64,000 bases of DNA, taken from Mobula hypostoma (Eukaryota). Below the pieces are notes generated by a model that was not told the DNA's origin, did not search any database, and was given only the letters and a program-made list of their open reading frames with translations. Shown here in pieces: positions 1-64,000 of this stretch; positions within the stretch are counted from its first letter, which is position 1; each line of letters starts with the position of its first letter. The position numbers and the translations under genes were made by a program. The stretch is from contig NC_086097.1 of the NCBI RefSeq assembly GCF_963921235.1, positions 4,836,001 through 4,900,000 on the forward strand. The letters are read 5' to 3'.

Positions 1-977
1 ACTGATGATTTGGAAGAGGGGACTGAGTGTAGCGTAGCAAAATTTGCTGATGACATTAAACTGAGTGGAAAAGCAAATCGTGCAGAGGATGTGGAGAGTC
101 TGCAGAGGGATATAGATAGGTTAAGTGAATGGGCCAAGGTCTGGCAGATGGAATACAACGCTGGTAAATGTGAGATCATTCACTTTGGAAAGAATAATAG
201 AAGAGCAGATTATTATTTAAATGGTGAAAGATTGCAGCATGCTGTTGTGCAGAGGGACTTGAGAGTGCTTGTCCATGAATCGCAAAAAGTTGGTTTGCAG
301 GTACAACAGGTTATTAAGAAGGCAAATGGAATGTTGGCCTGTAATGCTAGAGGGATTGAATTCAAGAGCAGGGAGGTCATGCTGCAACTATACAGGGTAC
401 TGGTGAGGCCGCACCTGGAGTACTGTATACAGTTCTGGTCTCCGTACTTGAGAAAAGATATACTGGCTTTGGAGGAAGTGCAGAGGAGGTTCACCAGGTT
501 GATTCCAGAGATGAAGGGGTTAACCTATGAGGAAAGATTGAGTTCTCTGGGACTATACTCTCTGGAATTCAGAAGAATGAGAGGAGATCTTATAGAAACA
601 TACAAGATTTTGAAAGGGATAGATAAAGATAGAAGTAGAAAAGTTGTTTCCATTGGTAGGTGGGACTAGAACTAGGGGACATTGCCTCAAGATTCAGGGG
701 AGAAGATTTAGGACGGAGATGAGGAGAAACTGTTTTGCCCAGAGAGTGGTGAATCTGTGGAATTCTCTGCCCAGGGAAGCAGTTGAGGCTTCTTCATTAA
801 ATATATTTAAGATACAGTTAGATAGATTTTTACATAGTAAGGCAATTAAGGGTTATGGGGAAAAGGCAGGCAGATGGAGCTGAGTTTACGGACAGATCAG
901 CCATGATCTTATTGAATGGTGGGGCAGGCTTGATGGGCCAGATGGCCTACTCCTGCTCCTATTTCTTATGTTCTTAT
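1..977 (+). mobile_element. CR1-clade LINE, 3' fragment (RT C-terminus and 3' UTR)
   Basis: ORF 10-669 has KFADDIKL, RPHLEYCIQFWSP and SLEFRRMRGDLI; frameshifts into ORF 644-883 (RVVNLWNSLP); ends in a (TTCTTATG)-type tail. Confidence 0.92.
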
Positions 978-1037
978 TTAAAAATGACAAAACAAGCTTA
1001 TACATAGAACATTGCAAATCAAACTAGAGCTGGCATC

Positions 1038-1281
1038 ACACAAACGCAAGAGATTCTGCAGATGTTGGAAATCCAGAGCAACACACACTAAATATTGGAT
1101 GAACTCACAGGTCAGCCAGCATCTATAGAAATGAATAAACAGGATGTTCAGGCCAAGACCCTTCTTCGGGATCTGATGAAGCCTGATGAAGGGTTTTGGC
1201 CCGAAATGTCAACCATTTATCCATCTCCATAGATGCAGCCCGAGCTGCTGAGTTCTTCCAGTATTTTGTGTGTGTTGCTTC
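1038..1281. mobile_element. Miniature Penelope-derived hairpin element with a hammerhead-like core
   Basis: Inverted arms resembling the Penelope 3' end; CTGATGA-AGGGTTTTGGCCC-GAAA at 1183-1206; TSD AGAGCTGGCATC (1026-1037) / AGAGATGGCATC (1282-1293). Confidence 0.8.
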
Positions 1282-1388
1282 AGAGATGGCATCCATAGTG
1301 CCTCATTAAATGTGAATCAATTCATGGCCAGCCGGACTGAAGAAATGCAGACGTGTAGACATGAAAAGATCACATCTCTTTCATTTAG

Positions 1389-1551
1389 AAATAAGTCCTA
1401 CTGTTGTGGCAGTGGCTGAGATTTTCATCATTAAATCACAGTGGTATTCTGAACTTCTGAATGAAAGAGATTGGCGACTACTTGTGGGAAAACCCAACAC
1501 AATTGAGCCTGAGACACTGAAGAAAGAGTTAAGAATTTGTAAAACACCTCC
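1389..1551 (+). CDS. Candidate host-gene exon, unidentified (ISPTVVAVAEIFIIKSQWYSELLNERDWRLLVGKPNTIEPETLKKELRICKTP)
   Basis: Non-repeat sequence; acceptor CTCTTTCATTTAG, donor CC|GTGAGT, open frame; no recognisable homology. Confidence 0.3.
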
Positions 1552-2166
1552 GTGAGTTATTACAGCTCATAAAAAGCATCACAGTAGTTATGGTAATTAA
1601 TTGTGGGTGAAATACTCTAACAGGTGTAATAAGGCATTGCATGACATGTTTTTGTCAGCCTATCCATGCATCCACTAAATAATTACATTTTAGAAAACAT
1701 ATTTTCTGTGATAGCTCTATCCATTAGCATTGGCCACAGCTTGTTCCCATTCTGTAGCCATGCTGCTTATGTGAAATTCATCCAACTTGAATATAAGTGG
1801 TAAATGTTGCAACCAAGCTGCAGAGAGTTGTAAAGTCAGCCAGTTCCATCATGAGCACTCACTTCCCCACCATCCAGGACACCATCAAAAGGTGATGCCC
1901 CAAAAAGGCATCATTAAGAACCCGCAAGGACTTGCTCCCTTGTTTTACTACCATCAGGGAGGAGGTGCAGGAGCCTGAAGACACACATTCAATGATTCAG
2001 GATTAGCTTCCTCCACTCCACCATCAGGTTTCTGAATAGACAAAGAACCCTTGTACACTATCTTGATATTTATTTTTTCTTTTTTCCCTCTTTTTGAACT
2101 ACTTATTAATTTAATTTACACATATACACAGTATTGTAAGTTATAGTTTTTATTATTATGTATTGC

Positions 2167-3120
2167 GCAGAGCCTTGTCATCTTCAGAAGTTTTCTGATG
2201 ACTCTGCCATAGTCGGATGCATCAGCAAGGGAGATGAGGTTGAGTACAGGGCTACGGTAGGAAGCTTTGTCACATGGTGTGAGCAGAATTATCTGCAGCT
2301 TAATGTGAAAAAGACTAAGAAGCTGGTGGTAGACCTGAGGAGAGCTAAGGTACCGGTGACCCCTGTTTCCATCCAGAGGGTCAGTGTGGACATGGTGGAG
2401 GATTACAAATACCTGGGGATATGAATTGACAATAAACTGGATTGGTCAAAGAACACTGAGGCTGTCTACAAGAAGGGTCAGAGCTGTCTCTATTTCCTGA
2501 GGAGTCTTTAAAATCTGCCGGAAGATGCTGAGGATGTTCTCCGAGTCTGTGGTGGCCAGTGCTATCATGTTTGCTGTTGTGTGCTGGGGCAGCAGGCTGA
2601 GGGTGGCAGACACCAACAGAATCAACAAACTCATTCGTAAGGCCAGTGATGTTGTGGGGATGGAACTGGACTCTCTGACGGTGGTGTCTGAAAAGAGGAT
2701 GCTGTCCAAGTTGCATGCCATCTTGGACAATGTCTCCCATCCACTACATAATGTACTGGTTGGGCACAGGGGTACATTCAGCCAGAGACTCATTCCACCG
2801 AGATGCAGCACAGAGCGTCATAGGAAGTCATTCCTGCTTGTGGCCATCAAACTTTACAACTCCTCCCTTGGAGGGTCAGACACCCTGAGCCAATAGGCTG
2901 GTCCTGGACTTATTTCATAATTTACTAGCATAATTTACATATTACTATTTAACTATTTATTACTATTTTTCTACTACTATTCTATTACTATTTATTATTT
3001 CCATGACTATTACTATTTACTAATAGTAGTATTACTATTACTATTTATTATTTATAGTGCAATTGTAACGAAAACCAGTTTCCCCCGGGATCGATAAAGT
3101 ATGACCATGACTATGACTAC
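2167..3120 (+). mobile_element. Rex1/Babar-type LINE, 5'-truncated
   Basis: CHLQKFSDDSAIVGCI RT motif, LNVKKTK, YKYLG, SHPLH and RKSFL in ORFs 2158-2424 and 2525-2896; (TATGAC)n-like tail. Confidence 0.88.
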
Positions 3121-3364
3121 TATGTACTGCTGCCACAAAATGACAAATTTCACAACATACGCCAGTGACATCAGAGCTGACTCTGATTTGAGCAACTATG
3201 GAGGAAGTTACCCAAAGTATTATACAGGAGCGATAGATATCCAGAAAATACTTGATAAGTTATCAAGGTTGTCACTCTTTAATCCCTTGACTGAAATAAA
3301 CATTTTTTTTGCCATTTTCCATTGACTGTCTTTTGCAGCAAAATGATGCTCTTGTAATTTATAA

Positions 3365-3520
3365 ACAAGAGAAAGTCGGTAGATTCTGGAAATCCAGAGC
3401 AACACACAATAAATGCCGGAGGAACTCAGCAGGCCAGGCAGTATCCATGGAAATGAGTAAACAGTCAATGTTTTTGGACTATGTTTCCTTCACCGGGACT
3501 GAGAAGGAAAGGGAAAGATA
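3365..3520 (-). mobile_element. Penelope-like 3' terminal fragment (old family)
   Basis: GGAAATCCAGAGCAACACAC...GGAGGAACTCAGCAGGCCAGGCAG, matching the arms of the element at 1038-1281. Confidence 0.65.
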
Positions 3521-4056
3521 CTTGTTGCTTATTGTTAAAAATATTCCTACACAGACCGAAGAAACTCAGAAATCCTCACACAGTGATTAAAATAATTACG
3601 ATTCCTAGCAAAAAAAAATCATTCAAAACTAATGATGTGATTTCATGCACTAATACAACCCCAGGAGCCATTGTGTTCAAACCATGTCATTGCGTTCTGC
3701 ACAAAACTGTCTTGGTAATGTAGGAATTGTGCAGTGCACCAGGGCAAGGCATAAGTGCACCAAATGATGGAATTGATGTTATCAACTCTTCATGGTGGAG
3801 AAGCTCCGTTAATTAACTGTAAATAAAGACAAGATTCAGCTACGTGAATAGATAGTTGAACAGTTAAAAATTATTAGCTTAAAGTCTCTATGTATATAAA
3901 TGTCCAACAATCCTGATTTATGTACAGAGTACTGAATCACACCATATGACATTAATATGCAGGCATTAAACTCATTAGACAACTCAACCCTGTCCTGATG
4001 TCGGGTCATGACTCAACATTGAGCATTCAAAGTTCAGAGTAAATTTATTATCAAAG

Positions 4057-4689
4057 GGAGGAGAAGATGGCGACGCAACACAGCTTGCAGCGGCCACTCC
4101 AGCGAATGATATCTGTTATCTGTCAAGTAGGGTGCCGTGCACAATTCTGATTTGATGGAGGCAGACGTGAGAGCACGGAGGAGCATCTGGTGAAACTTCT
4201 GAAATGCCTGTTTCGCTGTCGCTGCTACTGTGTGATCCAGAATCTCTGGAGGGGAAGGCCCCGAGTCCTCGGCTTTGCTTGTTGCTCAGCGGCTGGGGTG
4301 GGATCGAAGCTCTCGGCAGAGATGGTGCTCGGTGCTCGGTGTCGGAGGGCTGGTCGGAGGCTCGAAGTTTTCAGACGGACTCAGAGTCGGCTGCGGTCAG
4401 GTGCTTCCAATGCATTGGCAAGTTTGTGGTGCTTCCGTCTGCATGAGATGATGGGGCTATCGGGACTTGAGACTTTTATTACCGTGCCCATGGTCTGCTC
4501 TTTATCAAATTTACGGTATTGCTTTGAACTGTTGTAACTATATGTTATAATTATGTGGTTTTGTCAATTTTAGTCTTGGTTTGTCCTGTGTTTCTGTGAT
4601 ATCTTTCTGGAAGGACATTGTATCATTTTTAATGCATGCATTTCTAAATGACAATAAGTGAGGACTGAGTGTCCTCATAATCTAATCTA
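4057..4689 (+). mobile_element. Non-autonomous LINE-associated retroelement
   Basis: Starts GGAGAAGATGGCGACG (YY1-like AAGATGGCG), CpG-rich 5' half, (AATCT)n tail; interrupts another repeat at ATCAAAG...AAAGTAC. Confidence 0.55.
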
Positions 4690-5084
4690 AAAGTACTTAA
4701 AAAGCATGAGATACAAAGAAACACAATAGAATCAAACAAAAACTACATACAACAGAAACAAATGAACAATCTATGTGCAAAAGACAATAAACTCTGCAAA
4801 TACAAAAAGGAAAAATAAAACAAAAAAACAAAATAATAACAATAAATAAATAACTAGCAAATATTATGAACACAAAATGAACAATCCCTGAAGGTGAGGC
4901 CATAGGTTGTGAGAACAGTTCAGTGATGGCGTGAGTGAAGTTTAGTGAAGTTATCCCTTTTGGTTCAAGAGCCTGTTGGTTGTGGGATAATAACTGTTCC
5001 TGATCCTGGTGGAGTGGGTCCTGAGGCTCCCGTACTTTGGTCCTGATGACAGTAGTGAGAAGAGAGCATAACCTAGGAGCCGCA

Positions 5085-5660
5085 GATCTGTAAAGATGGT
5101 TAGACCACAGTTGGAATATTGTGTTCAGTTCTGGTCACCTCATTATTGGAAGGATGTAGAGGCTTTAGAGCGGGTGCAGAGGAGATGTGCAGAGAAGATT
5201 TACAGGATGCTGTCTGGATCAGAGAGCATGTCTTATGAGGATAGATGAAGAAAGCTTGGGCTTTTCTCTTTGGAGGGAAGGAGGATGAAAGGTGGCTTGA
5301 TAGAGGTATATAAGATGATGAGTTATTGGTAGAGTGGATGGTCAGAGACTTCATGCCAGAGTGGAAATGGCCATTAGGAGAGGGCATAGTTTTAAGATGA
5401 ATGGAAAAAAGTATTGGGGGGATGCTGGACATAGGTTCTTTTGCATGCAGCGTGGTAAGTGCATGGAACATGTTGGCAGCGTGGTGGTAGAGGCAGAAAC
5501 TTTACAGACATTTAAGAAACTCTTAGAGTGGCACATGGATGATAGAAAAATGGAAGACTATGTAGGAAGGAAGGACTACTTTGATTTTAGTGTAGGTTAA
5601 AAGGTCAGCACAACATTATGGGCAGAAGTGCCTGTACTGTAATTTCTACATTCTATGTTT
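5085..5660 (+). mobile_element. CR1 LINE 3' fragment, decayed
   Basis: AGACCACAGTTGGAATATTGTGTTCAGTTCTGGTCACC (RPQLEYCVQFWSP) and the downstream CR1 3' region. Confidence 0.8.
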
Positions 5661-6489
5661 AGTTAGGCATTTGTACCACATTTTAGAACATGCCTGCACC
5701 AGAGAGACATCAGAGAGGGTGTGCAAAAGAGGTATACAGTCTAACAGTGGGCGATCGCAAGACCCTGTTGGGCATTGGTGACGTGGAATGCTGAAAAGTC
5801 CAGTTGACTGGTTGTTGCTGAATGGTGAAGGAGCTCTGTGGCCTCAATCGTAGCACGGACTAAGCCTCAAGCTGCAATGTTGACTGTTTGCAGCTGCTCA
5901 GGAGGAGGCATCCGATTCGGACGCTCCACTGGAATGCCAGAGGTGGTGAGGCACAGCATCCAAGCTGGAGTCAGTGCTGACCCCTAGTGTTCACTTGGCA
6001 GAAGACAAGATGTATTGTGTCGACTGCAGACTGCTGCAACATTCATGGACTCAGGGACTTACATTATATTTTTCATGTAACTGTATTTTATTGCTGTCTT
6101 ATATGTGCTATTTGTACCTTGTGCTGCGTGTGACTGTATGTTCTGTGTTTTGCAACTTGGTTGCAAAGTAACACTGTTTCGTTTGGCTCTATTCATGGGT
6201 ATTCATGAAGGGGTGAATGATAATTAAACTTGAACTTGTATCACATTTAAAATCATTAATATCAATTAACATTGATTTGTATTTGAAGGAGAGAATAAAC
6301 TATTATACTTTTAATTGGAAAATATACTCTCTAAAGTGGAATACAAAGGCTTTATATAGTTGTATTAACTAGGTTTGCAGTGCATAATTCCTATACTTAA
6401 ATAATGCAAACTAGACATCCAGAAATGCTGAAGAGAACACGGATCTTGAAGTACACACAACTTGACCCGATATCTTCAGTGCTGAGGTC

Positions 6490-6965
6490 CTCCATTGGTC
6501 ATGGTTGACCATAGATGTTGCGTCTGAGCTGACTACGTTATATGCAAGCCAGAGCAGTACAATATGTAGAGTAATCCGATGCCCTTGCCGCAGGCTCCCC
6601 CTCTCCACGTGAATGATGAATCCAAAGGAACAGCTGGGATTGATACTGCTTAGCACCAGCTGCATCACAGGAGTTACCAGTACCTCAGGGTTTACTCTGA
6701 AGCCTTCCCCATGAGTCGGTATAGCTGCAAGGTAGTGGAGGCTTGAGATCAGAGTTTTCCTTCTCCTAGATAAATGCCAACTACAGTTAGCGGGCCTCAT
6801 CTGCCCAAAGCAACTGGTTTTAAGGTGTCAGTAACAAATCTTTGCCCTTTCTCCTGTCAGTAGACATGGTTCCATCAAGCTTCGTAACCTAACCACACGA
6901 GAAGACTAGGAGCTGGATTGGGTTGTCAGAGACTATTTGATAATCATGCTATTGGGTGCATTTAA
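6490..6965. repeat. Unclassified dispersed repeat; other copies at about 26935-27455 (inverted) and 44915-45115
   Basis: Shared blocks, e.g. GGAGCTGGATTGGGTTGTCAGAGACTATT vs AATAGCCTCTGACAATCAAATCCAGCTCC, and TGACCATAGATGTTGCGTCTGAGCTG vs TGACCATGGATTTTGTGTCTAAGCTG. Confidence 0.65.
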
Positions 6966-7133
6966 TAGGTAGTGAGGTAGTGGGAGCTTATCCCCACTAC
7001 CCCCACCCCACTGCCCCCTCAGCTATAGAAAGCCTTAGGGAACCATTTTTCAATACATTTATAGTATAAACACTACTAGTTGTGGTCAGTCTAAAAATAA
7101 AATTCAGGTTGAAGAGTGAAAGGGATGAATATA

Positions 7134-7660
7134 GACTTAGTGGGCACTGTATCAGGTATAGGAGTGGGACATGCTGTACTCCTCTGCTCCTGTAGCCCAT
7201 CCACTTCAATGTTTGACATGTTGTGCATTGAGAGATGCTTTTATGCACATCTCTGTTGTAACACGTGGATACTTGAGTTACAGTCGCCTTCCTGTCAGCT
7301 TGAACCAGTCTGGCCGTTCTCCTCTGACCTCTCCCATTGAAAAGGTGTTTTCACTCACAGAAGTGGAAGGTTTTTTTTGGGTTTTTTTGCACCATTCTCT
7401 GTAAACTCCAAAAACTGTTGTACGTGAAAATCCCAGGAGATCAACAGTTTCTAAGATACTGAAACCACCCTGTCTGGCACCAACAATCATTCCACAGTCA
7501 AAGTCACTTAGATCACATTTCTCCCCTATTCTGATGTTTGGTCTGAACAATAACTGAACCTCTTGCCTGTGCTTTTATGCATTGAGTTTCTGCCACATGA
7601 TTGGCTCGTTAGATATTTGCGTTAATGAGTAGGTGTACCTAATAAAGTGGCTACTGAGTG
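7134..7660 (-). mobile_element. Internally deleted Tc1-like DNA transposon
   Basis: Degenerate TIRs (GACTTAGTGGGCACTGTATCAGGTA / TACCTAATAAAGTGGCTACTGAGTG) flanked by TA; ORF 7278-7550 DLSDFDCGMIVGARQGGFSILETVDLLGFSRTT is a Tc1 transposase N-terminal HTH. Confidence 0.85.
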
Positions 7661-7963
7661 TATAATTTAACACTGAAATTTAAAAGCTTGAACTAGTGCT
7701 GTGTGGTGACTGCGATAGTTTCCATCTCTGACCCTTTTCATTACATGAAGGAAAATAGCATTCTGTAACAACTGTAGTTCAACAGGTGCCTAGGCTTTAG
7801 TTCATTATGCTAATTAGTGTGCATATACGGAATAGTCTTTATAGAAGCTAATTTACAATAACACACCAACACTATGTGCTCTGCACATTTGAATGATTAT
7901 GGTCAAAGACTTCATTAAAATAAATTGGGACTTATGTTAAATCTGTAATTTGTTTCCACGTAG

Positions 7964-8056
7964 GACCTTCCATGAATCTGATGTGGTAACAAACAGATGT
8001 AGACAGCAGGACCTAAATGGCTCAGTTATTTTCAATCACACAAGCATGACCCTTTG
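7964..8056 (+). CDS. Candidate host-gene exon, unidentified (TFHESDVVTNRCRQQDLNGSVIFNHTSMTL)
   Basis: Acceptor TTTGTTTCCACGTAG, donor TG|GTGGGT; only one frame is open and its phase is compatible with the candidate at 1389-1551. Confidence 0.25.
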
Positions 8057-8149
8057 GTGGGTCATGCACCAAGAAATGAGTGGAGAGTGTAGGTATGGTA
8101 AAGAAAAGAAATGTTATGCTGTCGTTAGCTCTCAACTAAAGGCTACAGC

Positions 8150-8603
8150 TCCGTCATCACATGTTGGTCCACGGCCTTCCCTTGTGCCAAGATGAAGCCA
8201 CCTTCAGGGTGCACGATCAACGCCTTATATTCTGTCCCGATAGCCTCCAAACTGATGGTGTGAATATCAATTTCTCCTTCTGGTGAAAAAAAATCCTCCC
8301 CCCTCTCCTCCCCTCTTCTTCTATTCTTCAATTCGGCCTCTTCTTACCTGGTGTCATCTTGCCTGATTCCCTCCTCCTCCCCTTTCTCCTATGGTCCACT
8401 CTCCTCTGCTGTCAAGTTCCTCCCTCTCCACCGCTTTACCTTTCCCACCCACCTGGCTTCACCTATCGCCTTCTTCCCCTCCCCCCACCCTTTTATTCTG
8501 GCATCTTCTGAAGAAGGGTTTCAGCCTGAAATATCAATTGTTTAGTCATTTCTATAGATGCTGCCTGAACTTCTGAGTTCCTCTAGCATCTTGTGTGTAT
8601 TGT
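8150..8603 (+). mobile_element. Old Penelope-like element, 3' fragment (GIY-YIG C-terminus and 3' UTR)
   Basis: GTCCACGGCCT...GATGAAGCCAC...CCTTATATTC...AGCCTCCAA similar to 48550-48660; decayed hammerhead CTGAAGAAGGGTTTCAGCCTGAAA near 8508. Confidence 0.75.
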
Positions 8604-8779
8604 CATGAAGAATCTTGGTGTTACTCTAGTTGGCTGAGGTATGAACCTCAGAATCAGATTTAGTATCACTTGCATATATTGTGGAATTTGTAATTATATA
8701 ATAATAGAAAAACTATAAATTACAGTAAGGTATGTATACAGAGAGAGCAAAAGGAAAATAGTGAGGTAGTGAACATGGA

Positions 8780-11700
8780 TTCTTGAAGCTGTTCCAAACA
8801 TATTGAGTGTGTGTCTTTACGCTCCTGTGCTTCCTCCTTGGTGGTAGCAGTGAGGACAGGGCATGTCCTTGGTGATGGGGGTCCTTAATGATGGATGTTA
8901 CCTCTTTGAGGCATTGCCTTTTGAAGATGTCCTCGATGCTGTGGAGGCTAGTGCTGGCTGAGTTTGCCACTTTTTTTGTGTAATTTATTTGTTATTGAAG
9001 TTCATCATCAAACAAACATTTCCGTAAGATGTATTTCAGATACTGTACATATATATCATATAACCATATAACCACTTTTTATGATTCTGTGCAGTAGACC
9101 CTCTATTCCAGATGATAATGCAACCAGCTAGAAATCTGCCTGAGTCTTTGGTGACATACCAAATCCCCTCAAATTCCTAATGAAATACAGCCACTGTTTT
9201 GCCTTCTTTGTAATTGCATCAATATGTTGGGCCCAGGATAAATCCTCAGAGATGATGACACCCAGGAACTTGAAACTGCTCACCCCTTCCACTGCTGATC
9301 CCTCAATGAGGACTGGAAGTTTCCTTGACCTCCCCTTCCTGAAGTCTACAATCAAATCATTGGTCTTACTAACACTGAGTGCAAGGCTGTTGTTCCGACA
9401 CCGCCCAAACAGCTGAACTATCCAGCTCCTGTACACCTCCATGTCACCATCTGAAATTCTGCTGACAATAGTTGTGTCATCGGCAAGTGTTTGAACTGTG
9501 CCTGGCCAAACAGTTGTGGGTATGGGTTTAAAGGGAGTAGAGCAGTGGGTAAACACATATCGCTGAGGTGTACCGGTGTTGATTGGCAGCGAGGAGGAGA
9601 TGTTATCCCTGATCTACACTGACTGTGGTCTTCCGATGAGGAAATCAAGGATCCCTTTTCAGAGGAAGTCAAGTCAAGTCACTTTTTATTGTCATTTCGA
9701 CCATAACTGCTGGTACAGTACACAGTAAAAACAAGGCACTGTTTTTCAGGACCATGGTGCTACATGAACAATGCAAAAACTACGCTGAACTACGTAAAAA
9801 ACAACACAGAACTACACTAGACTACAGACCTACCCCAAGACTGCATAAAGTGCACAAAACAGTGCAGGCATTACAATAAATAATAAACAAGACAATAGGC
9901 ACAGTAGAGGGCAGTAGGTTGGTGTTAGTCCAGGCTCTGGGTATTGAGGAGTCTGATGGCTTGGGGGAAGAAACTGTTACATAGTCTCTTCGTGAGAGCC
10001 CAAATACTTCAGTGCCTTTTGCCAGATGGCAGGAGGGAGAAGAGTTTGTATGAGGGGTGCGTGGGGTCCTTCACAATGCTGTTTGCTTTACGGATGCAGC
10101 GTGTGGTGTCAATGTCTGTAATGGCAGGAAGAGAGACTCCGATGATCTTCTCAGCTGACCTCACTATCCACTGCAGGGTCTTGCGATCCGAGATGGTGCA
10201 ATTTCCGAACCAGGCAGTGATGGAGCTGCTCAGGATGCTCTCAATACAACCTCTGTAGAATGTGGTGAGGATGGGGGGTGGGAGATGGACTTTTCTCAGC
10301 CTTCACAGAAAGTAGAGACGCTGCTGGGCTTTCTTTGCTATGGAGCTGGTGTTGAGGGACCAGGTGAGATTCTCCGCCAGGGGAACACCAAGAAATTTGG
10401 TGCTTTTAACAATCTCTACGGAGGAGTCGTCGATGTCTAGCAGAGAGTGGTCGTTCTGTGTCCTCCTGAAGTCAACAACCATCTCTTTTGTTTTGTTCAC
10501 ATTCAGAGACAGGTTGTTGGCTCTGCACCAGTCCGTTAGCCGCTGCACCTCCTCTCTGTATACTGACTCATTGTTCTCGCTGATGAGACCCACCACAGTC
10601 GTGTCATCGGTGAATTTGATGATGTGGTTTGAGCTGTGTGTTGCAGCACAGTCGTGGGTCAGCAGAGTGAACAGCAGTGGACTGAGCACACAGCCCTGGG
10701 GGGCCCCCATGCTCAGTGTGATGGTGTTGGAGATGCTGCTCCCGATCCAGACTGACTGAGGTCTCCCAGTCAGGAAGTCTAGGATCCAGTTGCAGAGGGA
10801 GGTGTTCAGGCCCAGTAGGCTCAGCTTTCCAATCAGTTTCTGAGGAATGATTGTGTTGAATGCTGAACTGAAGTCTATGAACGGCATTCAAACATATGTG
10901 TCTTTTTTGTACATGTGGGTTAGGGCCAGGTGGAGGGTGATGGCGATGGCATTGTCTGTTGAACGGTTGGGACGGTACGCAAACTGCAGGGGGTCCAGTG
11001 AGGGGGGCAGCAGGGTCTTGACGTGCCTCATGACGAGCCTCTCAAAACGCTTCATGATGATGGATGTGAGTGCTATGGGACGGTAGTCGTTGAGGCAGGA
11101 CACTGAAGACTTCTTCGACACGGGGAGGATGGTGGCGGCCTTGAAGCATGTAGGAACGATGGGGCTGCTCAGGGAGATGTTGAAGATGTCAGTGAGAATC
11201 TCAGCTAGCTGGTCTGCACATCCTCTGAGCACTCTGCCAGGAATATTGTCTGGTCCAGCAGCCTTCCGTGGGTTGACCCTGCACAGGGTTCCCCTCACAT
11301 CGGCCACGGTAAGACACAGAACCTGGTCGATTGGAGGAGGGGTGGTCTTCCTCGCCGCCACGTCATTTTCCACCTCAAACCGAGTGTAGAAGTTATTCAA
11401 TGCATCTGGGAGGGAGGCATCACCAGCACAGGCAGGTGTTGTCGTCTTGTAGTTGGTGATGTCCTGAATGCCCTTCCACATGCGCCGTGTGTCTCCACTG
11501 TCCTGGAAGTGGCTGTGGATTCGCTGGGCGTGTGCACGCTTTGCCTCTCTGATGGCCCGGGGCAATTTGGCCCTCGCTGTTGTTAGGGCTGTCTTGTCAC
11601 CTGCTCTGAAGGCGGAGTCACGTGTCCTCAGCAGCGCACGCACCTCCGCGGTCACCATGGCTTCTGGTTAGCGCGTGTAGTGATGGTCTTGGCCACAGTG

Positions 11701-11960
11701 ACATCATCAATGCATTTGCTAATGTAACTAGTCACTGACGCTGTGTACTTCTCTAAGCTGGTAGAGTCGCCATTGGTTGCAGGAAGTACAGAGGCCCAGG
11801 TTTCGGAGCTTGTTGTTTAGTATTGAGGGTGTGATGGTGTTGAACACTGAGCTGTAATCAGTAAGCAGCAACCTGGTGTAGGCATTATTATTGTTCAGGT
11901 GATCTAAGGCCAAGTGGAGAGCCAGTGAGATTGTAGACTGTAGCCCTATTGCCTGGCTAG
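8780..11960 (-). mobile_element. Old Rex1-like LINE split by a younger Rex1 insertion (host pieces about 8780-9662 and 11788-11960)
   Basis: ORF 9128-9556 (ADDTT, FKFLG) and ORF 11728-11997 (DYSSVFNTI) are contiguous RT pieces on either side of the insert. Confidence 0.75.
9670..11780 (-). mobile_element. Rex1/Babar LINE, 5'-truncated, younger
   Basis: ORF 10888-11658 ([25 protein letters not shown]) and ORF 10303-10887 ([25 protein letters not shown]); (GACTT)n tail; AGGAAGT duplicated at 9663-9669 and 11781-11787. Confidence 0.92.
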
Positions 11961-12553
11961 ATCTTTGTAAATCAGATGCTTGAATAAGTAGGTACACAGT
12001 AGCTTTGCCCTTGACTTACCTTAATTTACCTGACACCAAAACCAGTTTGTACTGTCCCAACATATCAATGCAGCCGCAAAGAAGGCAAGACAGTAGCTAT
12101 ATTTCATTAGGAGTTAGAGGGGATTTAGTTTGTCAACTTCTGTATGTACTGTGGAAAGCACGCTGACAAGCTGCATCACTGTCTGGTATGGGGCGGGGGG
12201 CTACTGCACAGGACTGAGAGAAGCTAGAGAAAGTTGTAAAATTAGTCAGCTCCATCTTGGGTACTGGCCTCTGTCATATCAGAAACATCTTCAAGGAGTG
12301 GTGTCTCAGAAAGGTGGTGTCCATTATTGAGGACCCCTATTACCCAGGGCATGCCCTTTCCTCCTTGTTACCATCAGGAAGGAGATTCAGCAGCCTCAGC
12401 AATTCAGGAACAGCTTCTTCTCCACCATCTGATTCCTAGATGGACATTGAACCCATGAATACTACCTCACTTTTTGTTTAATATATATTATTTCTGTTTT
12501 TGCACTATTCTAATCTATTCAATATACATACACACATATATATACTTACTGTA

Positions 12554-12757
12554 AACAACAGGAATTCTGCAGATGCTGGAATTTCATGCAATACACATCA
12601 AAGTTGCTGGTGAACGCAGCAGGCCAGGCAGCATCTCTAGGAAGAGGTGCAGTTGACGTTTCGGGCCGAGACCCTTCGTCAGGACTAACTGAAACGTCGA
12701 CTGTACCTCTTCCTAGAGCTGCTGCCTGGCCTGCTGCGTTCACCAGCAACTTTTTTC
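12554..12757. mobile_element. Miniature Penelope hairpin element (young family)
   Basis: Inverted arms 12601-12662 and 12691-12752, nearly identical to the termini of 45173-49070; perfect 15-bp TSD TATATACTTACTGTA (12539-12553, 12758-12772). Confidence 0.92.
12651..12690 (-). ncRNA. Minimal type I hammerhead ribozyme
   Basis: Minus strand reads TAGTC-CTGACGA-AGGGTCTCGGCCC-GAAA-CGTC-AACT. Confidence 0.7.
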
Positions 12758-12919
12758 TATATACTTACTGTAGCTGATTTACTTGGTTATTTATTTATTT
12801 TTTCTTTCTATATTATTATGTATTGTATTGAACTGCTGCTGTTAAATGAACAAATTTCACAACTCATAGCGGTGATAATAAACCTGATTGTGATCCTGTT
12901 GTTGCTGTTGCAACAATGA

Positions 12920-13526
12920 GGAAATAGTTGCCTCCATTTCCTCAGCAGACTGAGGCATGTGAAGCTTCACTCCAATCTTGATTGAATTTTACAGGAGCAC
13001 CATCGAGAGCATCCTGACAAGCTGCAGAACCATCTTCTATGGGAGCAGCTGAACATCGGACTGGATGTCCCAACAAAGGACTGTGAGAACGGCCGAGAGG
13101 ATCATAGGGGTCTCCCTACCATCCATCAAGGACATCTATCAGGAGCGCTGTGTACACAGGGCCCTTAGTATTATCAAGGAACCCACACATCCATCCAGCA
13201 CCCTCTTTGACTTTCTACCATCAGGCAGGAGATTCTGATGCATAAAAACTAGGACAGTCAGGATGGGGAACAGTTTCTTTCCTCAAGCCATTAGGCTTCT
13301 GAACTGCCTGTTGCATCACATTCGAAGTTTCACCAGTTAATTTGTTCTGTACTCTACAATATTTAACTTATGCATAATTTATTTGTAGATTTTATTCGTA
13401 CTTTCCTACATTATTGTGTGTTATGTGTACGACTGTGCTTTGCACCCTGGTCCAGAGAAATGTTGTCTTGTTTGACGGTATAATTGTATATGGTTAAGTG
13501 ACAAGAAACTTGACTTGACTTGACTT
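12920..13526 (+). mobile_element. Rex1-like LINE 3' fragment
   Basis: ACCATCGAGAGCATCCTGAC, CTACCATCAGGCAGGAG and a (CTTGA)n tail. Confidence 0.7.
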
Positions 13527-15119
13527 GTAACTCTACCAGCTTAGCTTCATTCTGCGCATTTAATTATGCCTTTCTGCTTCTTGTTGCTGGCTCTTCCAGT
13601 TCTATTGGATGTCTTGCGGTTGTCACAATGATGCTTTAGAGGGATGATTTTATTAACTAATCCTATTGACGAGCACCCACTGCTCATCTTCAATAGTCAA
13701 CTGCATACTTCAGTTATTTATAGCACACTCCTGAATTCCTTGCTGTTAACTCACTGATGCATCTATTGTCACAGATCTGAATACTCTATTCTCTCAGTTA
13801 CCGTGACACTGATTAGATAAGGCTGAAGATCGTTGGCAAGAGGACATCAGTCCAATTTAATTAGCATTATGATTATACTATGGATAGTGTTCACTCTTGA
13901 TCATTTCCAATCTGTCAACTACAAAGACACACGTTTCCTTGGAAGTACTGTATATCACGTTCATCTTCAAGTTTACTTGTCATTCAACCATACACATGCA
14001 TACAGCTAAATGAAACAGTGTTCCTCTGGGGCCAAGGTACAAAACACGGTACCAACAGCCACACACAGGACACCACCATAGAAAACGGGTACCGATAGGA
14101 TGAATGCAAGCATGCTTTTTCCACTGAGGTTGCATGGGACTACAACCGGAGGTCATGGGTGAATGGTGAAAGGTGAAAAGTTTCAGAGCAACATGTAGGG
14201 AAACTTTTTCACTCAGAAGTGCCAAAATTAATACTAGCCCAAGTTCCGGAGAGTCACATCCTGAAGCTTGGTGGTGCATGGGATGTTGTCCTGGAGCCAT
14301 GCTTCTGCAAGAACATGCCTGCAGCAATTCCTCATCTGCAGCTGCACTAGAGCGTGATGAACGCAATTCAGCTTGCCTTTCATGGAGCGAACACTGGAGA
14401 GCAGCGTCGATGGGAGCTGTTCAAAGCTATAACACACCTGCCAAACTTAACTCAGTATGAAATGTACTATATATAATTTGTACTAAATCAGACCACTTTC
14501 AACTCTCATAGCTCCTGAATAATGGTCTAAGACCACATGCAAGTCCATGGGATCAGATCAGACTGTCATCATGGTTGGCACAGTTATTAGTGAGCTAGAC
14601 ATCTGCTTAGAAATTTGTAATTACCTTTTCACACAAAGGAATTGAATGAGATAGGATTAAGGTTGTGTCTTGGTGTCGAATGCTGGAGTTTTACATCATA
14701 ACAAAATACATTGCCTTGGTATATGTGATTTCTCAGTCATAGAGTCATAGAACTTTACAGCACGGAGCAGGCCCTTCGGTCCATCTAGTCTGCCTAGTTG
14801 CATTGGTCCACACATGGACCATAGCCCTCCGTACCTGTCAGTACCTCCAGCTGAACTCTGTCTTTTTGTGTGTTTCCCCCTAGCTGTCAGTCTGTTGTTT
14901 TGTATTGCCATGTGCTCCTGTCCCCGCTCCTGCTCGACTCTGGTCCCTGTATTAGTGAGTACTCTGTCTCTCACTTGCTTCTCATTATTACCTCTATTGC
15001 TGCCACCTGTGTCTCATTGTGCTCCACCTATCATCTGCCTCTCTGTTTATCGCTCAGTGTGTTTCAGTCCTGTGCTTTCAGCTGTTCATTGCCAGAGTGT
15101 GCCAGTGAATTTTCCTGAG

Positions 15120-15451
15120 TTAGAACATGTAGTTTTGTGTTGCAGGAAGTATGGGATACAGAGAGAGATGATAAGAAATAAATTAAGGGAGTTGGGGATG
15201 CAGGAATTCACATTAAAGGGGTTGCTGGGCATGGGTGAGAGAGCACAAGTCCGGGTATTTTTAGTGTTTTTAAGGGTACTAGGATGGTCAAAGATGGGAG
15301 GGTGAAGTGTAGGTTTGTATATATACGCGCGTGCGATTGGGTGAAGGGATTTAGAATGTATGTCTAGTGCACATTCTGGAGCAGAGGGTGGCGGTAATGT
15401 ACCATTAAGCTGGATGCCAACCGCCGTAAAACAAAATACAGACAGACAGAG
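15120..15451 (+). mobile_element. I/Nimb-clade LINE 3' end inserted into the Gypsy LTR
   Basis: EHVVLCCRKY...LKGLL...VFLR C-terminus; 3' UTR GGTGGCGGTAAT...ACCGCCGTAAA hairpin; (CAGA)n tail; 10-bp TSD TTTTCCTGAG (15110-15119, 15452-15461). Confidence 0.75.
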
Positions 15452-15687
15452 TTTTCCTGAGCCTTTCCAGTGTTTGTATCTGTACTCTGTCTGTCTGAAT
15501 ATTGACTCTGACTGTTCCCTGATTCTGGTTTTTGGATTTTTCTGGATATTTAGATCTCTGCTTGAAATTGGATGCTGACTTTGTTTGCACCTCGGGATTT
15601 GTTACTCAATTAATATCACTGTGTGTACAGTACTGGGTCTGTGATTGGATCCCTGCTCCAGCGCCCTGACAGTATAATCTGGACAGA

Positions 15688-17510
15688 ATGGATCCAGCAG
15701 ACCCCGGTCGTCTGAGAGCTGCCCTGGAACAACAGGGAGTGATGCTGGGGAGACCCCAGAACCAACTGGACTCTGTGTTCAGGGCAGTGGAGTCACTTTC
15801 TGTGACTGCATCTTCTGCCCCACTCTCTGTTCTCGCACACTCCTCCCATCCAAGAGCCCCATCTTCCCCTCTAGAAAAGTACTCAGGTGAGCCCAGTACC
15901 TACCGCTCTTTCCTTTCCCAGTGCATCCTCATTTTTGAATTGCAACCAACAACATTTCCAACTGATTGAGCCAAGGTGGCCTACGTCATCAGTCAACTGT
16001 CTGGTCGGGTCAGAGAATTGGGAACAGCTGTTTAGGAGGCAGGCTCACCTTTTTGCAGTAGTTTTCAGTTATTTTCTGAGGAGATGAGAAAAGTGTTTGA
16101 TTGCTCCAAACATGGGGGAGAGGCTGCCTGTGGAATGCTCACGTGCACCAGGAGCGCAGATCTGTGTCGGATTACACCATAGAGTTCCGAACCCTGGCCA
16201 CCTCCAGCGGCTGGAACTTGGAGGCACAGTACGACACCTTCCTGAATGGCCTCTCTGAAGACATCAAAGATGAGCTGGTCACCCAGAGCCTTCCTGCCAC
16301 CTTTGAAGCCCTGGTGGATTTGGCCATCCGTATTGATGTTCGCCTTCAGCAGCGTCGCAGAGGGAAGGGTTCCAGAGGGTCCCTAGGGGCACCTGGTGAG
16401 TTCCAAGTTCCTCGTCAGTCTACATTGCCCTGCCATTTGCCCCCCGTCTACAACTCCCACTCCAGAACCCGAAGCTATGAAGGTTGACTGTACCCACCTC
16501 CTGCTGATTGAAAGACAAAGGAGAATCAGCACCCGTTCCTGTCTGTACTGCAGCCAACCAGACCGCTTCATCTCCACCTGCCCAGTAAAAGCCAGCGCTC
16601 ACCAGTAGGATGAGGGGTATTGGTCAGGTGACCCCTGTCTGGCCCTCCTCGACGCCACTCACTCTCATACCTGCTTCTCTGGAGTGGGGCATCCAACGGT
16701 GAGCAGTCTCTGTCTTGGTCAATTCTGGTGTGGAGGGGTGGTTATCAGTTCCGGCTTGGCTGCCCAATGGGGACTACCCACTTCTGCTCTCCAGTCACCA
16801 TTAATGGCCAATGCCTTGAGTCGTCAGAGACTGGCTAACATCACCCATGTCACGGCCCTGGTAAGTCTAAGTTTATCCGGAAACAATCATGAATAGTTAA
16901 CCCTTTATGTTATTGACTCTCAAGCTCCCATTGTCCTGGGCCATCCCTGGTTAGTCAGACACAACCCCCACATTGACTGGCTCAGTTGCAAACTGTAGGC
17001 TGGAGCCCATTCTGTCACTCCCACTGCCTCCACCATGCTCAGATCCCCTTGTCTCCAAGCCCAGATCCCCCTTAGGAATTTCTGGACCTTAGTGCCATCC
17101 CTCCTGAATATATGGGTCTCAACGCTGTGCTCAGCAAGTCCCAGGCCACTTCCCCACCGCCTCATCATTCATGTGATTGCACCATTGACCTCTTGCCTGG
17201 CACATCTCCCCCAAGGGGCCGCCTGTATTCCCTGTCCTTACCTGAAACAGAAGCCATGAATGAGTACATCCAAGAGTCACTGGCCACAAGCATCATCCGG
17301 CCATCTTCCTCTGCTGCTGGTGCCAGTTTTTTCTTTGTTAAAAAGGACAGCTCCTTACATCCAAGCATTGAATACCGGGGACTGAATGAAGTCAGTGTTA
17401 AGAACCATTACCCTCTTCCGCTCATGACCTTTACATTTCAAGTACTGCAAGGAGCCTCAATTTTCACCAAGCTGGTTCTCCGTAATGCCTACGATCTTGT
17501 CCACATTTGC
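15688..17510 (+). pseudogene. Gypsy gag-pro-pol remnant
   Basis: MDPAD start, EKYSGEP, SVSDYTIEFRTLA, FLNGLSEDIKDEL, zinc knuckle CLYCSQPDRFISTCP, RT motifs [17 protein letters not shown] and YPLP; many stops and frameshifts. Confidence 0.9.
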
Positions 17511-18429
17511 GCATCTTGGGACTTGTAACTCAATTAATCTCAGTGTGCTCAATACTGTGTCTGCGATTGGATCCCTGCTCCAGTGCCCTGACTCTACCCC
17601 TCCCATCCATATACCTCTCCAAGTTTCCCTTAAGATGCAAGTCATCTGGGCTCTGCTGGTATTGATCCACACTTTCCTTTCTCAGGTACACTGGATGAAG
17701 TTGGCAACATTTGCTATCGTTCCCCTCTCAATACTGGGCATTGAACAGCTTCAGCAGGAGACACGCCAATACTTGCACGTCTGTTGTTTGTCCGTCTTGC
17801 TGTGAGCAGTTTTTCACTGGCTCTGTTGTGTTTCTTCGTATTTACCGTGAATTCCTACAAGAAAATGAATCTCAGGTTTGTAAATGGTGACATATGTGTA
17901 CTTTGATAATAAATTTACTTTCAGTTTTGCTGGAAGGTCTACAAAATGTTCACACAATTCTTGTAGTTGAGATCCTGTCTGACCTTGAACGTCTCAAGAG
18001 GCCACCACCGAGGATGAGGAAAGAACTGTTTTACTATTAGTGTAGATGTTGACTTGATCAGTACCAGTAATTGCACGATAGAAGTCCTCCAGCTGGATTC
18101 TTATCTTCATGGAACCCAACCTTGTCATCTCCTCTTTCATATTATAGTAGTTCAAAGTACATTTATTATTGATGTATGCATACAGTTCACAACCTTAAGA
18201 TTCATCTTCTTGCAGGTAGTCACAAAACAAAGAAACACAATGGAATCAGCTTAAAGAAAAATCAACATGCAACCAAAACTGTCAAACACCCAATGCGTTT
18301 AAAAAAACAAACCCCGACAAAAAATAACAAATAACACAGAACATGAACTGCAAGACCCCAAAAGTGAATTCATGGTATTATAAACCTTCAGCCCAATCTG
18401 TTTGCAGTCTATATCAGTGATTTAGAGGA

Positions 18430-18790
18430 GCTGATTGAACATCTGGGCGGCAGGATGGAGATACCTCTCTACCAAAGGAGGTGTCATGTTCTCCTTCCCT
18501 CTGCTAGCCTGCAGGTCTCCCTTGGACAAGGTGTAGCATCTGCTTAGACCCCGATCAGGGTCAGTGGTGGATGTATGAGCAGCTGGTGCATATCACAAGT
18601 CTGGGTTACGTGACCACTGATGCCAGGCAGACAATCCCTGAAGAGTATTGATAATGACTGGGGCCACCTGTCTTGTAAAGGCACTCGCCAGCAGAAGGCA
18701 ATGCAAACCTTTCCAGTAGAAAAATTTGCCAAGAACAATCATGGTCATGGATAGAGCATGATTAGCTACATTTAATGACATGGCACATCA
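18430..18790 (+). mobile_element. SINE-like element with an RTE/BovB-type 3' tail
   Basis: AGAAGGCAATGCAAACC...AAAATTTGCCAAGAACAATCATGG resembles the RTE-BovB/Sauria SINE tail (from recall). Confidence 0.45.
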
Positions 18791-18969
18791 CAAATGAATG
18801 ATTAAATATAACATACCCAAGTTAGCTATGATATAAAACAAGGTAGTTAAGCAGGATATGAACAGAGAGGCTCCAGAGGATTGTGAATGGTCAGATTAGG
18901 TTTAAGTGTGGCAAGATGTGTGGTCACCTACATTGGAGAGTAGAAAGGCAGAGTGTTTTGTAACATTTT

Positions 18970-19243
18970 AATTTTATTTAGAGATGCTGCGTGGAACAGA
19001 CCCTTCTGACCCAATGAGCCAGACTGCCCAGCAACCCTCCTATTTAACACCAGCCTAATCACAGGACCATTTACAATGACCAATAACCTACTAACAGTTT
19101 GTCTTTGGACTGTAGGAGGAAACCGGAGCACCCGGAGGAAACCCACCTCATGATGGATAAAAACATACAAACTCCTTACAGACAGCACCTTAACTGAACT
19201 GCTAACTCTGACATCCAAAGCTGTAATAGCTACTGTGGTGCCA
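18970..19243 (-). mobile_element. tRNA-derived V-SINE/HE1-like SINE
   Basis: Minus-strand core GTGGGTTTCCTCCGGGTGCTCCGGTTTCCTCC; related copies near 32390-32520, 44830-45158 plus 49085-49240, and 63430-63662. Confidence 0.75.
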
Positions 19244-19394
19244 TATAGCTTTGATTGGGTATATATTGAAATCTGCTGATGTTCAAGGGGACCTCATACA
19301 TAAACCATAAAAAATGATATCATGCAGGTACAGCACACAGTTAGGAAGTGAAACAATATTTTGGCCCTTATTGCAAGATTTTTTAGTACAAGAA

Positions 19395-20565
19395 CATAGA
19401 ATATAGAAATCTATAGCACATTACAGACCCTTCGGCCCACAATGTTGTGCTGACCATGTAACCTACTGTAGAAACTGCCTAGAATTTCCCTACCACATAG
19501 CCCCCTATTTTTCTATCTCCATGTACCTATCTAAAAGTCTCTTAAAAGACATTATTGTATCTACTTCCACCACTGTTGCTGGCAGTGCATTCCACGCACT
19601 CACCACTCTCTGTGTGAAAAACTTACCCCCTGACATCTCCTCTGTACCTACTTGCAAGCACCTTAAAACTGTGACCTCTCGTGCTAGCCATTCCAGCCCT
19701 GTAAAAAAGCCTCTGACTATCCACACGATCAATGGCTCTCATCATCTTATACACCTCTATCAGGTCACCTCTCATTTTCCATCGCTCCATGGAGAAAAGA
19801 CCAAGTTCACGCAACCGATTCTCATAAGGCATGTTCCCCAATCCAGGCAATATCCTTGTAAATTTCCTCTGAACTCTCTCTATAGTATCCACATCCTTCC
19901 TGTACTGAGGTGACCAGAAACAAGCACAGTACTCCAAGTGGGGTCTGACCAAGGTCTTACATAGCTGTAATATTACATCACGGCTCCTGAACCCAGTCCC
20001 ACTGTTGATGAAGGTCATCACACAATACGCCTTCTTAACAACACTGTCAACCTGCTCAGCAGCTTTGAGTGTCCAATGGACATGGACCCCAAGATCTTGT
20101 TGATCCTCCACACTGCCAAGTGTCTTACCATTAATATTATATTCTGTCTTTGGCTTTGATCTGCTGCAACGAACCACTTCACACCAATCTGGGTTGAACT
20201 CCATCTGCCACTACTCAGTCCAGTTCTGCATCCCATCAATGTCCCGCTGTAACCTCTGACAACCCTCCAGACTATGCACAGCACCCCCAACTTTTGTGTC
20301 ATCAGTAAACTTACTAACCCACCCTTCTACTTGCTCATCCAGGTCATTTATAAAAATCACAAAAAGGAGGGGTCCCAGAACAGATCCCTGCAGAACACCA
20401 CTGGTCACCAACCTCCATGCAGAAAATGAACCATCTGCAACCACTCTTTACCTTCTGTGGGCAAGCCAATTCTGGATCCACAAAGCAATGTGTGCTTGAA
20501 TTCCTTGCCTCCTTACCTTCTGAAGGAGCCTTGCATGGGAAAACTTATCAAACGCCTTACTGAAT
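19395..20565 (-). mobile_element. CR1 LINE 3' fragment
   Basis: ORF 20211-20444 (GVLQGSVLGP, FTDDTK) and ORF 19623-20204 (RPHLEYC, RGDLIEV); TTCTA-type tail. Confidence 0.9.
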
Positions 20566-21046
20566 AGAGACATCTCACTGTAATTATACTGTATATATAG
20601 GCATGTATATATAGTAAGGGTGTCTAAGACTTTTGCGCAATACTGTAGTAATTTTATGTATTGCACTGTATTGCTGCCACACAAAAAAACTAATTTCATT
20701 ATGTGTGAGTGATGATAAACCTGATTCTGATATGGGTGTCTGTTGTGGACTGAGAGTGGGAAGGGGACAGGGAGAGGGGCCTCATGGTTGGGAAAGGAGG
20801 AAGGGAGAAGGGAGGGAGTGGGAAACACCAGAGAGACATTCTGTAATGATCAATAAACCAATTGCTTGGAATCATATGATCTTGCTGGTGTCTCAGGGCT
20901 GGGTGTGTCTGTGTCTATACCACCCCCGCCCCCACTCCTGGCAATCCTTCTCTGTGACCTGTCCCACATCTCCCCCCTTGCCATTCCCAACGTCCTTCAC
21001 TCCTGCCAGATTTACAAAGTCACTGTCCAATCCACATTGACTGAGA

Positions 21047-21115
21047 CAGTGCTGTGCAAAAGTCTTATGCATCCTAGCTATATATACATGGGCCTAAAGC
21101 TTTTGCATAGCACTG
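21047..21115. mobile_element. Very small Tc1-type MITE
   Basis: TIRs CAGTGCTGTGCAAAAG / CTTTTGCATAGCACTG followed by TA; a related half-copy lies near 20620-20647. Confidence 0.6.
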
Positions 21116-21226
21116 TAGAGGGTCCTGGCAAGGCTGGTTGTATATGATATAGCCTTTCTGGTTAAGAAGGGAGCCTATTTGAACTAGAGGGAGTGCTGTG
21201 AGTATTGACTCGAAATACACTTGGGA

Positions 21227-21719
21227 AGGGGTGGGTGCTGAGATAAGAAACTGGGAGGTGAGAGGAAGAAAAGGAGAGGGAGGAATCTGATAGAGAGGAG
21301 AGTGGACCATGGAAGAAAGGGATGGAGGAGGGGCACTGGGGGAGGTGATAGCTAAGTGAGGAGAAGAGGTAAAAGGCTAGAGTGCGACTTGAACAGGAGG
21401 GAAAGGAGAGGGGGAAAATTGCCAGACATGGGGAAATCGATGTACATGACATCATGTTGGAGGTTACCTAGACTCTTATTTTATCACCCCACCCCCACCG
21501 ATCTGGCTTCACCTATCACTTTCTAGCTTGTCCTCTTCCCCCTCCTCCCACTTTTTTATTCAGGCATCATCCCCCTTCCTTTCCCGCTCTGAAGAAGGAT
21601 CTCGGCCTGAAACGTTGACTGTTTATTCATTTCCCTAGATGCTGCCTGACCTGCTGAGTTCCTCCAGCATGTTTTGTGTGTTGCTCTGGATTTCCGGCAT
21701 CTTCAGATTCTCTCCTATT
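21227..21719. mobile_element. Old Penelope insertion with inverted arms
   Basis: Minus arm to about 21475, then a plus arm with CTGAAGAAGGATCTCGGCCTGAAACGTTGACT and the terminal tail; TSD TACACTTGGGA (21216-21226) / TACACCTGGGA (21720-21730). Confidence 0.75.
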
Positions 21720-22355
21720 TACACCTGGGATAACAATTTTGTTGTATGTATAGAGATTAAGCAGAAGTTCCCATCAAGAGTTTTGAAGAATATGAAATGG
21801 AATGTATAATATTCCTACAGACCTTGATAAGGGTTTCTCCTAGCTAGTGGGCATACGGCCCAGGGATTACAATCTCAACATAAGGGGCTGACATTCAGAT
21901 CTGAGATGAAGAGAAATTTATTCACTTAAAGTGCGGCAAGTCTTTGCAATTCTCTCCCCGAGAGGGTTGCAGAGGCTTAGTTGCTGTATGTGTTCAAGGT
22001 GCAGACTGGTAGCATCACAAAGATACTCAACTGAAGTTCTAAATGGATATCCCCCTATTCAGAGGCTGTGCCCTATGTTCCTAGAATTACCAACTATAGG
22101 AAAAATCCTCCCCACATCCAATCTGTCCAGGCTTTCCTATATTCAGTAGGTTTCAACGAGATCCATTCTGCCCTCTAAACTGCATGGGTGTGTGGCCAGG
22201 CAGTAACTGAAACGCTCCCACACACATAGGCTTGCTGGCGCGCAGCTGGAATTGGATGCAGCTGGAAAAAAGTTTACAAAACTTAAAAAAAGATTTTCTC
22301 TATTGTGCTGTGTTACGTTATGCCCTTCAATTAATAAATAAAATCAAAAGTATGT

Positions 22356-23634
22356 TGTTATATACCCCTAGGGTTCATATTTTCTGTGGACGGTCACTTT
22401 AAAATGTTGGGAGAATGAGACTGACTTTTGGACTCTGTTTGAGCTGCTCCAGAGAGAGAGAGGGAGACAGAGAGATAGATGGATGGATGAAGTTATTTGA
22501 TGGACAATCAATGTTATGGTTTCTCTGCAGCTTGCTTTGAATATACAAGGACCCACAGACACACACAGTCAAGATGGATTCGGTCAATGGAAGACACCAG
22601 TGAGTCGGTCGCTGGTTTAAACGTTCAGTAGCCCAAAAGGAGTGAGTTGAGATCGATCCTGAGTATTGATAAATGACTCTCACAAGTTTTCTGCAACTAG
22701 AAGAAGTTTGCAGGAAGAGAAGAGAGGAGACATAGGTCTGAAACAGAGGAAACCTAGTGACACGGAGATCACTGTTTGGACTGTCTGTCTAAGTAGCCCG
22801 TGAGGGTGAGTTTGTTTCCATTCGACTACGAAAGTGTGATTGTCACGTAGTTAATCCACAGGAGTGGGCTCTCTGGTGAGGGGAAAACCTTTATGTATAC
22901 CACATGTGTATTTACCCTTTGTCTGGGTGTGGTAGTTCACTGAAGAAAGACACCCCTGTGGCAAATCACTGTTGGAGTTATTTCGTATGTTGTGGAACTG
23001 GATAAGTGGCTAGTGTTTGGGGTAACCTTGTGGAATCTGCTGGTGTGTCGACCCTTGCCTGGGTGGTGGTTCCCTTGAAGAGGGTCCCCTTTGTGATAAG
23101 CTACTGTTGGTGATAATCCATACGTGGATTCTGTTGGAGTATCCTGTGGCCACCACTTTGAGATGTCCCGTAGCTGAATTCAGGTGTGGTACCATTTGTG
23201 TTGAAAGGATATTCGTTGAAGATCACTGTTGGTGATATTTTGTGTGTGGAGTGGAATAACTTTGGAGATAAAACCTACTACTATTGTTATCTTGTATTGC
23301 TGTTGTGGAATCTGTGGAATATCGACATAATTGCCTTCTCAAAACATTCGCCTTGGATTACAAACATCTCACATTAATTAACGTGTGCATCTGAACTGAA
23401 CTTTCCTTACCTACCATCGTGAGACTGTATCAATTACCACCTAAGTTTGAAGAAGTTTGGGTTTTGTATTTACACACCTATATATGCATAAACTCTGCTA
23501 ACATGTTCGACTTATCCAGTTCCATATTACTGTATTGCATAGTTATTAATAAAACATAATTAGCTAACAGCAAACCAGACTCCAGGTGTGTTCCATTTCT
23601 GCTGGTTCTTTCACCCGTTATGGGGTGCGTAACA
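22356..23634 (+). mobile_element. Solo LTR
   Basis: TGTTA...TAACA termini, 4-bp TSD ATGT (22352-22355, 23635-23638), AATAAA near the 3' end; homologous to 53668-54672. Confidence 0.8.
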
Positions 23635-24939
23635 ATGTGATCTTTCAGTCTTCATTCTAAATGTTCATGGTATGCATATTGCAAAAACAAAACATTTAAA
23701 ATGCCATGCAGTTTACAGCCCGTGTAAAAATTTCCTGCTCAGGCAATGGTTGGTCCTTGCAGCTGTAAAAAAAATTAGACAGGATGTTGATTGAGTTCCT
23801 GCTTCCTCCTTTGAAACACCAGTGAGTTTCAACTCCAATTTTTAAGTGAATCAAAATCTATCTTTTCTATTTACTGGTGTCTTGTGTCTGTCCATATAAA
23901 ATAGGGTATCCGCTGATTTATCTTGAGGAGCAATATGACAAGGTGAATAATATTTAAATATTATTAACATTAATCTGCTAACTCCTTTACTTTGTCCTAA
24001 ATCTTTAATAGGTCATATACAGAGGCTTCTTTACCCTCGTACACACTGAAGTTAACTCCCTTTGCTAATACTGCCCAATATGCACGCTTAAGGTTTTCTT
24101 ATTTTCCCAGTGATTTGCCTGTTCAAAGTAATGAAACGCTTTAGATACAGTCAGTGAACTTGTTCAAACTCATTTTGATTCCCTAGAGGCACCTTCAAAG
24201 AGATTGAGAAAATTCTTTAACTCCAGGCTCTCTTATCCAGACTCAATTACCTGCATGAAGAGTCTTGACCTCTGTGAAATTAATCTCTTGAGGGAAAAGA
24301 GCAAATTGCCAGCATTCCTCTCCTTATTAAGGATTTTGGCCCATGGAGCAAGCTGTGGCCAAATATTATGTGACCAAGGCACAATACTCAGTAAACTTCA
24401 GACTTCAAGGATAGATATCAATGAAATTAACTGGACTATGGTCTTCATAGAATTTAATGAACTTGGCCAATACTGCCGTCTCCAGATGCCTTTAATAACC
24501 TCAGATTAGTCGTTACAGTGAAGCTGACACTGCTAGTGTCACTAATGTAGATGGTGAGGTACTCTGCAGCAGATTTTCAATCCATTCAGCAGGTTGGATG
24601 CAGGCTGCATCGCTGCTTGGTACAGAAAGTGCACTGTGGCAGACAGGAAGTCTCTAAAACTGGTAGTCAAAAATACCCAGCGAATCACTGGTACCAGTAC
24701 ACCTGCCATCAAGGACTTACATACAGAAAGGGCCAGTAACATCATGAAGGATCCCACCCACCCTGCTCATGGACTGTTTGTCCCACTCCCATCGGGGAGG
24801 AGGCTAGTAGCATCTACACCAGGACAACCAGACGCAAAAACAGTTACTTTCCCCAAGCAGTAAGTTTGATAAACACTTCCACTCACCAGCCCACTTCTCC
24901 ACACCGCCAATCTTATTTCCTGTTTCCAGAGAAGGCTAT

Positions 24940-25350
24940 GTTCCTTCTCCGCTTGCTATCTCCGCAGTAGAGGCTGAGAGGAGATCTGATAGAGGCTTAT
25001 AAGATTATGAGAGGCAAAGATAGAGTAGACAGACAGTATCTGTTTCCCAGGGTTGAAATGTCTAATACCAGAGGGCATGCATTTAAGTTGAGAGGGGGTA
25101 ATTTCAAAGGAGAATGTGAAGGTTGAATATTTTTCAGAGAAAGTTATGGGTACCAGCAATATGCTGTCTGGGGGCTGGGAGAAGCAGATACATTAGAGAC
25201 TTCTGAAAGACATTTAGTTAAGACATGAATGTGAGGAAAATGAAAGGATATGCACATTGTGTAGCTAGAAAGGATTAGTTTAGTTGGCTATTCAATTGCT
25301 AAATTAATTGGTTCTGTACACCATAGTGGGCCAAAGAGCCTGTTCTGGTT
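24940..25350 (+). mobile_element. CR1 LINE 3' fragment
   Basis: AGGCTGAGAGGAGATCTGATAGAGGCTTATAAGATTATGAGAGG (RLRGDLIEAYKIMR). Confidence 0.75.
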
Positions 25351-28019
25351 CTCTGAGATAAGATCCACCAATTGTCTCTCAGGTGCCAAAGTGGAGAATA
25401 TAGAGAATATGGCAGAGATAGATTGGACAATCGAAAGCTGTGATTCACGTCATCATTAATCAAAGTGGGAACAATAGGGTTAGAAGCATTGAAGAAAGAG
25501 ATTGGAGATTCAGGTGTGACAGAGGAAAGCAGGTATTTCCAAGTTGATATCATTAGTATGAGCCAGTACACCTTACACTAGACTGGACAGCTGGCACATG
25601 ACTTCATGTGAGATTGAGTGGAGGGGGTCCTAGTTATTCAGGTGTTCAAGTTCAAAATTATCGTTATTTAACTGCACACATGTATACCACCAAATGAAAC
25701 AGCATTCCTCCAGACCAAGGAGCACAACACAGTACATACAAATCACACATAAAGTAACATTACCTCAAATAAATTAACAAATAATAAAGTGCACTTATGA
25801 CACAAGTTAAAAAGTAAACAGTATAACGCGACTGGCACTTCATTTATGATGAGACCTGGATGCTGGCAGGGAGTTCAGTAATCTCTCAGTCTGGGGGATG
25901 AAACTCTTTCCCATTCTAACAGTCCTTGTCCTAATGCTACAGTACTCCCTGCCTGATGGTGGGGGGGCAAAGAGATTGATGGACGGATGGGAGAGACATT
26001 GACAATGCTGAAGACCCTGCGTACACAGTGCTCCAGATAAATATCTCCGATGTGTGGAAGAGAAACCCAGATGATCCTCTCAGCTGTCCTCACAATCCTT
26101 TGTAGGGACCTGAGTTCTGAAGGTTTGCAGTTTCTGTACCAGGCGGTGATGCAGCTGATCAGGAAACTAATATGTTAATATTTGATTCTGGACAGGAAAC
26201 TGTTCCAGTGCTTTCTTGAAACCAGTAATAACATCTACAAGTGCATTTTAACTAAAAGAGGATAGCATGGCAAAAAGGCAGTGGACGAAGTTAAGATTAA
26301 AAAGAGTAACATCTAGAAGATGGTGCTGTGCGGATAGAGGACACGAATGGAGAATCACAATGAGAAAAACAATGACAATAGAAGTTTCAAGGTGGCGTTG
26401 CCCAAATGTGAATGTGCAAATGATCAGAAACAAAGTTGGAGAACTCCGGGCTTTCCCTACATCAGCAAATGAACGGCAAATATTCACCTGCACTGCACCC
26501 AGCAGAAAACATACAGAATTCATTCAAAAAGGTAATGCTGTGTGCCTCAAGGACATATGACGTGCCGGTAAAACATGTTACATCTCTTGCATTTGTAATG
26601 AAGGGACATAATGCATTTGGCATGAAACACGAGGCTGCAGAGTGAACTCAGCCCAGTCCACAACCTGGTCCTCCCCATCACTGAAACCGTCTGTCTGGGG
26701 GAATCCGGGATCGCTACTCGTGCCCTCCTCTTGGTGCACCTTCAGGCAGGAGATACAGAAGCCTGAAGTCATGCACTGCTGAATGGCTACTTTCCTACAA
26801 CTGACCTGCACAATCCACCTCCTCCACTGCAGTCTTCAATTGATTTTGTTTTGGCTGCACAGACTATATTCACTATCATTTATGTACAATTTATATATTC
26901 TGTGTGGTTGTTTAAGCTCCCACCATCAATTAAATGCTCCCATGCTGTGTGTCTCGAATAGCCTCTGACAATCAAATCCAGCTCCTGGCCTTCATATGAG
27001 GCTTTGCTACTAAATCCAAAGGAACCGTTTCTACTGACAGGAGAAGGGGAAGAACCAGGTTATCAATGCCTTAACACCAGTCGCTTCAGACAGATGGGGC
27101 TCATCAGCTGTGGCTGGCGGCTCACCTGGGAGAGGAGATCTCTGACCTCAAACCTCCGCTGCCTTGCAGCTATAACCACTCATAGGGAAGGCCTCAGGAG
27201 TAAACCCTGAGGGAAAAATCTGGAGCTGGAGTCCCTAAGGAGATTCTATGTTCATTTCAACACTGACTGACAACTCCTTCAACATCACTGGTGCCAAACT
27301 GTGTCGGTTTCTGCCATTCCTTTCGATTCATCATCTGTGTGGAGAGAGGGAGCCTACTCCCCATGTTGTACTGCCCTAGCTTGCAGACTGGATTGCCTAT
27401 CACATAGACAGCTAGGAGGCAATATCAGTGATCGGCCCTGACCAATGGAGGGGCTCCTGCGTTCTGAATGCATCAGCCTGAGATATTGCTGTTAGCAGGT
27501 TTTTCATTCCAGCTGTGCCTCACTGTACCTGTGCAAATAGCAATAAACTGAACGAGGTTTGACTTGACTTGACCATGATTTAAATTATATTCTTCGTTAA
27601 GGAGTCATGGGGTCTACCCTGCTGAACAATGTTTGACAGTTATTTCCATCAAAAGAGAGGCCTTTTACAAGAAAGTATCTTTTTTTATCTGAAAAGAATT
27701 TCCAGCCCTGAACGGAATTAGTAACCTCTGGCAGACTCCTTTGATCTCCAGACTCCTCCTAACAGCTATGCAAGTATCACTGAGAAATGTGCCCTTGGAA
27801 AGTAGCTGGGCAAACTTGAGAAGCGTGCTGGGTGTTAGCAACTGACCTATATTATTGCAATGAAGTTGTTTCAACTGTGGAAGACAAGGGTTTATTTATT
27901 TATTTGGCCATACAGCGTGCAACAATTTCTTCTGGCTTGATGAGCAGTGGTACAGTGGCACCCAGCAGCCCACTGTCTTTATCCTAACCTAATCACAGGC
28001 CAAATTACAATGCCTAATT

Positions 28020-31000
28020 AAGACCATAAGAACAGAATTAGGCTACTTGGCCCATCAAGTCTGCTCTGCCAGTTCATCACGCCTGATCCATTTTTCCTTT
28101 CAACCTCCATGTCTTCCCTTCTCCCCCTGTCCCTTCATGCCCTGCCCTGTCAAGAACCTATCACCCTCTGGCTTGAAAATACGTAAAGACTTGGCCTCCA
28201 CAGCTGTATGTGGTAAAGAATTCCACAGATTCACCACTCAGTGACTAAAGAAATTCCTCTTCATCTTCATTATAAAAGGACACCTCTCTATTCTGTGTCC
28301 TCTGGTCTTAGACTCTCCCATCATAGGAACCATTTTCTCACATCAAGTCTTTCAACATTTGATAGGTTTCAATGAGATCACCCCTCAATCTTCTAAATTC
28401 TAGTGAATACAGGCCCGGAGCCATCAAATGCTCTTCATATAACAAGCCGTTCAATCCTGGAATCATTTTTGTGAACCTCCTTTGAACCCTCTCCAGTTTC
28501 AGCACAGTCTTTCTAAGATAAGTGACCTGAACCTGTTCACAATACTCCAAGTGAGACCTCACCAGTGCTTTATATAGTTTCAACACAACATCCTTGCTTT
28601 TATGTTCTAGTCCTCTTGAAATGAATGCTAACATTGCATTTGTCTTCCTCATCACAGTCTCAACCTGCAAATTAATCTTTAGGGAATCCTGCACAAGGAA
28701 TCCCAGGTCCCATTGCACCTTAGTTTTTAGCATTTTCTCTCCATTTAGAAATTAGTCAACTCTTTCATTTCTTCTACCAGAGTGCATGACCATAAACTTC
28801 CCATCTGCTATTTTTTTCCCATTCTCTTAATCTATCTAAGTCCTTCTGTATCTTCTCTACTTCCTCAAAACTACCTGTCCGTTAATCTATCTTCACATCA
28901 TCTGCAAACTTTTTAACAAAGCCATCAATTCCATCATTCAAATCATTGACATATAATGTAAAAAGAATTGATTCCAACACACTCCCCTGAGGAAAACCAC
29001 TTGTCACCGGCAGCCAGCTAGAAAATGCTCTCTTATTCCCACTCTATGCCTCCTGCCAATCAGCAAACCACTGATTTATCCATGCTAGAATCTTCCAGAA
29101 GTACCATGGGCTTGTAGTTTGATAAGCCGCTTCATGAATGGCACCTTGTCAAAGGCCTTCTGAAAATCCAAATACACAACATCAACTGATTCTCCTTTGT
29201 CTATCCTGCTTGTTATTTCTTTAAAGAATTCTAACAGCTTTGTCAGGCAAGATTTTCCCTTGAGGAAACTATTACGACCTGTTTTATGATGTGCCTGCAA
29301 GTACCCAGAGACCTCATCCTTAATAATTGACTCCAACATCTTCTCAACCACTGAGGTCAGACTAATTTCCTTTCTTCTACCTTCCTCCCTTCTTGAAGAG
29401 TGGAGTGACATTTGCAATTTTCCAGTCTTCAGAAACTATTCCAAAATCTAGTGGTGCTCAAAAGATCATTATTAATGCCTCCACATTCTCTTCAGCCACT
29501 TTCTTTCTGAACTTTGGGGTGTATACAATCTGGTCCAGGTGACTTATCAAACTTCAGACCTTTCAGTTTCCCAAGAACCTTCTCCCTATTAATGATGACT
29601 TAACACACTTCATGCCCCCTGACACCTGGAACTTCCACCATACTGCTAGTGTCTTCCATGGTGAGGAGTGATACAAAATACTTATTCACTTTTCTGCCAT
29701 TTCGTTGTCCCCCATTACTACCTCTCCAGCGTCATTTTCCAATGGTCTGATGTCCACTCTGGCTTCTCTTTTACACTTCATGTATCTGAAGAAACTTTTG
29801 ATATCCTCTTTAATAATATTCACTAGCTTACATTCCTATTTCATCTTTGGTTCATTATGACTTTTTTAGCTGCCTTCAGTTGGTTTTTAAAAGCTCCCCT
29901 ATCTTCTAACTTCTCACTAATTTTTGCTCTATGAAATGCCTTCTCTTTGGCTTCTATGTTGGCTTTGACTTCTCTGGTTTGCCATGGTTGTGTCGTCTTT
30001 CCTTTAGAATGCTTCTTCCTCTTTGGGATAGATAGATAGATACTTTATTGATTCCAAAGGAAATTACAGTGTCACAGTAGCATGTGCACAGATAAACAAA
30101 TATTAGAAGAGAAGTAAGAAAGAATAAAAAATAAGTTACCTCAAATAGTCTAACAGGAGGGGGATCATCACTTCCTTGGCTATAGTTTGACTCATTATAG
30201 TGCCCAATGGCTGAGGGTAAGAATGACCTCGTATTGCACTCTTTGGAGCAGCACAGTTGTCTTAGTCTATTACTAAATGTGCTCCTCTCTTCAGCCAAGG
30301 TGGCATACGGAGTGCGAGAAATATTGTCCATAATTGTCAGGGTTTTCTGTAGGGTCCTTTGTTCTACCCCATTCTCCAGTGTGTCCAGTTTGACTCCAAT
30401 AACAGAGCCAGCCTTTCTAATCAGTTTATTGAACCTGTTGTCACCCGTGTTGATGCCATTGCCCCAGCACACCACTGCATAGAAGATTGTACTGATGGCA
30501 ACAGATTAGTAGAACATATGATGGAGAGGCCCGCATACTTCAAAGGACCTCAGTGTCCTCGGTAAGTGGAGCCGACTCTGGTTCATTTTGTACAGTCTCT
30601 GTGTTGGTGCTTCACTCAAGTCTGACATCCACGTGCACCCCTAGGTACTTGCAGATCCTCACCGCATCCACGTCCTCACCGTCAATAGTAACAGGGAGCA
30701 ATGCAGCCCGAGTCTTCCTAAAGTCCATCACCATTTCCTTTGTCTTACTGATGTTGAGCTGCAGATAATTCTGCTTGCACCATTTGACAAAGTCCTCCAC
30801 CTGGGCCCTGTATACACTCAACTCCTGTCCTCCCTTTATACACCCAACTATTGCTGAATCATCAGGGAATTTCTGCAGATGACATGACTCAGTGTTGTAT
30901 CTAAAGTCCAAGGCATTCATGGTAAACAGTAAAGGACCCAATACAGTCCTTTGTGGGGCCCCAGTGCTGCTTATAGCTATGTCTGACACACAGCTCTGAA

Positions 31001-31388
31001 GCTACACAAGCTGTGGTCTGCCAGTCAGGTAGTCCATTATCCAGGATACAATGGAAGTGCCAACCAGCATTGAATGGCGCAGATCCCTCAGCAATGAGGG
31101 CTGTGTGGTATTGAAGGCACTTGAGAAATCAAAAAACATGATCCTCACAGTGCTGCTCTGCTTATCCAAATGGGAGTAGGCTCTGTATATATCCTGTGCC
31201 ATCCAAATTGCTTCTAGAAATTCCAGCCATTGCTGCTCTGCTGTCATCCCTGCCAGTGTTCTTTTCCAATCAATTCTGGCCAACTCCTCTCTCTTCCTCT
31301 GTAATTCCCTTTACTCCACTGTAATACTGATACATCTGACTTTAGCTTCTCCTTCTCAAATTACAGGGTGAATTCAATCATATTATGG
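28020..31388 (-). mobile_element. Decayed CR1 LINE interrupted by Rex1 (30030-31185) and cut off at a Penelope copy
   Basis: ORF 28338-28733 (RSHLEYC, RGDLIET), ORF 29085-29417 (DFQKAFDKVP) and IDWKRTL at 31283; further endonuclease-like remnant at about 32130-32320. Confidence 0.88.
30030..31185 (-). mobile_element. Rex1/Babar LINE, 5'-truncated
   Basis: [35 protein letters not shown]; (TATC)n tail. Confidence 0.88.
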
Positions 31389-31975
31389 CAACACACATCA
31401 AAGTTGCTGGTGAACGCAGCAGGCCAGGCAGCATCTCTAGGAAGACGTTTCAGGCTGAGACCCTTCGTCAGGACTAATTGAAGGAAGAGTGAGTAAGGGA
31501 TTTGAAAGTTGGAGGGGGAGGGGGAGATCCAAAATGATAGGAGAAGACAGGAGGGGGAGGGATAGAGCCAAGAGCTGGACAGGTGATAGGCAAAAAGGGA
31601 TACGAGAGGATCACGGGACAGGAGGTCCGGGAAGAAAGACAAGGGGGGGGGACCCAGAGGATGGGCAAGGGGTATATTCAGAGGGACAGAGGGAGAAAAA
31701 GGAGAGTGAGAGAAAGAATGTGTGTATAAAAATGAGTAACAGATGGGGTACGAGGGGGAGGTGGGGCCTTAGCGGAAGTTAGAGAAGTCAATGTTCATGC
31801 CATCAGGTTGGAGGCTACCCAGACGGAATATAAGGTGTTGTTCCTCCAACCTAAGTGTGGCTTCATCTTTACAGTAGAGGAGGCCGTGGATAGACATGTC
31901 AGAATGGGAATGGGATGTAGAATTAAAATGTGTGTCTATCCACGGCCTCCTCTACTGTACCACATCCCATTTATC
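31389..31975 (-). mobile_element. Young Penelope 3' fragment with a short internal inversion
   Basis: Nearly identical to the reverse complement of 48520-49070; flips to plus at about 31933 (TGTCTATCCACGGCCTCCTCTACTG). Confidence 0.88.
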
Positions 31976-32880
31976 TCCCTTGTATTTTGTAGGCCATACC
32001 CCTACAAAAGGGTTCTGTATACAACTCTCATCAGGGTATTTTTACACTTGCAGTTGCTTAGCTCTGTCCACAATGGGACCTTCCAATCCCATGTCACCTC
32101 TTTCTCATGATTTGATTTCATTTTTTACCAACAGAGCAACGCTGCCCCCTCCGACTTCCTACCTGTCCTTTCGATACAATGTGTATCCTTGGACAGTAAG
32201 ATCCCAGCTATAATCTTTCAGTCATGATTCAGTGATGCCTATAACATCATACCTGCCAATCTGCAATGTGTTGCAAGTTCATCTACCTTATTCCATATAC
32301 TGTGCATATTCAGAAACAACATCTGCAGTCCTACGTTCACCCTTTTCGCTTCTGTCCGCCCTTTACATTGCAACTACAAGCCAGTATGTCTTTGTACCGT
32401 GGAAGGAAACCTGAGCACCTGGAATAAACCTATGCGTGCATAGGAAGAATGACTAAATTGAACTCTGAACTCTGACATCCTGAGCTATAATAGCACAATG
32501 CTAACCACTATGCAACCAATGCACCTCAAATTTTAATTGTACCTGGTGTGTGAGTAGAATTAAGAAATAATGAAAGATTAATTACCACCTTGATTGCTTG
32601 GTGCAGACCGGTGGATAATGAAAAATTAATGAAGGGATTAAAAAAGGGAATTAAGGAATAGAGTATAAAATAAGTTCTGCTAAACTTTTTATAACACACT
32701 GGTTAGTATCAGCAGGAATATTATTTCATTCAATGACAATTCATTCTAGCAAGGATGTGATGACCTTGTTGAAGGTGCAGAAGAGATTTGCAGAGATGTT
32801 GCCTGGAATAAGTTAACAAAGCTATGTAAAGACAATGGAGAAATCGAGGCTGTTCTCCTTAGAGCAGAGTGGATTAAGAG

Positions 32881-33045
32881 CAACACGCACAAAATGCTGG
32901 AGGAATTCAGCGGGTCAGGCAGCATCTATGGAGAGGAATAAAGAGTCCATGTAAAGAGTCCGGGCTGTGACAGTTCATCATGAATTCCTGCGGTGTTTCC
33001 TGTGTCTTTTCTGGATTACCAGCATCTGCAGAATCTATTGTGCTT
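32881..33045. mobile_element. Miniature Penelope-derived hairpin element
   Basis: CAACACGCACAAAATGCTGGAGGAATTCAGC...CCAGCATCTGCAGAATC; TSD GTGGATTAAGAG (32869-32880) / GTGGGTTAAGAG (33046-33057). Confidence 0.75.
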
Positions 33046-33659
33046 GTGGGTTAAGAGTTTTGTTGGATGCGTTCAAAATGATGAATGACTCATGCAGAGT
33101 AATTAAGCCTCTCTACTGAAAGAAAGAGTAGCCTGAGAGATTTGCATAACAGAACCTCCACCTCTCCAGTAATCCTGGGTTTTGTAGTCAAAAAGTCATT
33201 TTGTGAGAAAGTGGGAAAGACAATACCGAGGCCCTGACAGAGATATCTATATCTTCCTTAGCCACCAGTGATTTATTGGAAGACTGAAGGTGGCTCGTGT
33301 TATGCCTCTGTGTCAGGAGAGCCTCACCCATTAGGCTCTTGAACCAAAGATGATAACTTCACTCAACTTCACTTGTCTCATTACTGAACTGTTCCCACTA
33401 CCCATGGACTTACTTTCAAGGACTGTGCATCTTATGTTCTCAATATTTATTGCTGATTTATCTATTATAATTATTTATTTGGTTATTGTAGTTATTGTTA
33501 CTGTGTTGTCTTTAAACATTGTTTGTCCTGTCGGGTGCTGTTTTTCATTGATTCTGTTATGATTATTAGTCTATGGATTTATTGAATATGCAGTCAAGAA
33601 AATGAATCTCAGGGTTGTATATCATGGCATATATGTACTTTGAAAATAAATTTAATTTA

Positions 33660-34125
33660 ACATAGAAACATAGAAAACCTACAGCACAATACAGGCCCTT
33701 CAGCCCACAAAGTTGTGCCGAACATGTCCTTACCTTAGAAATTACCCAGGGTTGCCCAAAGCCCTCTATTTTTCTAAGCTCCATGTACCTATCCAAAAGT
33801 CTCTTAAAAGACCCAATCATATCCGCCTCCACCACCGTTGCCGGCAGCCCATTCCACGCACTCACCACTCTCTGAGTAAAAAACTTACCCCTGACATCTC
33901 CTCTGTACCTACTCCCAAGCACCTTAACCTGTGCCCTCTTGTGGCAACCATTTCAGCCCTGGGAAAAAGCCTTTGACTATCCACACGATCAATGCCTCTC
34001 ATCATTTTATACCCTCTATCAGGTCACCTCTCATCCTCCATCGCTCCAAGGAGACAAGGCCAAGTTCACTCAACCTATTCTCATAAGGCATGCTTCCCAA
34101 TCCAGGCAACATCCTTGTAAATTTA
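33660..34125 (-). mobile_element. CR1 LINE 3' fragment
   Basis: FFTQRVVSAWNGLP; (TTTCTATG)n tail. Confidence 0.88.
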
Positions 34126-36171
34126 CTTTGAGTATACTCATATATGCACTTCAGTAATACATTTTGAACTTTGAACTCTGAACTTTGATCATTTGGCAGG
34201 AGGTTACAAGGAGGAAGAGATGATGAAGAAGTGTAACATGGTTTGGGATTTGACGTAGAACTGTCTGGCAGTTGAGGTAAAGAAAGTTTCTGATTTGCAG
34301 CTGAAACCTTGGTGAAAGAGCTGGGTAATGACCTTCAGATCATTCCACATGCAACCAGAGTCATGATCACTCTCACTCCCTTCATCCCTTTAGCTTACCT
34401 TCATTGGAAATGGCTGCCAAAATTTCCAAGAAAGAACGCTTTATATAAACCCTGGTTCAGCTTAATCCTAGGTTTTCTGTCCCTCAATGAATAATCTGCC
34501 TTTTCAGAGCATGTTTTTAGCATAAGACTGTAAGATATAGGTGCAGAATTAAGCTATTCAATCCATCGGGCCTGCTCCACCATTCCATCATGGCTGATTT
34601 ATTATCCTCTCAACCCAACTCTCCTGCCTTGCCTTCTCACCTGAAAAATTAATTACCTCCCAGCCTCTGTTTTAAATATACCCATTGACGACCTCCACAG
34701 CTGTCTGTGGCAATTAATTCTACAAATTCACTACTCCTTGGCTAAAGAAATCCCTCCCCATCTCTGTTCTAAATGGATGTCTGTCTGTTCTGAGGTGGTG
34801 CCTTCTAGTTCTAGACCCACCCACCATGGAAAACATCTTCTCCAAATCCACGCTGTCTAGGCCTTCCAACATTTGGTTGGTTTTAATAAGATTGTGCCCC
34901 CCCACCCCCGATTTTTCTGAACTACAAGGTGTACAAGCCTAGTTCTATCAAATATTCCTCATACAATAACCCTTTCATTCCTGGAATCATTTTACAGGAT
35001 GTGTTGAAAAGCTTCAGAGGAACAGGTTCTTTGATCCACAATGTTGCGTCACAGCAATTAAACGAGTAATCAAATATCTAGCTAATCCCTTCTGCCTACA
35101 GAATGTCTGTGTCCCTCTATTTTCAGCACATTCCTAGTGAGGACCTGTTGTACTTGCCTTCATCTCCACCCCCTGGGATTGCATTTCAAGCACCCATTGA
35201 TCTGTGTTTTTAAAAAAGTACCTGCTCTGCACATTTTCCTTGAACTTTCACACTCTAACCTTAAATGCATGGCCTCTAGAGGGCGATAGTGCTGGATGTC
35301 GCCGGGACTTGAGGACCAGCGTTACAGGGAAAGGTTGAGCAGATTTCGGTGGAGCAAAGGAGAACAAGGGGAGATCTTATAGGGGTTTTGATGGGATAAG
35401 TAAATTCAGGCGTTTTCTCCTGACATTGGGTGACACCAAAATTATATGTCATAGGTTTAAGATGAAAGTAAAATATTCAAGGGAAACCTGATGGCGAACT
35501 TCTTCACTCAGAGGATGGTGAGAGTGTAGAATGAGCTGTCAGTGCAACTGGTGGATGTGGGTTCAATTGGCACATTTAAGAGAAGTTTGGATAGGTATGT
35601 GGATGGGAGGCGTGGAGGGCTGAGGTCTGGGTCTGGAGTTGCCAACCTGGGGTCAATGGCATAAAAAAGATGAGAAAGAAACCCCTGGTCTTGGTGTAGG
35701 TAGATGGAATTAGGCAAAAAACAGGTCGGTATGGATTGGGTGTACCAAAAGTCCTGTTTTTTGTGCTGTAGTACTCTGACTCTATGACTTCAACATTTCA
35801 AAGATTCATTTTATTATTAGAGTGTGTATGCAGAATACAACTCTGAAATTTTCTTCTCCAGATAGCCACAGAATACAGAAAAAACCTATCGGGGCAGTTG
35901 CAAGAAAGATGTCAATCCCATTCCCCCCCAAAAAAGAAAAAGAAACAAAAACTTGCAGACCCCAAACACCTCCAACACCTCCCTCACCCAAAAACTAACA
36001 GATCACCCTAACCCGCAGCCTGGCAATTGGCAACAAGAATGGGTGAGAATATTAAAAAAATTGATTTGAAAGAGACCAATATGAACTACAGTCCAATTCA
36101 TAATTCTCAGAATTTTGATAACATCTGTGAGATCATTGGGACTCAGGGCAACTCCTTGATCCAATAGCCTC

Positions 36172-37145
36172 TGTGATGGTAACTACTCGAACCAGCAGCC
36201 CCCGTGACAGTAACGACTCGAACCAGCAGCCCTTCTGACGGTAACGACTCGAACCAGCAGCCCTTATGACGGTAATGACACGAACCAGCAGCCCTCCTGA
36301 CAGTAATGACTCGAACCAGCAGCCCTTCTGATGGTAACGACTCAAACCAGCAGCCCCCCTGACGTTAACGACTCGAACCAGCAGCCCCTATGACGGTAAT
36401 GACACGAACCAGCAGCCCCCCTGACAGTAACGACTCAAACCAGCAGCCCCCCTGACAGTAATGACTCGAACCAGCAGCCCTTATGACGGTAATGACACGA
36501 ACCAGCAGCCCCCCTGAAAGTAATGACTCAAACCAGCAGCCCCCCTGACAGTAACGACTCAAACCAGCAGCCTCTCTGATGGTAGCAACTCGAACCAGCA
36601 GCCCCCCTGATGGTAATGACTCAAACCAGCAGCCTTCCTGACGGTAATGACTTGAACCAGCAGCTCCCCTGATGGTAACGACTCGAACCAGCAGCTCCTC
36701 TGATGATAATGACTTGAACCAGTAGCCCTTTTGATGGTAAAGACACGAACCAGCAGCCTCTCTGATGATAACAACTTGAACCAGCAGCCCTTATGACGGT
36801 AATGACACGAACCAGCAACCCCCCGATGGTAACGACTCGAACCAGCAGCCCCACTGATGGTAACGACTCAAACCAGCAGCCCCTCTGCTGCCCCTCTGCT
36901 GATAATGACTTGAACCAGTAGCCCTTATGACGGTAATGACACGAACCAGCAGCCCCCCTGATGGAAAAGGCTCTAATGACTCGAACCAGCAGCCCCGCTG
37001 ACGGTAACGACTCGAACCAGCAGCCCCTCTGATGATAACAACTTGAACCAGCAGCCCTTATGACGGTAATGACACGAACCAGCAGCCCCCTGACAGTAAT
37101 GACTGAAACCAGCAGCCCCGCTGACGGTGACGACTCAAAACAGTG
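36172..37145. repeat. Minisatellite, about 30-31 bp unit (GACTCGAACCAGCAGCCCCCTGACGGTAAT), roughly 30 copies
   Basis: Direct tandem copies with a fixed AACCAGCAGCC core and no unique spacers. Confidence 0.95.
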
Positions 37146-38369
37146 ACCTCTCCAAGGAAAATGACATGAAACAATGGCCTCTCTGAGAACCACTCGCTTT
37201 CCTCTGCGTTTGCCTCATAGTTTCAATCTACTTCGACAGTTTAATTGGCCATAACTTTCGTCAATCATGGCCCCACATCTCATCTCTGAGCTTCTCCCCA
37301 TGATAGCTCGTGCTCACATTTCTCTCCTGGAGTTTTCTTGGGCACGGCGGAGAGTGAGCTCACTCAATTGAACTGCAGACTGTTAAGTCCCAGGCTCCAG
37401 CAGTTTCAAAAACCAAATTAAGGTAAAAAGAATAAGTAGAACATGTCGAAGACCTGAAATGATTGATTATCTGAAAGTTGTTGCCTGGGGAATCATTGTT
37501 TGCTGGCATTATCTTGACTGGAAGGACTTTATGACATTTCAACCCTGGGGAAAAAGGTACCGTCTGTTTACCCTGACTATGCTTTTAATCTTAATATAGA
37601 CATCTTTATTTGGGATGGTGCTTGGTGATTTTTATAATTAAGCATACCTATGCCTTCATAGCTCTCCCATGTGTCCCTGCTTCCTCTTGTGAAGCATTAA
37701 ACGTCTCCCCAATGCCACAGTATGTTATCTGCGTGACAATGCTGTTTTGATTTCTGTCTGTCAATAAAGGGGACTCTGACAGCATTTGAGTTTGTCTGGG
37801 AAACCTCAATTTTTTTTTATGGCATTATTACTTGTGACACGATTCTATAGCCATCAGCCAGCATTTCTCCTCATTTGTGTAAATCTAGTGTTAATATTTC
37901 AGAGAATATTTTAATTCATCAGTGTCACAGATTCAGCACAATTCTCTGATAACTATACCATCTGTTCTTGTTTTAGGAGGCTGGTGGCAAAATTGAAATA
38001 TAATAATTGAGCTAATTATGAGCAATACAGGCAGCTGTTTGGAAGGAAATAACATTTGCATTTTTGCATTTAATCTTTTTCCTGAGACCTACATACTGCT
38101 CATTGTTGGAAAGTATAACATCTGTAGCTTTGCACACAGGAGAATATCAAGTTCAGAGAATTTTGCATTTTCAAATCCCTGTGAGCTGGGACAAAAAGCT
38201 CACACAAGGAGTGAGCTCCACAGTATCATGATCAATGCTGGAATGGGTCTGAGTTCTAAGGGGGTTGGGGGGGGGGGGAATATTCGCATTTTTGCACTGG
38301 AGTTTAGAAGAATGGGGGGGATCTCATTGAAACCTAAAAATACTGTAAGGCTGAGATAAAGAGTATGTG

Positions 38370-38915
38370 CAGAGGAAAAAGGAGAGAGAAAAAAATTAAT
38401 GATAATAATAAATAAATAAATAACGGATGGGCTCCTCTACTGTCAAGATGAAGCTACACTCAGATTGGAGGAACAACACCTTATGGGTGACCTCCAACCT
38501 GACGGCATGAACATTGACTTAAACTTCCGTTAACACCCCACCTCCCCTTCGTACCCCATCCATTTTTTCTCTCTCTCTCCTTTTTCTCCCTCTGTCCCTC
38601 TGACTATACCCCTTGCCCATCCTCTGGGTTTTTTCCCTCCTCCCCCTTTTCCTTCTCCCTGGGCCTCCTGTCCCATGATCCTCTCATATCCCTTTTGCCA
38701 ATCACCTGTCCAGCTCTTGGCTCCATCCCTCCCCCTCCTGTCTTCTCCCATCATTTTGGATCTCCCCCTCCCCCTCCCACTTTCAAATCTCTTACTCACT
38801 CTTCCTTCAGTTAGTCCTGACGAAGAGTCTTGGCCCGAAACGTCGACTGTACCTCTTCCTAGAGATACTGCACGGCCTGCTGCGTTCACCAGTAATTTTT
38901 ATGTGTGTTGCTTGA
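38370..38915 (+). mobile_element. Young Penelope 3' fragment with a short inverted leader
   Basis: GIY-YIG C-terminal remnant (GGAGGAACAACACCTT) and a 3' UTR matching 48570-49070. Confidence 0.85.
38811..38849 (+). ncRNA. Minimal type I hammerhead ribozyme
   Basis: TAGTC-CTGACGA(38817-38823)-AGAGTCTTGGCCC-GAAA-CGTC|GACTG; predicted cleavage after 38844. Confidence 0.7.
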
Positions 38916-38919
38916 GTTA

Positions 38920-39143
38920 TTAACTTCAGACTTTCTGCATAATCACTCAAAGAGTTGAACTGCATGTGCATGTAACGAGAGCTGTACAAATCATATCCTT
39001 CTACTGTAGGCCACGAACTTATCAATCACCCCTGCTGTGGACACTTTCTGGAGGTCCAAGATCCGTATGCTCCACAACCGCTGGGCTAAGTGTGTAAATG
39101 TATGAGGGGACGATGTTGAAAAATAAATTAATCACCCCTCGTA
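38920..39143 (+). mobile_element. Mariner-like DNA transposon remnant
   Basis: AAGTGTGTA...GATGTTGAAAAATAA resembles the mariner C-terminus (KCV..GDYVEK*); terminus AATCACCCCTCG followed by TA. Confidence 0.55.
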
Positions 39144-39239
39144 TGTACTTTGATAATAAATTTACTTTGAACCTTTTTTATACCATAGTGCACAGAAGTG
39201 CTCTTACCAAGTCTCCTCCCTTAGCGCTCAGACTCAATA

Positions 39240-39745
39240 GATCTTGGCCCAAAATGCCGACTGTTTTGTTCATTTCCATAGATGCCGCCCGACCCACGGT
39301 GTTCCCTGAGCATTTCGTGTGAGTTGCTCTGGATTTCCAGCATCTGCAGAATCTCTTGTGTTTATGATTTGCTGCTCCATTGTGAAGTCTTGTTGAGGGA
39401 TGCCGACCCTGAAGAAGTTAAATCTTCTCTTCAACATGAGTTCAGTGAGACCCTCACTCATTGCTCACTCGCTGTGACCTTTGCTGCCTCTAACTCTTTG
39501 ACCCTGTACTCACCCAGACTCATTACCATAGCCACGTGTCCTTCCAGGGAATATGATTTCACTGCCATCTTGTTCCATATGGCTTCCAGCTCCCTTCCCC
39601 CTTCCTTTCCAGTCCTAAGAAGTATTGGCCCGAAACATTGACTCTCTATTCCTTTCCATAGCTGCTGCCTGACCTGCTGAGTTCCTCCAGCATTTTGTGG
39701 GTGTTGCTCTGGATTTCCAGCATCTGCAGAATCCCTTGCGTTAAT
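39240..39745 (+). mobile_element. Two tandem old Penelope 3' tails (about 39240-39365 and 39580-39745)
   Basis: Both end in TTGCTCTGGATTTCCAGCATCTGCAGAATC. Confidence 0.7.
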
Positions 39746-40310
39746 AATTCCCAAGAGCCCCTCCTCTTCCCTCAGATTCCTCTACTTGCCTATACCCTGT
39801 ATGCTTGGGGCAAATTACAGTGGCTAAATAGTCTTCCAATCCACATGTCATTGGGATGATGCAGAAGGAAACTAGCGTGGTGGGGGGAATGCATTTAGAC
39901 ACAGACGAGACATGCAAACTCCACACAGACAGCACCAGGAGTCAGGGCTCAACCATTAGAGCTATGAGAGAATGGCTGTGCTGGTCGCTAACCCCAAATG
40001 TAAATTGTTTAGGAAGGTTTCGATCTGAATTATCAACAATTCCTTCCCCCGCCCCCCCAAAAATATCAGCTTGATCTGTCGTGCTCCTGCCGCAGTTGGT
40101 TCTTCTGCTTGAGATCAGCGTTTGTGTTAGTGCCGGGCACAGCACAAGTTTAATGCACAAGGAAGGGTGAAGTTCGAAGTAAATTTATTATCAAAGTACA
40201 TATATGTCAACATCAGAGTCAACAAGACCGTACCCAACAGGACGAACAAAAGATAACAAACTGCAAATACAAAATGAAGGGGTAAACTTTAATAATAATA
40301 ATAATAATAT

Positions 40311-40532
40311 AAAAACACCAGAAATATTTTGAATTAAAAGAGGATATTGAACGACTTTGGAACATGAACAGGGTATAAATTGTCCCAACAATCATAGCTG
40401 GAAGTGGTATTATCATCCCAAAATCACTACACAATAAACATTAAACAATTCAGCCTACACAGCAATATTTATGTAAATCTCCTGAAAGCCACAATAGTAA
40501 ACACCACTGGAATAGTCCCAAAGTTTCTAGGT
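40311..40532 (+). mobile_element. R4/Dong-clade (RLE) non-LTR retrotransposon, extreme 3' fragment
   Basis: Manual translation KHQKYFELKEDIERLWNMNRV*IVPTII...IPKSL, then after a frameshift NLLKATIVNTTGIVPKFL; lies directly after a (TAA)n tract. Confidence 0.7.
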
Positions 40533-40893
40533 TGTGGGATCAGTTAAGTGATCTCTTATTACAAAACAACGGAAATGTTACATTTTCGCAGAGGTGGGAA
40601 GTGTTTTTTTACCCATCTGTTGAATTAAATTCAAAGAGGTACTTATCCTGTGTCAGGTTTTGTAGAGCCATCTGTCTGCAAGCAGCACTCATGTTGGTTG
40701 GTTTCAGTAAAGTTAGTAAACACATAAGAACTTTGTAGTCTATTTCAATTCACATCATTTATTTATTTTCTGCAAAGACCGAGCTTTACCTGATAATGTC
40801 GAAGTCACGTAAAGCCTTATTCCGACGATCAAAGTTCGGATTCTGATCCGCAGGCCTACTGAAGTTTTTCCAAGACCCGGCAAAGCTGATCTT

Positions 40894-43800
40894 ATGGAAC
40901 ATTATAGCTTTTCACTTTTTCTATGCCAATACCCAGTACGTCGCAGAAAGACATTCGGTGGGAATCAAATTAAAGAGGCTAGGCGTGAGGAGGTTAGTTC
41001 ACAACAGGGGGATGGGAACCAGTGCAGAGAGACAGAGGGGTGTAAAGTGAGGGTAGAAGCAAAAAGTACTAAGGAGAAAAGTAAAAGTGGCAGGCCGACA
41101 AATCCAGGGCAAGCATTAAAAAGGGCCACTTTTCAACATAATTGTATAAGGGCTAAGAGAGTTGTAAAAGAGCGCCTGAAGGCTTTGTGTGTCAATGCAA
41201 GGAGCATTCGTAATAAGGTGGATGAATTGAAAGTGCAGATTATTATTAATGATTATGATATAGTTGGGATCACAGAGACATGGCTCCAGGGTGACCAGGG
41301 ATGGGAGCTCAACGTTCAGGGATATTCAATATTCAGGAGGGATAGACATGAAGGAAGGGGAGGTGGGGTGGCGTTGCTGGTTAAAGAAGAGATTAACACA
41401 ATAGAAAGGAAGGACATAAGCCGGGAAGATGTGGAATCGATATGGGTAGAGCTGCGTAACACTAAGGGGCAGAAGACGCTGGTGGGAGTTGTGTACAGGC
41501 CACCTAACAGTAGTAGTGAGGTCGGAGATGGTATTAAACAGGAAATTAGAAATGTGTGCAATAAAGGAACAGCAGTTATAATGGGTGACTTCAATCTACA
41601 TGTAGATTGGGTGAACCAAATTGGTAAAGGTGCTGAGGAAGAGGATTTCTTGGAATGTATGCGGGATGGTTTTTTGAACCAACATGTCGAGGAACCAACT
41701 AGAGAGCAGGCTATTCTGGACTGGGTTTTGAGCAATGAGGAAGGGTTAATTAGCGATCTTGTCGTGAGAGGCCCCTTGGGTAAGAGAGACCATAATATGG
41801 TGGAATTCTTCATTAAGATGGAGAGTGACATAGTTAATTCAGAAACAAAGGTTCTGAACTTAAAGAGGGGTAACTTTGAAGGTATGAGACGTGAATTAGC
41901 TAAGATAGACTGGCAAATGACACTTAAAGGATTGACGGTGGATATGCAATGGCAAGCATTTAAAGGTTGCATGGATGAACTACAACAATTGTTCATCCCA
42001 GTTTGGCAAAAGAATAAATCAAGGAAGGTAGTGCACCCGTGGCTGACAAGAGAAATTAGGGATAGTATCAATTCCAAAGAAGAAGCATACAACTTAGCCA
42101 GAGAAAGTGGCTCACCTGAGGACTGGGAGAAATTCAGAGTTCAGCAGAGGAGGACAAAGGGCTTAATTAGGAAGGGGAAAAAAGATTATGAGAGAAAACT
42201 GGCAGGGAACATAAAACCGGACTGTAAAAGCTTTTATAGATATGTAAAAAGGAAAAGACTGGTAAGGACAAATGTAGGTCCCCTGCAGACAGAAACAGGT
42301 GAATTGATTATGGGGAGCAAGGACATGGAAGACCAACTGAATAATTACTTTGGTTCTGTCTTTACTAAGGAGGACATAAATAATCTTCCAGAAATAGTAA
42401 GGGACAGAGGGTCCAGTGAGATGGAGGAACTGAGTGAAATACATGTTAGTAGGGAAGTGGTGTTAGGTAAATTGAAGGGATTGAAGGCAGATAAATCCCC
42501 AGGGCCAGGTGGTCTGCATCCTAGAGTGCTTAAGGAAGTAGCCCAAGAAATAGTGGATGCATTAGTGATAATTTTTCAAAACTCGTTAGATTCTGGACTA
42601 GTTCCTGAGGATTGGAAGGTGGCTAGTGTAACTCCACTTTTTAAAAAAGGAGGGAGAGAGAAACCGGGGAATTATAGACCGGTTAGCCTAACGTCGGTGG
42701 TGGGGAAACTGCTGGAGTCAGTTATCAAGGATGTGATAACAGCACATTTGGAAAGCGGTGAAATGATCGGACAAAGTCAGCATGGATTTGTGAAAGGAAA
42801 ATCATGTCTGACGAATCTCATAGAATTTTTTGAGGATGTAACTAGTAGAGTGGATAGGGGAGAACCAGTGGATGTGGTATATTTGGATTTTCAAAAGGCT
42901 TTTGACAAGGTCCCACACAGGAGATTAGTGTGCAAACTTAAAGCACACGGTATTGGGGCTAAGGTATTGGTGTGGGTGGAGAATTGGTTAGCAGACAGGA
43001 AGCGAAGAGTGGGAATAAACGGGACCTTTTCAGAATGGCAGGTGGTGACTAGTGGGGTACCGCAAGGCTCAGTGCTGGGACCCCAGTTGTTTACAATATA
43101 TATTAATGACTTGGATGAGGGAATTAAATGCAGCATCTCCAAGTTTGCGGATGACACGAAGCTGGGTGGCAGTGTTAGCTGTGAGGAGGATGCTAAGAGG
43201 ATGCAGGGTGACTTGGATAGGTTGGGTGAGTGGGCAAATTCATGGCAGATGCAATTTAATGTGGATAAATGTGAAGTTATCCACTTTGGTGGCAAAAATA
43301 GGAAAACAGATTATTATCTGAATGGTGGCCGATTAGGAAAAGGGGAGGCGCAACAAGACCTGGGTGTCATTATACACCAGTCATTGAAAGTGGGCATGCA
43401 GGTACAGCAGGCGGTGAAAAAGGCAAATGGTATGCTGGCATTTATAGCGAGAGGATTCGAGTACAGGAGCAGGGAGGTACTACTGCAGTTGTACAAGGCC
43501 TTGGTGAGACCACACCTGGAGTATTGTGTGCAGTTTTGGTCCCCTAATCTGAGGAAAGACATCTTTGCCATAGAGGGAGTACAAAGAAGGTTCACCAGAT
43601 TGATTCCTGGGATGGCAGGACTTTCATATGAAGAAAGACTGGATGAACTGGGCTTGTACTCGTTGGAATTTAGAAGATTGAGGGGGGATCTGATTGAAAT
43701 GTATAAGATCCTAAAGGGATTGGACAGGCTAGATGCAGGAAGATTGTTCCCGATGTTGGGGAAGTCCATAACGAGGGGCCACAGTTTGAGGATTGGGGGG

Positions 43801-43983
43801 AAGCCTTTTGGGACCGAGATTAGGAAAAACTTCTTCACACAGAGAGTGGTGAATCTGTGGAATTCTCTGCCACAGGAAACAGTTGAGGCCAGTTCATTGG
43901 CTATATTTAAGAGGGAGTTAGATATGGCCCTTGTGGCTACGGGGGTCAGGGGGTATGGAGGGAAGGCTGGGGCGGGGTTCTGA
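40894..43983 (+). CDS. CR1 ORF2: APE endonuclease plus reverse transcriptase (first ~20 codons probably come from flanking DNA)
   Basis: APE motifs NARS, TETW, YRPP, GDFN, LD and (R)DH; RT motifs QHGF, DFQKAFD, GVPQGSVLGP and FADD; 1029 codons with no stop. Confidence 0.93.
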   Translation: MEHYSFSLFLCQYPVRRRKTFGGNQIKEARREEVSSQQGDGNQCRETEGCKVRVEAKSTKEKSKSGRPTNPGQALKRATFQHNCIRAKRVVKERLKALCVNARSIRNKVDELKVQIIINDYDIVGITETWLQGDQGWELNVQGYSIFRRDRHEGRGGGVALLVKEEINTIERKDISREDVESIWVELRNTKGQKTLVGVVYRPPNSSSEVGDGIKQEIRNVCNKGTAVIMGDFNLHVDWVNQIGKGAEEEDFLECMRDGFLNQHVEEPTREQAILDWVLSNEEGLISDLVVRGPLGKRDHNMVEFFIKMESDIVNSETKVLNLKRGNFEGMRRELAKIDWQMTLKGLTVDMQWQAFKGCMDELQQLFIPVWQKNKSRKVVHPWLTREIRDSINSKEEAYNLARESGSPEDWEKFRVQQRRTKGLIRKGKKDYERKLAGNIKPDCKSFYRYVKRKRLVRTNVGPLQTETGELIMGSKDMEDQLNNYFGSVFTKEDINNLPEIVRDRGSSEMEELSEIHVSREVVLGKLKGLKADKSPGPGGLHPRVLKEVAQEIVDALVIIFQNSLDSGLVPEDWKVASVTPLFKKGGREKPGNYRPVSLTSVVGKLLESVIKDVITAHLESGEMIGQSQHGFVKGKSCLTNLIEFFEDVTSRVDRGEPVDVVYLDFQKAFDKVPHRRLVCKLKAHGIGAKVLVWVENWLADRKRRVGINGTFSEWQVVTSGVPQGSVLGPQLFTIYINDLDEGIKCSISKFADDTKLGGSVSCEEDAKRMQGDLDRLGEWANSWQMQFNVDKCEVIHFGGKNRKTDYYLNGGRLGKGEAQQDLGVIIHQSLKVGMQVQQAVKKANGMLAFIARGFEYRSREVLLQLYKALVRPHLEYCVQFWSPNLRKDIFAIEGVQRRFTRLIPGMAGLSYEERLDELGLYSLEFRRLRGDLIEMYKILKGLDRLDAGRLFPMLGKSITRGHSLRIGGKPFGTEIRKNFFTQRVVNLWNSLPQETVEASSLAIFKRELDMALVATGVRGYGGKAGAGF

Positions 43984-44070
43984 GTTGGAGGATTAGCTAT
44001 GATCATAATAAATGGCAGTGCAGGCTCGAAGGGCCGAATGGCACCTATTTTCTATGTTTCTATGTTTCTA
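40956..44070 (+). mobile_element. Young CR1-clade LINE, 5'-truncated upstream of the ORF2 endonuclease domain
   Basis: Uninterrupted EN-RT frame, 3' UTR and (TTTCTATG)n tail; 5' boundary approximate. Confidence 0.95.
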
Positions 44071-45268
44071 TTAAGTGTAGAGTTGTATCTTTGGAGAAGC
44101 GTGCTTTACCAAGACTTGATTAAAATATACAACCAAATGCTCAGTACAAAGCAGCTTATTAACAATTATGTTGTTCTCCTTTACGCTTGCGTACTGGAAA
44201 TGACATTAAACATTTTGGAATAAGATGAAGATACACGGCAGACTTTTACTCTTCAAAAGTGTGGGGGCATTATTTTCACTGGACGTCCTTGAATTATTAT
44301 GGCAGATGACTGATGCAGTTTTTCTTTGCACAAGCATAGCTCTGTGGACGAGAACGATAATGATGTGGGCAGCTTACAAAAATGACACTGGCTGAGAGGA
44401 CAAATGGGTGGAAAATGGATGTAATGACTCTAAAGGGCCTCTGCGAGCTACAGCTGTTCATGTTACATTATGATAATAGCAGTATATTACATAACCATCT
44501 TTGGCTCTGTTTCTCAAATATATTCAGAGTTTATAGACTGATATGAATTGAGAACTGCTGTTTCTGCAGTTTGTTTGAAAGTCAGAAGCTCCTATAATTT
44601 AGGTCTTAAACCTGGAGGCTGCCAGCTACATCAATAAAGTTTGCAGAAAACAGCACAATAAAATAAATTCTTCAATTTCAATACATTAAATTGATATTGA
44701 TTTTAGGATCCAGCTACTTATTTACATACCCACCAAATGATCTATAGTTCCTCGAAAAATTCTCTACCCAAGAGGGCTGAGGAGATTCAGTCACTAAGTA
44801 TATTCAAGAAGGAGACAGTTTTTAAAATGTGTTTTTATTTTTTATTTAGAGAAGTGGTGTGGAACGGATTCTTCTGGCTCACCAACCTCCTATCTGGGTG
44901 AGGTGAGGGGTCAGAGCCTTTGCTGGTCAGAACTGACCATGGATTTTGTGTCTAAGCTGTCTAGATATGCAAGCCTGGGCAGTGTGATACGGAGAGAAAG
45001 TTGTTGCTCAGGTAGCAAGCTCCCCGTTCTCCACGCATCTGATGAACCCAAAGGAATGGCAGAGACTGGCACAGTTTGGTACCAGCGGCGTTGCAGGAGT
45101 TGCCAGTCAGTTGAACCCTCTATTTAACCCTGGCCTAATTACAGGACAACTTATAATGGCTGTATAAAGGTAAACAACAGGAATTCTGCAGATGCTGGAA
45201 ACTCAAGCAACATACATCAAAGTTGCTGGTGAACGCAGCAGGCCAGGCAGCATCTCTAGGAAGAGGTG

Positions 45269-45306
45269 CAGTCGACGTTTCAGGCCGAGACCCTTCGTCA
45301 GGACTA
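45269..45306 (-). ncRNA. Minimal type I hammerhead ribozyme, left arm
   Basis: Minus strand reads TAGTC-CTGACGA-AGGGTCTCGGCCT-GAAA-CGTC|GACTG. Confidence 0.78.
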
Positions 45307-45600
45307 ACTGAAGGAAGAGTGAGTAAGAGATTTGAAAGTTGGAGGGGGAGGGGGAGATCCAAAATGATAGGAGAAGACAGGAGAGGAAGGGATGGAGCCA
45401 AGAGCTGGACAGGTGATTGGCAAAAGGGATATGAGAGGATCATGGGACGGGAGGTCCAGGAAGAAAGACAAGGTGGGGGGGGGACCCAGAGGATGGGCAA
45501 GAGGTATATTCTGAGGGACAGAGGGAGAAAAAGGAGAGTGAGAGAAAGAATCTGTGTATAAAAATAAGTAACAGATGGGGTACGAGGGGAAGGGGGGGCA

Positions 45601-47097
45601 TTAGCGGAAGTTAGAGAAGTCGATGTTCATGTCATCAGGTTGGAGGCTACCCAGACAGAATATAAGGTGTTGTTCCTCCAACCTGAGCGTGGCTTCATCT
45701 TTACAGTAGAGGAGGCCGTGGATAGACATGTCAGAATGGGAATGGGATGTGGAATTAAAATGTGTGGCCACTGGGAGATCCTGCTTTCTCTGGCGGACAG
45801 AGCGTAGGTGTTCAGCAAAATGATCTCCCAGTCTGCGTCGGGTCTCGCCAATATATAGAAGGCCACATCGGGAGCAGCAGACGCAGTATATCACCCCAGC
45901 CGACTCACAGGTGAAGTGTCGCCTCACCTGGAAGGACTGTCTGGGGCCCTGAATGGTGGTAAGGGAGGAAGTGTAAGGGCACGTGTAGCACTTGTTCCGC
46001 TTACACGGATAAGTGCCAGGAGGGAGATCAGTGGGGAGGGATGGGGGGGACGAATGGATAAGGGAGTCGCGTAGGGAGCGATTCCTGTGGAAAGCAGAGG
46101 GGGGGGGAGGGAAAGATGTGCTTAGTGCTGAGATCCCGTTGGAGGTGGCGGAAGTTACGGAGAATAATATGTTGGACCTGGAGGCTGGTGGGGCGTTAGG
46201 TGAGGACCAGGGGAACCCTATTCCTAGTGGGGTGGCGGGAGGATGGAGTGAGAGCAGGTGTGCGTGAAATGGGGGAGATGCATTGGAGAGCAGAGTTGAT
46301 AGTGGAGGAAGGGAAGCCCCTTTGTTTAAAAAAGGAGGACATCTCCCTCGTCCTAGAATGAAAAGCCTCATCCTGAGAGCAGATGCGGCGGAGACGGAGG
46401 AATTGCGAGAAGGGAATGGCGTTTTTGCAAGAGACAGAGTGAGAAGAGGAATAGTCCAGATAGCTGTGAGAGTCAGTAGGCTTATAGTAGACATCAGTGG
46501 ATAAGCTGTCTCCAGAGACAGAGACAGAAAGATCTAGAAAGGGGAGGGAGGTGTCGGAAATGGACCAGGTAAACTTGAGGGCAGGGTGAAAGTTGGAGGC
46601 AAAGTTAATAAAGTCAACGAGTTCTGCATGCGTGCAGGAAGCAGCGCCAATGCAGTCGTCGATGTAGCGAAGGAAAAGTGGGGGACAGATACCAGAATAG
46701 GCACGGAACATAGATTGTTCCACAAACCCAACAAAAAGGCAGGCATAGCTAGGACCCATACGGGTGCCCATAGCTACACCTTTAGTTTGGAGGAAGTGGG
46801 AGGAGCCAAAGGAGAAATTATTAAGTGTAAGGACTAATTCCACTAGACGGAGCAGAGTGGTGGTAGAGGGGAACTGATTAGGTCTGGAATCCAAAAAGAA
46901 GCGGAGAGCTTTGAGACCTTCCTGATGGGGGATGGAAGTATATAGGGATGGGCATTCATGGTGAAAATAAAGCGGTGGGGGCCAGGGAACTTAAAATCAT
47001 CGAAAAGTTTAAGAGCGTGAGAAGTGTCACGAACATAGGTCGGAAGGGATTGAACAAGGGGGGATAAAACCATGTCGAGGTATGCAGAAACGAGTTC
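45601..47097 (-). pseudogene. Penelope RT + GIY-YIG endonuclease, left arm
   Basis: QTKGVAMG, RYIDD, FLDL, YYKPT, linker CKRNKCYTC, GVIY...LYIGET, EH, HF, GMN-like end; frameshifts near 46200 and 46950. Confidence 0.92.
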
Positions 47098-48679
47098 CCA
47101 CACCTCAGACTTCCCGTTTCTACCTCCTACCCAAGATCCACAAACCTGCCTGTCCTGGCCGACCTATTATCTCAGCTTGCTCCTGCCCCACCGAACTCAT
47201 TTCTGCATACCGCAACACGGTTTTATACCTCTTGTTCAATCCCTTCCTACCTATGTTCATGACACTTCTCACGCTCTTAAACTTTTCGATGATTTTAAGT
47301 TCCCTGGCCCCCACCGCTTTATTTTCACCATGTATGTCCAGTCCTTATATACTTCCATCCCCCATCAGGAAGGTCTCAAAGTTCTGCGCTTCTTTTTGTA
47401 ATCCAGACCTAATCAGTTCCCCTCTACCACCACTCTGCTCCGTCTAGCGGAATTAGTCCTTACTCTTAATAATTTCTCCTTTGGCTCCTCCCACTTCCTC
47501 CAAACTAAAGGTGTAGCTATGGGCACCCGTAAGGGTCCTAGCTATGCCTGCCTTTTTGTTGGGTTTATGGAACAATCTATGTTCCGTGCCTATTCTGGTA
47601 TCTGTCCCCCACTTTTCCTTCGCTACATTGACGACTGCATTGGCGCTGCTTCCTGCACGCATGCAGAGCTCGTTGACTTTATTAACTTTGCCTCCAACTT
47701 TCACCCTGCCCTCAAGTTTACCTGGTCCATTTCCGACACCTCCCTCCCCTTTCTAGATCTTTCTGTCTCTGGAGACAGCTTATCCACTGATGTCTACTAT
47801 AAGCCTACTGACTCTCACAGCTACCTGGACTATTCCTCTTCTCACCCTGTCACTTGCAAAAACGCCATCCCCTTCTCGCAATTCCTCCATCTCCGCCGCA
47901 TCTGCTCTCAGGATGAGGCTTTTCATTCTAGGACGAGGGAGATGTCCTCCTTTTTTAAACAAAGGGGCTTCCCTTCCTCCACTATCAACTCTGCTCTCCA
48001 ATGCATCTCCCCCTATTCACGCACACCTGCTCTCACTCCATCCTCCCGCCACCCCACTAGGAATAGGGTTCCCCAGGTCCTCACCTACCACCCCACCAGC
48101 CTCCGGGTCCAACATATTATTCTCCGTAACTTCCGCCACCTCCAATGGGATCCCAGCACTAAGCACATCTTTCCCTCCCCCCCCGCTTTCCGCAGGGATT
48201 GCTCCCTACGTGACTCCCTTGTCCATTCGTCCCCCCCATCCCTCCCCACTGATCTCCCTCCTGGCATTTATCCGTGTAAGCGGAACAAGTGCTACACATG
48301 CCCTTACACTTCCTCCCTTACCACCATTCAGGGCCCCAGACAGTCCTTCCAGGTGAGGCGACACTTCACCTGTGAGTCGGCTGGGGTGATATACTGCGTC
48401 CGGTGCTCCTGATGTGGCCTTCTATATATTGGCGAGACCCGACGCAGACTGGGAGACCGCTTTTCTGAACACCTACGCTCTGTCCGCCAGAGAAAGCAGG
48501 ATCTCCCAGTGGCCACACATTTTAATTCCACATCCCATTCCCATTCTGACATGTCTATCCACGGCCTCCTCTACTGTAAAGATGAAGCCACGCTCCGGTT
48601 GGAGGAACAACACCTTATATTCCGTCTGGGTAGCCTCCAACCTGATGGCATGAACATCGACTTCTCTAACTTCCGCTAG
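47098..48679 (+). pseudogene. Penelope RT + GIY-YIG endonuclease, right arm
   Basis: FYLLPKIHK, GRPIIS, SLYTSIP, GVAMG, RYIDD, CKRNKCYTC, GVIY...YIGET; frameshift near 47228 and stops at 47399 and 48410. Confidence 0.92.
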
Positions 48680-48971
48680 GCCCCACCTCCCCCTCGTACC
48701 CCAGCTGTTACTCATTTTTATGCACACATTCTTTCTCTCACTCTCCTTTTTCTCCCTCTGTCCCTCTGAATATACCTCTTGCCCATCCTCTGGGTCACCC
48801 CCCCCCCCGTCTTTCTTCCCGGACCTCCTGTCCCATGATCCTCTCGTATCCCCTTTTGCCTATCACCTGTCCAGCTCTCGGCTCTATCCCTCCCCCTCCT
48901 GTCTTCTCCTATCATTTTGGATCTCCCCCTCCCCCTCCAACTTTCAAATCCCTTACTCACTCTTCCTTCAG

Positions 48972-49010
48972 TTAGCCCTGACGAAGGGTCTCTTCCTGAA
49001 ACGTCGACTG
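48972..49010 (+). ncRNA. Minimal type I hammerhead ribozyme, right arm (one stem I mismatch)
   Basis: TAGCC-CTGACGA(48978-48984)-AGGGTCTCTTCCT-GAAA-CGTC|GACTG. Confidence 0.7.
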
Positions 49011-49469
49011 CACCTCTTCCTAGAGATGCTGTCTGGCCTGCTGCGTTCACCAGCAACTTTGATGTGTGTTGCTGTATAAAGGTACTGTCTTTGGACTGTG
49101 GGAGGAAAACCAAACACCAGGAAGAAACACACGTGGTCAAGAGTACGTACAAACTCATTACAGAGGCTGCTCGACTTGAAGTCTGAACTCCAATGCCCGG
49201 AGCTGTAAAGCGTCATGCTGACTACTATGCTACCACAGCCTATACATTTATACAGAGAATCAAAGAACATACCCAAGTCTCTATGGGACATTAGGAAAGA
49301 GATTGCTGGGGCATTGATAAGGATCTTTTGCACCTTCCCTGGCCACAAGAGTGCTCCCAAAGGATTGGAGGATGGCAAATGTTGTTCTATTGTTAAGAGG
49401 TAGTCAGGGTAATCTTGGGGATTATGAACCAGTGAGTCTTACTTCAGTGGAATCATCTGGCAGGACAGA

Positions 49470-49810
49470 CACACTAACACCAGCGTACTGGAGGAGGAAC
49501 ATACTCCACCATGAAAAAGCAACACCAACTCCGATGGAGAGATCCTGTCATTCGATGTCTAGCTCACGTCTCCCCAAACAGATCCTTTACCCCCAGTAGA
49601 GGGAAGGTCAGTGAGCCCCTGGTGAGTTGAGGAAATGCTTCAAAGATAAAATCAAAATCGGCCTGAGCAAATTCAACATTACATCTAACAATTGGGAAGA
49701 CAACGCACTCAACAGATAGATGTGGAGGAAATCTGTTCAAGAGGGGGCTGTGGTACATGAAGATAATTTCTGCTGTGCTGCAGAGAACAAGCGGCAAATG
49801 TGAAAGGGGA
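49470..49810 (+). mobile_element. RTE-clade LINE 3' fragment
   Basis: Manual translation RLPKQILY..REG..APG..RKCFKD.IK..L......WE..A.NR..WR, typical of the RTE C-terminus. Confidence 0.75.
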
Positions 49811-49966
49811 GAAGGTGATAACTTCACCCAACTTCCAATGCATACAATCCTCCCTTAGTTGACATCTTCCAGAAAGCAAACAAAAATATATTTATTACTT
49901 CTTTTGCATCTGTTTTTCACCTTAAATGTGTTTCCTGGGACTGTTAGAGCCCACGATTTATGAAGA

Positions 49967-50294
49967 TCATTTGATTGATCCAGCACTTTGCTGTCTCCGA
50001 GAAGATTCGGCGAAGCGAGCGCGTACTCGGATGGCCTCGATGCGAAGAAACTTCAAGGTGGAGCGCAAGACAATGTTTGTTTCCGCTTGACCGTTTAGAG
50101 CATGGAGGAGGATTGAGACATCGGGGTGAATGCAGAAGGTGAGCGGGAGTTTCAATGCCAATTGCCTTTTGATCGCTGCCAGAGAAGGAGTCAGTGGCCT
50201 ATCGCTGTGCGGCTCACCGTGGCAGGTGGGTAGGCCTCTGTGCCTCGTGTGGTGTCCCTCCCTTTCAGTGAATGTCAGTGATACCATATGCAAC
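49967..50294 (-). other. Unique CpG-rich segment, possible exon (strand ambiguous)
   Basis: Minus-strand acceptor TATTTTTCCCCAG|G followed by 108 open codons to TGA; an alternative plus-strand AG..GT open frame spans 49984-50138. Confidence 0.3.
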
Positions 50295-51124
50295 CTGGGG
50301 AAAAATACACACGCAGGACAACGAATACTTTTTCCGGTTGTTAATTCCTTTATCTGTTTTAGACATTTTAATGCAGAAAGAGCATATCAAAATGAAAATG
50401 ACAAAATGAATTTATAAGACAACAGTTCCTACTGTTACAATCTCAGCTTAATTTTGGCCCACACACTTGTCTATCAATTAGTTACATATGTAGTATGAAA
50501 ATAAATAAAACAAAATATAGAAAAACCAATACGGTAGTGGCAGTTCTGAAAAAAACACAAAACAATATTAGAATCCCACCAAAACTGTACCTTATACACA
50601 TCAAAAATATGAATAAAGATGTCTCATCTTTACTAAGAGGCACACTCATTTGGCACACATCTGCTTTATTTCCAAACACGTATCGGCTAGACCCTGAAAT
50701 GAATTCTCCTCACTCATGTTAGGTGAACGGAGATGAACACATTCACATTACTCTGTTACATTCACATTCAGTCATGAAACAATAAAGTAAGAGAAAAATA
50801 AACTTTTACAAAAACTTTTATAATATATTGCCTTGCAGTTAAATTACTGGAAGACTAACCTACTAAGCCGATAAGGAACTTTGCACAACCATGCTATCCA
50901 GTGCTGATACCTTACTCACGAAAATCTAAAGCATCCACATGTAAAGCATGTCAAATTAGTGATATTCTATATTTACACACAAGAATAAATGAATTTACAT
51001 AGATATTATCAAATATTATTCACCTTTCCTCACCATCGACTTGCAGTTGATGTTCTCTCTAGAACCTTGCAACACTTCTTTCTACTCTACATGTGCATAA
51101 TGACATCCCCGTTTTCTCTTAAAG

Positions 51125-51162
51125 GTACAGACAGCTATCTTGAGCATTACCAGGGTGAATAC
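51125..51162 (+). other. Candidate 38-nt exon
   Basis: Strong acceptor CCCCGTTTTCTCTTAAAG and donor AC|GTAAGT in non-repeat DNA. Confidence 0.3.
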
Positions 51163-51799
51163 GTAAGTGCACTTTAACAATAAAAAATGATATTCAACGG
51201 TCACCTGGTTACACATAGGAATGTATTGTGGTTTTGCGTTTATGGATTGGACTATTGTGTTTATGGACCGTGGACTTTTTCAGACTTATGGTTTTTGTAT
51301 TCTTTATTTTATCACCAGTTGTGCAAGGGGAGGTTGTTTGGGAGTTGCTGTTCTGTTAGTGTTCTATTAGTTTTTTGTGCAGAGGAGGGTTTGATTTTTC
51401 CAGTCGATGCTCCTGTTCTGTTTTGCGTGTGTGTGTGTGTGTGTGTGTGGGGCGGGGTGATGACTGGGATGGCATTTTTTGTACGAGGGGGTTAGATGTT
51501 TCTCTCTGAGTGACTTATATGCTCTTTCCTTTCTTCGTGGCTATCTGGAGAAGACAAATTTCAGAGTTGTACATGGATACATGTTTTGATAATAAATGAA
51601 CCTTTGAACGCCCAAATTGAAGTGTTCCCACAACCAGTTGACTCATTTTAAAGGACTCTTCATATGTTCTCAATATTTATTGCTTATTTAATTATTATTA
51701 TTATTATCACTTATTTTTGTATTTGCACAGTTTGTTGCCTTTTACACACTGGTTTGACACCGAAAGTGCAGTCTTTTTATTATTGAGTAGACTTATTGA

Positions 51800-52585
51800 G
51801 GAGGAAGTACAAGCTGGCAGGTGATAGGTGAATCCAGGTGAGGGTAAGGTGCGTGAGTGGGGGAGGGGAATGAATTAAGGAGCTGGGAAATGATAGATGA
51901 AAGATGTAATGGTCTGAAGAAGATGGAATCTGATCAATGAGGAGAGAGGACCATGGAGGAACAAAATGAAAGTGATGGGCAGGTGAGGAGAAGAGAGGAG
52001 TTAAGAGGGGGAAATAGACTGGGGAATTAAAAAGGAGAGAAGGGGAAGGGAACAAATTACTAGAACTTAGAGAATTCGATTTGGAGGCCACCCAGACAAA
52101 TATAAGGTGTTACTCCTCCAACCTGAGAGTGGCCTCATTGTGGTAGCACAGGAGGCCGTGGACCAACATGTCAGAATGGGAATGTCAAGTCAAAATGAAA
52201 TGGGTGGCCGCTGGAAAACCCTGTATTTTGTGGCAGATTGAGTGAAGGTGCTGGACAAAGTGTTTCCCCAATCTGCTATACATTGAGTCTCACCAATGTA
52301 GATGTGGCCACTGGGAGCATGACCCTGACAGGGTCACAGGTGAAGTGTCACCTCACCTGGTAGGACTGTTTGTGGTGCTGAATATTGTTGATGGAGGAGG
52401 TATAGAGGCAGGTGTAGCACTTGTCTCACTTACAGGGATGTGTTGAAGGAGGAAGATCAGTGGGGAGAGATGAGTGGACCAGGGGGTCAGCTAAAGAGTG
52501 ATCCCTAAAGAAAGCAGAGAGTGGGAGGAAGGTAAAGATATAACCAATGTGGCAGGATCCCATTATGGATGGCAGAAGTTATGAA
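51800..52585 (-). mobile_element. Old Penelope GIY-YIG region fragment
   Basis: TCACAGGTGAAGTGTCACCTCACCTGG and TATAAGGTGTTACTCCTCCAACCTGAG are homologous to 45600-46160. Confidence 0.8.
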
Positions 52586-52779
52586 CTTAGGCTCTTGAAT
52601 AAAAGGGGATAACTCCACTCACTTTCCCCATCATTGAAATGTTCCCACAATGAATGAGCTCATTTTAAGGTCTCTTTATCTTATTATCTCAAGTTCTAGG
52701 TACTTATTGTGATTTGTTTATATTAAGTAATGTTAGGCAGAGGAGTGTCTGTACATAGGGTGACTCTAGAGAAAACAAC

Positions 52780-53580
52780 CTAAACTTGTCCAATCTCTTG
52801 TTATGACACATGTCCTTTAATCCTCAACTAATAAAGTCAAACATGCTATTTTCCTCCTTGAACACCCTATCAGCCTGTGTAGCCACTTTTAGGGAGCTCT
52901 TAACTTTGACTCAAGACCCCTCTGCGAATCAACACTGTTTAGGGTCTTTTCCTTAACAGTATACTGTCTCTTTACATTTTACTTACCAGATGCAACTCTC
53001 ACAATTGGCTGGGTTAAACTCCATCTGCCATTTCTCCACATTTTACTGCAACTGATCTATATCCCATTGTATTCTTTGCCAGTCAACTACACTATCCACA
53101 ACACCACAAATCTTGGTATAATCTGCAAATTTACTAACCCACCCATCTACATTTTCATCCAGGTCACTTACATACATCACAAACAGCAGAGATCCTAGTG
53201 CTGATCCCTGCGGAACACCACTCATCACAGACCTCCAGCTAGAATAACTCTTCCATGGGCAAGCCAGTTCTGAATCCAATGGCAATTCACTATTAATCCC
53301 ATGCATCTTAAACTTCTGTCAAACAACGTACAATGTTCTTTTTTTTACAACCTCCACAGCTCTACCTTCATTAATCACACTCATCTCCTCATCAGAAAGC
53401 AAATCAATTAAGCTAGGCTTAACTTGTGCTGCACACGTCATGTTGGCTCTTCAGAATTAGACCATGGTTTTTCTAAACACTCATAAATCCTAACCCTAAT
53501 AGTTCCCTGCAGTAATTTCCCTACCAGTTATGTGAGATTCACCGGTTCATAGTTTCCAGGATTATCCCTGGTTCCCTTCA
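52780..53580 (-). mobile_element. CR1 LINE RT fragment
   Basis: ORF 53043-53306 GVPQGSALG, KFADYTK. Confidence 0.8.
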
Positions 53581-53667
53581 AATGACACAAAAATAGGCAG
53601 GAAAGAAAGTTGAGAAGAAGACATCGAGTACCATGAAATTAGTTGTTTAGAGGGATCAGTAAAAACT

Positions 53668-54672
53668 TGTCACGTACCCTGTGATGGGTTAAAGAACCAG
53701 CAGAAATGGGAAACACTTTGGAGTCCAGTATTGCTATTAACTAATAATATTTATTAGTAACTATGCAATACAGTAATATAAATGCAGATAAATCAAACAG
53801 ATTAGCAATGATTATATATAAGTAAACGTGGAAATATATGAAAATCAAGCTTCTTCAAGTCTGGGGTAAATAGATACAGTCTTACAATGATGAGTAAAGT
53901 TCATTTCAGTTCGTGGTATTGAGTTGAGTAGTGATGGAGAGAGAGAGAGAGAGATTTGAGTCTTCAGGTGAGCTGACGCCATCGATCTTCCTATTGTCCT
54001 CCGAAATCCTTTAGAAGTCACCGACTGTGACTTCAACAAAGGGGACCGTTCTTCTGTGGTGGAATCATCAACTCAGGCGAAGGTTGGACACATGGTCAAC
54101 TCTCCACTGGTCACTCCCTTTTCTCACTGCAAGAACCACTGATCAATCCGCCTGATCGATCCTCCAAAAACCCACTTTTTCTGTGGGCACAATAAAGCTC
54201 ATTCAGTGTCCAAAGTCATGTGCCTGAGGTCTATCATCTGACCTCTTATTTATCTCACCGTACTGAGTACCAACTGTCATTCAAATAACTCCTCCCTTCT
54301 CTGTCTGTGTTAGAATTTACTGGCAGGCAATGTCCTTGGGAAGTATAAACACGCTCCAGAGAAACCATAATGTCGATTGTCCATCAAATAACGCCACCCT
54401 CAGTCACCATAGTGACTTACGAGCTGCTCGGTGCTCTCTCTCCCCGAACTCAGCAGAAATCCAAAAGTTATTCTCAGTTCCTGCTCGTGCCTTAAAGTGA
54501 CAGTCCACAGGAAATATGAACCTTAGGGGTTCATAACACCATCTCAAAGCAGTCTTCGTCTCTCTCTCTCTTTCTTTCTTTCTCTCTTAAAAACAAGATG
54601 TCAGTGTTAAATAACTCTCTCTCTCTCTTTTCAAAAGCACAGTTCATAGGAGTAATTCAGGACCCTGTCACA
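53668..54672 (-). mobile_element. Solo LTR related to 22356-23634
   Basis: TG...CA termini, TSD AACT (53664-53667, 54673-54676); shares AAAGAACCAGCAGAAATGG and AAATATGAACC blocks. Confidence 0.8.
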
Positions 54673-54839
54673 AACTATAAACTACAATGAGTATATACAG
54701 TATAAAAACTAAAAGTAATTAAATACATAGTGCAAAATGAGAGGAAAATATTGAGGTAGTGTACATCGGATCATTGTCTGTTCAGAAATCTGATGGTGGA
54801 GGGGAAGAAGTTGTTCTTGAAACATTGCGTGTGTGTCAA

Positions 54840-56280
54840 TGACTGGTGAGTGGCTAATGTTGCACCTCTATTTAGAAAGGGAACAGGGGAAAAGCCTGGG
54901 AACTATAGACCGGTGGATCTCACTCAGTTGTAGGGAAATTGCTGGAGAAAATTCTTAGGGACGGAATGAATGAGCATTTGGAAAACATGGTCTAATTAGG
55001 GAGAGCCAACATGGCTTTGTGCATGGCAGATCGTGCCTTACCAACTTGTTTGAGTATTTTGTCAAGTTGACGAGAGAGATTGATGAGGGTAGGGCAGTGG
55101 ATGTTGTCTACATGGACTTTAGTAAGGTGTTTGACAAAGTCCCTCATGGGAGGTTAATCCAGAAGATTAAGATGTATGGATTTGCAGTGAATTAGCTATT
55201 TGGATTCAGAACTAGCTTGTCAGTAGAAGACACAGAGCAATGGTTGAAGCAACCAGTTCGAGCTGGAGGTCTGTAATTAGTGGAGTTTCACAGAGATCTG
55301 TGCTGGGACCTCTGCTGTTGTGATGTATATAAGTAACCTGGATGAAACTGTAGATGGGTGGGTTAGTAAATTTATGAATGATACCAGGATAAGTGGTGTT
55401 GTGGATAGTGTGGAAGACTAGCGGGGAATACAGCACGATATAGATCAGATGCACACATCGGCTGAGAAACGGCAGATGAAGTTTAAATCAAATCAATATG
55501 AGGTGTTGTATTAGTAGGGCAAATGCAAAAAGACAGCACACCATTAAAGGGAAGATTCTTAACAGTGCTGCTGAGCAGAGAGATCTTGGGTTCCAAGTTC
55601 ATGGCTCCTTGAGAGTGTCCACACTGGTTGATAAGGTGGTTAAGGCTTATGGAATGCTTGTTTTTATTAGTTAAAGCATTGAGTTCAAAAGTCAGGATGT
55701 TATGTTGCAACTTTATAAAACTCTGGTAAGGACTCATCTGGAGTATTGCATATAGTTCTGGTTGTACCACTATAGAAAAGATGTTGATACTTTGGAGAGG
55801 GTATAAAAGAGGTTTACCTGTATGTTGCCCGGATTAGAGGGCATGTGCTATCATGAGAGGCTAGATAAACTTGAGTTCTTTTCCCTGGAGCGTCAGAGGA
55901 TGAGGGCAGATCTGATAGGGGTTTACAAGATTATGAGAGGCATAGATAGAGTGGGTCAAGAGTATCTGTTCCCGGGGTTGAAATGTCTAATACCAGAGGG
56001 CTTGCATTGAAGGTGAGAGGGGGTAGGCTCAAGTGGGATGTGAGGGGTAAGTTTTTTACTTGGAGAGTCATGGATGCCTGGAATGCACTGGCTGACATGG
56101 TGGTGGGGGTAAATATATTGAAGGCATTTAAGAGACGTTTAGATAGGCACATGGGTGTGAGGAAGATGGAGGGATATGGACATGGCGTAAGTAGGAGGGA
56201 TTAATGTTTGGGTGTTTTTGATTTGCTTTTCAACTGGTTCGGCACAGCATTGTGAGGTGAGTGGCCAGTACTCTTCTATG
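54840..56280 (+). mobile_element. CR1 LINE RT and 3' fragment
   Basis: GGGAACTATAGACCGGTG (GNYRPV), GACTTTAGTAAGGTGTTTGAC (DFSKVFD), RADLIGVYKIMRG. Confidence 0.88.
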
Positions 56281-56311
56281 TGTCTTCATTCTCCTGTACC
56301 TTCTCGGAGAT

Positions 56312-58906
56312 CAGGGATGTCGGACTCATTTTCGTTTCACGGGTCGGCGTGGGCAATTGAGACTTCATGCGGGCCGGATCAGTTCTGCGTGCGCGCGCTC
56401 CCACAGCTTTCGTTGCCTTCAGTTTTTTCAACCTGCTCTCATGTGTCTCAGTCTCTGCTATAACTACAAAGTGTTTCACTTTATGAATTTCATTCCTTAT
56501 GAAGAAGATTGCCTAGCAAGCATTATTTTTATGATTGGTATTAACATACAGGCATAGGCTACAAGAAAGTTGTGATGAGAGACAGAAAATTGATGCTATA
56601 TGGCTAAGATTGTTTTGGGAGCCATACCCTTTCCATTAATAAACCATTTGAAATCGAACATAAGCAGACACAAATGTAGACCTAACGAAACAAATTGTAA
56701 AGGTAGGCTACACAACTGCACCTAATTTTTATTAGCCTGCTTCCAGCGATCAAACTCAGACAATGAACACAGTTAGCCTCTAATTTTTATTGAAGTGATC
56801 ACATTTACAATAATAGAATAGTCAGAAAGTGAATGAATCACAATATTTCATAATACATTGTGCTTACATGTCACAGTGCATCAAACAGTGTCACTCAGTT
56901 TTCACTTGCTGCTTCCAGACACCTGACATCTCTTGGCTTTAACCAGCCTGTCAACATCAGGGGCCAGTTTCTGGGCGGTTGTGATTTTCATAATGTCATT
57001 TAGATGTCTGTGTGTCAGCTGCGAGTGCAGTTTGGGTTTGTTAACGTTCATTATGGAGAACTCCTGCTCACAGAGATATGTTGTCCCGAACATGCAAAGG
57101 ATCTTTGAGGCAAAGTCTGTTATCTTGGGGTACATCAGTCCCAGGTATTGATAGAACGAGTCCAGACCCACAGTCTCAAATTTATATTTCTAAGCCGAGT
57201 TACACTGAATTTCAATTAGTTCCATTTGGAGTTCCTCCGGCACATCTGATGCTGCGTTGACAGCAAACGGTGAGCAAAATAGTGAGAATTCCTTCTCAAG
57301 CTGAGTGAAGACGTGGAAACAATTCTGAAACTCACTTTTCAGCCGTGATGTTTTGTCCTTGTACCTGTCCATGTTGTCATTATTCCCATGAGTGACACGC
57401 ACAGACTGCAAAGAAAGGAAATGAGCTGGGTTGCTCTGGGATGGTTGCATCTCCCACAGGCCTAATTTAATTTGAAAGGCACGAATGCTGTCGTAGTATT
57501 CCAGAACAAGTTTGTTGCGGCCTTGCATGTTAACATTAAGCACATTTAAGTGCTATGTTGTATCCACCAAAAATGCAAGATCATGAAGCCAGTCTGGGTC
57601 ATCCAACTCTGCCACTGGCTTCCCTTTCTTGTTCATGAATAGTCCAATTTCCGCCCGTAATTGAAAAAAACTTTTGAGCATAACCCCTCTGCTCAACCAG
57701 CGGACTTTAGTGTGGTAGGGTAGGCTGTGTCCAATATTACTTTCGGAGAAAAGTGTGTCAAATTGCCGATGGTTGAGTCCCTTGGCTCTAATAAAACTAA
57801 CCGTTTTGATTACTACTTGCATGACATTGTCCATTTTCAGGCTCCTGCTACATAACACCTCTTGGTGTATAATACAATGAAAATTCCAGAATTCCTGCTC
57901 TGGATTCTCTGTTTGAACTTTCTCTGAGTTTCACAACAACACCTGCCTTTTTCCCAACCATGGACAGTGCGCATCTGTTGCCACGCTGACAGCGTGACTC
58001 CAGTCAACCCCCAGTCTGTCCAAGGCCTCGACGAGGCTGGAGAAAACGTGGTTCGCTGTTGTGGTGTTTGTCATGGGCACCATCTCCACAAACTCCTCGG
58101 TGACAGTCAAAGATGCATCAACACCACGAATAAATATTCCCAGCTGAGCAACATCGGTCACGTCGGTGCTCTCATCAATTGCAATAGAGAAGGCAATAAA
58201 TGACTTCACTTTGTCTTTTAGTTGACTGTTGAAATCTCCTGCAAGGTCCCCGATTCTCTCAGCCACAGTATTTCTTGACAAGCTGCTGTTACCAAAAGTC
58301 TGTCTCTTCTCAGGGCACACCAGCTCAGCCGCCGTCAGCATGCATGCTTTGATGAAATCCCCCTCTGCGTATGACTTTGACGCAGTAGCTATTTTGTTGG
58401 CAATAATATAGCGGGCCCTGACAGCTCCATCACGAGTCTCTCGTCTTTTGGTGAACACTGATTGCTGTTTTTTCAGAATTGCTTCAAGCTCGTTTACCTT
58501 TTGCATTCTGAGTTGACCTTTGATGTCAACTTTTCTTTTCTTGGAAAGCATTTTGAACCACAGCAGCAAACAGTCTCAGTCTTGCTACAGGTGTTACTTA
58601 CCTGAGTACTCTGTGTGTTTGTGTTGTGTCACGACGTAAGTGGGGCCCCAGTGGTCTTCAGTGCAGGGTGGTAGGTGCTTATGCACAGCGGGTGGTTAAC
58701 TGCCGCCTACTGTTCTCTAAGTACACACAGCAAGCTGCCGACACAGCAGGCAGCACAGACAGCGGCGGGAGAGAGCGGCTGCCATACAGATACATAATAA
58801 ACGGTCGTGAATGTACTTTTCTCCCCCCCCCCATTCATCCCGCGGGCCAGATTTGACCCCTTCGTGGGCCGGATGTGGCCTGCGGGCTGGTAGTTTGACA
58901 CCCCTG
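56312..58906 (-). mobile_element. hAT (Charlie/SPIN-like) DNA transposon with both ends
   Basis: TIRs CAGGGATGTCGGACT (56312) / AGTTTGACACCCCTG (58906); right flank TTCTAGAT, left flank TTCTCGGAGAT; the host LINE fragment resumes after the element. Confidence 0.85.
56902..58552 (-). pseudogene. hAT transposase (GTF2IRD2/SPIN-like), disrupted
   Basis: SKKRKVD, SLSRNTV, IAIDESTDVTDVAQL, ATD, LNHRQF, VRWLSRG, LAFLVD, LQMELI, MFGTTYLCEQ across four ORFs. Confidence 0.92.
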
Positions 58907-59516
58907 TTCTAGATGGTGGAAATGAGAAGAGGGCATGCCCTGAGTGATGAGGGACACTAATGACGGCCTGGTCTGCCTTATGATTAGTGCAAACACAATA
59001 TCGTAGGGGCAACTCTATAATACTGTTGGTAAAGACAATGAAAACAGCTTCTCAGTGTGAATAGAACTGGGAATAAATATCGGACTTGCCAATTTTTTTT
59101 CATTTACGGGATGTGAGCGTCAACGGCATCGCCAGCATTTATTGCCCATCCCTAGTTGCCCCTAAGGTGGTGATGAGCTGCCTTCTTGAACTGCAGTCCC
59201 TGAGGTGTAGGTACACCCACAACCATTTGCACTACTCTGTTCACAACTGACACTTATAACTTCTAGACAGCTCTGCTCACTTACACTCATGATGGTGAGG
59301 CCAAGCACAGCACCAATACCCTGTTCAAGCTTGCTGGCGACACCACTATCCACACGAATCAATGGTGGTGACAAATCAACATTTAGGAGAAGGATTCAAA
59401 ATATGACTGAGTGGTGCCACAGCAACAAACTTACTCAATGGCAGCAAGACCAAAGAACTGATTATTGACTTCAGGAGCAGGAAACCAAACGTCCATTAGC
59501 CAGTCCTCAGCATTAT

Positions 59517-60738
59517 TTTCACAAAGGGGGCATTGGGAACAGACCCAAAAGCAAGACACAGACACTGAAGTACAAGGAACAGGACTTAACTAAAGTAGGG
59601 ATGTGACAAGATACAGACAAGGAGCAGGGACAAGAACGCAGAATTGGGCTAGGACATGGACAAGACTGGGAACCCGGACAAGGAACTATGCACTAGGAGC
59701 CTGGGCTTGGGCTCTGAGCCAGAGACTGGACCAGCACCCAGAATCTGGGTCTTACCTCAGGCTCGGACCCCAGAACCAGGCAAGGACATGGCATGACTAC
59801 AGGACAGGACGTGACTGGGGTCTAGAGACTTGGGGCTTGAGGCTGGGGTCTTGGTCTTGAGGCTTGAGCTTGGAGGCAGGCTGGGGCTTTGGGTCTCGAG
59901 GCTGCAGGCTGGGGTCTTGGGTCTCGAGGCTGCGGAGGCTGATAACTAGGAGGCTGGAGCTCAGACAGACTGGGAACTGAACATCAACAGAGCTGGGACT
60001 TATCCTTCAAAAATCCAGGACTCATCTTTAACACAACACTAACAAGAGACTGGACAGTACATAGACATAGAGCCAGGACTTATCCTTAGACAAGCCGAGA
60101 CTCAACTTATCTCCACACCAAGGTAGGACAGGTCCCTCTGTCAGGTAATGGCAGAACAGCTGGACTTACCCAACAGAGGCAAAGTCAAGACAAGACAAGA
60201 CAGGACCCCCCCACAGGGCAACGGCAGAACAGCCTGACTTCCCCCACAGAGGCAAGGACAAGACAAGATAAGACAAACACCGAAGGACGACAGACAGTTC
60301 CAACTCTGCATCGGGGTTGCTCCAAGTCACAGTTTGGCCAGCAACCTCAGCTGGCTACAGAAGCAGCTGGATCCCTACCTAGCTCGGAGTGGCTGGTAGC
60401 CACTCAGCTGGCCCGGGAATCAGCCAAATCCATACCGCAAAGACAGCTCTGACTACCAACAGCAAGGCTCCATGAAGCAATTGTTGTCTAACGCAGCCTA
60501 AAGATGGCAACAGGCCACTCTAGCCTTCCACCAGCAAATTACTCCCAGGAAATCTTGACAAGACAAACCAGCAGCCCACAGTCATTTCCAAGGCTACTTA
60601 TATTCCAAGCCTCAAGATGGGAATCAGGCGCCTATGATTAACTCAATAAAAACAAGGGACAGCTGGAAGACCCGGAGCCCTGAGTCCACTGACCGGACCG
60701 TGAACCGGAATGCAGACTTCACAGACCGGACCATGACA
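59517..60738 (-). mobile_element. Solo LTR (Gypsy-like) with internal short repeats, inserted in a Rex1-like fragment
   Basis: Minus strand starts TGTCATGGTCCGG; the other end TTTCACA is a decayed TGTCACA; TSD ATTAT/GTTAT; host RT sequence on both sides. Confidence 0.7.
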
Positions 60739-60884
60739 GTTATTATTCTGGAGGACCTAGCCTAGGCCTAGCATGTAAGTGCAATTTGGAAGAAATCACA
60801 GCAACAACTACTTCCTTCAGAGTTTGCGAAGACTGGCATAACTATGAGATATCTTTTTTTTAGTAGCTTGTACTTGAGCCTACT

Positions 60885-63178
60885 CAGGGAAACACTATCA
60901 TAGACTGGGTGTTGTGTAATAAGCCAGATCTTATTTGGCTGCTTAATGTAAAGGAACCCTTAGGAGGTAGTGAACATAATATGATTGAATTCATACTGCA
61001 ACTTGAGAGGGAGAAGCATAACTCACATGTATCAGTATCGCAATGGAATAAAAGGAATTACAGAGGCGTGAGAGAGGAGCTTGCCCAGGTGGATTGGAGG
61101 AGGATACTGGCAGGGATGACAGCAGAGCAGAGGTGGCTGAAGTTTCTGGGAATAGTTCACAAGGCCCAGGGTAGATATGTCCCACAGAGGAACCATGGCT
61201 GACAAGTGAAGTTAAGGACTGAATAAAAGCCAAGGGAAGGGCATATAAGGTAGCAAAAGTGAGAGGGAAGTTGGATGACTGTCAAGCTTTCAAAAAGCAA
61301 CTAAAAAATGCTACACAAAGGGAAAAGATGAAATATGAGGGCAAACTAGCCAATAATATAAAGCAAGACACTAACTTTTTTTCAGTTATATAAAGTGAGG
61401 GGAGAGTTGATATTGGACCACTGGAAAATGATGCTGGTAAGGCAGTAATGAGGGACAAAGAAACAGCAGATGAACCTGATGAGTACTTTGCATCAGTCTT
61501 CACCATGGAAGACACTAACAGTGTGCCAGAGGTCTGTGAGTGTCAGGGAGCAGGAGTGAGTGCCGTTGCCATTACAAAGTAAAATGTACCAGGCAAATTC
61601 AAAGGTCCTAAGGTGGATTTGTCAACTGGACCAGATGGACTACATCTCAGAGTCTTAAGAGAGGTTGCTGAAGAGATAACGGATGCATTGATCATGACCT
61701 TTCAAGAATCACTTGATACTAGCATGATCCCGGAGGACCGTAAATGTCACTCTTCTCTTTAAGAAGGGAGGAAGGCAAAAGAAAGAAAATTATAGGCCAG
61801 TTAGCCTCACCTCCGTGATTGGGAAAGTGTTGGAGTCTATTATTAAGGATGAGGTTTTGGGGTACTTGGAGACTAATGATGAAATAAGTCAAAGTCAGCA
61901 TGGTTTCTGTAAAGGAAAATCTTGCCTGACAGATCTGTTAGAGTTCTTCAAGGAAGTAACAAGCAGAGTGGACAAAGGAGAGGCAGTGGATGTCATTTAC
62001 TTGGATTTTCAGAAGGCATTTGATAAGGTGCCACACATGAGGCTGCTTAACAAGATAATATCCTATGATGTTACAAGAAAGATACTGGCATGGATAGTGG
62101 AATGGCTGACAGGCAGGAGGCAGTGAGTGGGAATAAAGAAGGCCTTTTCTGGTTGGCTGTCAGTGACTAGTGGTGTTCCTTAGGAGTCTGTATTGAGACT
62201 GCTACCTTTTACATTGTTTATCAGTGATTTAGATAATGGAATTGATAGCTTTGTAGATGATATGAAGTTATTTGCAGATGATATGAAGTTATGTGGAGGG
62301 GTAGGTAGTACTGTGAAAGCTATACAATTGCAGCAGGACTTAGATAAACTGGAAAAATGGGCAAAACTTGGTGAATGGAATACAGTGCTGAGAAATGTAT
62401 GATAATGCATTTTGGTAAAAGGAACAAGAGTGCAGACTATTACCGAAATGGGGAAAAAATTCAAACATCAGAGGTGCAAAGGGACTTGTGAGTTCTCATG
62501 TAAGACTCCCAGCAGATTAATTTACAGGTTGAGTCTGTGGTAAAGAAGGCAAATGCAATGTTGGCATTTATTTCAAGAGGAATAGAATATAAAAGCAAGG
62601 AGATAATGCTGTGGGTTTATAAGACACTAGTCAGGCCACACTTTTGGGCCCCATATCTCGGAAAGGTTGTGTTGTCATTGGAGAGAGTCCAGAGTATGTT
62701 CATGAGGATGATTCTGGGAATGAAGGGGTTAACAAATGAGGAGCATTTGGTAGCTTTGGACCTGTTCTCACTGAAATTTAGATGAATGCAGTGGGATCTC
62801 ACTGAATGTTGAAAGGACTAGCTAGGGTGGATGTGGACAGCATGTTTCTTATGGTGGGGGTATTCAGAACTAGAAGGCAGAGACTCAAAATTGGGGGGGT
62901 GGTATTTTAGAACAGAAATAAGGAGGGATTTTTTTTCAGTCAAAGAGTAGTGAATCTGTGGAATGCTCTGCCATAGACTGCAGAAGAGGCCAAGCCCATA
63001 GGTAGATTTAAAGCAGAAGTTGACAGTTTCCTGATCAGTCTGGGCATCAAAGGCAATGGTGAGAAGGCAAGTGTATGAGGTTGAGTGGGATCCGGGATCA
63101 GCCATGATGAAATAGCAGAGCAGATTTGATGGGCTGAATAGCCTAATTCTGTTCCTATGTCTTACGGTTTTATGGTCT
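60885..63178 (+). mobile_element. CR1 LINE, decayed ORF2 and 3' UTR
   Basis: PLGGSEHN, QHGFCKGKSC, DFQKAFDKVP, FADDMKL, TLVRPH; tail TTCCTATGTCTTACGGTTTTATGGTCT. Confidence 0.9.
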
Positions 63179-63429
63179 TACGACATCTAAAACTTTGACA
63201 GCATCTGTAGATTTGTGGTGGAGAGTATATTGACTGGCTGCATCAGTGGAAACACCACTGGCCTTGAATAGAGAGTGTAGTGGATACAGTCCAGTCCATC
63301 ACTGAACATATCTACATGAGATGTTGTTATTGGAAAGCAGCATCCATCATCACGGACCCCCACCACTCAGGAAATGCTTTCCACACTGCCGCCGTCAGGA
63401 GGGAACCACGTCACCTAGTAATTCCTCCA

Positions 63430-63662
63430 TTTAGTCTGAGCCCAATCACAGGACAATTTACAATGACAATGTAACTATTTACAATGACCACGTAACTACC
63501 AACCAGTACGTCTTTGGACTATGTGAGGAACCAGAGCACCCGGAGGAAACCCACGCAGTCACGGGAGGAACATAGAAGCTCTTTACAGACCGTAGTGGGA
63601 ACTGAACCTGGTTCGCTCGTTGTGTAAAGTGTTATGCTAAGCTCTATACTACCGTGCCGTCC
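63430..63662 (-). mobile_element. V-SINE/HE1-like SINE
   Basis: GAGCACCCGGAGGAAACCCACGCAGTCACGGG core; same family as 18970-19243. Confidence 0.7.
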
Positions 63663-64000
63663 CTGATGGCAGAGGGAAAGAAACTGTTCCTAAAATGCTG
63701 AGTGTGCGTCTTCAAGCTTCTGAACTTCCTCCTTGACGGCAGCAATGAGAAAGGGGGCAGCAATGAGAAAGGGTAACTGCAGGTTAATGATGATGGATAC
63801 AGAGGCCAGTGTCGATGATGGAGTTGGCTGAGTGTTCAACCTACTGCAGCTGACGTTACCATACACATGAATGTAGCCAAACAGGACAGCATTACTCCGG
63901 GGTCAAGGTGAAAAACACAGTATTAACAGTCACACACAGCACAAATCACACATAGCATGTCGAAGATAGAAGATTACACCCACGCAATAAAAGAGTCCAA

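What the first reader, a model, noticed from the sequence alone, without database searches (positions are those of the whole stretch)
12539..12772. 204-bp hairpin made only of Penelope termini, with a perfect 15-bp TSD
Seen: the same left terminus as the 3.9-kb element (AACAACAGGAATTC...), one intact hammerhead core, then a strand flip at a CTGAA microhomology (about 12689-12693) into the inverted arm. It looks like a MITE but derives from a retroelement. Inference: either the shortest product of the two-arm mechanism or an independently amplifying ribozyme-bearing non-autonomous element (retrozyme-like).
Basis: partly seen in the sequence, partly recalled or inferred. Interest (0 to 1): 0.7.

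Follow-up and report, generated by a model that had tools for sequence, protein, structure and literature searches.

The report
Stub-sized two-armed Penelope retroelement insertion
This 204-base hairpin is a stub left where a Penelope-type jumping gene landed with two of its tail ends joined head to head, a layout already described for these elements, and it shows no sign of being a separate self-spreading element.

Summary
In detail: a 204-bp insert (12554-12757) between perfect 15-bp direct repeats, built from two inverted pieces of the 3' end of a Penelope-like element (PLE; Neptune-type by protein motifs). Corrections: 4 extra bases sit at the right junction; the safe microhomology is 3 nt (5 only against one sequence variant); the hammerhead core letters are intact, but its first stem-I pair is broken and its cleavage half is predicted locked (paired at 0.99 or more) in the hairpin stem. 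The layout (head to head, 34-39-bp tail at one end only, variable TSD) is the published PLE insertion signature. The window holds three more such inserts (3.9 kb, 244 bp, 165 bp), each with its own junction and a one-sided tail; the 204-bp junction occurs once. Best reading: made during integration, both cut target ends priming reverse transcription and the two cDNAs joined by microhomology. It is not a DNA MITE and fails the retrozyme tests that could be run. A genome-wide count of the junction was not possible. One side result: the arms of the 3.9-kb copy resemble different family copies, hinting at two RNA templates per insertion.

The parts
12539..12553 (+). Left copy of 15-bp target-site duplication (80% A+T), inside an A+T-rich stretch of an older host repeat
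   Evidence: paralogous host-repeat contigs run across the site without the insert (8 of 15 listed joints)
12554..12693 (-). Long arm: last 140 nt of the PLE (sense on minus strand), 3' end pointing left
   Evidence: 95% to 45173-45312; the ORF of that arm is on the minus strand and ends at 45601
12554..12587 (-). 34-bp 'tail', present at this end only
   Evidence: many other family copies begin at 12588 and 12593 with A+T-rich flanks (223 and 216 contigs in X1, 199 and 247 in X5); 30-40-bp one-sided tail described in PMC8557442
12650..12687 (-). Minimal type I hammerhead motif; core starts at 12682, predicted cut after 12655; first stem-I pair broken at 12654; cleavage half paired in the long stem
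   Evidence: matches the minimal motif described in PMC4209133; not detected by Rfam
12689..12693 (.). Strand-flip junction; microhomology 3 nt (12691-12693) or 5 nt depending on the template variant
   Evidence: variant share; unique in the window
12689..12753 (+). Short inverted arm: element positions 111 to 47 from the 3' end, no tail, only the 3' half of the hammerhead
   Evidence: differs from the long arm at 3 of 63 positions outside the ambiguous junction base
12754..12757 (+). 4 extra bases not matching the element or the left flank; with the first 5 TSD bases they recur at 12805
   Evidence: such a 9-mer recurs in 385 of 20000 flank shuffles, a post hoc and weak sign of local templating
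12758..12772 (+). Right copy of the target-site duplication
45173..49070 (.). Comparison: 3.9-kb head-to-head insert of the same family, 14-bp TSD (45159/49071), RT then C-terminal GIY-YIG, broken by frameshifts, tail at left end only
1038..1281 (.). Comparison: 244-bp two-arm insert of an older subfamily, 12-bp TSD with 1 mismatch (1026/1282), tail left, different junction with a short local duplication
32881..33045 (.). Comparison: 165-bp two-arm insert of the older subfamily in the opposite orientation, 12-bp TSD with 1 mismatch (32869/33046), tail right, different junction

Best explanation
A dead, extremely 5'-truncated insertion of a Penelope-like element, whose mirror-image shape was made on the spot during integration. 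The GIY-YIG nuclease cut both target strands 15 nt apart. One target 3' end primed reverse transcription at the far end of the tail and copied 140 nt; the other primed at an inner start site (position 47; the common ones are 35 and 40), after gaining 4 extra bases, and copied about 63 nt. The two short cDNAs annealed through 3-5 complementary bases and repair filled the gaps, leaving a head-to-head pair inside a 15-bp duplication. Shown: the parts, their orientation, the TSD, the one-sided tail, the family origin, junction variety in the window. Inferred: the cut geometry, priming from both ends, the join, and that the stub does nothing now.
For: Both arms are PLE 3' ends pointing outward. 4 of 4 two-arm inserts with a TSD in the window have a tail at one end only and 4 different junctions; TSDs are 15, 14, 12, 12 bp (a TSD score as good as the two decayed ones arose in 13 of 1464 random pairs). 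Family copies in two organisms pile up at tail-less starts 12588/12593. In vitro a PLE protein cleaves and extends both target strands, starts at two adjacent internal RNA sites that define the tail, is predicted to be a dimer, and does not need hammerhead cleavage (PMC11167929); the cut site here lies at +25 from the start-codon position against 26 there, and both arms run through the cut site, i.e. uncut RNA was copied. The 3.9-kb arms differ as much from each other (28 of 562) as from a third copy (25 and 18 of 546), and 3 non-CpG sites group the right arm with the copy at 31388 against 1 that groups the two arms, which a self-copying cDNA would not give. The 204-bp arms differ at 12649/12704, a site split 43:57 in family depth.
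Against: No genome-wide count of the junction. The short arm ends at position 47, not at a common start site, and has 4 extra bases rather than microhomology. The copy at 31388 has a perfect 27-bp fold-back at its 5' end without a second terminus or TSD, so fold-back does occur in this family. The two-template signal comes from the 3.9-kb copy, is clustered in 130 nt (could be gene conversion), and in the 204-bp copy rests on one site. One X1 contig of single-copy depth lies across the junction with 8 other letters and 2 gaps, better than any ordinary window copy can (10-14 mismatches plus 6-12 gap letters): possibly another hairpin with a similar junction. Later collapse of a longer palindrome would leave the same ends.
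Confidence: 0.55

Rival explanations
1. Made at insertion, but by fold-back: one cDNA primed at the tail stopped after 140 nt, folded onto itself at the 3-nt microhomology, copied itself back to position 47 and was joined to the second target end.
For: Self-priming was proposed for PLE head-to-head repeats (PMC3846280). A 27-bp perfect fold-back exists at 31933-31959. A short 29-nt loop is the right size for a hairpin primer; small-hairpin priming is described at L1 breaks (10.1101/2024.12.14.628481). The end at 47 plus 4 extra bases looks like end-joining.
Against: Does not by itself explain why second arms stop at the same places where single copies start (35-40). Arms should be identical at birth, yet they differ at a family-polymorphic site here and at several in the 3.9-kb copy.
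Confidence: 0.2
2. A longer two-arm insert like the 3.9-kb one lost its interior later by microhomology-mediated deletion, keeping both ends and the TSD.
For: Long inverted repeats are deletion-prone (general knowledge); both older inserts in the window are short; a 3-5-nt microhomology fits deletion as well.
Against: The 3.9-kb, 95%-identical palindrome of the same subfamily has survived; strong 5' truncation is normal for PLEs; short single copies are common in the window.
Confidence: 0.13
3. The hairpin is itself a non-autonomous unit, transcribed whole and re-inserted by the PLE enzyme (MITE-like or retrozyme-like family).
For: It keeps the tail region where the enzyme starts; pLTR sequences suffice for mobilisation in trans (PMC3846280). 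One X1 contig fits across the junction imperfectly, and a few shorter joined forms show depth 44-121 against 10-15 for single-copy flanks, two of them in both X1 and X5 (sides under 30 letters, weak).
Against: Junction unique in the window; four inserts, four junctions. One hammerhead, no tandem repeat; cleavage half paired at 0.99 or more, and opening the core costs 13.5 kcal/mol against 4.3-5.9 in single arms; minimal monomers did not cleave in vitro (PMC4209133). A 65-bp stem would also bury the inner start sites.
Confidence: 0.08
4. Assembly or library fold-back artefact.
For: Inverted PLE structures trouble assemblers; no exact junction-spanning contig was among those listed.
Against: Perfect TSD on both sides; arms differ at 3 positions; an exact 93-nt contig covers the left boundary (21 letters inside the insert, below the tool's 31-letter bridging rule, and X1 may be the source sample).
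Confidence: 0.03
5. A DNA-transposon MITE.
For: Short, non-coding, hairpin-forming, TSD-flanked.
Against: The inverted repeat starts 46 bp inside the left end, so it is not terminal; the sequence is the 3' end of an RT plus GIY-YIG element; TSD length varies 12-15 bp in the family.
Confidence: 0.01

Closest known systems
Endonuclease-bearing Penelope-like element insertions with an inverted 5'-truncated copy and one-sided 30-40-bp tail (Arkhipova et al. 2013, PMC3846280; Craig et al. 2021, PMC8557442; passages read)
   Same: Head-to-head inverted ends, tail at one end only, variable TSD, overlap at the inverted junction, minimal hammerhead in the terminal repeat
   Different: Both arms are cut down to the terminal repeat, so no ORF and no direct pLTR remain; the TSD (15 bp) is longer than the 8-10 bp quoted for the rotifer copies
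Dual minimal hammerheads 100-700 bp apart on opposite strands in Schistosoma PLE remnants (Cervera and de la Pena 2014, PMC4209133; main text read)
   Same: Short inverted PLE remnants carrying minimal type I hammerheads; the 244-bp insert at 1038-1281 fits this description directly
   Different: The 204-bp insert keeps one full core only; the second arm starts inside the ribozyme
PAc Poseidon element of Anolis, in vitro mechanism (Frangieh et al. 2024, PMC11167929; main text read)
   Same: Two start sites that define the tail, A+T-rich target, hammerhead cut about 25 nt after the start-codon position, uncut RNA as template
   Different: The parent here has a CX4CxxC linker motif, typical of Neptune and absent from Penelope/Poseidon; the paper does not show how inverted arms are joined
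Non-LTR retrozymes (Cervera and de la Pena 2020, PMC7229834, passages; Li et al. 2026 preprint 10.64898/2026.07.22.740005, part 1 of 5 and passages)
   Same: Small, non-coding, PLE-related, carries a type I hammerhead
   Different: Retrozymes are head-to-tail tandem repeats with a hammerhead per unit and yield circular RNA; this is a single inverted pair with one damaged, sequestered minimal motif
L1 twin priming (recalled; passages in 10.1101/2024.12.14.628481)
   Same: Both target ends prime cDNA and the products join by microhomology inside a TSD
   Different: In L1 the two pieces come from adjacent, non-overlapping parts of one RNA; here both arms copy the same stretch, which needs two templates, a tandem transcript or strand displacement

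Membership tests
Penelope-like element insertion (EN+) | Sequence derives from an element with RT followed by GIY-YIG nuclease | tested here: met
   95% to the end of the 3.9-kb copy; Pfam RVT_1 E 0.007 and GIY-YIG E 0.007, both under curated cut-offs (nothing at E 0.001); atlas first hits 0.96 for RT-type and GIY-YIG clusters
Penelope-like element insertion (EN+) | [quoted passage not shown] | tested here: met
   residues 213-229 of the frame at 45601-46533; definition in PMC8557442
Penelope-like element insertion (EN+) | Inverted 5'-truncated copy, head to head, with a 30-40-bp tail at one end | tested here: met
   4 of 4 two-arm inserts in the window
Penelope-like element insertion (EN+) | TSD of variable length | tested here: met
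   15, 14, 12, 12 bp
Penelope-like element insertion (EN+) | Minimal hammerhead in the terminal repeat | tested here: met
   motif and position; cleavage not tested
Neptune clade of PLEs | CX2-5CxxC motif in the linker before a C-terminal nuclease | tested here: met
   residue 177 of the same frame; definition
Neptune clade of PLEs | RT groups with Neptune (not Nematis) in a tree | not tested
   no reference PLE sequences were fetched
Non-LTR retrozyme | Head-to-tail tandem units with at least two consecutive hammerheads on one strand | tested here: not met
   one core on minus, none on plus; inverted layout; criterion
Non-LTR retrozyme | Hammerhead able to fold and cleave | tested here: not met
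   by prediction only: broken first stem-I pair, cleavage half paired at 0.99 or more
Non-LTR retrozyme | Expressed as small linear and circular RNA | not testable with these tools
   no raw RNA reads offered
Amplifying non-autonomous family | Same internal junction at many loci | tested here: inconclusive
DNA-transposon MITE | Terminal inverted repeats at both very ends | tested here: not met
   inverted part starts 46 bp inside the left end
DNA-transposon MITE | Fixed TSD length and ends shared with a transposase element | tested here: not met
   TSD 12-15 bp; ends shared with an RT element; Repbase and Dfam were not available

The most novel reading that the evidence does not exclude
Penelope-like elements routinely integrate with two RNA templates at once: a dimeric enzyme cuts both strands, each target end copies the 3' end of a different transcript (or a different unit of a tandem transcript), one from the tail and one from the inner start site, and the cDNAs meet head to head. 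The mismatch between arms at subfamily-diagnostic sites would be a genomic footprint of this, and a genome with a vast number of such inserts would let the open question of how PLE inverted repeats form be settled by counting.
Probability: 0.4. Interest if true: 0.55.

Novelty: new member of a known kind. Interest (0 to 1): 0.27.

Why it matters
As an object it is ordinary: a dead stub of a known insertion form. It matters in two small ways. Such stubs mimic MITEs and can be misfiled as DNA transposons in repeat annotation (inference). And how PLEs make their inverted repeats is still called undefined in the literature read (PMC8557442, PMC11167929); clean two-arm inserts with TSDs, common in this genome (4 in 64 kb), allow a simple test between self-priming and two-template priming by asking whether the two arms are each other's nearest relatives.

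Tried and rejected
Whole-genome junction count: no genome held. Rfam: 0 matches in the window at gathering threshold. Junction 20-mer in metagenome contigs: 0; 24-nt arm word in metagenome, viral and prokaryote genome contigs: 0, 0, 0; these collections hold no vertebrate genomes, so the blanks say nothing. Sequencing runs: no RNA holder listed. Pfam at E 0.001: 0 of 4 frames. Solved-structure search: only chance beta-2-microglobulin hits, E 0.28 or worse. TSD search at 6 other family copies found none convincing; the first search at the 1038 insert used a misplaced window and was redone. Earlier findings by sequence and by the long word list: none. Rejected: DNA MITE; hammerhead-cut RNA as template (both arms run through the cut site); my first label Penelope/Poseidon for the parent (linker motif points to Neptune).

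Full report
Observation. The stretch is as described. A 15-bp word at 12539-12553 recurs exactly at 12758-12772, framing 204 bp. Shuffles of the two 40-nt flanks never gave a 15-bp match (0 of 20000), and in 3183 window pairs at this spacing matches of 12 or more occurred only here and in one tandem array. The first 140 bp match the left end of a 3.9-kb element at 45173 at 95%; positions 12689-12753 are the reverse complement of positions 47-111 of that same end at 97%. The strand folds into a long stem (z -15.7). The insert sits in an A+T-rich part of an older host repeat whose other copies run across the site without it (8 of 15 listed joints).

Parent element. The 3.9-kb copy (45173-49070, 14-bp TSD) consists of two arms, 95% identical over 1894 columns, with about 95 bp of asymmetry in the middle. 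Its broken frames point outward, so each outer end is an element 3' end. They give weak Pfam hits to RVT_1 and GIY-YIG (both E 0.007, below curated cut-offs; none at E 0.001) and atlas first hits of 0.96 to RT-type and GIY-YIG clusters. The nuclease has two cysteines between its GIY and YIG motifs, and a CX4CxxC motif precedes it; by the definitions in PMC8557442 (passages) this is a canonical C-terminal-nuclease PLE with the linker motif of Neptune, not Penelope/Poseidon. No tree was built.

The layout is the known PLE insertion form. PMC8557442 (passages) describes an inverted 5'-truncated copy next to the main copy and a 30-40-bp tail often at one end only. PMC3846280 (passages) shows inverted pLTRs inside 8-10-bp TSDs, calls head-to-head the most frequent arrangement, and proposes self-priming. 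PMC4209133 (parts 1-2 of 4) reports minimal hammerheads in PLE ends, pairs of them 100-700 bp apart on opposite strands, and no cleavage by a single motif in vitro. PMC11167929 (parts 1-2 of 4) shows that a purified PLE protein cleaves and extends both target strands, starts at two adjacent internal RNA sites whose spacing is the tail, prefers A+T-rich DNA, is predicted to be a dimer and does not need the hammerhead cut. Here the predicted cut lies at +25 from the start-codon position (26 in that paper), and the ends fall at +126, +92, +87 and +80. Contigs of organisms A and B show many family copies starting at 12588 and 12593 with A+T-rich flanks (223 and 216 contigs in X1, 199 and 247 in X5; 24 of 1990 rows shown), so the tail is 34-39 bp.

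One-off or amplifying. The window holds three more two-arm inserts with TSDs: the 3.9-kb copy, a 244-bp insert at 1038-1281 and a 165-bp insert at 32881-33045, the last two from an older subfamily with 12-bp TSDs at one mismatch, a score reached by 13 of 1464 random pairs. All 4 have a tail at one end only and all 4 junctions differ; 6 further family copies showed no convincing TSD. The 204-bp junction occurs once in the window with up to 3 mismatches. The genome-wide count could not be made, and the contig tables cannot count an exact junction. They list 7 different shorter joints inside the insert among 15 of 467 shown, with short sides, so only a weak hint of variety. Against my reading, two of these appear in both X1 and X5 at depth 44-83 (single copy is 10-15), and one X1 contig of depth 13.9 crosses the junction with 8 other letters and 2 gaps, a better fit than ordinary window copies achieve; it may be another hairpin with a nearby junction. 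The retrozyme reading fails the tests that could be run: retrozymes are tandem repeats with a hammerhead per unit (part 1 of 5, passages), whereas this has one core on one strand; in the hairpin transcript the cleavage half is paired at 0.99 or more and opening the core costs 13.5 kcal/mol against 4.3-5.9 in single arms. It is not a DNA MITE: the inverted part starts 46 bp inside the left end, TSD length varies, and the ends belong to an RT element.

Mechanism. The simplest model joins the anatomy to the in vitro result: a staggered cut 15 nt apart, one target end priming at the tail, the other at an inner site, two short cDNAs annealing by 3-5 bases, then fill-in. These steps are inferred. 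The four extra bases plus five TSD bases recur at 12805, which shuffles give in 385 of 20000 cases: a weak, post hoc sign of templating from the flank. The main rival is fold-back of a single cDNA; a perfect 27-bp fold-back at the 5' end of the copy at 31388 shows that this happens in the family, and small-hairpin priming is described at L1 breaks (passages). A test between them is whether the two arms share one template. In the 3.9-kb copy, over 463 ungapped columns of a four-copy alignment, 5 sites group the right arm with the copy at 31388 (3 outside CpG), 3 group the two arms (1 outside CpG) and 0 group the left arm with that copy; the arms differ at 28 of 562 positions, against 25 and 18 of 546 to the third copy. 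That favours different templates, but the 5 sites lie within 130 nt, so later gene conversion or a mosaic source is not excluded, and only four copies were compared. In the 204-bp insert the arms differ at 3 of 63 positions, one of them a site split 43:57 in family depth: same direction, one site. Later collapse of a longer palindrome also fits the ends and needs allele or orthologue data.

Novelty. Six literature searches (listings only, except the eight papers opened) turned up the descriptions above and no paper on an amplifying PLE-derived hairpin family or on a one-versus-two-template test. The library is open-access only; the 2005 and 2006 PLE reviews, Repbase and Dfam were not seen, and no supplements were read, which may hold such short inverted copies. 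Earlier notes of this scan (AI notes, not support) include a near-identical verdict for five 200-215-bp palindromes in another genome. Verdict: real, a new example of a known PLE insertion form, most likely made at this site and inert; interest 0.27, with the two-template hint as the part worth a genome-wide count.

Noticed in passing
45173-49070 (arms compared over element positions 35-594): The two arms of the 3.9-kb PLE insert are not each other's nearest relatives: the right arm shares 5 substitutions and a 1-nt length variant with the copy at 31388, the left arm with the older copy at 38429-38915.
   Followed up: partly
31933-31959: The single PLE copy at 31388-31934 ends in a perfect 27-bp fold-back of element positions 530-556, followed by a further short inverted bit; no TSD found.
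   Followed up: partly
1038-1281: Older two-arm PLE insert with two hammerhead cores on opposite strands, a short duplication at the junction and a decayed 12-bp TSD.
   Followed up: yes
32881-33045: Older 165-bp two-arm PLE insert in the opposite orientation; its tail-less end shares 4 bases with the TSD.
   Followed up: yes
about 38370-38430: A stretch resembling an inverted internal piece of the PLE 3' region sits at the 5' end of the copy at 38429-38915 (seen by eye, not aligned).
   Followed up: no
12648 to 12693/12694 (joints in runs X1 and X5): Joined forms here would correspond to a strand flip at the 6-bp palindrome that holds the hammerhead cut site; seen in two organisms but with short sides, so a recurring junction or a library fold-back.
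   Followed up: no
40813-43983: A 1056-codon stop-free frame that looks like an endonuclease plus reverse transcriptase ORF of a CR1-type LINE (label from recall, not tested); decayed relatives at 28019-29989 and 61191-63164.
   Followed up: no
36147-37186: Imperfect tandem repeat array of about 1 kb.
   Followed up: no
57190-58575: Broken frames on the minus strand resembling a hAT-type (SPIN/Buster-like) transposase (label from recall).
   Followed up: no
16101-17805: Frames resembling retrotransposon gag and protease/RT pieces, with a 19-bp exact repeat at 15643 and 17565 (label from recall).
   Followed up: no
52826-55672: Old inverted pair of LINE fragments, 69% over 807 columns.
   Followed up: no

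What the first reader, a model, noticed from the sequence alone, without database searches (positions are those of the whole stretch)
45173..49070. One 3.9-kb palindromic Penelope insertion: two 5'-truncated RT/GIY-YIG arms joined head-to-head inside a single 14-bp TSD
Seen: two ~1.9-kb arms with their 3' ends facing outward, a ~95-nt unpaired spacer (47098-47192), a perfect GCTGTATAAAGGTA duplication on both sides, and the host SINE rejoining across it. The left 3' end has a ~33-nt tail (AACAACAGGAATTCTGCAGATGCTGG) that the right end lacks. Known: Penelope-like elements often carry inverted partial copies and a short tail. Inference: both nicked target strands primed reverse transcription at the element 3' end and the two cDNAs were then joined.
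Basis: partly seen in the sequence, partly recalled or inferred. Interest (0 to 1): 0.8.

Follow-up and report, generated by a model that had tools for sequence, protein, structure and literature searches.

The report
Head-to-head double Penelope-like retrotransposon insertion
This is one old, dead insertion of a Penelope-like retrotransposon made of two truncated copies joined head-to-head inside a single target duplication, an architecture already described for this class of elements.

Summary
Window 45173-49070 is two 5'-truncated copies of one Penelope-like element (PLE), 3' ends outward, inside a perfect 14-nt direct repeat. A SINE-like host repeat is collinear across the insertion.

Three corrections:
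- The "95-nt spacer" is the extra 5' sequence of the longer right arm. It continues the RT reading frame.
- The arms meet at a 4-nt microhomology, GTTC, with no filler.
- The ~36-nt "tail" is the next stretch of the tandem PLE unit, where the long ORF opens.

The linker motif CX4CxxC points to the Neptune/Nematis type, not Penelope/Poseidon.

A single event from one source is supported. The arms share 6 substitutions seen in 0 of 14 other copies, the most among 120 pairs. Their private changes are balanced, 33 against 30. No other scored locus has this junction.

All 10 TSD-flanked head-to-head insertions I could inspect carry the tail on exactly one arm.

Priming on both cut target strands is the best mechanism and fits published in-vitro work (PMC11167929), but it remains an inference. 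The architecture is in print (PMC3846280, PMC8557442). Interest is low to moderate.

The parts
45159..45172 (+). Left copy of the 14-nt target-site duplication GCTGTATAAAGGTA (host DNA, inside a SINE-like repeat)
45173..45208 (-). The 'tail': about 36 nt beyond the usual 3' end. In tandem copies it is the sequence that follows directly and holds the first codons of the long ORF.
45209..47097 (-). Left arm body: a 5'-truncated PLE copy. With the tail it corresponds to positions 1342-3277 of the natural copy L012:6457-9733. RT and GIY-YIG frames are broken by frameshifts.
45274..45301 (-). Minimal hammerhead-like core in the left arm's 3' region (CUGACGA, helix II, GAAAC, GUC)
   Evidence: Read by eye and compared with features listed in PMC4209133. 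No Rfam match.
47094..47097 (.). Head-to-head junction: GTTC fits the end of both arms (4-nt microhomology), with no filler DNA
   Evidence: loose-end row at 47093
47098..47192 (+).
47193..49070 (+). Rest of the right arm. The whole arm, 47094-49070(73), corresponds to positions 1242-3243 of the natural copy. No tail. There is one in-frame stop inside the GIY-YIG region at 48410-48412 and a frameshift near 47400-47447.
48978..49005 (+). The same hammerhead-like core in the right arm, with helix II decayed (GGGUCUCUUCCU)
   Evidence: Read by eye
49071..49084 (+). Right copy of the target-site duplication
45100..45158 (.). Left part of the interrupted SINE-like host repeat
49085..49235 (.). Right part of the interrupted SINE-like host repeat (1821 first-look candidates in the genome; 39 scored relatives at 75-85% identity)

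Best explanation
This is a single, old, dead-on-arrival retrotransposition of a Neptune/Nematis-type Penelope-like element into a SINE-like host repeat.

The element's endonuclease cut the two target strands 14 bp apart. Each freed 3' end then primed reverse transcription near the element's 3' end. One started at the proximal start site and gave the right arm without a tail. The other started about 36 nt further downstream and gave the left arm with the tail.

The two cDNAs stopped about 1.9-2.0 kb in. Their 3' ends paired through GTTC, and each was completed on the other. The result is a head-to-head palindrome inside one target duplication.

**Shown:** the anatomy, the single TSD, a common source for the two arms, equal age of the arms, and a junction not seen elsewhere among scored matches.
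**Inferred:** which ends primed, and how the cDNAs were joined.

My odds are about 0.9 for a single-event double-arm insertion and about 0.6 for priming on both strands. The confidence given is for the whole statement.
For: **The insertion itself**
- A perfect 14-nt direct repeat sits exactly at both outer ends, against 0.04 expected by chance.
- The host repeat is collinear across the insertion in 6 of 11 relatives.
- The arms share 6 substitutions found in 0 of 14 other copies. That is rank 1 of 120 pairs. The next pair is the two arms of another such insertion (L014) with 4, and unrelated pairs have at most 2.
- Of the 78 differences between arms, 33 are derived in the left arm, 30 in the right and 15 are ambiguous, so the arms are equally old.
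- There is no long identical tract that would suggest arm-to-arm conversion: the longest is 156 nt, against a simulated mean of 116 and a 95th percentile of 169.
- The junction has 4-nt microhomology and no filler.
- Only 1 of 40 scored candidates spans the junction, and that is the locus itself.

**The family**
- All 10 TSD-flanked head-to-head insertions of this family with both ends visible carry the tail on exactly one arm. Their TSDs are 9-16 nt.

**Literature (passages read)**
- A purified PLE protein cleaves and extends both target strands and initiates at two sites that bracket the tail (PMC11167929).
- Inverted 5'-truncated copies, a single TSD and a tail at one end are typical of PLEs (PMC3846280; PMC8557442).
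Against: - Sequence alone cannot show which 3' ends primed.
- Self-priming has been proposed for PLE inverted repeats (PMC3846280) and gives the same junction.
- If the two start sites were chosen independently, as the in-vitro paper's remark of no strand difference would suggest, tail/tail and none/none insertions should occur. None was seen in 10, so the two primings are coupled in a way the simple model does not state.
- Shared private substitutions show a common source lineage, not one RNA molecule.
- No read or contig spans the whole structure, so the assembly is not independently confirmed.
Confidence: 0.6

Rival explanations
1. One primer plus self-priming. A single target-primed cDNA folded back on itself through the GTTC microhomology and copied itself, so the second arm is a DNA copy of the first. 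This is the self-priming idea raised for PLE inverted repeats.
For: The junction is compatible: the longer arm's cDNA end can pair with GTTC about 95 nt inside the same strand. The arms are nearly equal in length, about 100 nt apart over 1.9 kb. Self-priming is proposed in PMC3846280.
Against: - The shorter left arm would be the copy, yet it carries the 36-nt tail that the longer right arm lacks.
- A fold-back on a cDNA attached to one target end makes a hairpin, not a palindrome joined to the other target end with a direct TSD.
- In 5 of the 6 long head-to-head insertions the arms differ by more than 400 nt.
Confidence: 0.15
2. Copying of a ready-made palindrome. A source locus that was already head-to-head was transcribed through and inserted by ordinary single-strand priming.
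For: Some composite junctions recur at different loci. L012 and L038 share the 369-411|417 junction. L045 and L057 have 2282|2689 and 2296|2686. Composites may therefore be propagated or duplicated.
Against: No other scored locus spans this junction: 1 of 40 scored, and a sibling would have ranked first. A 1.9-kb perfect RNA hairpin would also be a poor template (inference).
Confidence: 0.07
3. Two separate events or a later rearrangement: a second copy landed beside the first, or a single copy was later duplicated in inverted orientation.
For: PLE copies are very dense here, with 14 fragments in the 64-kb window. One head-to-head pair (L016) has no recognisable TSD.
Against: - Two events would leave two TSDs, not one direct 14-mer at the outer ends.
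- An inverted duplication would invert the flanking 14-mer.
- The arms are equally old and share 6 private substitutions.
Confidence: 0.03
4. Assembly fold-back artefact.
For: Palindromes are a known product of chimeric long reads. No read or contig here spans the structure.
Against: - The arms differ at 78 sites and 8 indels, and in the tail. An artefact would be near-perfect.
- A direct TSD flanks the structure.
- Nine more insertions of the same design occur in this assembly.
- The design is documented in other animals.
Confidence: 0.03

Closest known systems
Endonuclease-containing Penelope-like elements with inverted pLTR/inverted 5'-truncated copy and one-sided 'tail' (Arkhipova et al. 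2013, PMC3846280; Craig et al. 2021, PMC8557442)
   Same: - RT followed by a C-terminal GIY-YIG nuclease.
- Tandem unit giving pseudo-LTRs.
- Head-to-head inverted 5'-truncated copy.
- One TSD around the whole unit.
- A 30-40-nt tail at one end that holds the start of the ORF.
- A minimal hammerhead-like core in the 3' region.
   Different: In the usual drawing a short inverted pLTR sits upstream of a full copy. Here both arms are long (1.9 kb), nearly equal and both truncated, so no complete ORF is present. By its linker motif this family is Neptune/Nematis-type.
PAc (Poseidon of Anolis carolinensis) in-vitro system (PMC11167929)
   Same: There are two alternative starts of reverse transcription about 36 nt apart that define the tail. 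Use of both target strands would give exactly this architecture.
   Different: In vitro, the start site was said not to differ between strands. In this genome the two starts are used once each in 10 of 10 double-arm insertions. In PAc the starts lie 111-118 nt into the ORF. Here they lie at the very start of the open frame.
L1 twin priming
   Same: The second target strand also serves as a primer. The junction forms by microhomology, and a single TSD results.
   Different: In twin priming the second primer anneals inside the same RNA, so the inverted and direct parts are different segments. Here both arms contain the same 3' end. A twin-priming-like case does occur in this family (L006).

Membership tests
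EN+ Penelope-like elements (PLE) | Reverse transcriptase domain | tested here: met
   Pfam RVT_1 gives E 4.1e-5 (23.8 bits, below the 29.6 cut-off) on sibling copy L013 and E 0.007 on the left arm. The catalytic FLRYIDDC motif is readable in both arms. Atlas neighbours carry RVT_1, DUF8422 and HTH_animal, all from animals (a lead only).
EN+ Penelope-like elements (PLE) | C-terminal GIY-YIG endonuclease fused to the RT | tested here: met
   Pfam GIY-YIG gives 23.9 bits against a 22.6 cut-off on L013, and 17 bits, E 0.007, on each arm. It lies downstream of the RT in the same copy.
EN+ Penelope-like elements (PLE) | CCHH motif with two cysteines between GIY and YIG (PMC8557442) | tested here: met
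   GVIYCVRCSRCGLLYIGET, followed by AEHL and THF...SHSH, read by eye.
EN+ Penelope-like elements (PLE) | Partial tandem arrangement giving pseudo-LTRs | tested here: met
   19 of 29 loci with the element's 5' region have an upstream direct 5'-truncated copy that runs through the tail into a 248-nt leader and the ORF. Two tandem 3' ends lie 3516 nt apart.
EN+ Penelope-like elements (PLE) | Hammerhead ribozyme motif in the pLTR | tested here: inconclusive
   No Rfam hit at gathering score or at E up to 10. By eye the core CUGACGA-A-GGGUCUCGGCCC-GAAAC-GUC shows four features of the minimal PLE hammerhead listed in PMC4209133: no helix III, an extra base after position 9, a G10.1-C11.1 pair, and a palindromic 15.2-16.2.
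EN+ Penelope-like elements (PLE) | Optional 30-40-nt tail at one end, variable TSD, frequent 5' truncation and inverted copies | tested here: met
   The tail is about 36 nt and sits on one arm in 10 of 10 head-to-head insertions. TSDs are 9-16 nt.
EN+ Penelope-like elements (PLE) | RT clusters with PLE RTs, as sister to telomerase RT | not tested
   No reference PLE or TERT sequences were on hand, so no tree was built.
Neptune / Nematis clades | Extra CX2-5CxxC motif in the linker upstream of GIY-YIG (PMC8557442) | tested here: met
   CKRNKCYTC (CX4CxxC) lies 36 residues before GVIY in both arms and in L013, read by eye. Neptune and Nematis were not told apart.
Penelope/Poseidon clade (Penelope in the narrow sense) | Absence of the CX2-5CxxC linker motif | tested here: not met
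   The motif is present.
L1-type twin priming | Inverted and direct parts are different, adjoining segments of one RNA | tested here: not met
   Both arms cover the same 3' 1.9 kb.

The most novel reading that the evidence does not exclude
Both arms of a double-arm PLE insertion are copied from one RNA molecule. The primer that starts at the proximal site occupies the template, so the second target end can only start on the still-free 3' stretch about 36 nt downstream. It then follows behind, displacing the first cDNA.

This would explain why the tail sits on exactly one arm in 10 of 10 insertions, where independent choice gives at most 0.5 per insertion, or about 0.001 overall. It would also explain why arms of one insertion share private substitutions. 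On this reading the 'tail' is a footprint of two polymerases sharing one template.
Probability: 0.3. Interest if true: 0.55.

Novelty: already known. Interest (0 to 1): 0.25.

Why it matters
The PLE transposition cycle is still poorly understood, and the authors cited here call its inverted structures and tail unexplained.

This locus adds no new kind of structure. It is a clean natural record of one: long arms, an exact TSD, a filler-free microhomology junction, and arms that demonstrably come from one source.

The small survey around it shows a strict one-tail-per-insertion rule in this genome. That points to coupling between the two start sites seen in vitro. A barcoded-RNA experiment in the existing in-vitro system could test the coupling directly.

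Tried and rejected
- **Rfam.** No hammerhead or any other family at gathering score in the window. At E up to 10 in 45100-49150 the only hit was a chance snoRNA match at E 1.5.
- **Fold of the tail region.** A stem joining the tail's first bases to the leader was predicted in 2 of 3 natural copies. The energies are not unusual (z -0.34, -1.69, -1.32 against mononucleotide shuffles), so this is not used as evidence.
- **Solved structures.** No meaningful match (best E 0.17, unrelated).
- **Earlier notes.** None for this place.
- **Reads.**
  - All four runs laid are short contigs swamped by the repeat family, and none spans the structure.
  - One contig of run X5, which carries another organism label, covers 49050-49386 with 8 differences. 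Only 21 letters lie on the arm side, under the tool's 31-letter rule, so it does not count as bridging.
  - No joint across 45173-49084 (an empty site) was among the listed joints, but 2143 joints were not shown.
- **Wider survey.**
  - A search with a young copy's 3' end returned nothing, probably because very common words are skipped.
  - 39 further 3' ends were located, but their sequence could not be fetched.
  - A search with a tail-bearing end returned only tail-bearing ends and no partner arms.
- **Arm length against tail.** The tail-less arm is the longer in 7 of 10, which is not a rule.
- **De novo insertions in print.** The Chlamydomonas mutation-accumulation paper (PMC9977147, passages) says nothing on inverted PLE insertions.
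- **Explicit model in print.** Two full-text searches found no paper that states the both-strand priming model for PLE palindromes. Older subscription papers are outside the library.
Full report
**1. The observation**

The repeat finder gives nine collinear inverted blocks, 86-97% complementary, pairing 45206-47097 with 47193-49073. It also gives a 14-nt direct repeat, GCTGTATAAAGGTA, at 45159-45172 and 49071-49084.

That word occurs only at these two places in the window at up to one mismatch. Chance expectation is 0.04, and 0 of 100 shuffles gave two or more.

One BLAST alignment of the right arm against the reverse complement of the left arm covers 1892 columns at 95.19% identity, with 74 mismatches and 17 gap letters in 8 gaps. 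The left end carries about 36 nt (45173-45208) that the right end lacks.

**2. The 'spacer' is part of the right arm**

- Read on the + strand, 47098-47192 gives RFYLLPKIHKPACPGRPIISACSCPTE, which continues the right arm's RT frame.
- Against a longer natural copy of the family (L012:6457-9733, used only as a ruler), the left arm is 45172-47097 = positions 1342-3277. The right arm is 47093-49073 = positions 1242-3243. Both are collinear.
- Thirty-nine other genomic copies match the window from 47093 rightwards.
- GTTC (47094-47097) fits both arms, and there is no filler.

**3. The host site**

The right flank belongs to a repeat with 1821 first-look candidates. The 39 scored relatives are 75-85% identical.

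In 6 of 11 fetched relatives, the last 26-60 nt of the left flank map right next to the right-flank match. The spacing fits one copy of the 14-mer rather than two. The other 5 gave no left-flank match. The SINE-like repeat therefore rejoins across the insertion.

**4. What the element is**

- *Protein domains.* The arms give weak Pfam matches to RVT_1 and GIY-YIG (E 0.007 each). A younger sibling (L013) gives GIY-YIG at 23.9 bits, above the 22.6 cut-off, and RVT_1 at 23.8 bits, below the 29.6 cut-off. The motifs FLRYIDDC and GVIYCVRCSRCGLLYIGET can be read. The second has two cysteines between GIY and YIG.
- *Clade.* CKRNKCYTC (CX4CxxC) lies 36 residues upstream of GIY. Craig et al. assign this linker motif to Neptune and Nematis and say it is absent from Penelope/Poseidon (PMC8557442, passages).
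- *Abundance and age.* The right arm alone gave 9789 first-look candidates in a 3.48-Gb genome. Copies of the 5' region are 98-99% alike.
- *Tandem unit.* In 19 of 29 loci holding the 5' region, an upstream direct 5'-truncated copy runs through the tail, then a 248-nt leader, into the ORF. This is the pseudo-LTR arrangement. Six loci have inverted upstream arms, and six have no upstream copy.
- *The tail.* The long frame opens at an ATG lying in GATGTATGTTGCT, so the tail holds about codons 3-14. This matches the description for rotifer Penelope (PMC3846280). The tail is therefore the next 36 nt of the tandem unit.
- *Hammerhead.* Rfam finds none. By eye, the 3' region has a minimal hammerhead-like core with the four traits listed in PMC4209133.

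**5. One event from one source**

I aligned the two arms with 14 other natural copies. The two arms both have a base in 1876 of the alignment's columns.

- The arms differ at 78 sites (4.2%), of which 51 are transitions.
- Judged against the other copies, 33 changes are derived in the left arm, 30 in the right, and 15 are ambiguous.
- At 6 sites both arms share a base seen in 0 of the 14 other copies.
- Among all 120 pairs of sequences this is the highest count. The second is the pair of arms of another head-to-head insertion (L014, 4 sites). Unrelated pairs reach at most 2, and the median is 0. The arms of L012 share only 1.
- The shared changes are clean substitutions.
- There is no unusually long identical tract. 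The longest is 156 nt, against a simulated mean of 116 and a 95th percentile of 169. Arm-to-arm conversion is therefore not indicated.
- A search with the junction found only the locus itself spanning it, 1 of 40 scored out of 571 candidates.

**6. Sister insertions**

In the window and the loci I held, I found 10 head-to-head insertions with a recognisable TSD and both 3' ends visible:

- two in the window (the focal one, and a 200-nt one at 12554-12753);
- L012, L014, L015 and L017;
- two in L018;
- two that turned up by chance in loci fetched for the SINE (L023, L029).

TSDs are 9-16 nt. In all 10 the tail is on exactly one arm.

An eleventh pair (L016) has no recognisable TSD and no tail at either end. 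The copy at 31388-31934 has only a 27-nt inverted piece and is a different case.

Among 10 single copies, 5 have the tail, 4 lack it and 1 has part of it. Independent choice would therefore give one-tailed pairs about half the time.

Arm lengths are not tightly linked. The arms differ by 100 nt or less in 5 of 10 insertions, and four of those five are very short insertions. They differ by more than 400 nt in 5 of the 6 long ones. The tail-less arm is the longer in 7 of 10.

**7. Mechanism**

The direct TSD means the two target strands were cut 14 bp apart, leaving 3' ends that face into the insertion.

- The right arm starts at ...GTGTGTT(GCT). GCT also matches the primer's end, a 3-nt microhomology.
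- The left arm starts 36 nt further downstream.

A purified PLE protein cleaves and extends both strands of a target. It starts at two adjacent sites whose interval is the tail (PMC11167929, passages). Priming on both strands, followed by pairing of the two cDNA ends through GTTC, accounts for everything seen here.

The self-priming idea (PMC3846280) gives the same junction. It does not explain a tail on the shorter arm or a direct TSD.

The strict one-tail rule suggests the two starts are coupled, possibly because both cDNAs use one RNA. That is my most novel reading. It is unproven.

**8. Limits**

- Only short contigs of public runs could be laid, and none spans the structure.
- No RT tree was made.
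- Supplements of the cited papers were not opened. Those of PMC11167929 may bear on start-site pairing.

**9. Verdict**

This is a real, well-preserved example of a known PLE insertion architecture in a very PLE-rich vertebrate-sized genome.

Noticed in passing
window 12554-12753: A 200-nt miniature of the same design. The left arm is 141 nt with the tail, the right arm is 65 nt without it, and the TSD is TATATACTTACTGTA (15 nt).
   Followed up: yes
window 31388-31959: A 547-nt copy without a tail. Its 5' end abuts a 27-nt inverted piece taken from 38 nt inside the same copy, which looks like a short fold-back. No TSD was recognised.
   Followed up: partly
L012:6411-6456 and L038 (oriented) 1399-1497 and 2790-2888: Two different loci carry the same odd junction: element positions 369-411 inverted against 417 onward. 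Composite structures may therefore be copied, or this may be a hot spot. L045 and L057 likewise have near-identical junctions (2282|2689 and 2296|2686).
   Followed up: no
L006:4245-4322: An 80-nt inverted copy of the segment just upstream of the truncation point (positions 412-491 against a copy starting at 486). This is the pattern expected from twin priming on one RNA.
   Followed up: no
G000:C21:136338367-136342130: Two tail-bearing 3' ends on the same strand lie 3516 nt apart. That is a full tandem unit and gives the unit length.
   Followed up: no
L014:3062-3066, L017:3334-3339, L018:5929-5937, L023:1386-1388: In four insertions the tail runs 3-9 nt further into the leader before the TSD begins. 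Start points therefore scatter downstream of the usual distal site.
   Followed up: partly
window 1053-1181, 3363-3452, 21589-21710, 32879-32936, 39318-39363, 39651-39736: Older fragments (76-87% alike) of the same 3' region. The family or its relatives have been inserting here for a long time.
   Followed up: no
window 44700-49500: Runs under seven other organism labels hold 27-69% of the stretch's sampled words. Close relatives of this PLE family are therefore present in several related taxa.
   Followed up: partly

What the first reader, a model, noticed from the sequence alone, without database searches (positions are those of the whole stretch)
45301..48960. The two arms look like different subfamilies, suggesting two RNA templates in one insertion
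Seen: at several 3' UTR sites the left arm reads TAAGAGATTT, GATGGAGCC, GGTGATTGGC and CAAAAGGGATATGAG, which match the dispersed copy at about 38530-38915. The right arm (reverse-complemented) reads TAAGGGATTT, GATAGAGCC, GGTGATAGGC and a one-base-longer ...GGGATACGAG, which match the copy at 31389-31930. Random decay after insertion should not reproduce variants found in independent copies. Inference: the arms were copied from two different source RNAs, or from a source palindrome whose arms had already diverged. The arm differences also argue against a simple assembly fold-back.
Basis: partly seen in the sequence, partly recalled or inferred. Interest (0 to 1): 0.85.

Follow-up and report, generated by a model that had tools for sequence, protein, structure and literature searches.

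The report
Head-to-head Penelope-like retrotransposon pair
This is an ordinary double insertion of a Penelope-like retrotransposon in a ray genome: two truncated copies lie head to head, they come from one source lineage, and only a few sites hint that their two RNA templates were not identical.

Summary
All eight quoted motifs occur exactly as described.

The feature is a pair of 5'-truncated Penelope-like element (PLE) copies lying head to head and bounded by a target-site duplication (TSD). Left arm: 45173-47097. Right arm: 47093-49073. TSD: GTATAAAGGTA.

Only the left arm has the 33-nt "tail". Only the right arm has about 100 nt of extra reverse transcriptase (RT) coding sequence at the centre. 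A 5-nt overlap joins the arms. This matches the published PLE insertion form and in-vitro priming on both DNA strands.

"Different subfamilies" does not hold for whole arms:
- Both arms share departures that are rare in the family (0.1-1.8% of contig depth) at four coding sites. Three of them are seen in none of 11-12 homologues.
- The arms are sisters in a protein tree.
- They carry equal private loads (10 versus 11 amino-acid changes).
- Their 4.0% divergence is evenly spread.

Five non-CpG sites and one indel do place the arms on different common family haplotypes. For the three testable against both other copies, chance is unlikely (P about 0.02). I cannot tell non-identical templates from later gene conversion without the genome. 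This is a known kind of structure, of modest interest.

The parts
45162..45172 (.). Left target-site duplication GTATAAAGGTA. The CT at 45160-45161 may also belong to it.
   Evidence: The same 11 nt abut both outer ends of the pair.
45173..45205 (-). 33-nt 'tail', the distal 3' extension of the element. It is present on the left arm only.
   Evidence: the left arm and copy c12a carry it, starting at the same base (AACAACAGG on the + strand). The right arm and c31 end before it. table 7: family contigs continue past 49073 with this sequence.
45173..47097 (-). Left arm: a 5'-truncated PLE copy, antisense on the + strand. It holds RT C-terminal part, linker, GIY-YIG endonuclease, 3' region and tail.
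   Evidence: It has frameshifts at 46949 (-1) and 46096-46099 (+4), an in-frame 6-nt insert at 46523-46528, and a stop at the codon that pairs with 48086.
47093..47097 (.). 5-nt overlap (AGTTC) shared by the inner ends of both arms.
   Evidence: Read from the sequence. Family contigs diverge upstream of 47093 (table 7). RT homology starts at 47094.
47093..49073 (+). Right arm: a 5'-truncated PLE copy in sense orientation, without the tail.
   Evidence: It has stops at 47399-47401 and 48410-48412. The open reading frame ends at 48679.
47098..47192 (+). Central segment present only in the right arm. It encodes ...VPTPQTSRFYLLPKIHKPACPGRPIISACSCPT...
   Evidence: blastx match to RT homologues (P0017 76%, 7 others 62-77%). 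table 2: family-level depth across it.
48680..49073 (+). Right-arm 3' untranslated region. It holds the arm differences at family-polymorphic sites: 48713, 48820*, 48846*, 48850 (indel), 48861, 48885 and 48951 (* = CpG). Left-arm counterparts are 45566, 45458, 45432, 45429/30, 45418, 45394 and 45328.
48974..49009 (+). Minimal hammerhead-like motif: AG(C/T)C CUGACGA A GGGUCUC..CCU GAAAC GUC | GACU. The left-arm counterpart is 45270-45305. The right-arm copy carries private changes at 48976 and 48993-48994.
   Evidence: Read by eye against the descriptor in PMC4209133. No Rfam hammerhead hit.
49074..49084 (.). Right target-site duplication GTATAAAGGTA.
47960..48156 (+). Stretch holding four states shared by both arms but rare in the family: 47960 C, 47999 C, 48026 C and 48156 G.
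   Evidence: table 3: the other letter makes up 98.2-99.9% of depth in X1. Q, P and S in both arms against K, S and T in homologues.

Best explanation
The feature is one old insertion of a Penelope-like element (PLE) in a myliobatiform-ray genome, in the known head-to-head form.

Inferred steps of the insertion:
- The element's endonuclease cut both target strands, which left the 11-13 bp TSD.
- Reverse transcription was primed on both strands. On the left it started at the distal start site, so that arm carries the 33-nt tail. On the right it started at the proximal site, so that arm has no tail.
- The two cDNAs grew to nearly the same length, about 1.93 and 1.98 kb.
- Their 3' ends paired over 5 nt (AGTTC), and each cDNA then templated the other's second strand.

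Shown:
- Both template copies came from one source lineage, because the arms share rare coding changes.
- Most of the 4.0% arm divergence looks like later, roughly equal decay of both arms.

Open:
- Five non-CpG sites and one indel put the right arm on a younger, abundant family haplotype and the left arm on an older one.
- These could come from non-identical templates or template switching at insertion (about 35%). They could instead come from later ectopic gene conversion or recurrent mutation (about 50%).
For: Identity of the element:
- The nearest proteins are PLE-type RT/GIY-YIG fragments from Mobula hypostoma (87-92% identity) and Hypanus sabinus.
- Both arms contain YIDD and GIY..CxxC..YIG motifs.

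Anatomy:
- There is a TSD, the tail is on one arm only, and there is a right-arm-only centre.
- The left arm and c12a start at the same tail base. The right arm and c31 end at the same proximal site.
- Family contigs run on past 49073 with tail sequence (table 7).
- A second TSD-bounded mini pair at 12554-12753 has the same design. It has a tail on one arm, a 5-nt overlap CTGAA and a 15-bp TSD.

Published match:
- PMC8557442 and PMC3846280 (passages read) describe an inverted 5'-truncated copy and a 30-40 bp tail at one end.
- PMC11167929 (parts 1-2 of 4 read) reports that a PLE protein cleaves and extends both strands from two adjacent start sites that delimit the tail.

One source lineage:
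- Four shared rare states; three of them are absent from the 11-12 homologues examined.
- The arms are sisters with support 90/88 and near-equal branch lengths of 0.029 and 0.032.
- The arms agree at the polymorphic sites 47563 and 48777.

Decay:
- 76 substitutions in 1879 sites; 23 are CpG transitions.
- pN/pS is 0.68, not different from 1 (p = 0.30).
- Of 29 amino-acid differences, 10 are private to the right arm and 11 to the left. Six are mixed among homologues, all at CpG, and two are unassigned.
- Differences are evenly spread (dispersion index 1.29, p = 0.18).
Against: - Random decay alone does not explain three non-CpG sites that all read R=c31 / L=c38 (P = 0.019, or 0.004 with direction).
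- In the 3' 530 nt the right arm is closer to the unrelated copy c31 (19/520) than to its own partner (28/533).
- At the seven sites listed as polymorphic in X1, the right arm carries the allele enriched in organism A at all 7. The left arm does so at only 2. These sites span 47345-48885, so conversion would need several tracts.
- The shared rare states could instead come from arm-to-arm conversion after insertion.
- Allele shares are depth-weighted over collapsed contigs, with the right arm as reference. In addition, 186 rows of the table were not shown. The shares at 48820, 48846, 48861 and 48951 are therefore unknown.
- No hammerhead family of Rfam matches, and the GIY-YIG Pfam scores are below cut-off (17 against 22.6 bits).
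Confidence: 0.72

Rival explanations
1. The two arms were copied from RNAs of two different subfamilies. The shared rare coding states arose later by arm-to-arm gene conversion.
For: - The right arm carries the A-enriched allele at 7 of the 7 sites listed as polymorphic in X1; the left arm does so at 2 of 7.
- Five split sites and one indel all read one way.
- Loose ends at 48856 in 40 X1 contigs link the left-arm states GCCAATCACC...CTCTTGG (table 7), so the left-arm form is a real family haplotype.
- Three of the five shared departures (the four rare coding states plus 48592 G) lie inside long difference-free gaps.
Against: - The shared rare states at 48026 and 48156 lie 11 and 3 nt from arm differences, so arm-to-arm tracts would have to be very short or very old.
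- Arm differences are not clustered.
- Private loads are equal.
- The arms are sisters in the protein tree.
- Two of the split sites are CpG and one is a homopolymer length change.
Confidence: 0.12
2. Fold-back. A single cDNA snapped back on itself and was copied into a palindrome, so the arms were identical at birth.
For: - The 5' ends of the arms lie only about 100 nt apart here, and about 35 nt apart in the mini pair.
- Copy c31 has a 24-nt inverted duplicate of its own 5' end at 31934-31957, so snap-back does occur in this family.
- Self-priming has been proposed for PLE inverted junctions (PMC3846280, passages read).
Against: - Each arm holds element sequence that the other lacks. The tail is only on the left arm, and the 95-100 nt centre is only on the right arm and in sense orientation.
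- A copy of a cDNA cannot contain what that cDNA lacks.
- Both outer ends are canonical copy termini that abut the TSD.
Confidence: 0.07
3. Retrotransposition of a read-through transcript of an older palindromic locus whose arms had already diverged.
For: It would explain diverged arms within a single TSD.
Against: - The far end of such a copy would be a random 5' truncation. Instead, the left arm ends at the exact canonical tail terminus shared with c12a.
- The shared rare states and equal private loads fit a single birth.
Confidence: 0.04
4. Assembly or polishing artefact. The palindrome, or the common-allele look of the right arm's 3' region, was produced in silico.
For: - PLE tandem and inverted forms are known to trouble assemblies (PMC8557442, passage read).
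- No listed contig spans the stretch.
Against: - The arms diverge by 4%, carry different indels, differ in length, and sit within a clean TSD.
- An X1 contig matches 49050-49386 with 0 differences (table 8).
Confidence: 0.03

Closest known systems
Head-to-head (inverted pLTR) insertions of endonuclease-containing Penelope-like elements, e.g. Pen2a_Av of Adineta vaga and Penelope/Poseidon/Naiad copies (PMC3846280, PMC8557442; passages read)
   Same: - An inverted 5'-truncated copy lies next to a direct one.
- A TSD of about 10 bp flanks the pair.
- A 30-40 bp tail sits at one end only.
- The 3' region contains a hammerhead-like motif.
[quoted passage not shown]
   Different: - Both arms here are long (1.9 kb) and both are 5'-truncated.
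- There is no full-length copy and no direct pseudo-LTR.
- The host is a ray.
- The clade (Poseidon, Neptune or other) was not determined.
In-vitro insertion by the Anolis PLE protein PAc (PMC11167929; parts 1-2 of 4 read)
   Same: - Both target strands are cut and extended.
- Two adjacent internal start sites delimit the tail. Here the two arms end 33 nt apart at what look like these two sites.
   Different: - That work did not follow second-strand synthesis or arm joining.
- It did not ask whether the two strands use different RNA molecules.
- In PAc the start sites lie inside the open reading frame, whereas here they lie in non-coding sequence downstream of the hammerhead-like motif.
L1 twin priming (5' inversions; known to me, and seen only in the search listing)
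   Same: Both target strands prime reverse transcription, and the two cDNAs are joined by microhomology.
   Different: In twin priming the inverted part comes from a different, upstream part of one RNA. Here both arms cover the same 1.9 kb and both start at the element's own 3' start sites.
Mosaic Alu elements ascribed to gene conversion or template switching (recalled; no paper read here)
   Same: Copies carry diagnostic alleles of two subfamilies in short tracts.
   Different: That is a different element class, and it is an analogy only.

Membership tests
Penelope-like elements (endonuclease-containing) | A single open reading frame with RT followed by a C-terminal GIY-YIG endonuclease. | tested here: met
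   - The order YIDD ... GIY/YIG is found in both arms.
- 672 homologues have E<=1e-20, and several of the 120 listed carry precomputed PF00078 and PF01541.
- The centre matches RT motifs of those homologues.
- The local Pfam GIY-YIG hits are below cut-off (E = 0.007, 17 against 22.6 bits), and there is no RT hit on the truncated pieces.
Penelope-like elements (endonuclease-containing) | [quoted passage not shown] | tested here: met
   VIYCVRCS*CGLLYIGE in the right arm and VIYCVCCSRCGLLYIGE in the left arm.
Penelope-like elements (endonuclease-containing) | A hammerhead ribozyme motif in the terminal repeat region. | tested here: inconclusive
   - No Rfam hit at the gathering threshold or at E<=10.
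- By eye, 48974-49009 and 45270-45305 fit the minimal descriptor of PMC4209133: CUGANGA, an extra base, helix II, GAAA, a palindromic ACGU, GUC, and a 4-bp helix I.
- Cleavage was not tested.
Penelope-like elements (endonuclease-containing) | An inverted 5'-truncated partner, a 30-40 bp tail at one end, and a TSD. | tested here: met
   There is a second example at 12554-12753.
Penelope-like elements (endonuclease-containing) | A direct pseudo-LTR formed by partial tandem copies. | tested here: not met
   No direct repeat of the 3' region lies at this locus. This is expected, because both arms are 5'-truncated. The papers describe the pseudo-LTR as typical of full-length copies, so its absence does not exclude membership.
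L1-type twin-priming inversion | The inverted segment comes from a different, upstream part of the RNA than the direct segment. | tested here: not met
   The arms align over 1879 shared positions.
Snap-back (self-primed) cDNA palindrome | The second arm contains nothing that the first arm lacks. | tested here: not met
   The tail is only in the left arm, and the centre is only in the right arm.
   The arms are sisters, they share four rare states, and they agree at 47563 and 48777. They differ at common-allele sites only at 47345 and within 48713-48951. No tree with same-genome copies was possible.

The most novel reading that the evidence does not exclude
The two arms were reverse-transcribed from two non-identical RNAs held by one, probably dimeric, PLE particle. 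One arm may even be a template-switch chimera. If so, every head-to-head PLE insertion would be a natural record of which two source copies were expressed and packaged together. Young pairs would then show in vivo that PLE integration uses two templates.
Probability: 0.35. Interest if true: 0.55.

Novelty: new member of a known kind. Interest (0 to 1): 0.3.

Why it matters
How PLEs build their tandem and inverted insertions is still open. The only biochemistry I found (PMC11167929) shows that both strands are extended from two start sites, but it does not follow what happens next.

This locus, and the mini pair at 12.5 kb, add natural examples that fit that picture:
- One arm starts at each start site.
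- The arms are nearly equal in length.
- A 5-nt overlap sits at the junction.

Together these suggest that the two cDNAs pair at their 3' ends and template each other. That is a modest, testable addition.

This single old pair cannot show it.

Tried and rejected
- **Whole genome:** none is held for this window.
- **Public DNA collections:** exact-pattern scans for further family copies found nothing. These covered metagenome contigs, prokaryote genome contigs and viral contigs.
- **Earlier scan notes:** nothing by place, by sequence or by words.
- **Rfam:** no hammerhead match. The only hits were weak, unrelated ones.
- **Selection as a sign of pre-insertion divergence:** pN/pS is 0.68, not significant.
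- **Clustering of arm differences as a sign of conversion tracts:** not significant.
- **GENECONV-like run test:** only left arm versus c38 stands out (6 sites, p = 0.024). This would not survive correction for six pairs.
- **Age from the sister organism:** a contig of run X5 covers 49050-49386 with 8 differences. Only 24 of its letters lie on the element side, under the tool's 31-letter rule. It is therefore only a hint that the insertion is shared with organism B.
- **Literature:** searches of the paper library and the passages I read turned up no study comparing the two arms of PLE inverted pairs for template origin. Subscription-journal papers and supplements were not seen.
Full report
**What is there.** Positions 45173-49073 hold two copies of one retrotransposon lying head to head.
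- The right arm (47093-49073, sense) encodes the C-terminal half of a reverse transcriptase (RT...RFYLLPKIHK..., YIDD). A linker and a GIY-YIG endonuclease with two cysteines between GIY and YIG follow. The frame ends at 48679, followed by a 394-nt 3' region.
- The left arm (45173-47097) is the same sequence in reverse complement.
- The nearest proteins are unnamed RT/GIY-YIG fragments of Mobula hypostoma (87-92% identity) and Hypanus sabinus. The host is therefore a myliobatiform ray and the element is a Penelope-like element (PLE).
- Local Pfam gives only sub-threshold GIY-YIG hits, and Rfam gives no hammerhead.
- By eye, 48974-49009 fits the minimal PLE hammerhead descriptor of PMC4209133.

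**Anatomy.**
- GTATAAAGGTA flanks the pair at 45162-45172 and 49074-49084.
- The left arm carries 33 nt (45173-45205) beyond the point where the right arm stops. Copy c12a carries the same 33 nt and starts at the same base. Copy c31 stops where the right arm stops.
- Hundreds of family contigs run on past 49073 with this tail sequence (table 7).
- The right arm reaches about 100 nt further 5' than the left (47093-47192). That stretch is RT coding sequence with family-level depth.
- The inner ends overlap by 5 nt (AGTTC, 47093-47097).
- A second, tiny pair at 12554-12753 has the same design. It has a 15-bp TSD (TATATACTTACTGTA), a tail on one arm only and a 5-nt overlap CTGAA.

**The observation.** All eight quoted motifs are found once per strand, exactly as stated. 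In the four-way alignment of the arms with c31 and c38 (463 ungapped columns):

| Pattern | Columns | Of which CpG |
|---|---|---|
| R=c31 / L=c38 | 5 | 2 |
| R=c38 / L=c31 | 0 | - |
| Private to the right arm | 10 | 3 |
| Private to the left arm | 9 | 1 |
| L=R against c31=c38 | 3 | 2 |
| Other | 1 | 1 |

There is also a 1-nt length change in a C/T run. Simulated random decay gives 0.60 non-CpG split sites on average. P(3 or more) is 0.019, or 0.004 if all must point one way. The signal is therefore real but moderate.

**Family-wide view.** No genome is held, and scans of public contigs found no copies. I therefore laid Logan contigs of four organisms on 46900-49400 at 85% likeness.
- About 269,000 pieces were laid for X1. 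The summed word depth at the 3' end is about 5x10^5 times that of the unique flank contig (12.9). This points to a very abundant family, but it is not a copy number.
- The depth shares below are computed with the right arm as reference.
- At 24 listed sites where the arms differ, the right-arm letter holds 13% of depth or less. At 23 of these the left arm has the majority letter. At 47333 each arm has its own letter.
- Both alleles are common where the arms differ at these sites:

| Site | Right-arm allele | Share in X1 | Share in X5 |
|---|---|---|---|
| 47345 | T | 63% | 3% |
| 48146 (CpG) | T | 28% | 37% |
| 48713 | C | 56% | 40% |
| 48879 (CpG) | C | 41% | 2% |
| 48885 | T | 42% | 18% |

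- The arms agree at the polymorphic sites 47563 (G, 51%) and 48777 (T, 39%).
- The left arm's 1-nt deletion at 48850 holds 4% of depth in X1.
- 186 rows were not shown, so the shares at 48820, 48846, 48861 and 48951 are unknown.

**Are the arms sisters?** Yes, in the coding part.
- Both arms carry C, C, C and G at 47960, 47999, 48026 and 48156. The family has another letter at 98.8%, 99.9%, 99.4% and 98.2% of depth in X1.
- Three of these are amino-acid changes (K>Q, S>P, T>S) seen in none of the 11-12 homologues covering them.
- If the arms departed from the majority independently at 2-3% per arm, four such coincidences have P of about 1e-4 to 3e-3.
- In a protein tree with 15 ray and shark homologues the arms are sisters (support 90/88) with branch lengths of 0.029 and 0.032. 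Those homologues come from other species, so the contig data carry the weight here.

**Nature of the divergence.**
- There are 76 substitutions in 1879 shared positions (4.0%) plus 7 indel events. The substitutions are 23 CpG transitions, 28 other transitions and 25 transversions.
- pN/pS is 0.68 (p = 0.30).
- Of 29 amino-acid differences, 10 are private to the right arm and 11 to the left. Six are mixed among homologues, all at CpG. Two cannot be assigned.
- The differences are evenly spread (dispersion index 1.29, p = 0.18).
- All of this fits two copies of the same age decaying independently.

**Mechanism.** Each arm holds element sequence that the other lacks, and both outer ends are canonical copy termini abutting the TSD. 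A single cDNA folding back, or a re-copied older palindrome, therefore does not fit.

The structure matches the published PLE form: an inverted 5'-truncated partner and a 30-40 bp tail at one end (PMC8557442, PMC3846280, passages read). It also matches the in-vitro finding that a PLE protein cuts and extends both strands from two adjacent start sites that delimit the tail (PMC11167929, parts 1-2 of 4 read).

My inference is that the two cDNAs, grown for a similar time, paired at their 3' ends over 5 nt and then copied each other.

**The open point.** Five non-CpG sites (47345, 48713, 48861, 48885, 48951) and one indel put the right arm on a younger, abundant haplotype and the left arm on an older one.

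Arguments for non-identical templates:
- All these sites point the same way.
- They span 1.6 kb.
- They are interleaved with private changes.

Arguments for later conversion or recurrent change:
- The arms share a source lineage.
- The left-arm/c38 match is a short run (48835-48885, p = 0.024 uncorrected).
- The right-arm alleles at 47345 and 48879 are near-absent in organism B. A weak hint, a contig with only 24 letters on the element side, suggests that the insertion is shared with B.

I put non-identical templates at about 35% and later change at about 50%.

**Verdict.** This is a known kind of structure in a new host family. "Two templates" is likely as a mechanism but is already implied by published biochemistry. 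"Two subfamilies" fails for the arms as wholes.

Noticed in passing
window 12539-12772: A second TSD-bounded head-to-head pair of the same family, cut down to its 3' ends. The antisense arm (12554 to about 12693) has the tail. The sense arm (about 12689 to 12753) ends 20 nt short of the right arm's terminus and is followed by a TTTC filler. The TSD is the 15-bp TATATACTTACTGTA, and the junction overlap is the 5-nt CTGAA. Its arms differ at 3 of about 60 positions, and one of those states (TGTACC) is shared with c38.
   Followed up: partly
window 31870-31957: Copy c31 (31388-31933, antisense, no tail) is followed by a 24-nt inverted duplicate of its own 5' end (31934-31957, about 40-nt loop). 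This looks like a snap-back junction, so self-priming seems to occur in this family as well.
   Followed up: partly
window 52098-52515 (-): A fragment of a second, more distant PLE family. It is 57-61% identical at protein level to the endonuclease part of the right arm, and no inverted partner was seen.
   Followed up: partly
window 53014-53244 and 55257-55486: An unrelated inverted repeat of about 230 nt, 80% complementary, with arms 2 kb apart.
   Followed up: no
window 1053-1171, 3362-3445, 21589-21707, 39280-39364, 39611-39736: Short stretches 74-78% identical to the hammerhead-plus-tail end of the element (45170-45305). They may be ends of other PLE families or non-autonomous elements sharing that module.
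   Followed up: no
window 47345, 48704, 48879 (contig runs X1 versus X5): The right-arm alleles at these sites hold 63%, 13% and 41% of family depth in organism A but only 3%, 2% and 2% in organism B. Relative depth in the RT region is also several times higher in A. This suggests a large lineage-specific burst of one subfamily. The figures are depth-weighted contig data, not copy counts.
   Followed up: partly
window 48976, 48993-48994: The right arm's hammerhead-like motif carries private changes in helix I and helix II, whereas the left arm keeps the family form.
   Followed up: no

Follow-up and report, generated by a model that had tools for sequence, protein, structure and literature searches.

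The window analysed here is a 64,000-nucleotide stretch of the Mobula hypostoma genome (NCBI RefSeq assembly GCF_963921235.1, contig NC_086097.1, positions 4,836,001 to 4,900,000 of the forward strand), and all coordinates are counted from its first base. Between 45161 and 49083 it contains two truncated copies of a Penelope-like element (PLE) arranged head to head, each with a minimal hammerhead ribozyme motif near its outer end. The features of the locus are:

45161..45171, no strand: left copy of the target-site duplication, TGTATAAAGGT, 11 bases, read directly
45172..45206, minus strand: PLE 'tail' extension of ∼35 bases at the minus arm's outer end; the plus arm is without a tail
45207..47097, minus strand: minus arm, a 5'-truncated PLE copy (blastn, ORF motifs, weak Pfam matches)
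45269..45306, minus strand: minimal hammerhead motif in the minus arm, cleavage predicted between 45274 and 45273
47098..47192, plus strand: single-copy centre, where the plus arm exceeds the minus arm by 95 bases in the 5' direction
47193..49072, plus strand: plus arm, a 5'-truncated PLE copy ending ...GTTGC, with no tail
48413..48679, plus strand: remnant of the GIY-YIG endonuclease in the plus arm, with a stop codon at 48677-48679
48973..49010, plus strand: minimal hammerhead motif in the plus arm, cleavage predicted after 49005
49073..49083, no strand: right copy of the target-site duplication, TGTATAAAGGT, the identical 11 bases after the plus arm

Identity of the element and structure of the insertion

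The arms are 95.2% identical over 1,894 bases (blastn). The minus arm comprises a partial reverse transcriptase, a linker, a GIY-YIG endonuclease, a 3' untranslated region, the hammerhead and a 67-base end. In the plus arm the C-x4-C-x2-C linker lies immediately upstream of the endonuclease remnant in a different frame, and a plus-strand ORF with LPKIHK...GRPIIS spans the single-copy centre. The order reverse transcriptase (YIDD), C-x4-C-x2-C linker and GIY-YIG can be read in the ORF translations of both arms. Pfam matches to RVT_1 (E=0.0069) and GIY-YIG (E=0.007) were weak, both lying below the curated cut-offs, and the nearest Atlas clusters carry RVT_1 and GIY-YIG, which provides a lead only. 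The described signature of PLEs consists of 5' truncation, tandem or inverted partial copies, a 30–40 bp tail at one end and target duplication (PMC8557442). Heavy 5' truncation, inverted partial copies, a tail at one end and target duplication were all found in the present family. The C-x4-C-x2-C linker seen in the ray element has been described for the Neptune and Nematis clades (PMC8557442).

The 3.9-kb palindrome at 45172-49072 is a single insertion event of two truncated copies head to head; the 11-bp target duplication flanks the whole, and the PLE tail is present on one arm only. The ribozyme motif stands ∼67 bases inside each outer end because the insertion consists of two truncated copies joined in this way. 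The depth of aligned contigs falls ∼1000-fold beyond 49075, and the ∼35-base tail extension is also present after many other copies, both as contig loose ends at 49073 and at other loci.

The hammerhead motif in the two arms

On the minus strand the motif reads uAGUC-CUGACGA-A-GGGU(CUCG)GCCU-GAAA-CG-UC|GACUG. From 45306 towards 45269, U-AGUC forms the 5' strand of helix I and is followed by CUGACGA (45301-45295) and one extra A; after helix II (GGGU/GCCU with loop CUCG, four pairs, two of them G.U) come GAAA (45281-45278), CG, UC and then GACUG. Helix I is made of AGUC/GACU plus a U.G pair, giving five pairs, and helix III is reduced in both arms to the palindrome ACGU, which within one molecule amounts to a single A-U pair over a two-base 'loop' and cannot close. 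Direct reading thus agrees with an initial annotation of this DNA on the minus-arm motif at 45269-45306, on the AGTC/GACT stem that closes it and on the ACGT palindrome of stem III. The same annotation had placed a one-mismatch version at 48972-49010 of the plus strand: the copy is present, with the cut predicted after 49005 as had been stated, but its span is 48973-49010 and it carries three substitutions relative to the minus arm (48976, 48993 and 48994). Each of these disrupts one helix I or helix II pair, and nearly all contigs aligned there have the other base at the three sites. The core boxes CUGACGA and GAAA and the cleavable triplet GUC are readable in both arms. In both, the motif lies ∼300 bases past the stop of the GIY-YIG ORF and 67 bases short of the element end; a transcript of either strand would, as had been proposed, carry one ribozyme near its 3' end, in the form of one sense motif ∼67 bases before that end.

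The lowest-energy fold of the monomer (-12.2 kcal/mol; ViennaRNA) pairs the core GACG with CGUC, which is an inactive fold. Co-folding two copies with the same program yielded only the trivial strand-swapped duplex, a double hammerhead being a non-nested, kissing-type structure outside the program's scoring. The Rfam search that had been suggested for the motif did not score it: the hammerhead families gave no match at the gathering score, nor at E≤10 in 4.1 kb or in 81 bases. The best match of the 81-base search, PrrB_RsmZ, lay on the opposite strand, reached 22 bits against a gathering score of 44, was cut at both ends and was taken as chance. Minimal hammerheads of PLEs are characterised by a helix I of 4–5 bp, a single unpaired base separating A9 from 10.1, a G10.1-C11.1 pair, palindromic 15.2/16.2 and compensatory helix changes (PMC4209133). 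The identification as a minimal type I hammerhead of a Penelope-like element is supported: the short helix I, the unpaired base and the palindromic 15.2/16.2 set out in that report are readable here, and the 10.1/11.1 pair varies between copies (below).

Copies of the motif in the window and the genome

Eight family copies of the motif occur in the 64-kb window. The two further copies noted initially are present, at 12647-12690 (minus) and 38809-38852 (plus); missed were a copy at 31444-31471 (minus), in which an 11-base deletion took the 3' strand of helix I, and three diverged copies at 1183-1206, 8508-8531 and 21589-21612. The less diverged copies belong to the following insertions:

12553..12757, no strand: miniature two-armed insertion of the same PLE family, with a 14-bp duplication ACAGTAAGTATATA at 12539-12552 and 12758-12771
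31388..31934, minus strand: single 5'-truncated copy, 94% identical; hammerhead core 31444-31471 with the 11-base deletion
38429..38912, plus strand: single copy truncated at its 5' end, with 82% identity to the plus arm; hammerhead 38809-38852

The minus arm of the miniature insertion includes the whole hammerhead (12647-12690) and the tail, and its plus arm starts at GAAACGTC. A diverged PLE copy at 52081-52581 (minus) was considered as a carrier of the motif and set aside, as it ends ∼290 bases after the stop, short of any hammerhead.

A strict pattern, CTGANGA-N6-30-GAAACGTC, had five matches in the window against 0.01 expected. A relaxed pattern had 15, namely the eight family copies, one overlapping match and six unrelated ones, with 6.66 expected by chance. 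Window matches are copies of one repeat and count as one observation; better evidence is the count across the 3.5-Gb genome, where at least 91,154 strict matches compare with 1,141 for a reversed-pattern control, together with the retention of the motif in three element families (below). A search for a second type of hammerhead, one with a different helix III palindrome, used GAAAGCTC and gave 729 matches, mostly unrelated, and no separate family; the non-palindromic GAAAGGTC likewise gave none (1,815 matches versus 3,187 for its control). Same-strand motif pairs, inspected as a possible frame of a full-length element, proved to be separate truncated copies, and no full-length element was found among them.

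Conservation of the 3' module

The motif opens a conserved 3' module common to three PLE families, A, B and C, whose similarity begins at helix I. Identity was taken separately for the upstream sequence, the hammerhead and the tail: it came to 0.55, 0.92 and 0.71 between A and C, with a shuffle baseline of 0.57 for the upstream value, and to 0.56, 0.78 and 0.75 for A against 13 copies of B. Across 36 distinct copies, standard pairs filled 87.4% of pair cells versus 16–41% when the partner column was slid, and C3, U4, G5, A6, G8, A9 and GAAA were invariant in an alignment selected on these boxes. An extra A follows A9 in at least 90% of the 36 copies, and 15.2/16.2 is CG in 27, the remainder being mostly CpG transitions. 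The 10.1/11.1 pair was G-C in nine copies, G.U in 23, A-U in two and unpaired in two; the U at 11.1 may be decay or a subfamily state, because C11.1 belongs to a CpG. Compensatory covariation beyond that of shuffles was not found in the 36 copies (score 0.119 versus 0.135 in shuffles, with 471 of 500 shuffles as high). The three families have nearly identical helix sequences, and the only recurrent alternative pairs were, in helix I, C-G versus U.G at pair 5 and, at 10.1/11.1, G-C versus G.U. Conservation of the core and covariation of the stems had been named, beside cleavage, as the test of the motif; the core is kept across three families, but the stems show no covariation beyond shuffles in the copies sampled.

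In principle the motif could be conserved for a reason other than self-cleavage, for example as part of a structured 3' module recognised by the reverse transcriptase, with the catalytic core tolerated or hitch-hiking. We consider this unlikely. Hammerhead and tail form a single conserved block, the lowest-energy fold of the monomer is inactive, and published minimal hammerheads of PLEs cleave poorly in vitro (PMC4209133), all of which are compatible with it. In Anolis, moreover, one report describes catalytic hammerhead mutants that leave insertion unchanged and no RNA-seq ends at the cleavage site (PMC11167929), and Craig et al. raised the possibility that hammerheads are mere parasites of PLEs (PMC8557442). 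On the other hand, the core boxes, GUC, the extra base and the palindromic 15.2/16.2 match a metazoan PLE motif with covariation (PMC4209133), and cleavage of the Anolis PLE with its protein present depends on C3 and G8 (PMC11167929).

Architecture, junctions and arm origin of two-armed insertions

Among 22 neighbouring motif pairs within 4 kb, 15 were in -/+ orientation (P=2.5e-5), making the two-armed arrangement the commonest close pair. In 17 of 18 short two-armed loci examined, the locus had its own terminal duplication of 9–18 bp, only one arm bore a tail and the second arm was the shorter. Both ribozymes are uncut in most two-armed loci (2,251 versus 281 short inverted-tail loci).

Junctions were located at inverted complementarity: GTCGAC, ACGT, GTAC, the GACT/AGTC of helix I, GAC/GUC and GGCAGCA/TGCTGCC. 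Among the first 50 of the 281 inverted-tail loci, 11 were centred exactly on C17|G1.1 (nine exact, two with a CpG transition), a further seven had one arm beginning at G1.1, and the 4-base palindromes ACGT and GTAC gave symmetric junctions as well, two each. Where C17|G1.1-centred loci were fetched, the tail was on one arm in 11 of 11 and an own duplication was present in 10 of 11. These 11 perfect zero-loop palindromes are hard to obtain by intramolecular fold-back and suggest two cDNA molecules.

One reading of these junctions is that a tandem transcript is cut in vivo when its two hammerheads pair with each other, and that the 3' modules starting at G1.1 are then copied on the two target strands. 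On that account, for which the probability seems to us low, the palindromes centred on C17|G1.1 and the arms starting at G1.1 would be the footprint that cleaving hammerheads have left in the genome, with the modules kept in a dimeric particle of reverse transcriptase and endonuclease, a proposition that we hold equally doubtful. The number of loci centred on or starting at the cut site, their one-arm tails and own duplications, and the agreement between arms described below, which fits a single source, all speak for it. However, the centre is also the 6-base palindrome GTCGAC, and ACGT and GTAC produce symmetric junctions too. A control position five bases downstream had an equally dominant recurrent junction (∼40 of 100 listed), and single-copy starts at G1.1 were not enriched, at ∼20 of 100 listed (432 matches) versus ∼15 of 100 listed (609) at the control; for this test the first 100 rows of each list were classed by eye, with copies carrying the control anchor uncounted. 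The excess of loci that retain both ribozymes uncut also weighs against such a footprint.

The origin of the arms was assessed with a non-CpG marker at +5 in the first 50 of the 2,251 short two-armed loci carrying both ribozymes. Both arms had the same allele in 49 (28 T/T and 21 C/C) and one locus was mixed, whereas 24.5 mixed loci were expected (P about 1e-13). A second sample, counted by eye, was concordant at the same marker in 32 of 33 loci. Later homogenisation is not the cause of this concordance, because the arms still differ at CpG sites. Two of nine close pairs listed were mixed, which with the one of 50 above makes three mixed pairs. The arms of the window's own locus differ at five family-polymorphic sites, with ∼0.4–1 expected from later mutation, and this difference leaves room for a mixed-subfamily origin of that locus.

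The initial annotation had proposed that two PLE RNAs pair through ACGU into a double hammerhead and are both copied at one target, which would generate two-armed insertions of mixed subfamily. Several observations would suit this model: two-armed insertions, the commonest close pairs, each arise in a single event with one target duplication, two cDNAs are implied by the zero-loop palindromes, the window's arms differ, the three mixed pairs exist, and the PLE protein, a predicted dimer, extends both strands of the target (PMC11167929). We nevertheless regard it as very improbable, given the concordance of 49 of 50 loci, the lack of enrichment of G1.1 starts, junction hot spots that instead track short inverted complementarity, the inverted insertions also made by the hammerhead-less Naiad and Chlamys PLEs (PMC8557442), the weakness of a 4-bp ACGU duplex together with the low in vitro activity of dimers (PMC4209133), and the unchanged insertion with catalytic mutants, in an assay from which ACGU mutants were absent (PMC11167929).

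Interpretation

The motifs are very probably the inherited minimal type-I hammerhead of a highly abundant PLE group, present as passive relics at a single two-copy insertion whose arms derive mostly from one template lineage. The 3' terminal module runs in the order hammerhead, 67 bases, start site of reverse transcription and ∼35-base 'tail', and is kept in every 5'-truncated copy. By analogy with known minimal hammerheads, the motif alone would be unable to close helix III, and a cut after GUC would be expected only through the pairing of two motifs via ACGU, or with the element protein; the expected role of such cutting would be the processing of transcripts of tandem elements. At the window locus itself the motifs are probably passive. 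The transcript of each strand would have one sense motif together with an antisense copy that sequesters it in a long hairpin, and the plus-arm motif has pairs missing from helices I and II. The two-armed shape appears to be a general habit of the family, mostly involving one template lineage per event, and its arms may come from a fold-back or copy-back step or from two RNAs of the same source, probably joined at short inverted complementarity. That ribozyme-mediated pairing of unrelated RNAs causes the two-armed shape is not supported.

Comparison with known hammerhead systems

The closest counterpart is the minimal hammerhead of metazoan PLEs (Cervera & de la Pena 2014, PMC4209133; such hammerheads are also the subject of Lunse, Weinberg & Breaker 2017, as cited in PMC6765202). 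Shared with it are the location within a PLE terminal repeat region, the CUGANGA and GAAA boxes, a helix I of 4–5 bp, the unpaired base at A9/10.1, the pairing of G10.1 with C or U, a palindromic 15.2/16.2 with helix III formed only between two motifs, and thousands of scattered copies that include opposite-strand pairs a few hundred bases apart. The ray motif differs in its helix II, with four pairs, two of them G.U, rather than the 7–8 bp of the Schistosoma minimal hammerhead families, and in its 10.1/11.1 pair, mostly G.U rather than G-C in the copies sampled (23 versus nine of 36). With at least 91,154 motifs, the copy number is ∼10 times the 4,000–9,000 reported for coelacanth and Xenopus.

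Poseidon PAc of Anolis carolinensis (PMC11167929) is likewise a PLE with reverse transcriptase and GIY-YIG that has a hammerhead in its repeat, reverse transcription that begins internally, with a 'tail' as its signature, and use of both target strands; its protein nicks and extends both strands in vitro. Its hammerhead overlaps the ORF start, whereas the one described here lies ∼300 bases after the stop and 67 before the end. PLE clades without canonical hammerheads still produce tandem as well as inverted insertions (PMC8557442). Hammerheads in the satellite or SINE-like repeats of newt and Schistosoma, which act as double hammerheads (Forster et al. 1988, as cited), share the type-I topology and a palindromic helix III that is unstable and needs two motifs, but have a 6-bp helix I, loop-loop contacts and a short real helix III hairpin, which the present motif is without. 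Rfam Hammerhead_1 has the type-I topology in common, yet the Rfam models do not score the motif. Animal non-LTR retrozymes (PMC7229834; bioRxiv 10.64898/2026.07.22.740005) are hammerhead-bearing non-autonomous repeats related to PLE terminal repeats; they are direct tandem units giving circular RNAs, whereas the short elements found here are PLE 3' ends in inverted pairs, flanked by target duplications.

Significance

The association of hammerheads with PLEs has been in print since 2014, and the motif reported here is an added instance rather than a new principle. The genome is, however, an unusually rich natural data set, with no fewer than 91,000 motifs and with small two-armed insertions numbering in the thousands, each of which has its own target duplication. 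If the cis-cleavage footprint were true, it would be the first in-vivo evidence of cutting by a PLE hammerhead and would tie the ribozyme to inverted PLE architecture. Relative to the literature compared, three results are apparently new: arms almost always of the same subfamily, junctions on short inverted complementarity, which includes the ribozyme's own helices and palindromes, and the lack of single-copy starts at the cut site. Together they constrain any model for the formation of inverted PLE copies and argue against ribozyme pairing of unrelated RNAs.

Hammerhead motifs in the window

The palindrome consists of two 5'-truncated copies of a Penelope-like element (PLE) joined head to head, and carries a minimal hammerhead motif (min-HHR) in each arm. 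As the initial annotation claimed, the motif at 45269-45306 (-) and a plus-strand counterpart are both present when read directly. The latter had been described as a one-mismatch version; instead, it carries substitutions at 48976, 48993 and 48994, each of which costs it one helix I or II pair, and nearly all other copies in aligned contigs have the minus-arm base at these positions.

Hammerhead motifs in the window
45306-45269, minus strand: min-HHR of the minus arm, read from sequence as U-AGUC, CUGACGA, A, GGGU-CUCG-GCCU, GAAA, CG, UC, GACUG
48973-49010, plus strand: min-HHR of the plus arm, read from sequence; predicted cut after 49005
31444-31471, minus strand: min-HHR copy, a strict match overlooked in the initial annotation; helix I without its 3' strand

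In the minus arm, helix I comprises AGUC/GACU and one U.G pair, the core C3-A9 is followed by one extra A, and helix II has four pairs (G.U, G-C, G-C, U.G) closed by the loop CUCG. G12-A14, A15.1-C15.2-G16.2-U16.1 and C17 follow, and the cut is predicted between 45274 and 45273. This anatomy supports identification as a PLE minimal hammerhead. The published definition of min-HHRs lists 4-5 bp in helix I, one base left unpaired between 9 and 10.1, a G10.1-C11.1 pair, a palindrome at 15.2/16.2 and massive copy numbers (Cervera & de la Pena 2014, PMC4209133).

A strict pattern found five copies in the window vs 0.01 expected, while the 15 matches to a relaxed pattern resolved into eight family copies (including diverged ones at 1183, 8508 and 21589), one match overlapping a family copy and six unrelated matches. 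The Rfam search suggested in the initial annotation returned zero matches to hammerhead models at any setting (gathering score; E<=10 in 4.1 kb and 81 bases), and the window motif fell outside Rfam family membership, which fits a motif without a helix III hairpin. A truncated PrrB/RsmZ match on the minus strand of 48950-49030, opposite the hammerhead (22 bits vs a gathering score of 44; E=0.0007 in the 81-base search), is based on AGGA-type repeats and most likely reflects chance.

Conservation of the 3' module

Across the 3.48 Gb assembly, the strict pattern had 91,154 matches vs 1,141 for the reversed pattern. Family B, a second family beside the palindrome's family A, was traced independently of the ribozyme via its tail, which gave 13,248 exact anchors. 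Most of 30 fetched copies share the consensus CCAGUC-CUGA(A/U)GA-A-GGGU-CUCA-GCCY-GAAA-CG-UY-GACUG; both core boxes are intact in 13 of the 30, and in at least 4 of the 30 an inverted partner lies no more than 95 bases away. Family C, whose ORF is 76% identical to that of A, also carries the motif. Because between-family similarity starts at helix I, the hammerhead opens a conserved 3' module.

Identity between families (upstream 60 bases; hammerhead; tail)
A vs C: 0.55; 0.92; 0.71
A vs 13 B copies: 0.56; 0.78; 0.75
Shuffle baseline: 0.57; 0.55; 0.55

Standard pairs occupied 87.4% of pair cells in 36 distinct copies vs 16-41% with slid partners, a control biased by derivation of the structure from the same 36 sequences. 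The initial annotation had looked to older families for conservation of both the core and stem covariation; here, such families retain the core but show no stem covariation within this genome, with a score of 0.119 vs 0.135 in shuffles (36 copies). The helix pattern across these copies is conservation, not compensatory change. Covariation across animals has been reported (Cervera & de la Pena 2014, PMC4209133). Pattern searches of the genome found no second family with another helix III palindrome.

The 67 bases past the cut site are also conserved across A, B and C (AGAUGCUGCC...CUGCUG.GUUC...CCAGCA; window 49011-49072 and 45207-45268; fetched loci L011-L040). Here GAUGCUG has pairing options in CAGCA(U) within the element or CAGCAUC in the tail, and the stretch may form a structured site that reverse transcriptase recognises or starts from. 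On the minus strand of locus L042 (G000:C1:3271400-3274600), a family C copy lies immediately downstream of a family A 3' end in the same orientation. Such a tandem of two families would be expected of PLEs that insert beside existing copies. Contigs from sequencing runs of four organisms contain family A at 85-99% identity (window 48400-49150), and the family is therefore common to several species; contig depth peaks over its last 50 bases, as expected from 5' truncation.

Two-armed insertions as single events

Over 1,894 bases, the arms at 47193-49073 (+) and 47097-45206 (-) share 95.2% identity, and the plus arm outreaches the minus arm at the centre by 95 bases. Both code for the C-terminal portion of a reverse transcriptase (with YIDD), then a C-x4-C-x2-C linker and GIY-YIG endonuclease; Pfam matches to RVT_1 and GIY-YIG are weak (E about 0.007, under curated cut-offs), and the nearest Atlas clusters, as a lead only, carry both domains. 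About 300 bases separate the hammerhead from the stop codon and 67 from the PLE end, and the plus arm, which has no tail, ends in ...GTTGC. The whole palindrome is one insertion. PLE insertions are known by a tail on one side, strong 5' truncation and a truncated copy in inverted orientation next to them (Craig et al. 2021, PMC8557442).

Insertion features in the window
45161-45171 and 49073-49083: target duplication TGTATAAAGGT, read from sequence
45172-45206, minus strand: tail of the minus arm, about 35 bases past the usual end
12553-12757: miniature two-armed insertion with a 14-bp flanking duplication
About 1100-1268: third two-armed insertion, diverged family B

The third insertion pairs the copy at 1183-1206 with a decayed hammerhead in inverted orientation at about 1140-1172, and a small duplication, CTGATGAAGC, separates the two. 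At 52081-52581 (-) lies the remnant of a PLE endonuclease that is more diverged (69% identical to family A); its 3' region breaks off about 290 bases past the stop, short of any hammerhead.

Two-armed copies are frequent: within the first 100 motif matches, 15 of 22 neighbouring pairs within 4 kb were in -/+ orientation with 3' ends outward (P=2.5e-5). Short two-armed loci are single insertion events, with their own terminal duplication of 9-18 bp in 17 of 18 fetched loci (mean longest repeat 13.1 vs 7.7 in the control) and a tail on the long arm while the short arm has none.

The origin of the arms was followed with a non-CpG subfamily marker five bases past the cut site (78 T and 22 C among 100 copies). 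Two complete ribozymes spaced 40-70 bases occur at 2,251 loci, and the first 50 of these were T/T in 28 cases, C/C in 21 and mixed in one, vs 24.5 mixed expected (P about 1e-13). A second sample, of junctions near the cut site scored by eye, gave 30 T/T, 2 C/C and 1 mixed among 33 informative loci. CpG differences between the arms persist, so no later homogenisation took place; therefore, both arms nearly always come from one template lineage. Two-armed insertions had been supposed to be of mixed subfamily, but with 49 of 50 loci concordant, mixed insertions are exceptions. In the window palindrome both arms have C at the marker and share a rare G at 48592; they differ at five family-polymorphic sites (48713, 48722, 48820, 48861 and 48951) vs about 0.4-1 such differences expected from later mutation, and two related templates are possible.

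Junctions near the predicted cut site

There were 281 inverted-tail loci, and the first 50 included 11 perfect palindromes centred between C17 and G1.1, the predicted cut site (9 exact and another 2 showing a CpG transition). In 7, an arm starting at G1.1 was joined to one starting in helix II, and other symmetric junctions were centred on ACGT (2) or GTAC (2). The 11 palindromes (L044-L054) have a long arm of about 100 bases plus tail and a short arm of 35-68 bases, and 10 have their own target duplication. Cleaved RNA as template, of which this centre could be the footprint, is an unlikely reading, as GTCGAC, a 6-base palindrome, occupies the same centre and a control junction is equally dominant: five bases downstream, GGCAGCA/TGCTGCC junctions made up about 40 of the first 100 of 609 rows. 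Single copies gave no enrichment at G1.1 (about 20 of 100 rows; 432 matches) vs the control position (about 15 of 100 rows; 609 matches), these rates being classified by eye and taken per listed row rather than per anchor copy. Helix I complementarity underlay further recurrent junctions, in about 15 of 100 rows. More simply, short inverted complementarity would let arms join wherever it occurs.

The control-position junction is one recurrent inverted junction, CAGGCCAGGCAG joined to CACCTC, a fold-back of TGCTGCC with its complement across a 14-base loop. Either a mechanistic hot spot or the copying of a small hairpin element might account for it.

Implications for PLE insertion

The proposal that ribozyme dimerisation causes two-armed, mixed-subfamily insertions is not supported: the arms are concordant, and Naiad and Chlamys PLEs have the same tandem/inverted architecture without canonical hammerheads (Craig et al. 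2021, PMC8557442). Published work describes 'dual min-HHRs' about 100-700 bp apart on opposite strands, and min-HHR cleavage that is absent as a monomer and weak as a dimer (PMC4209133); a review (PMC6765202), which cites Lunse et al. 2017, regards PLE hammerheads as probably dimeric in action. According to the Anolis PLE study (PMC11167929), the protein, a predicted dimer, nicks and extends both target strands, internal start of reverse transcription accounts for the tail, the hammerhead cleaves only with protein present, catalytic mutants leave insertion unchanged, and RNA-seq gave no read ends at the cut site. Our direct observations are motif anatomy, the conserved 3' module, the single-event palindrome, arm concordance and junction preferences; copy number and arm concordance are the only parts beyond the published accounts consulted.

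From the present data, either a copy-back step or two RNAs of one source would produce two-armed insertions, and the ribozyme would do no more than provide part of the complementary stretches where arms join. A transcript from either strand of this locus would carry one sense motif with its complement 3.7 kb away and would form a long hairpin, so that the motifs at the palindrome are likely relics. Published relatives suggest that the motif would need a second motif or the protein to cut after GUC, and that it would process tandem transcripts.
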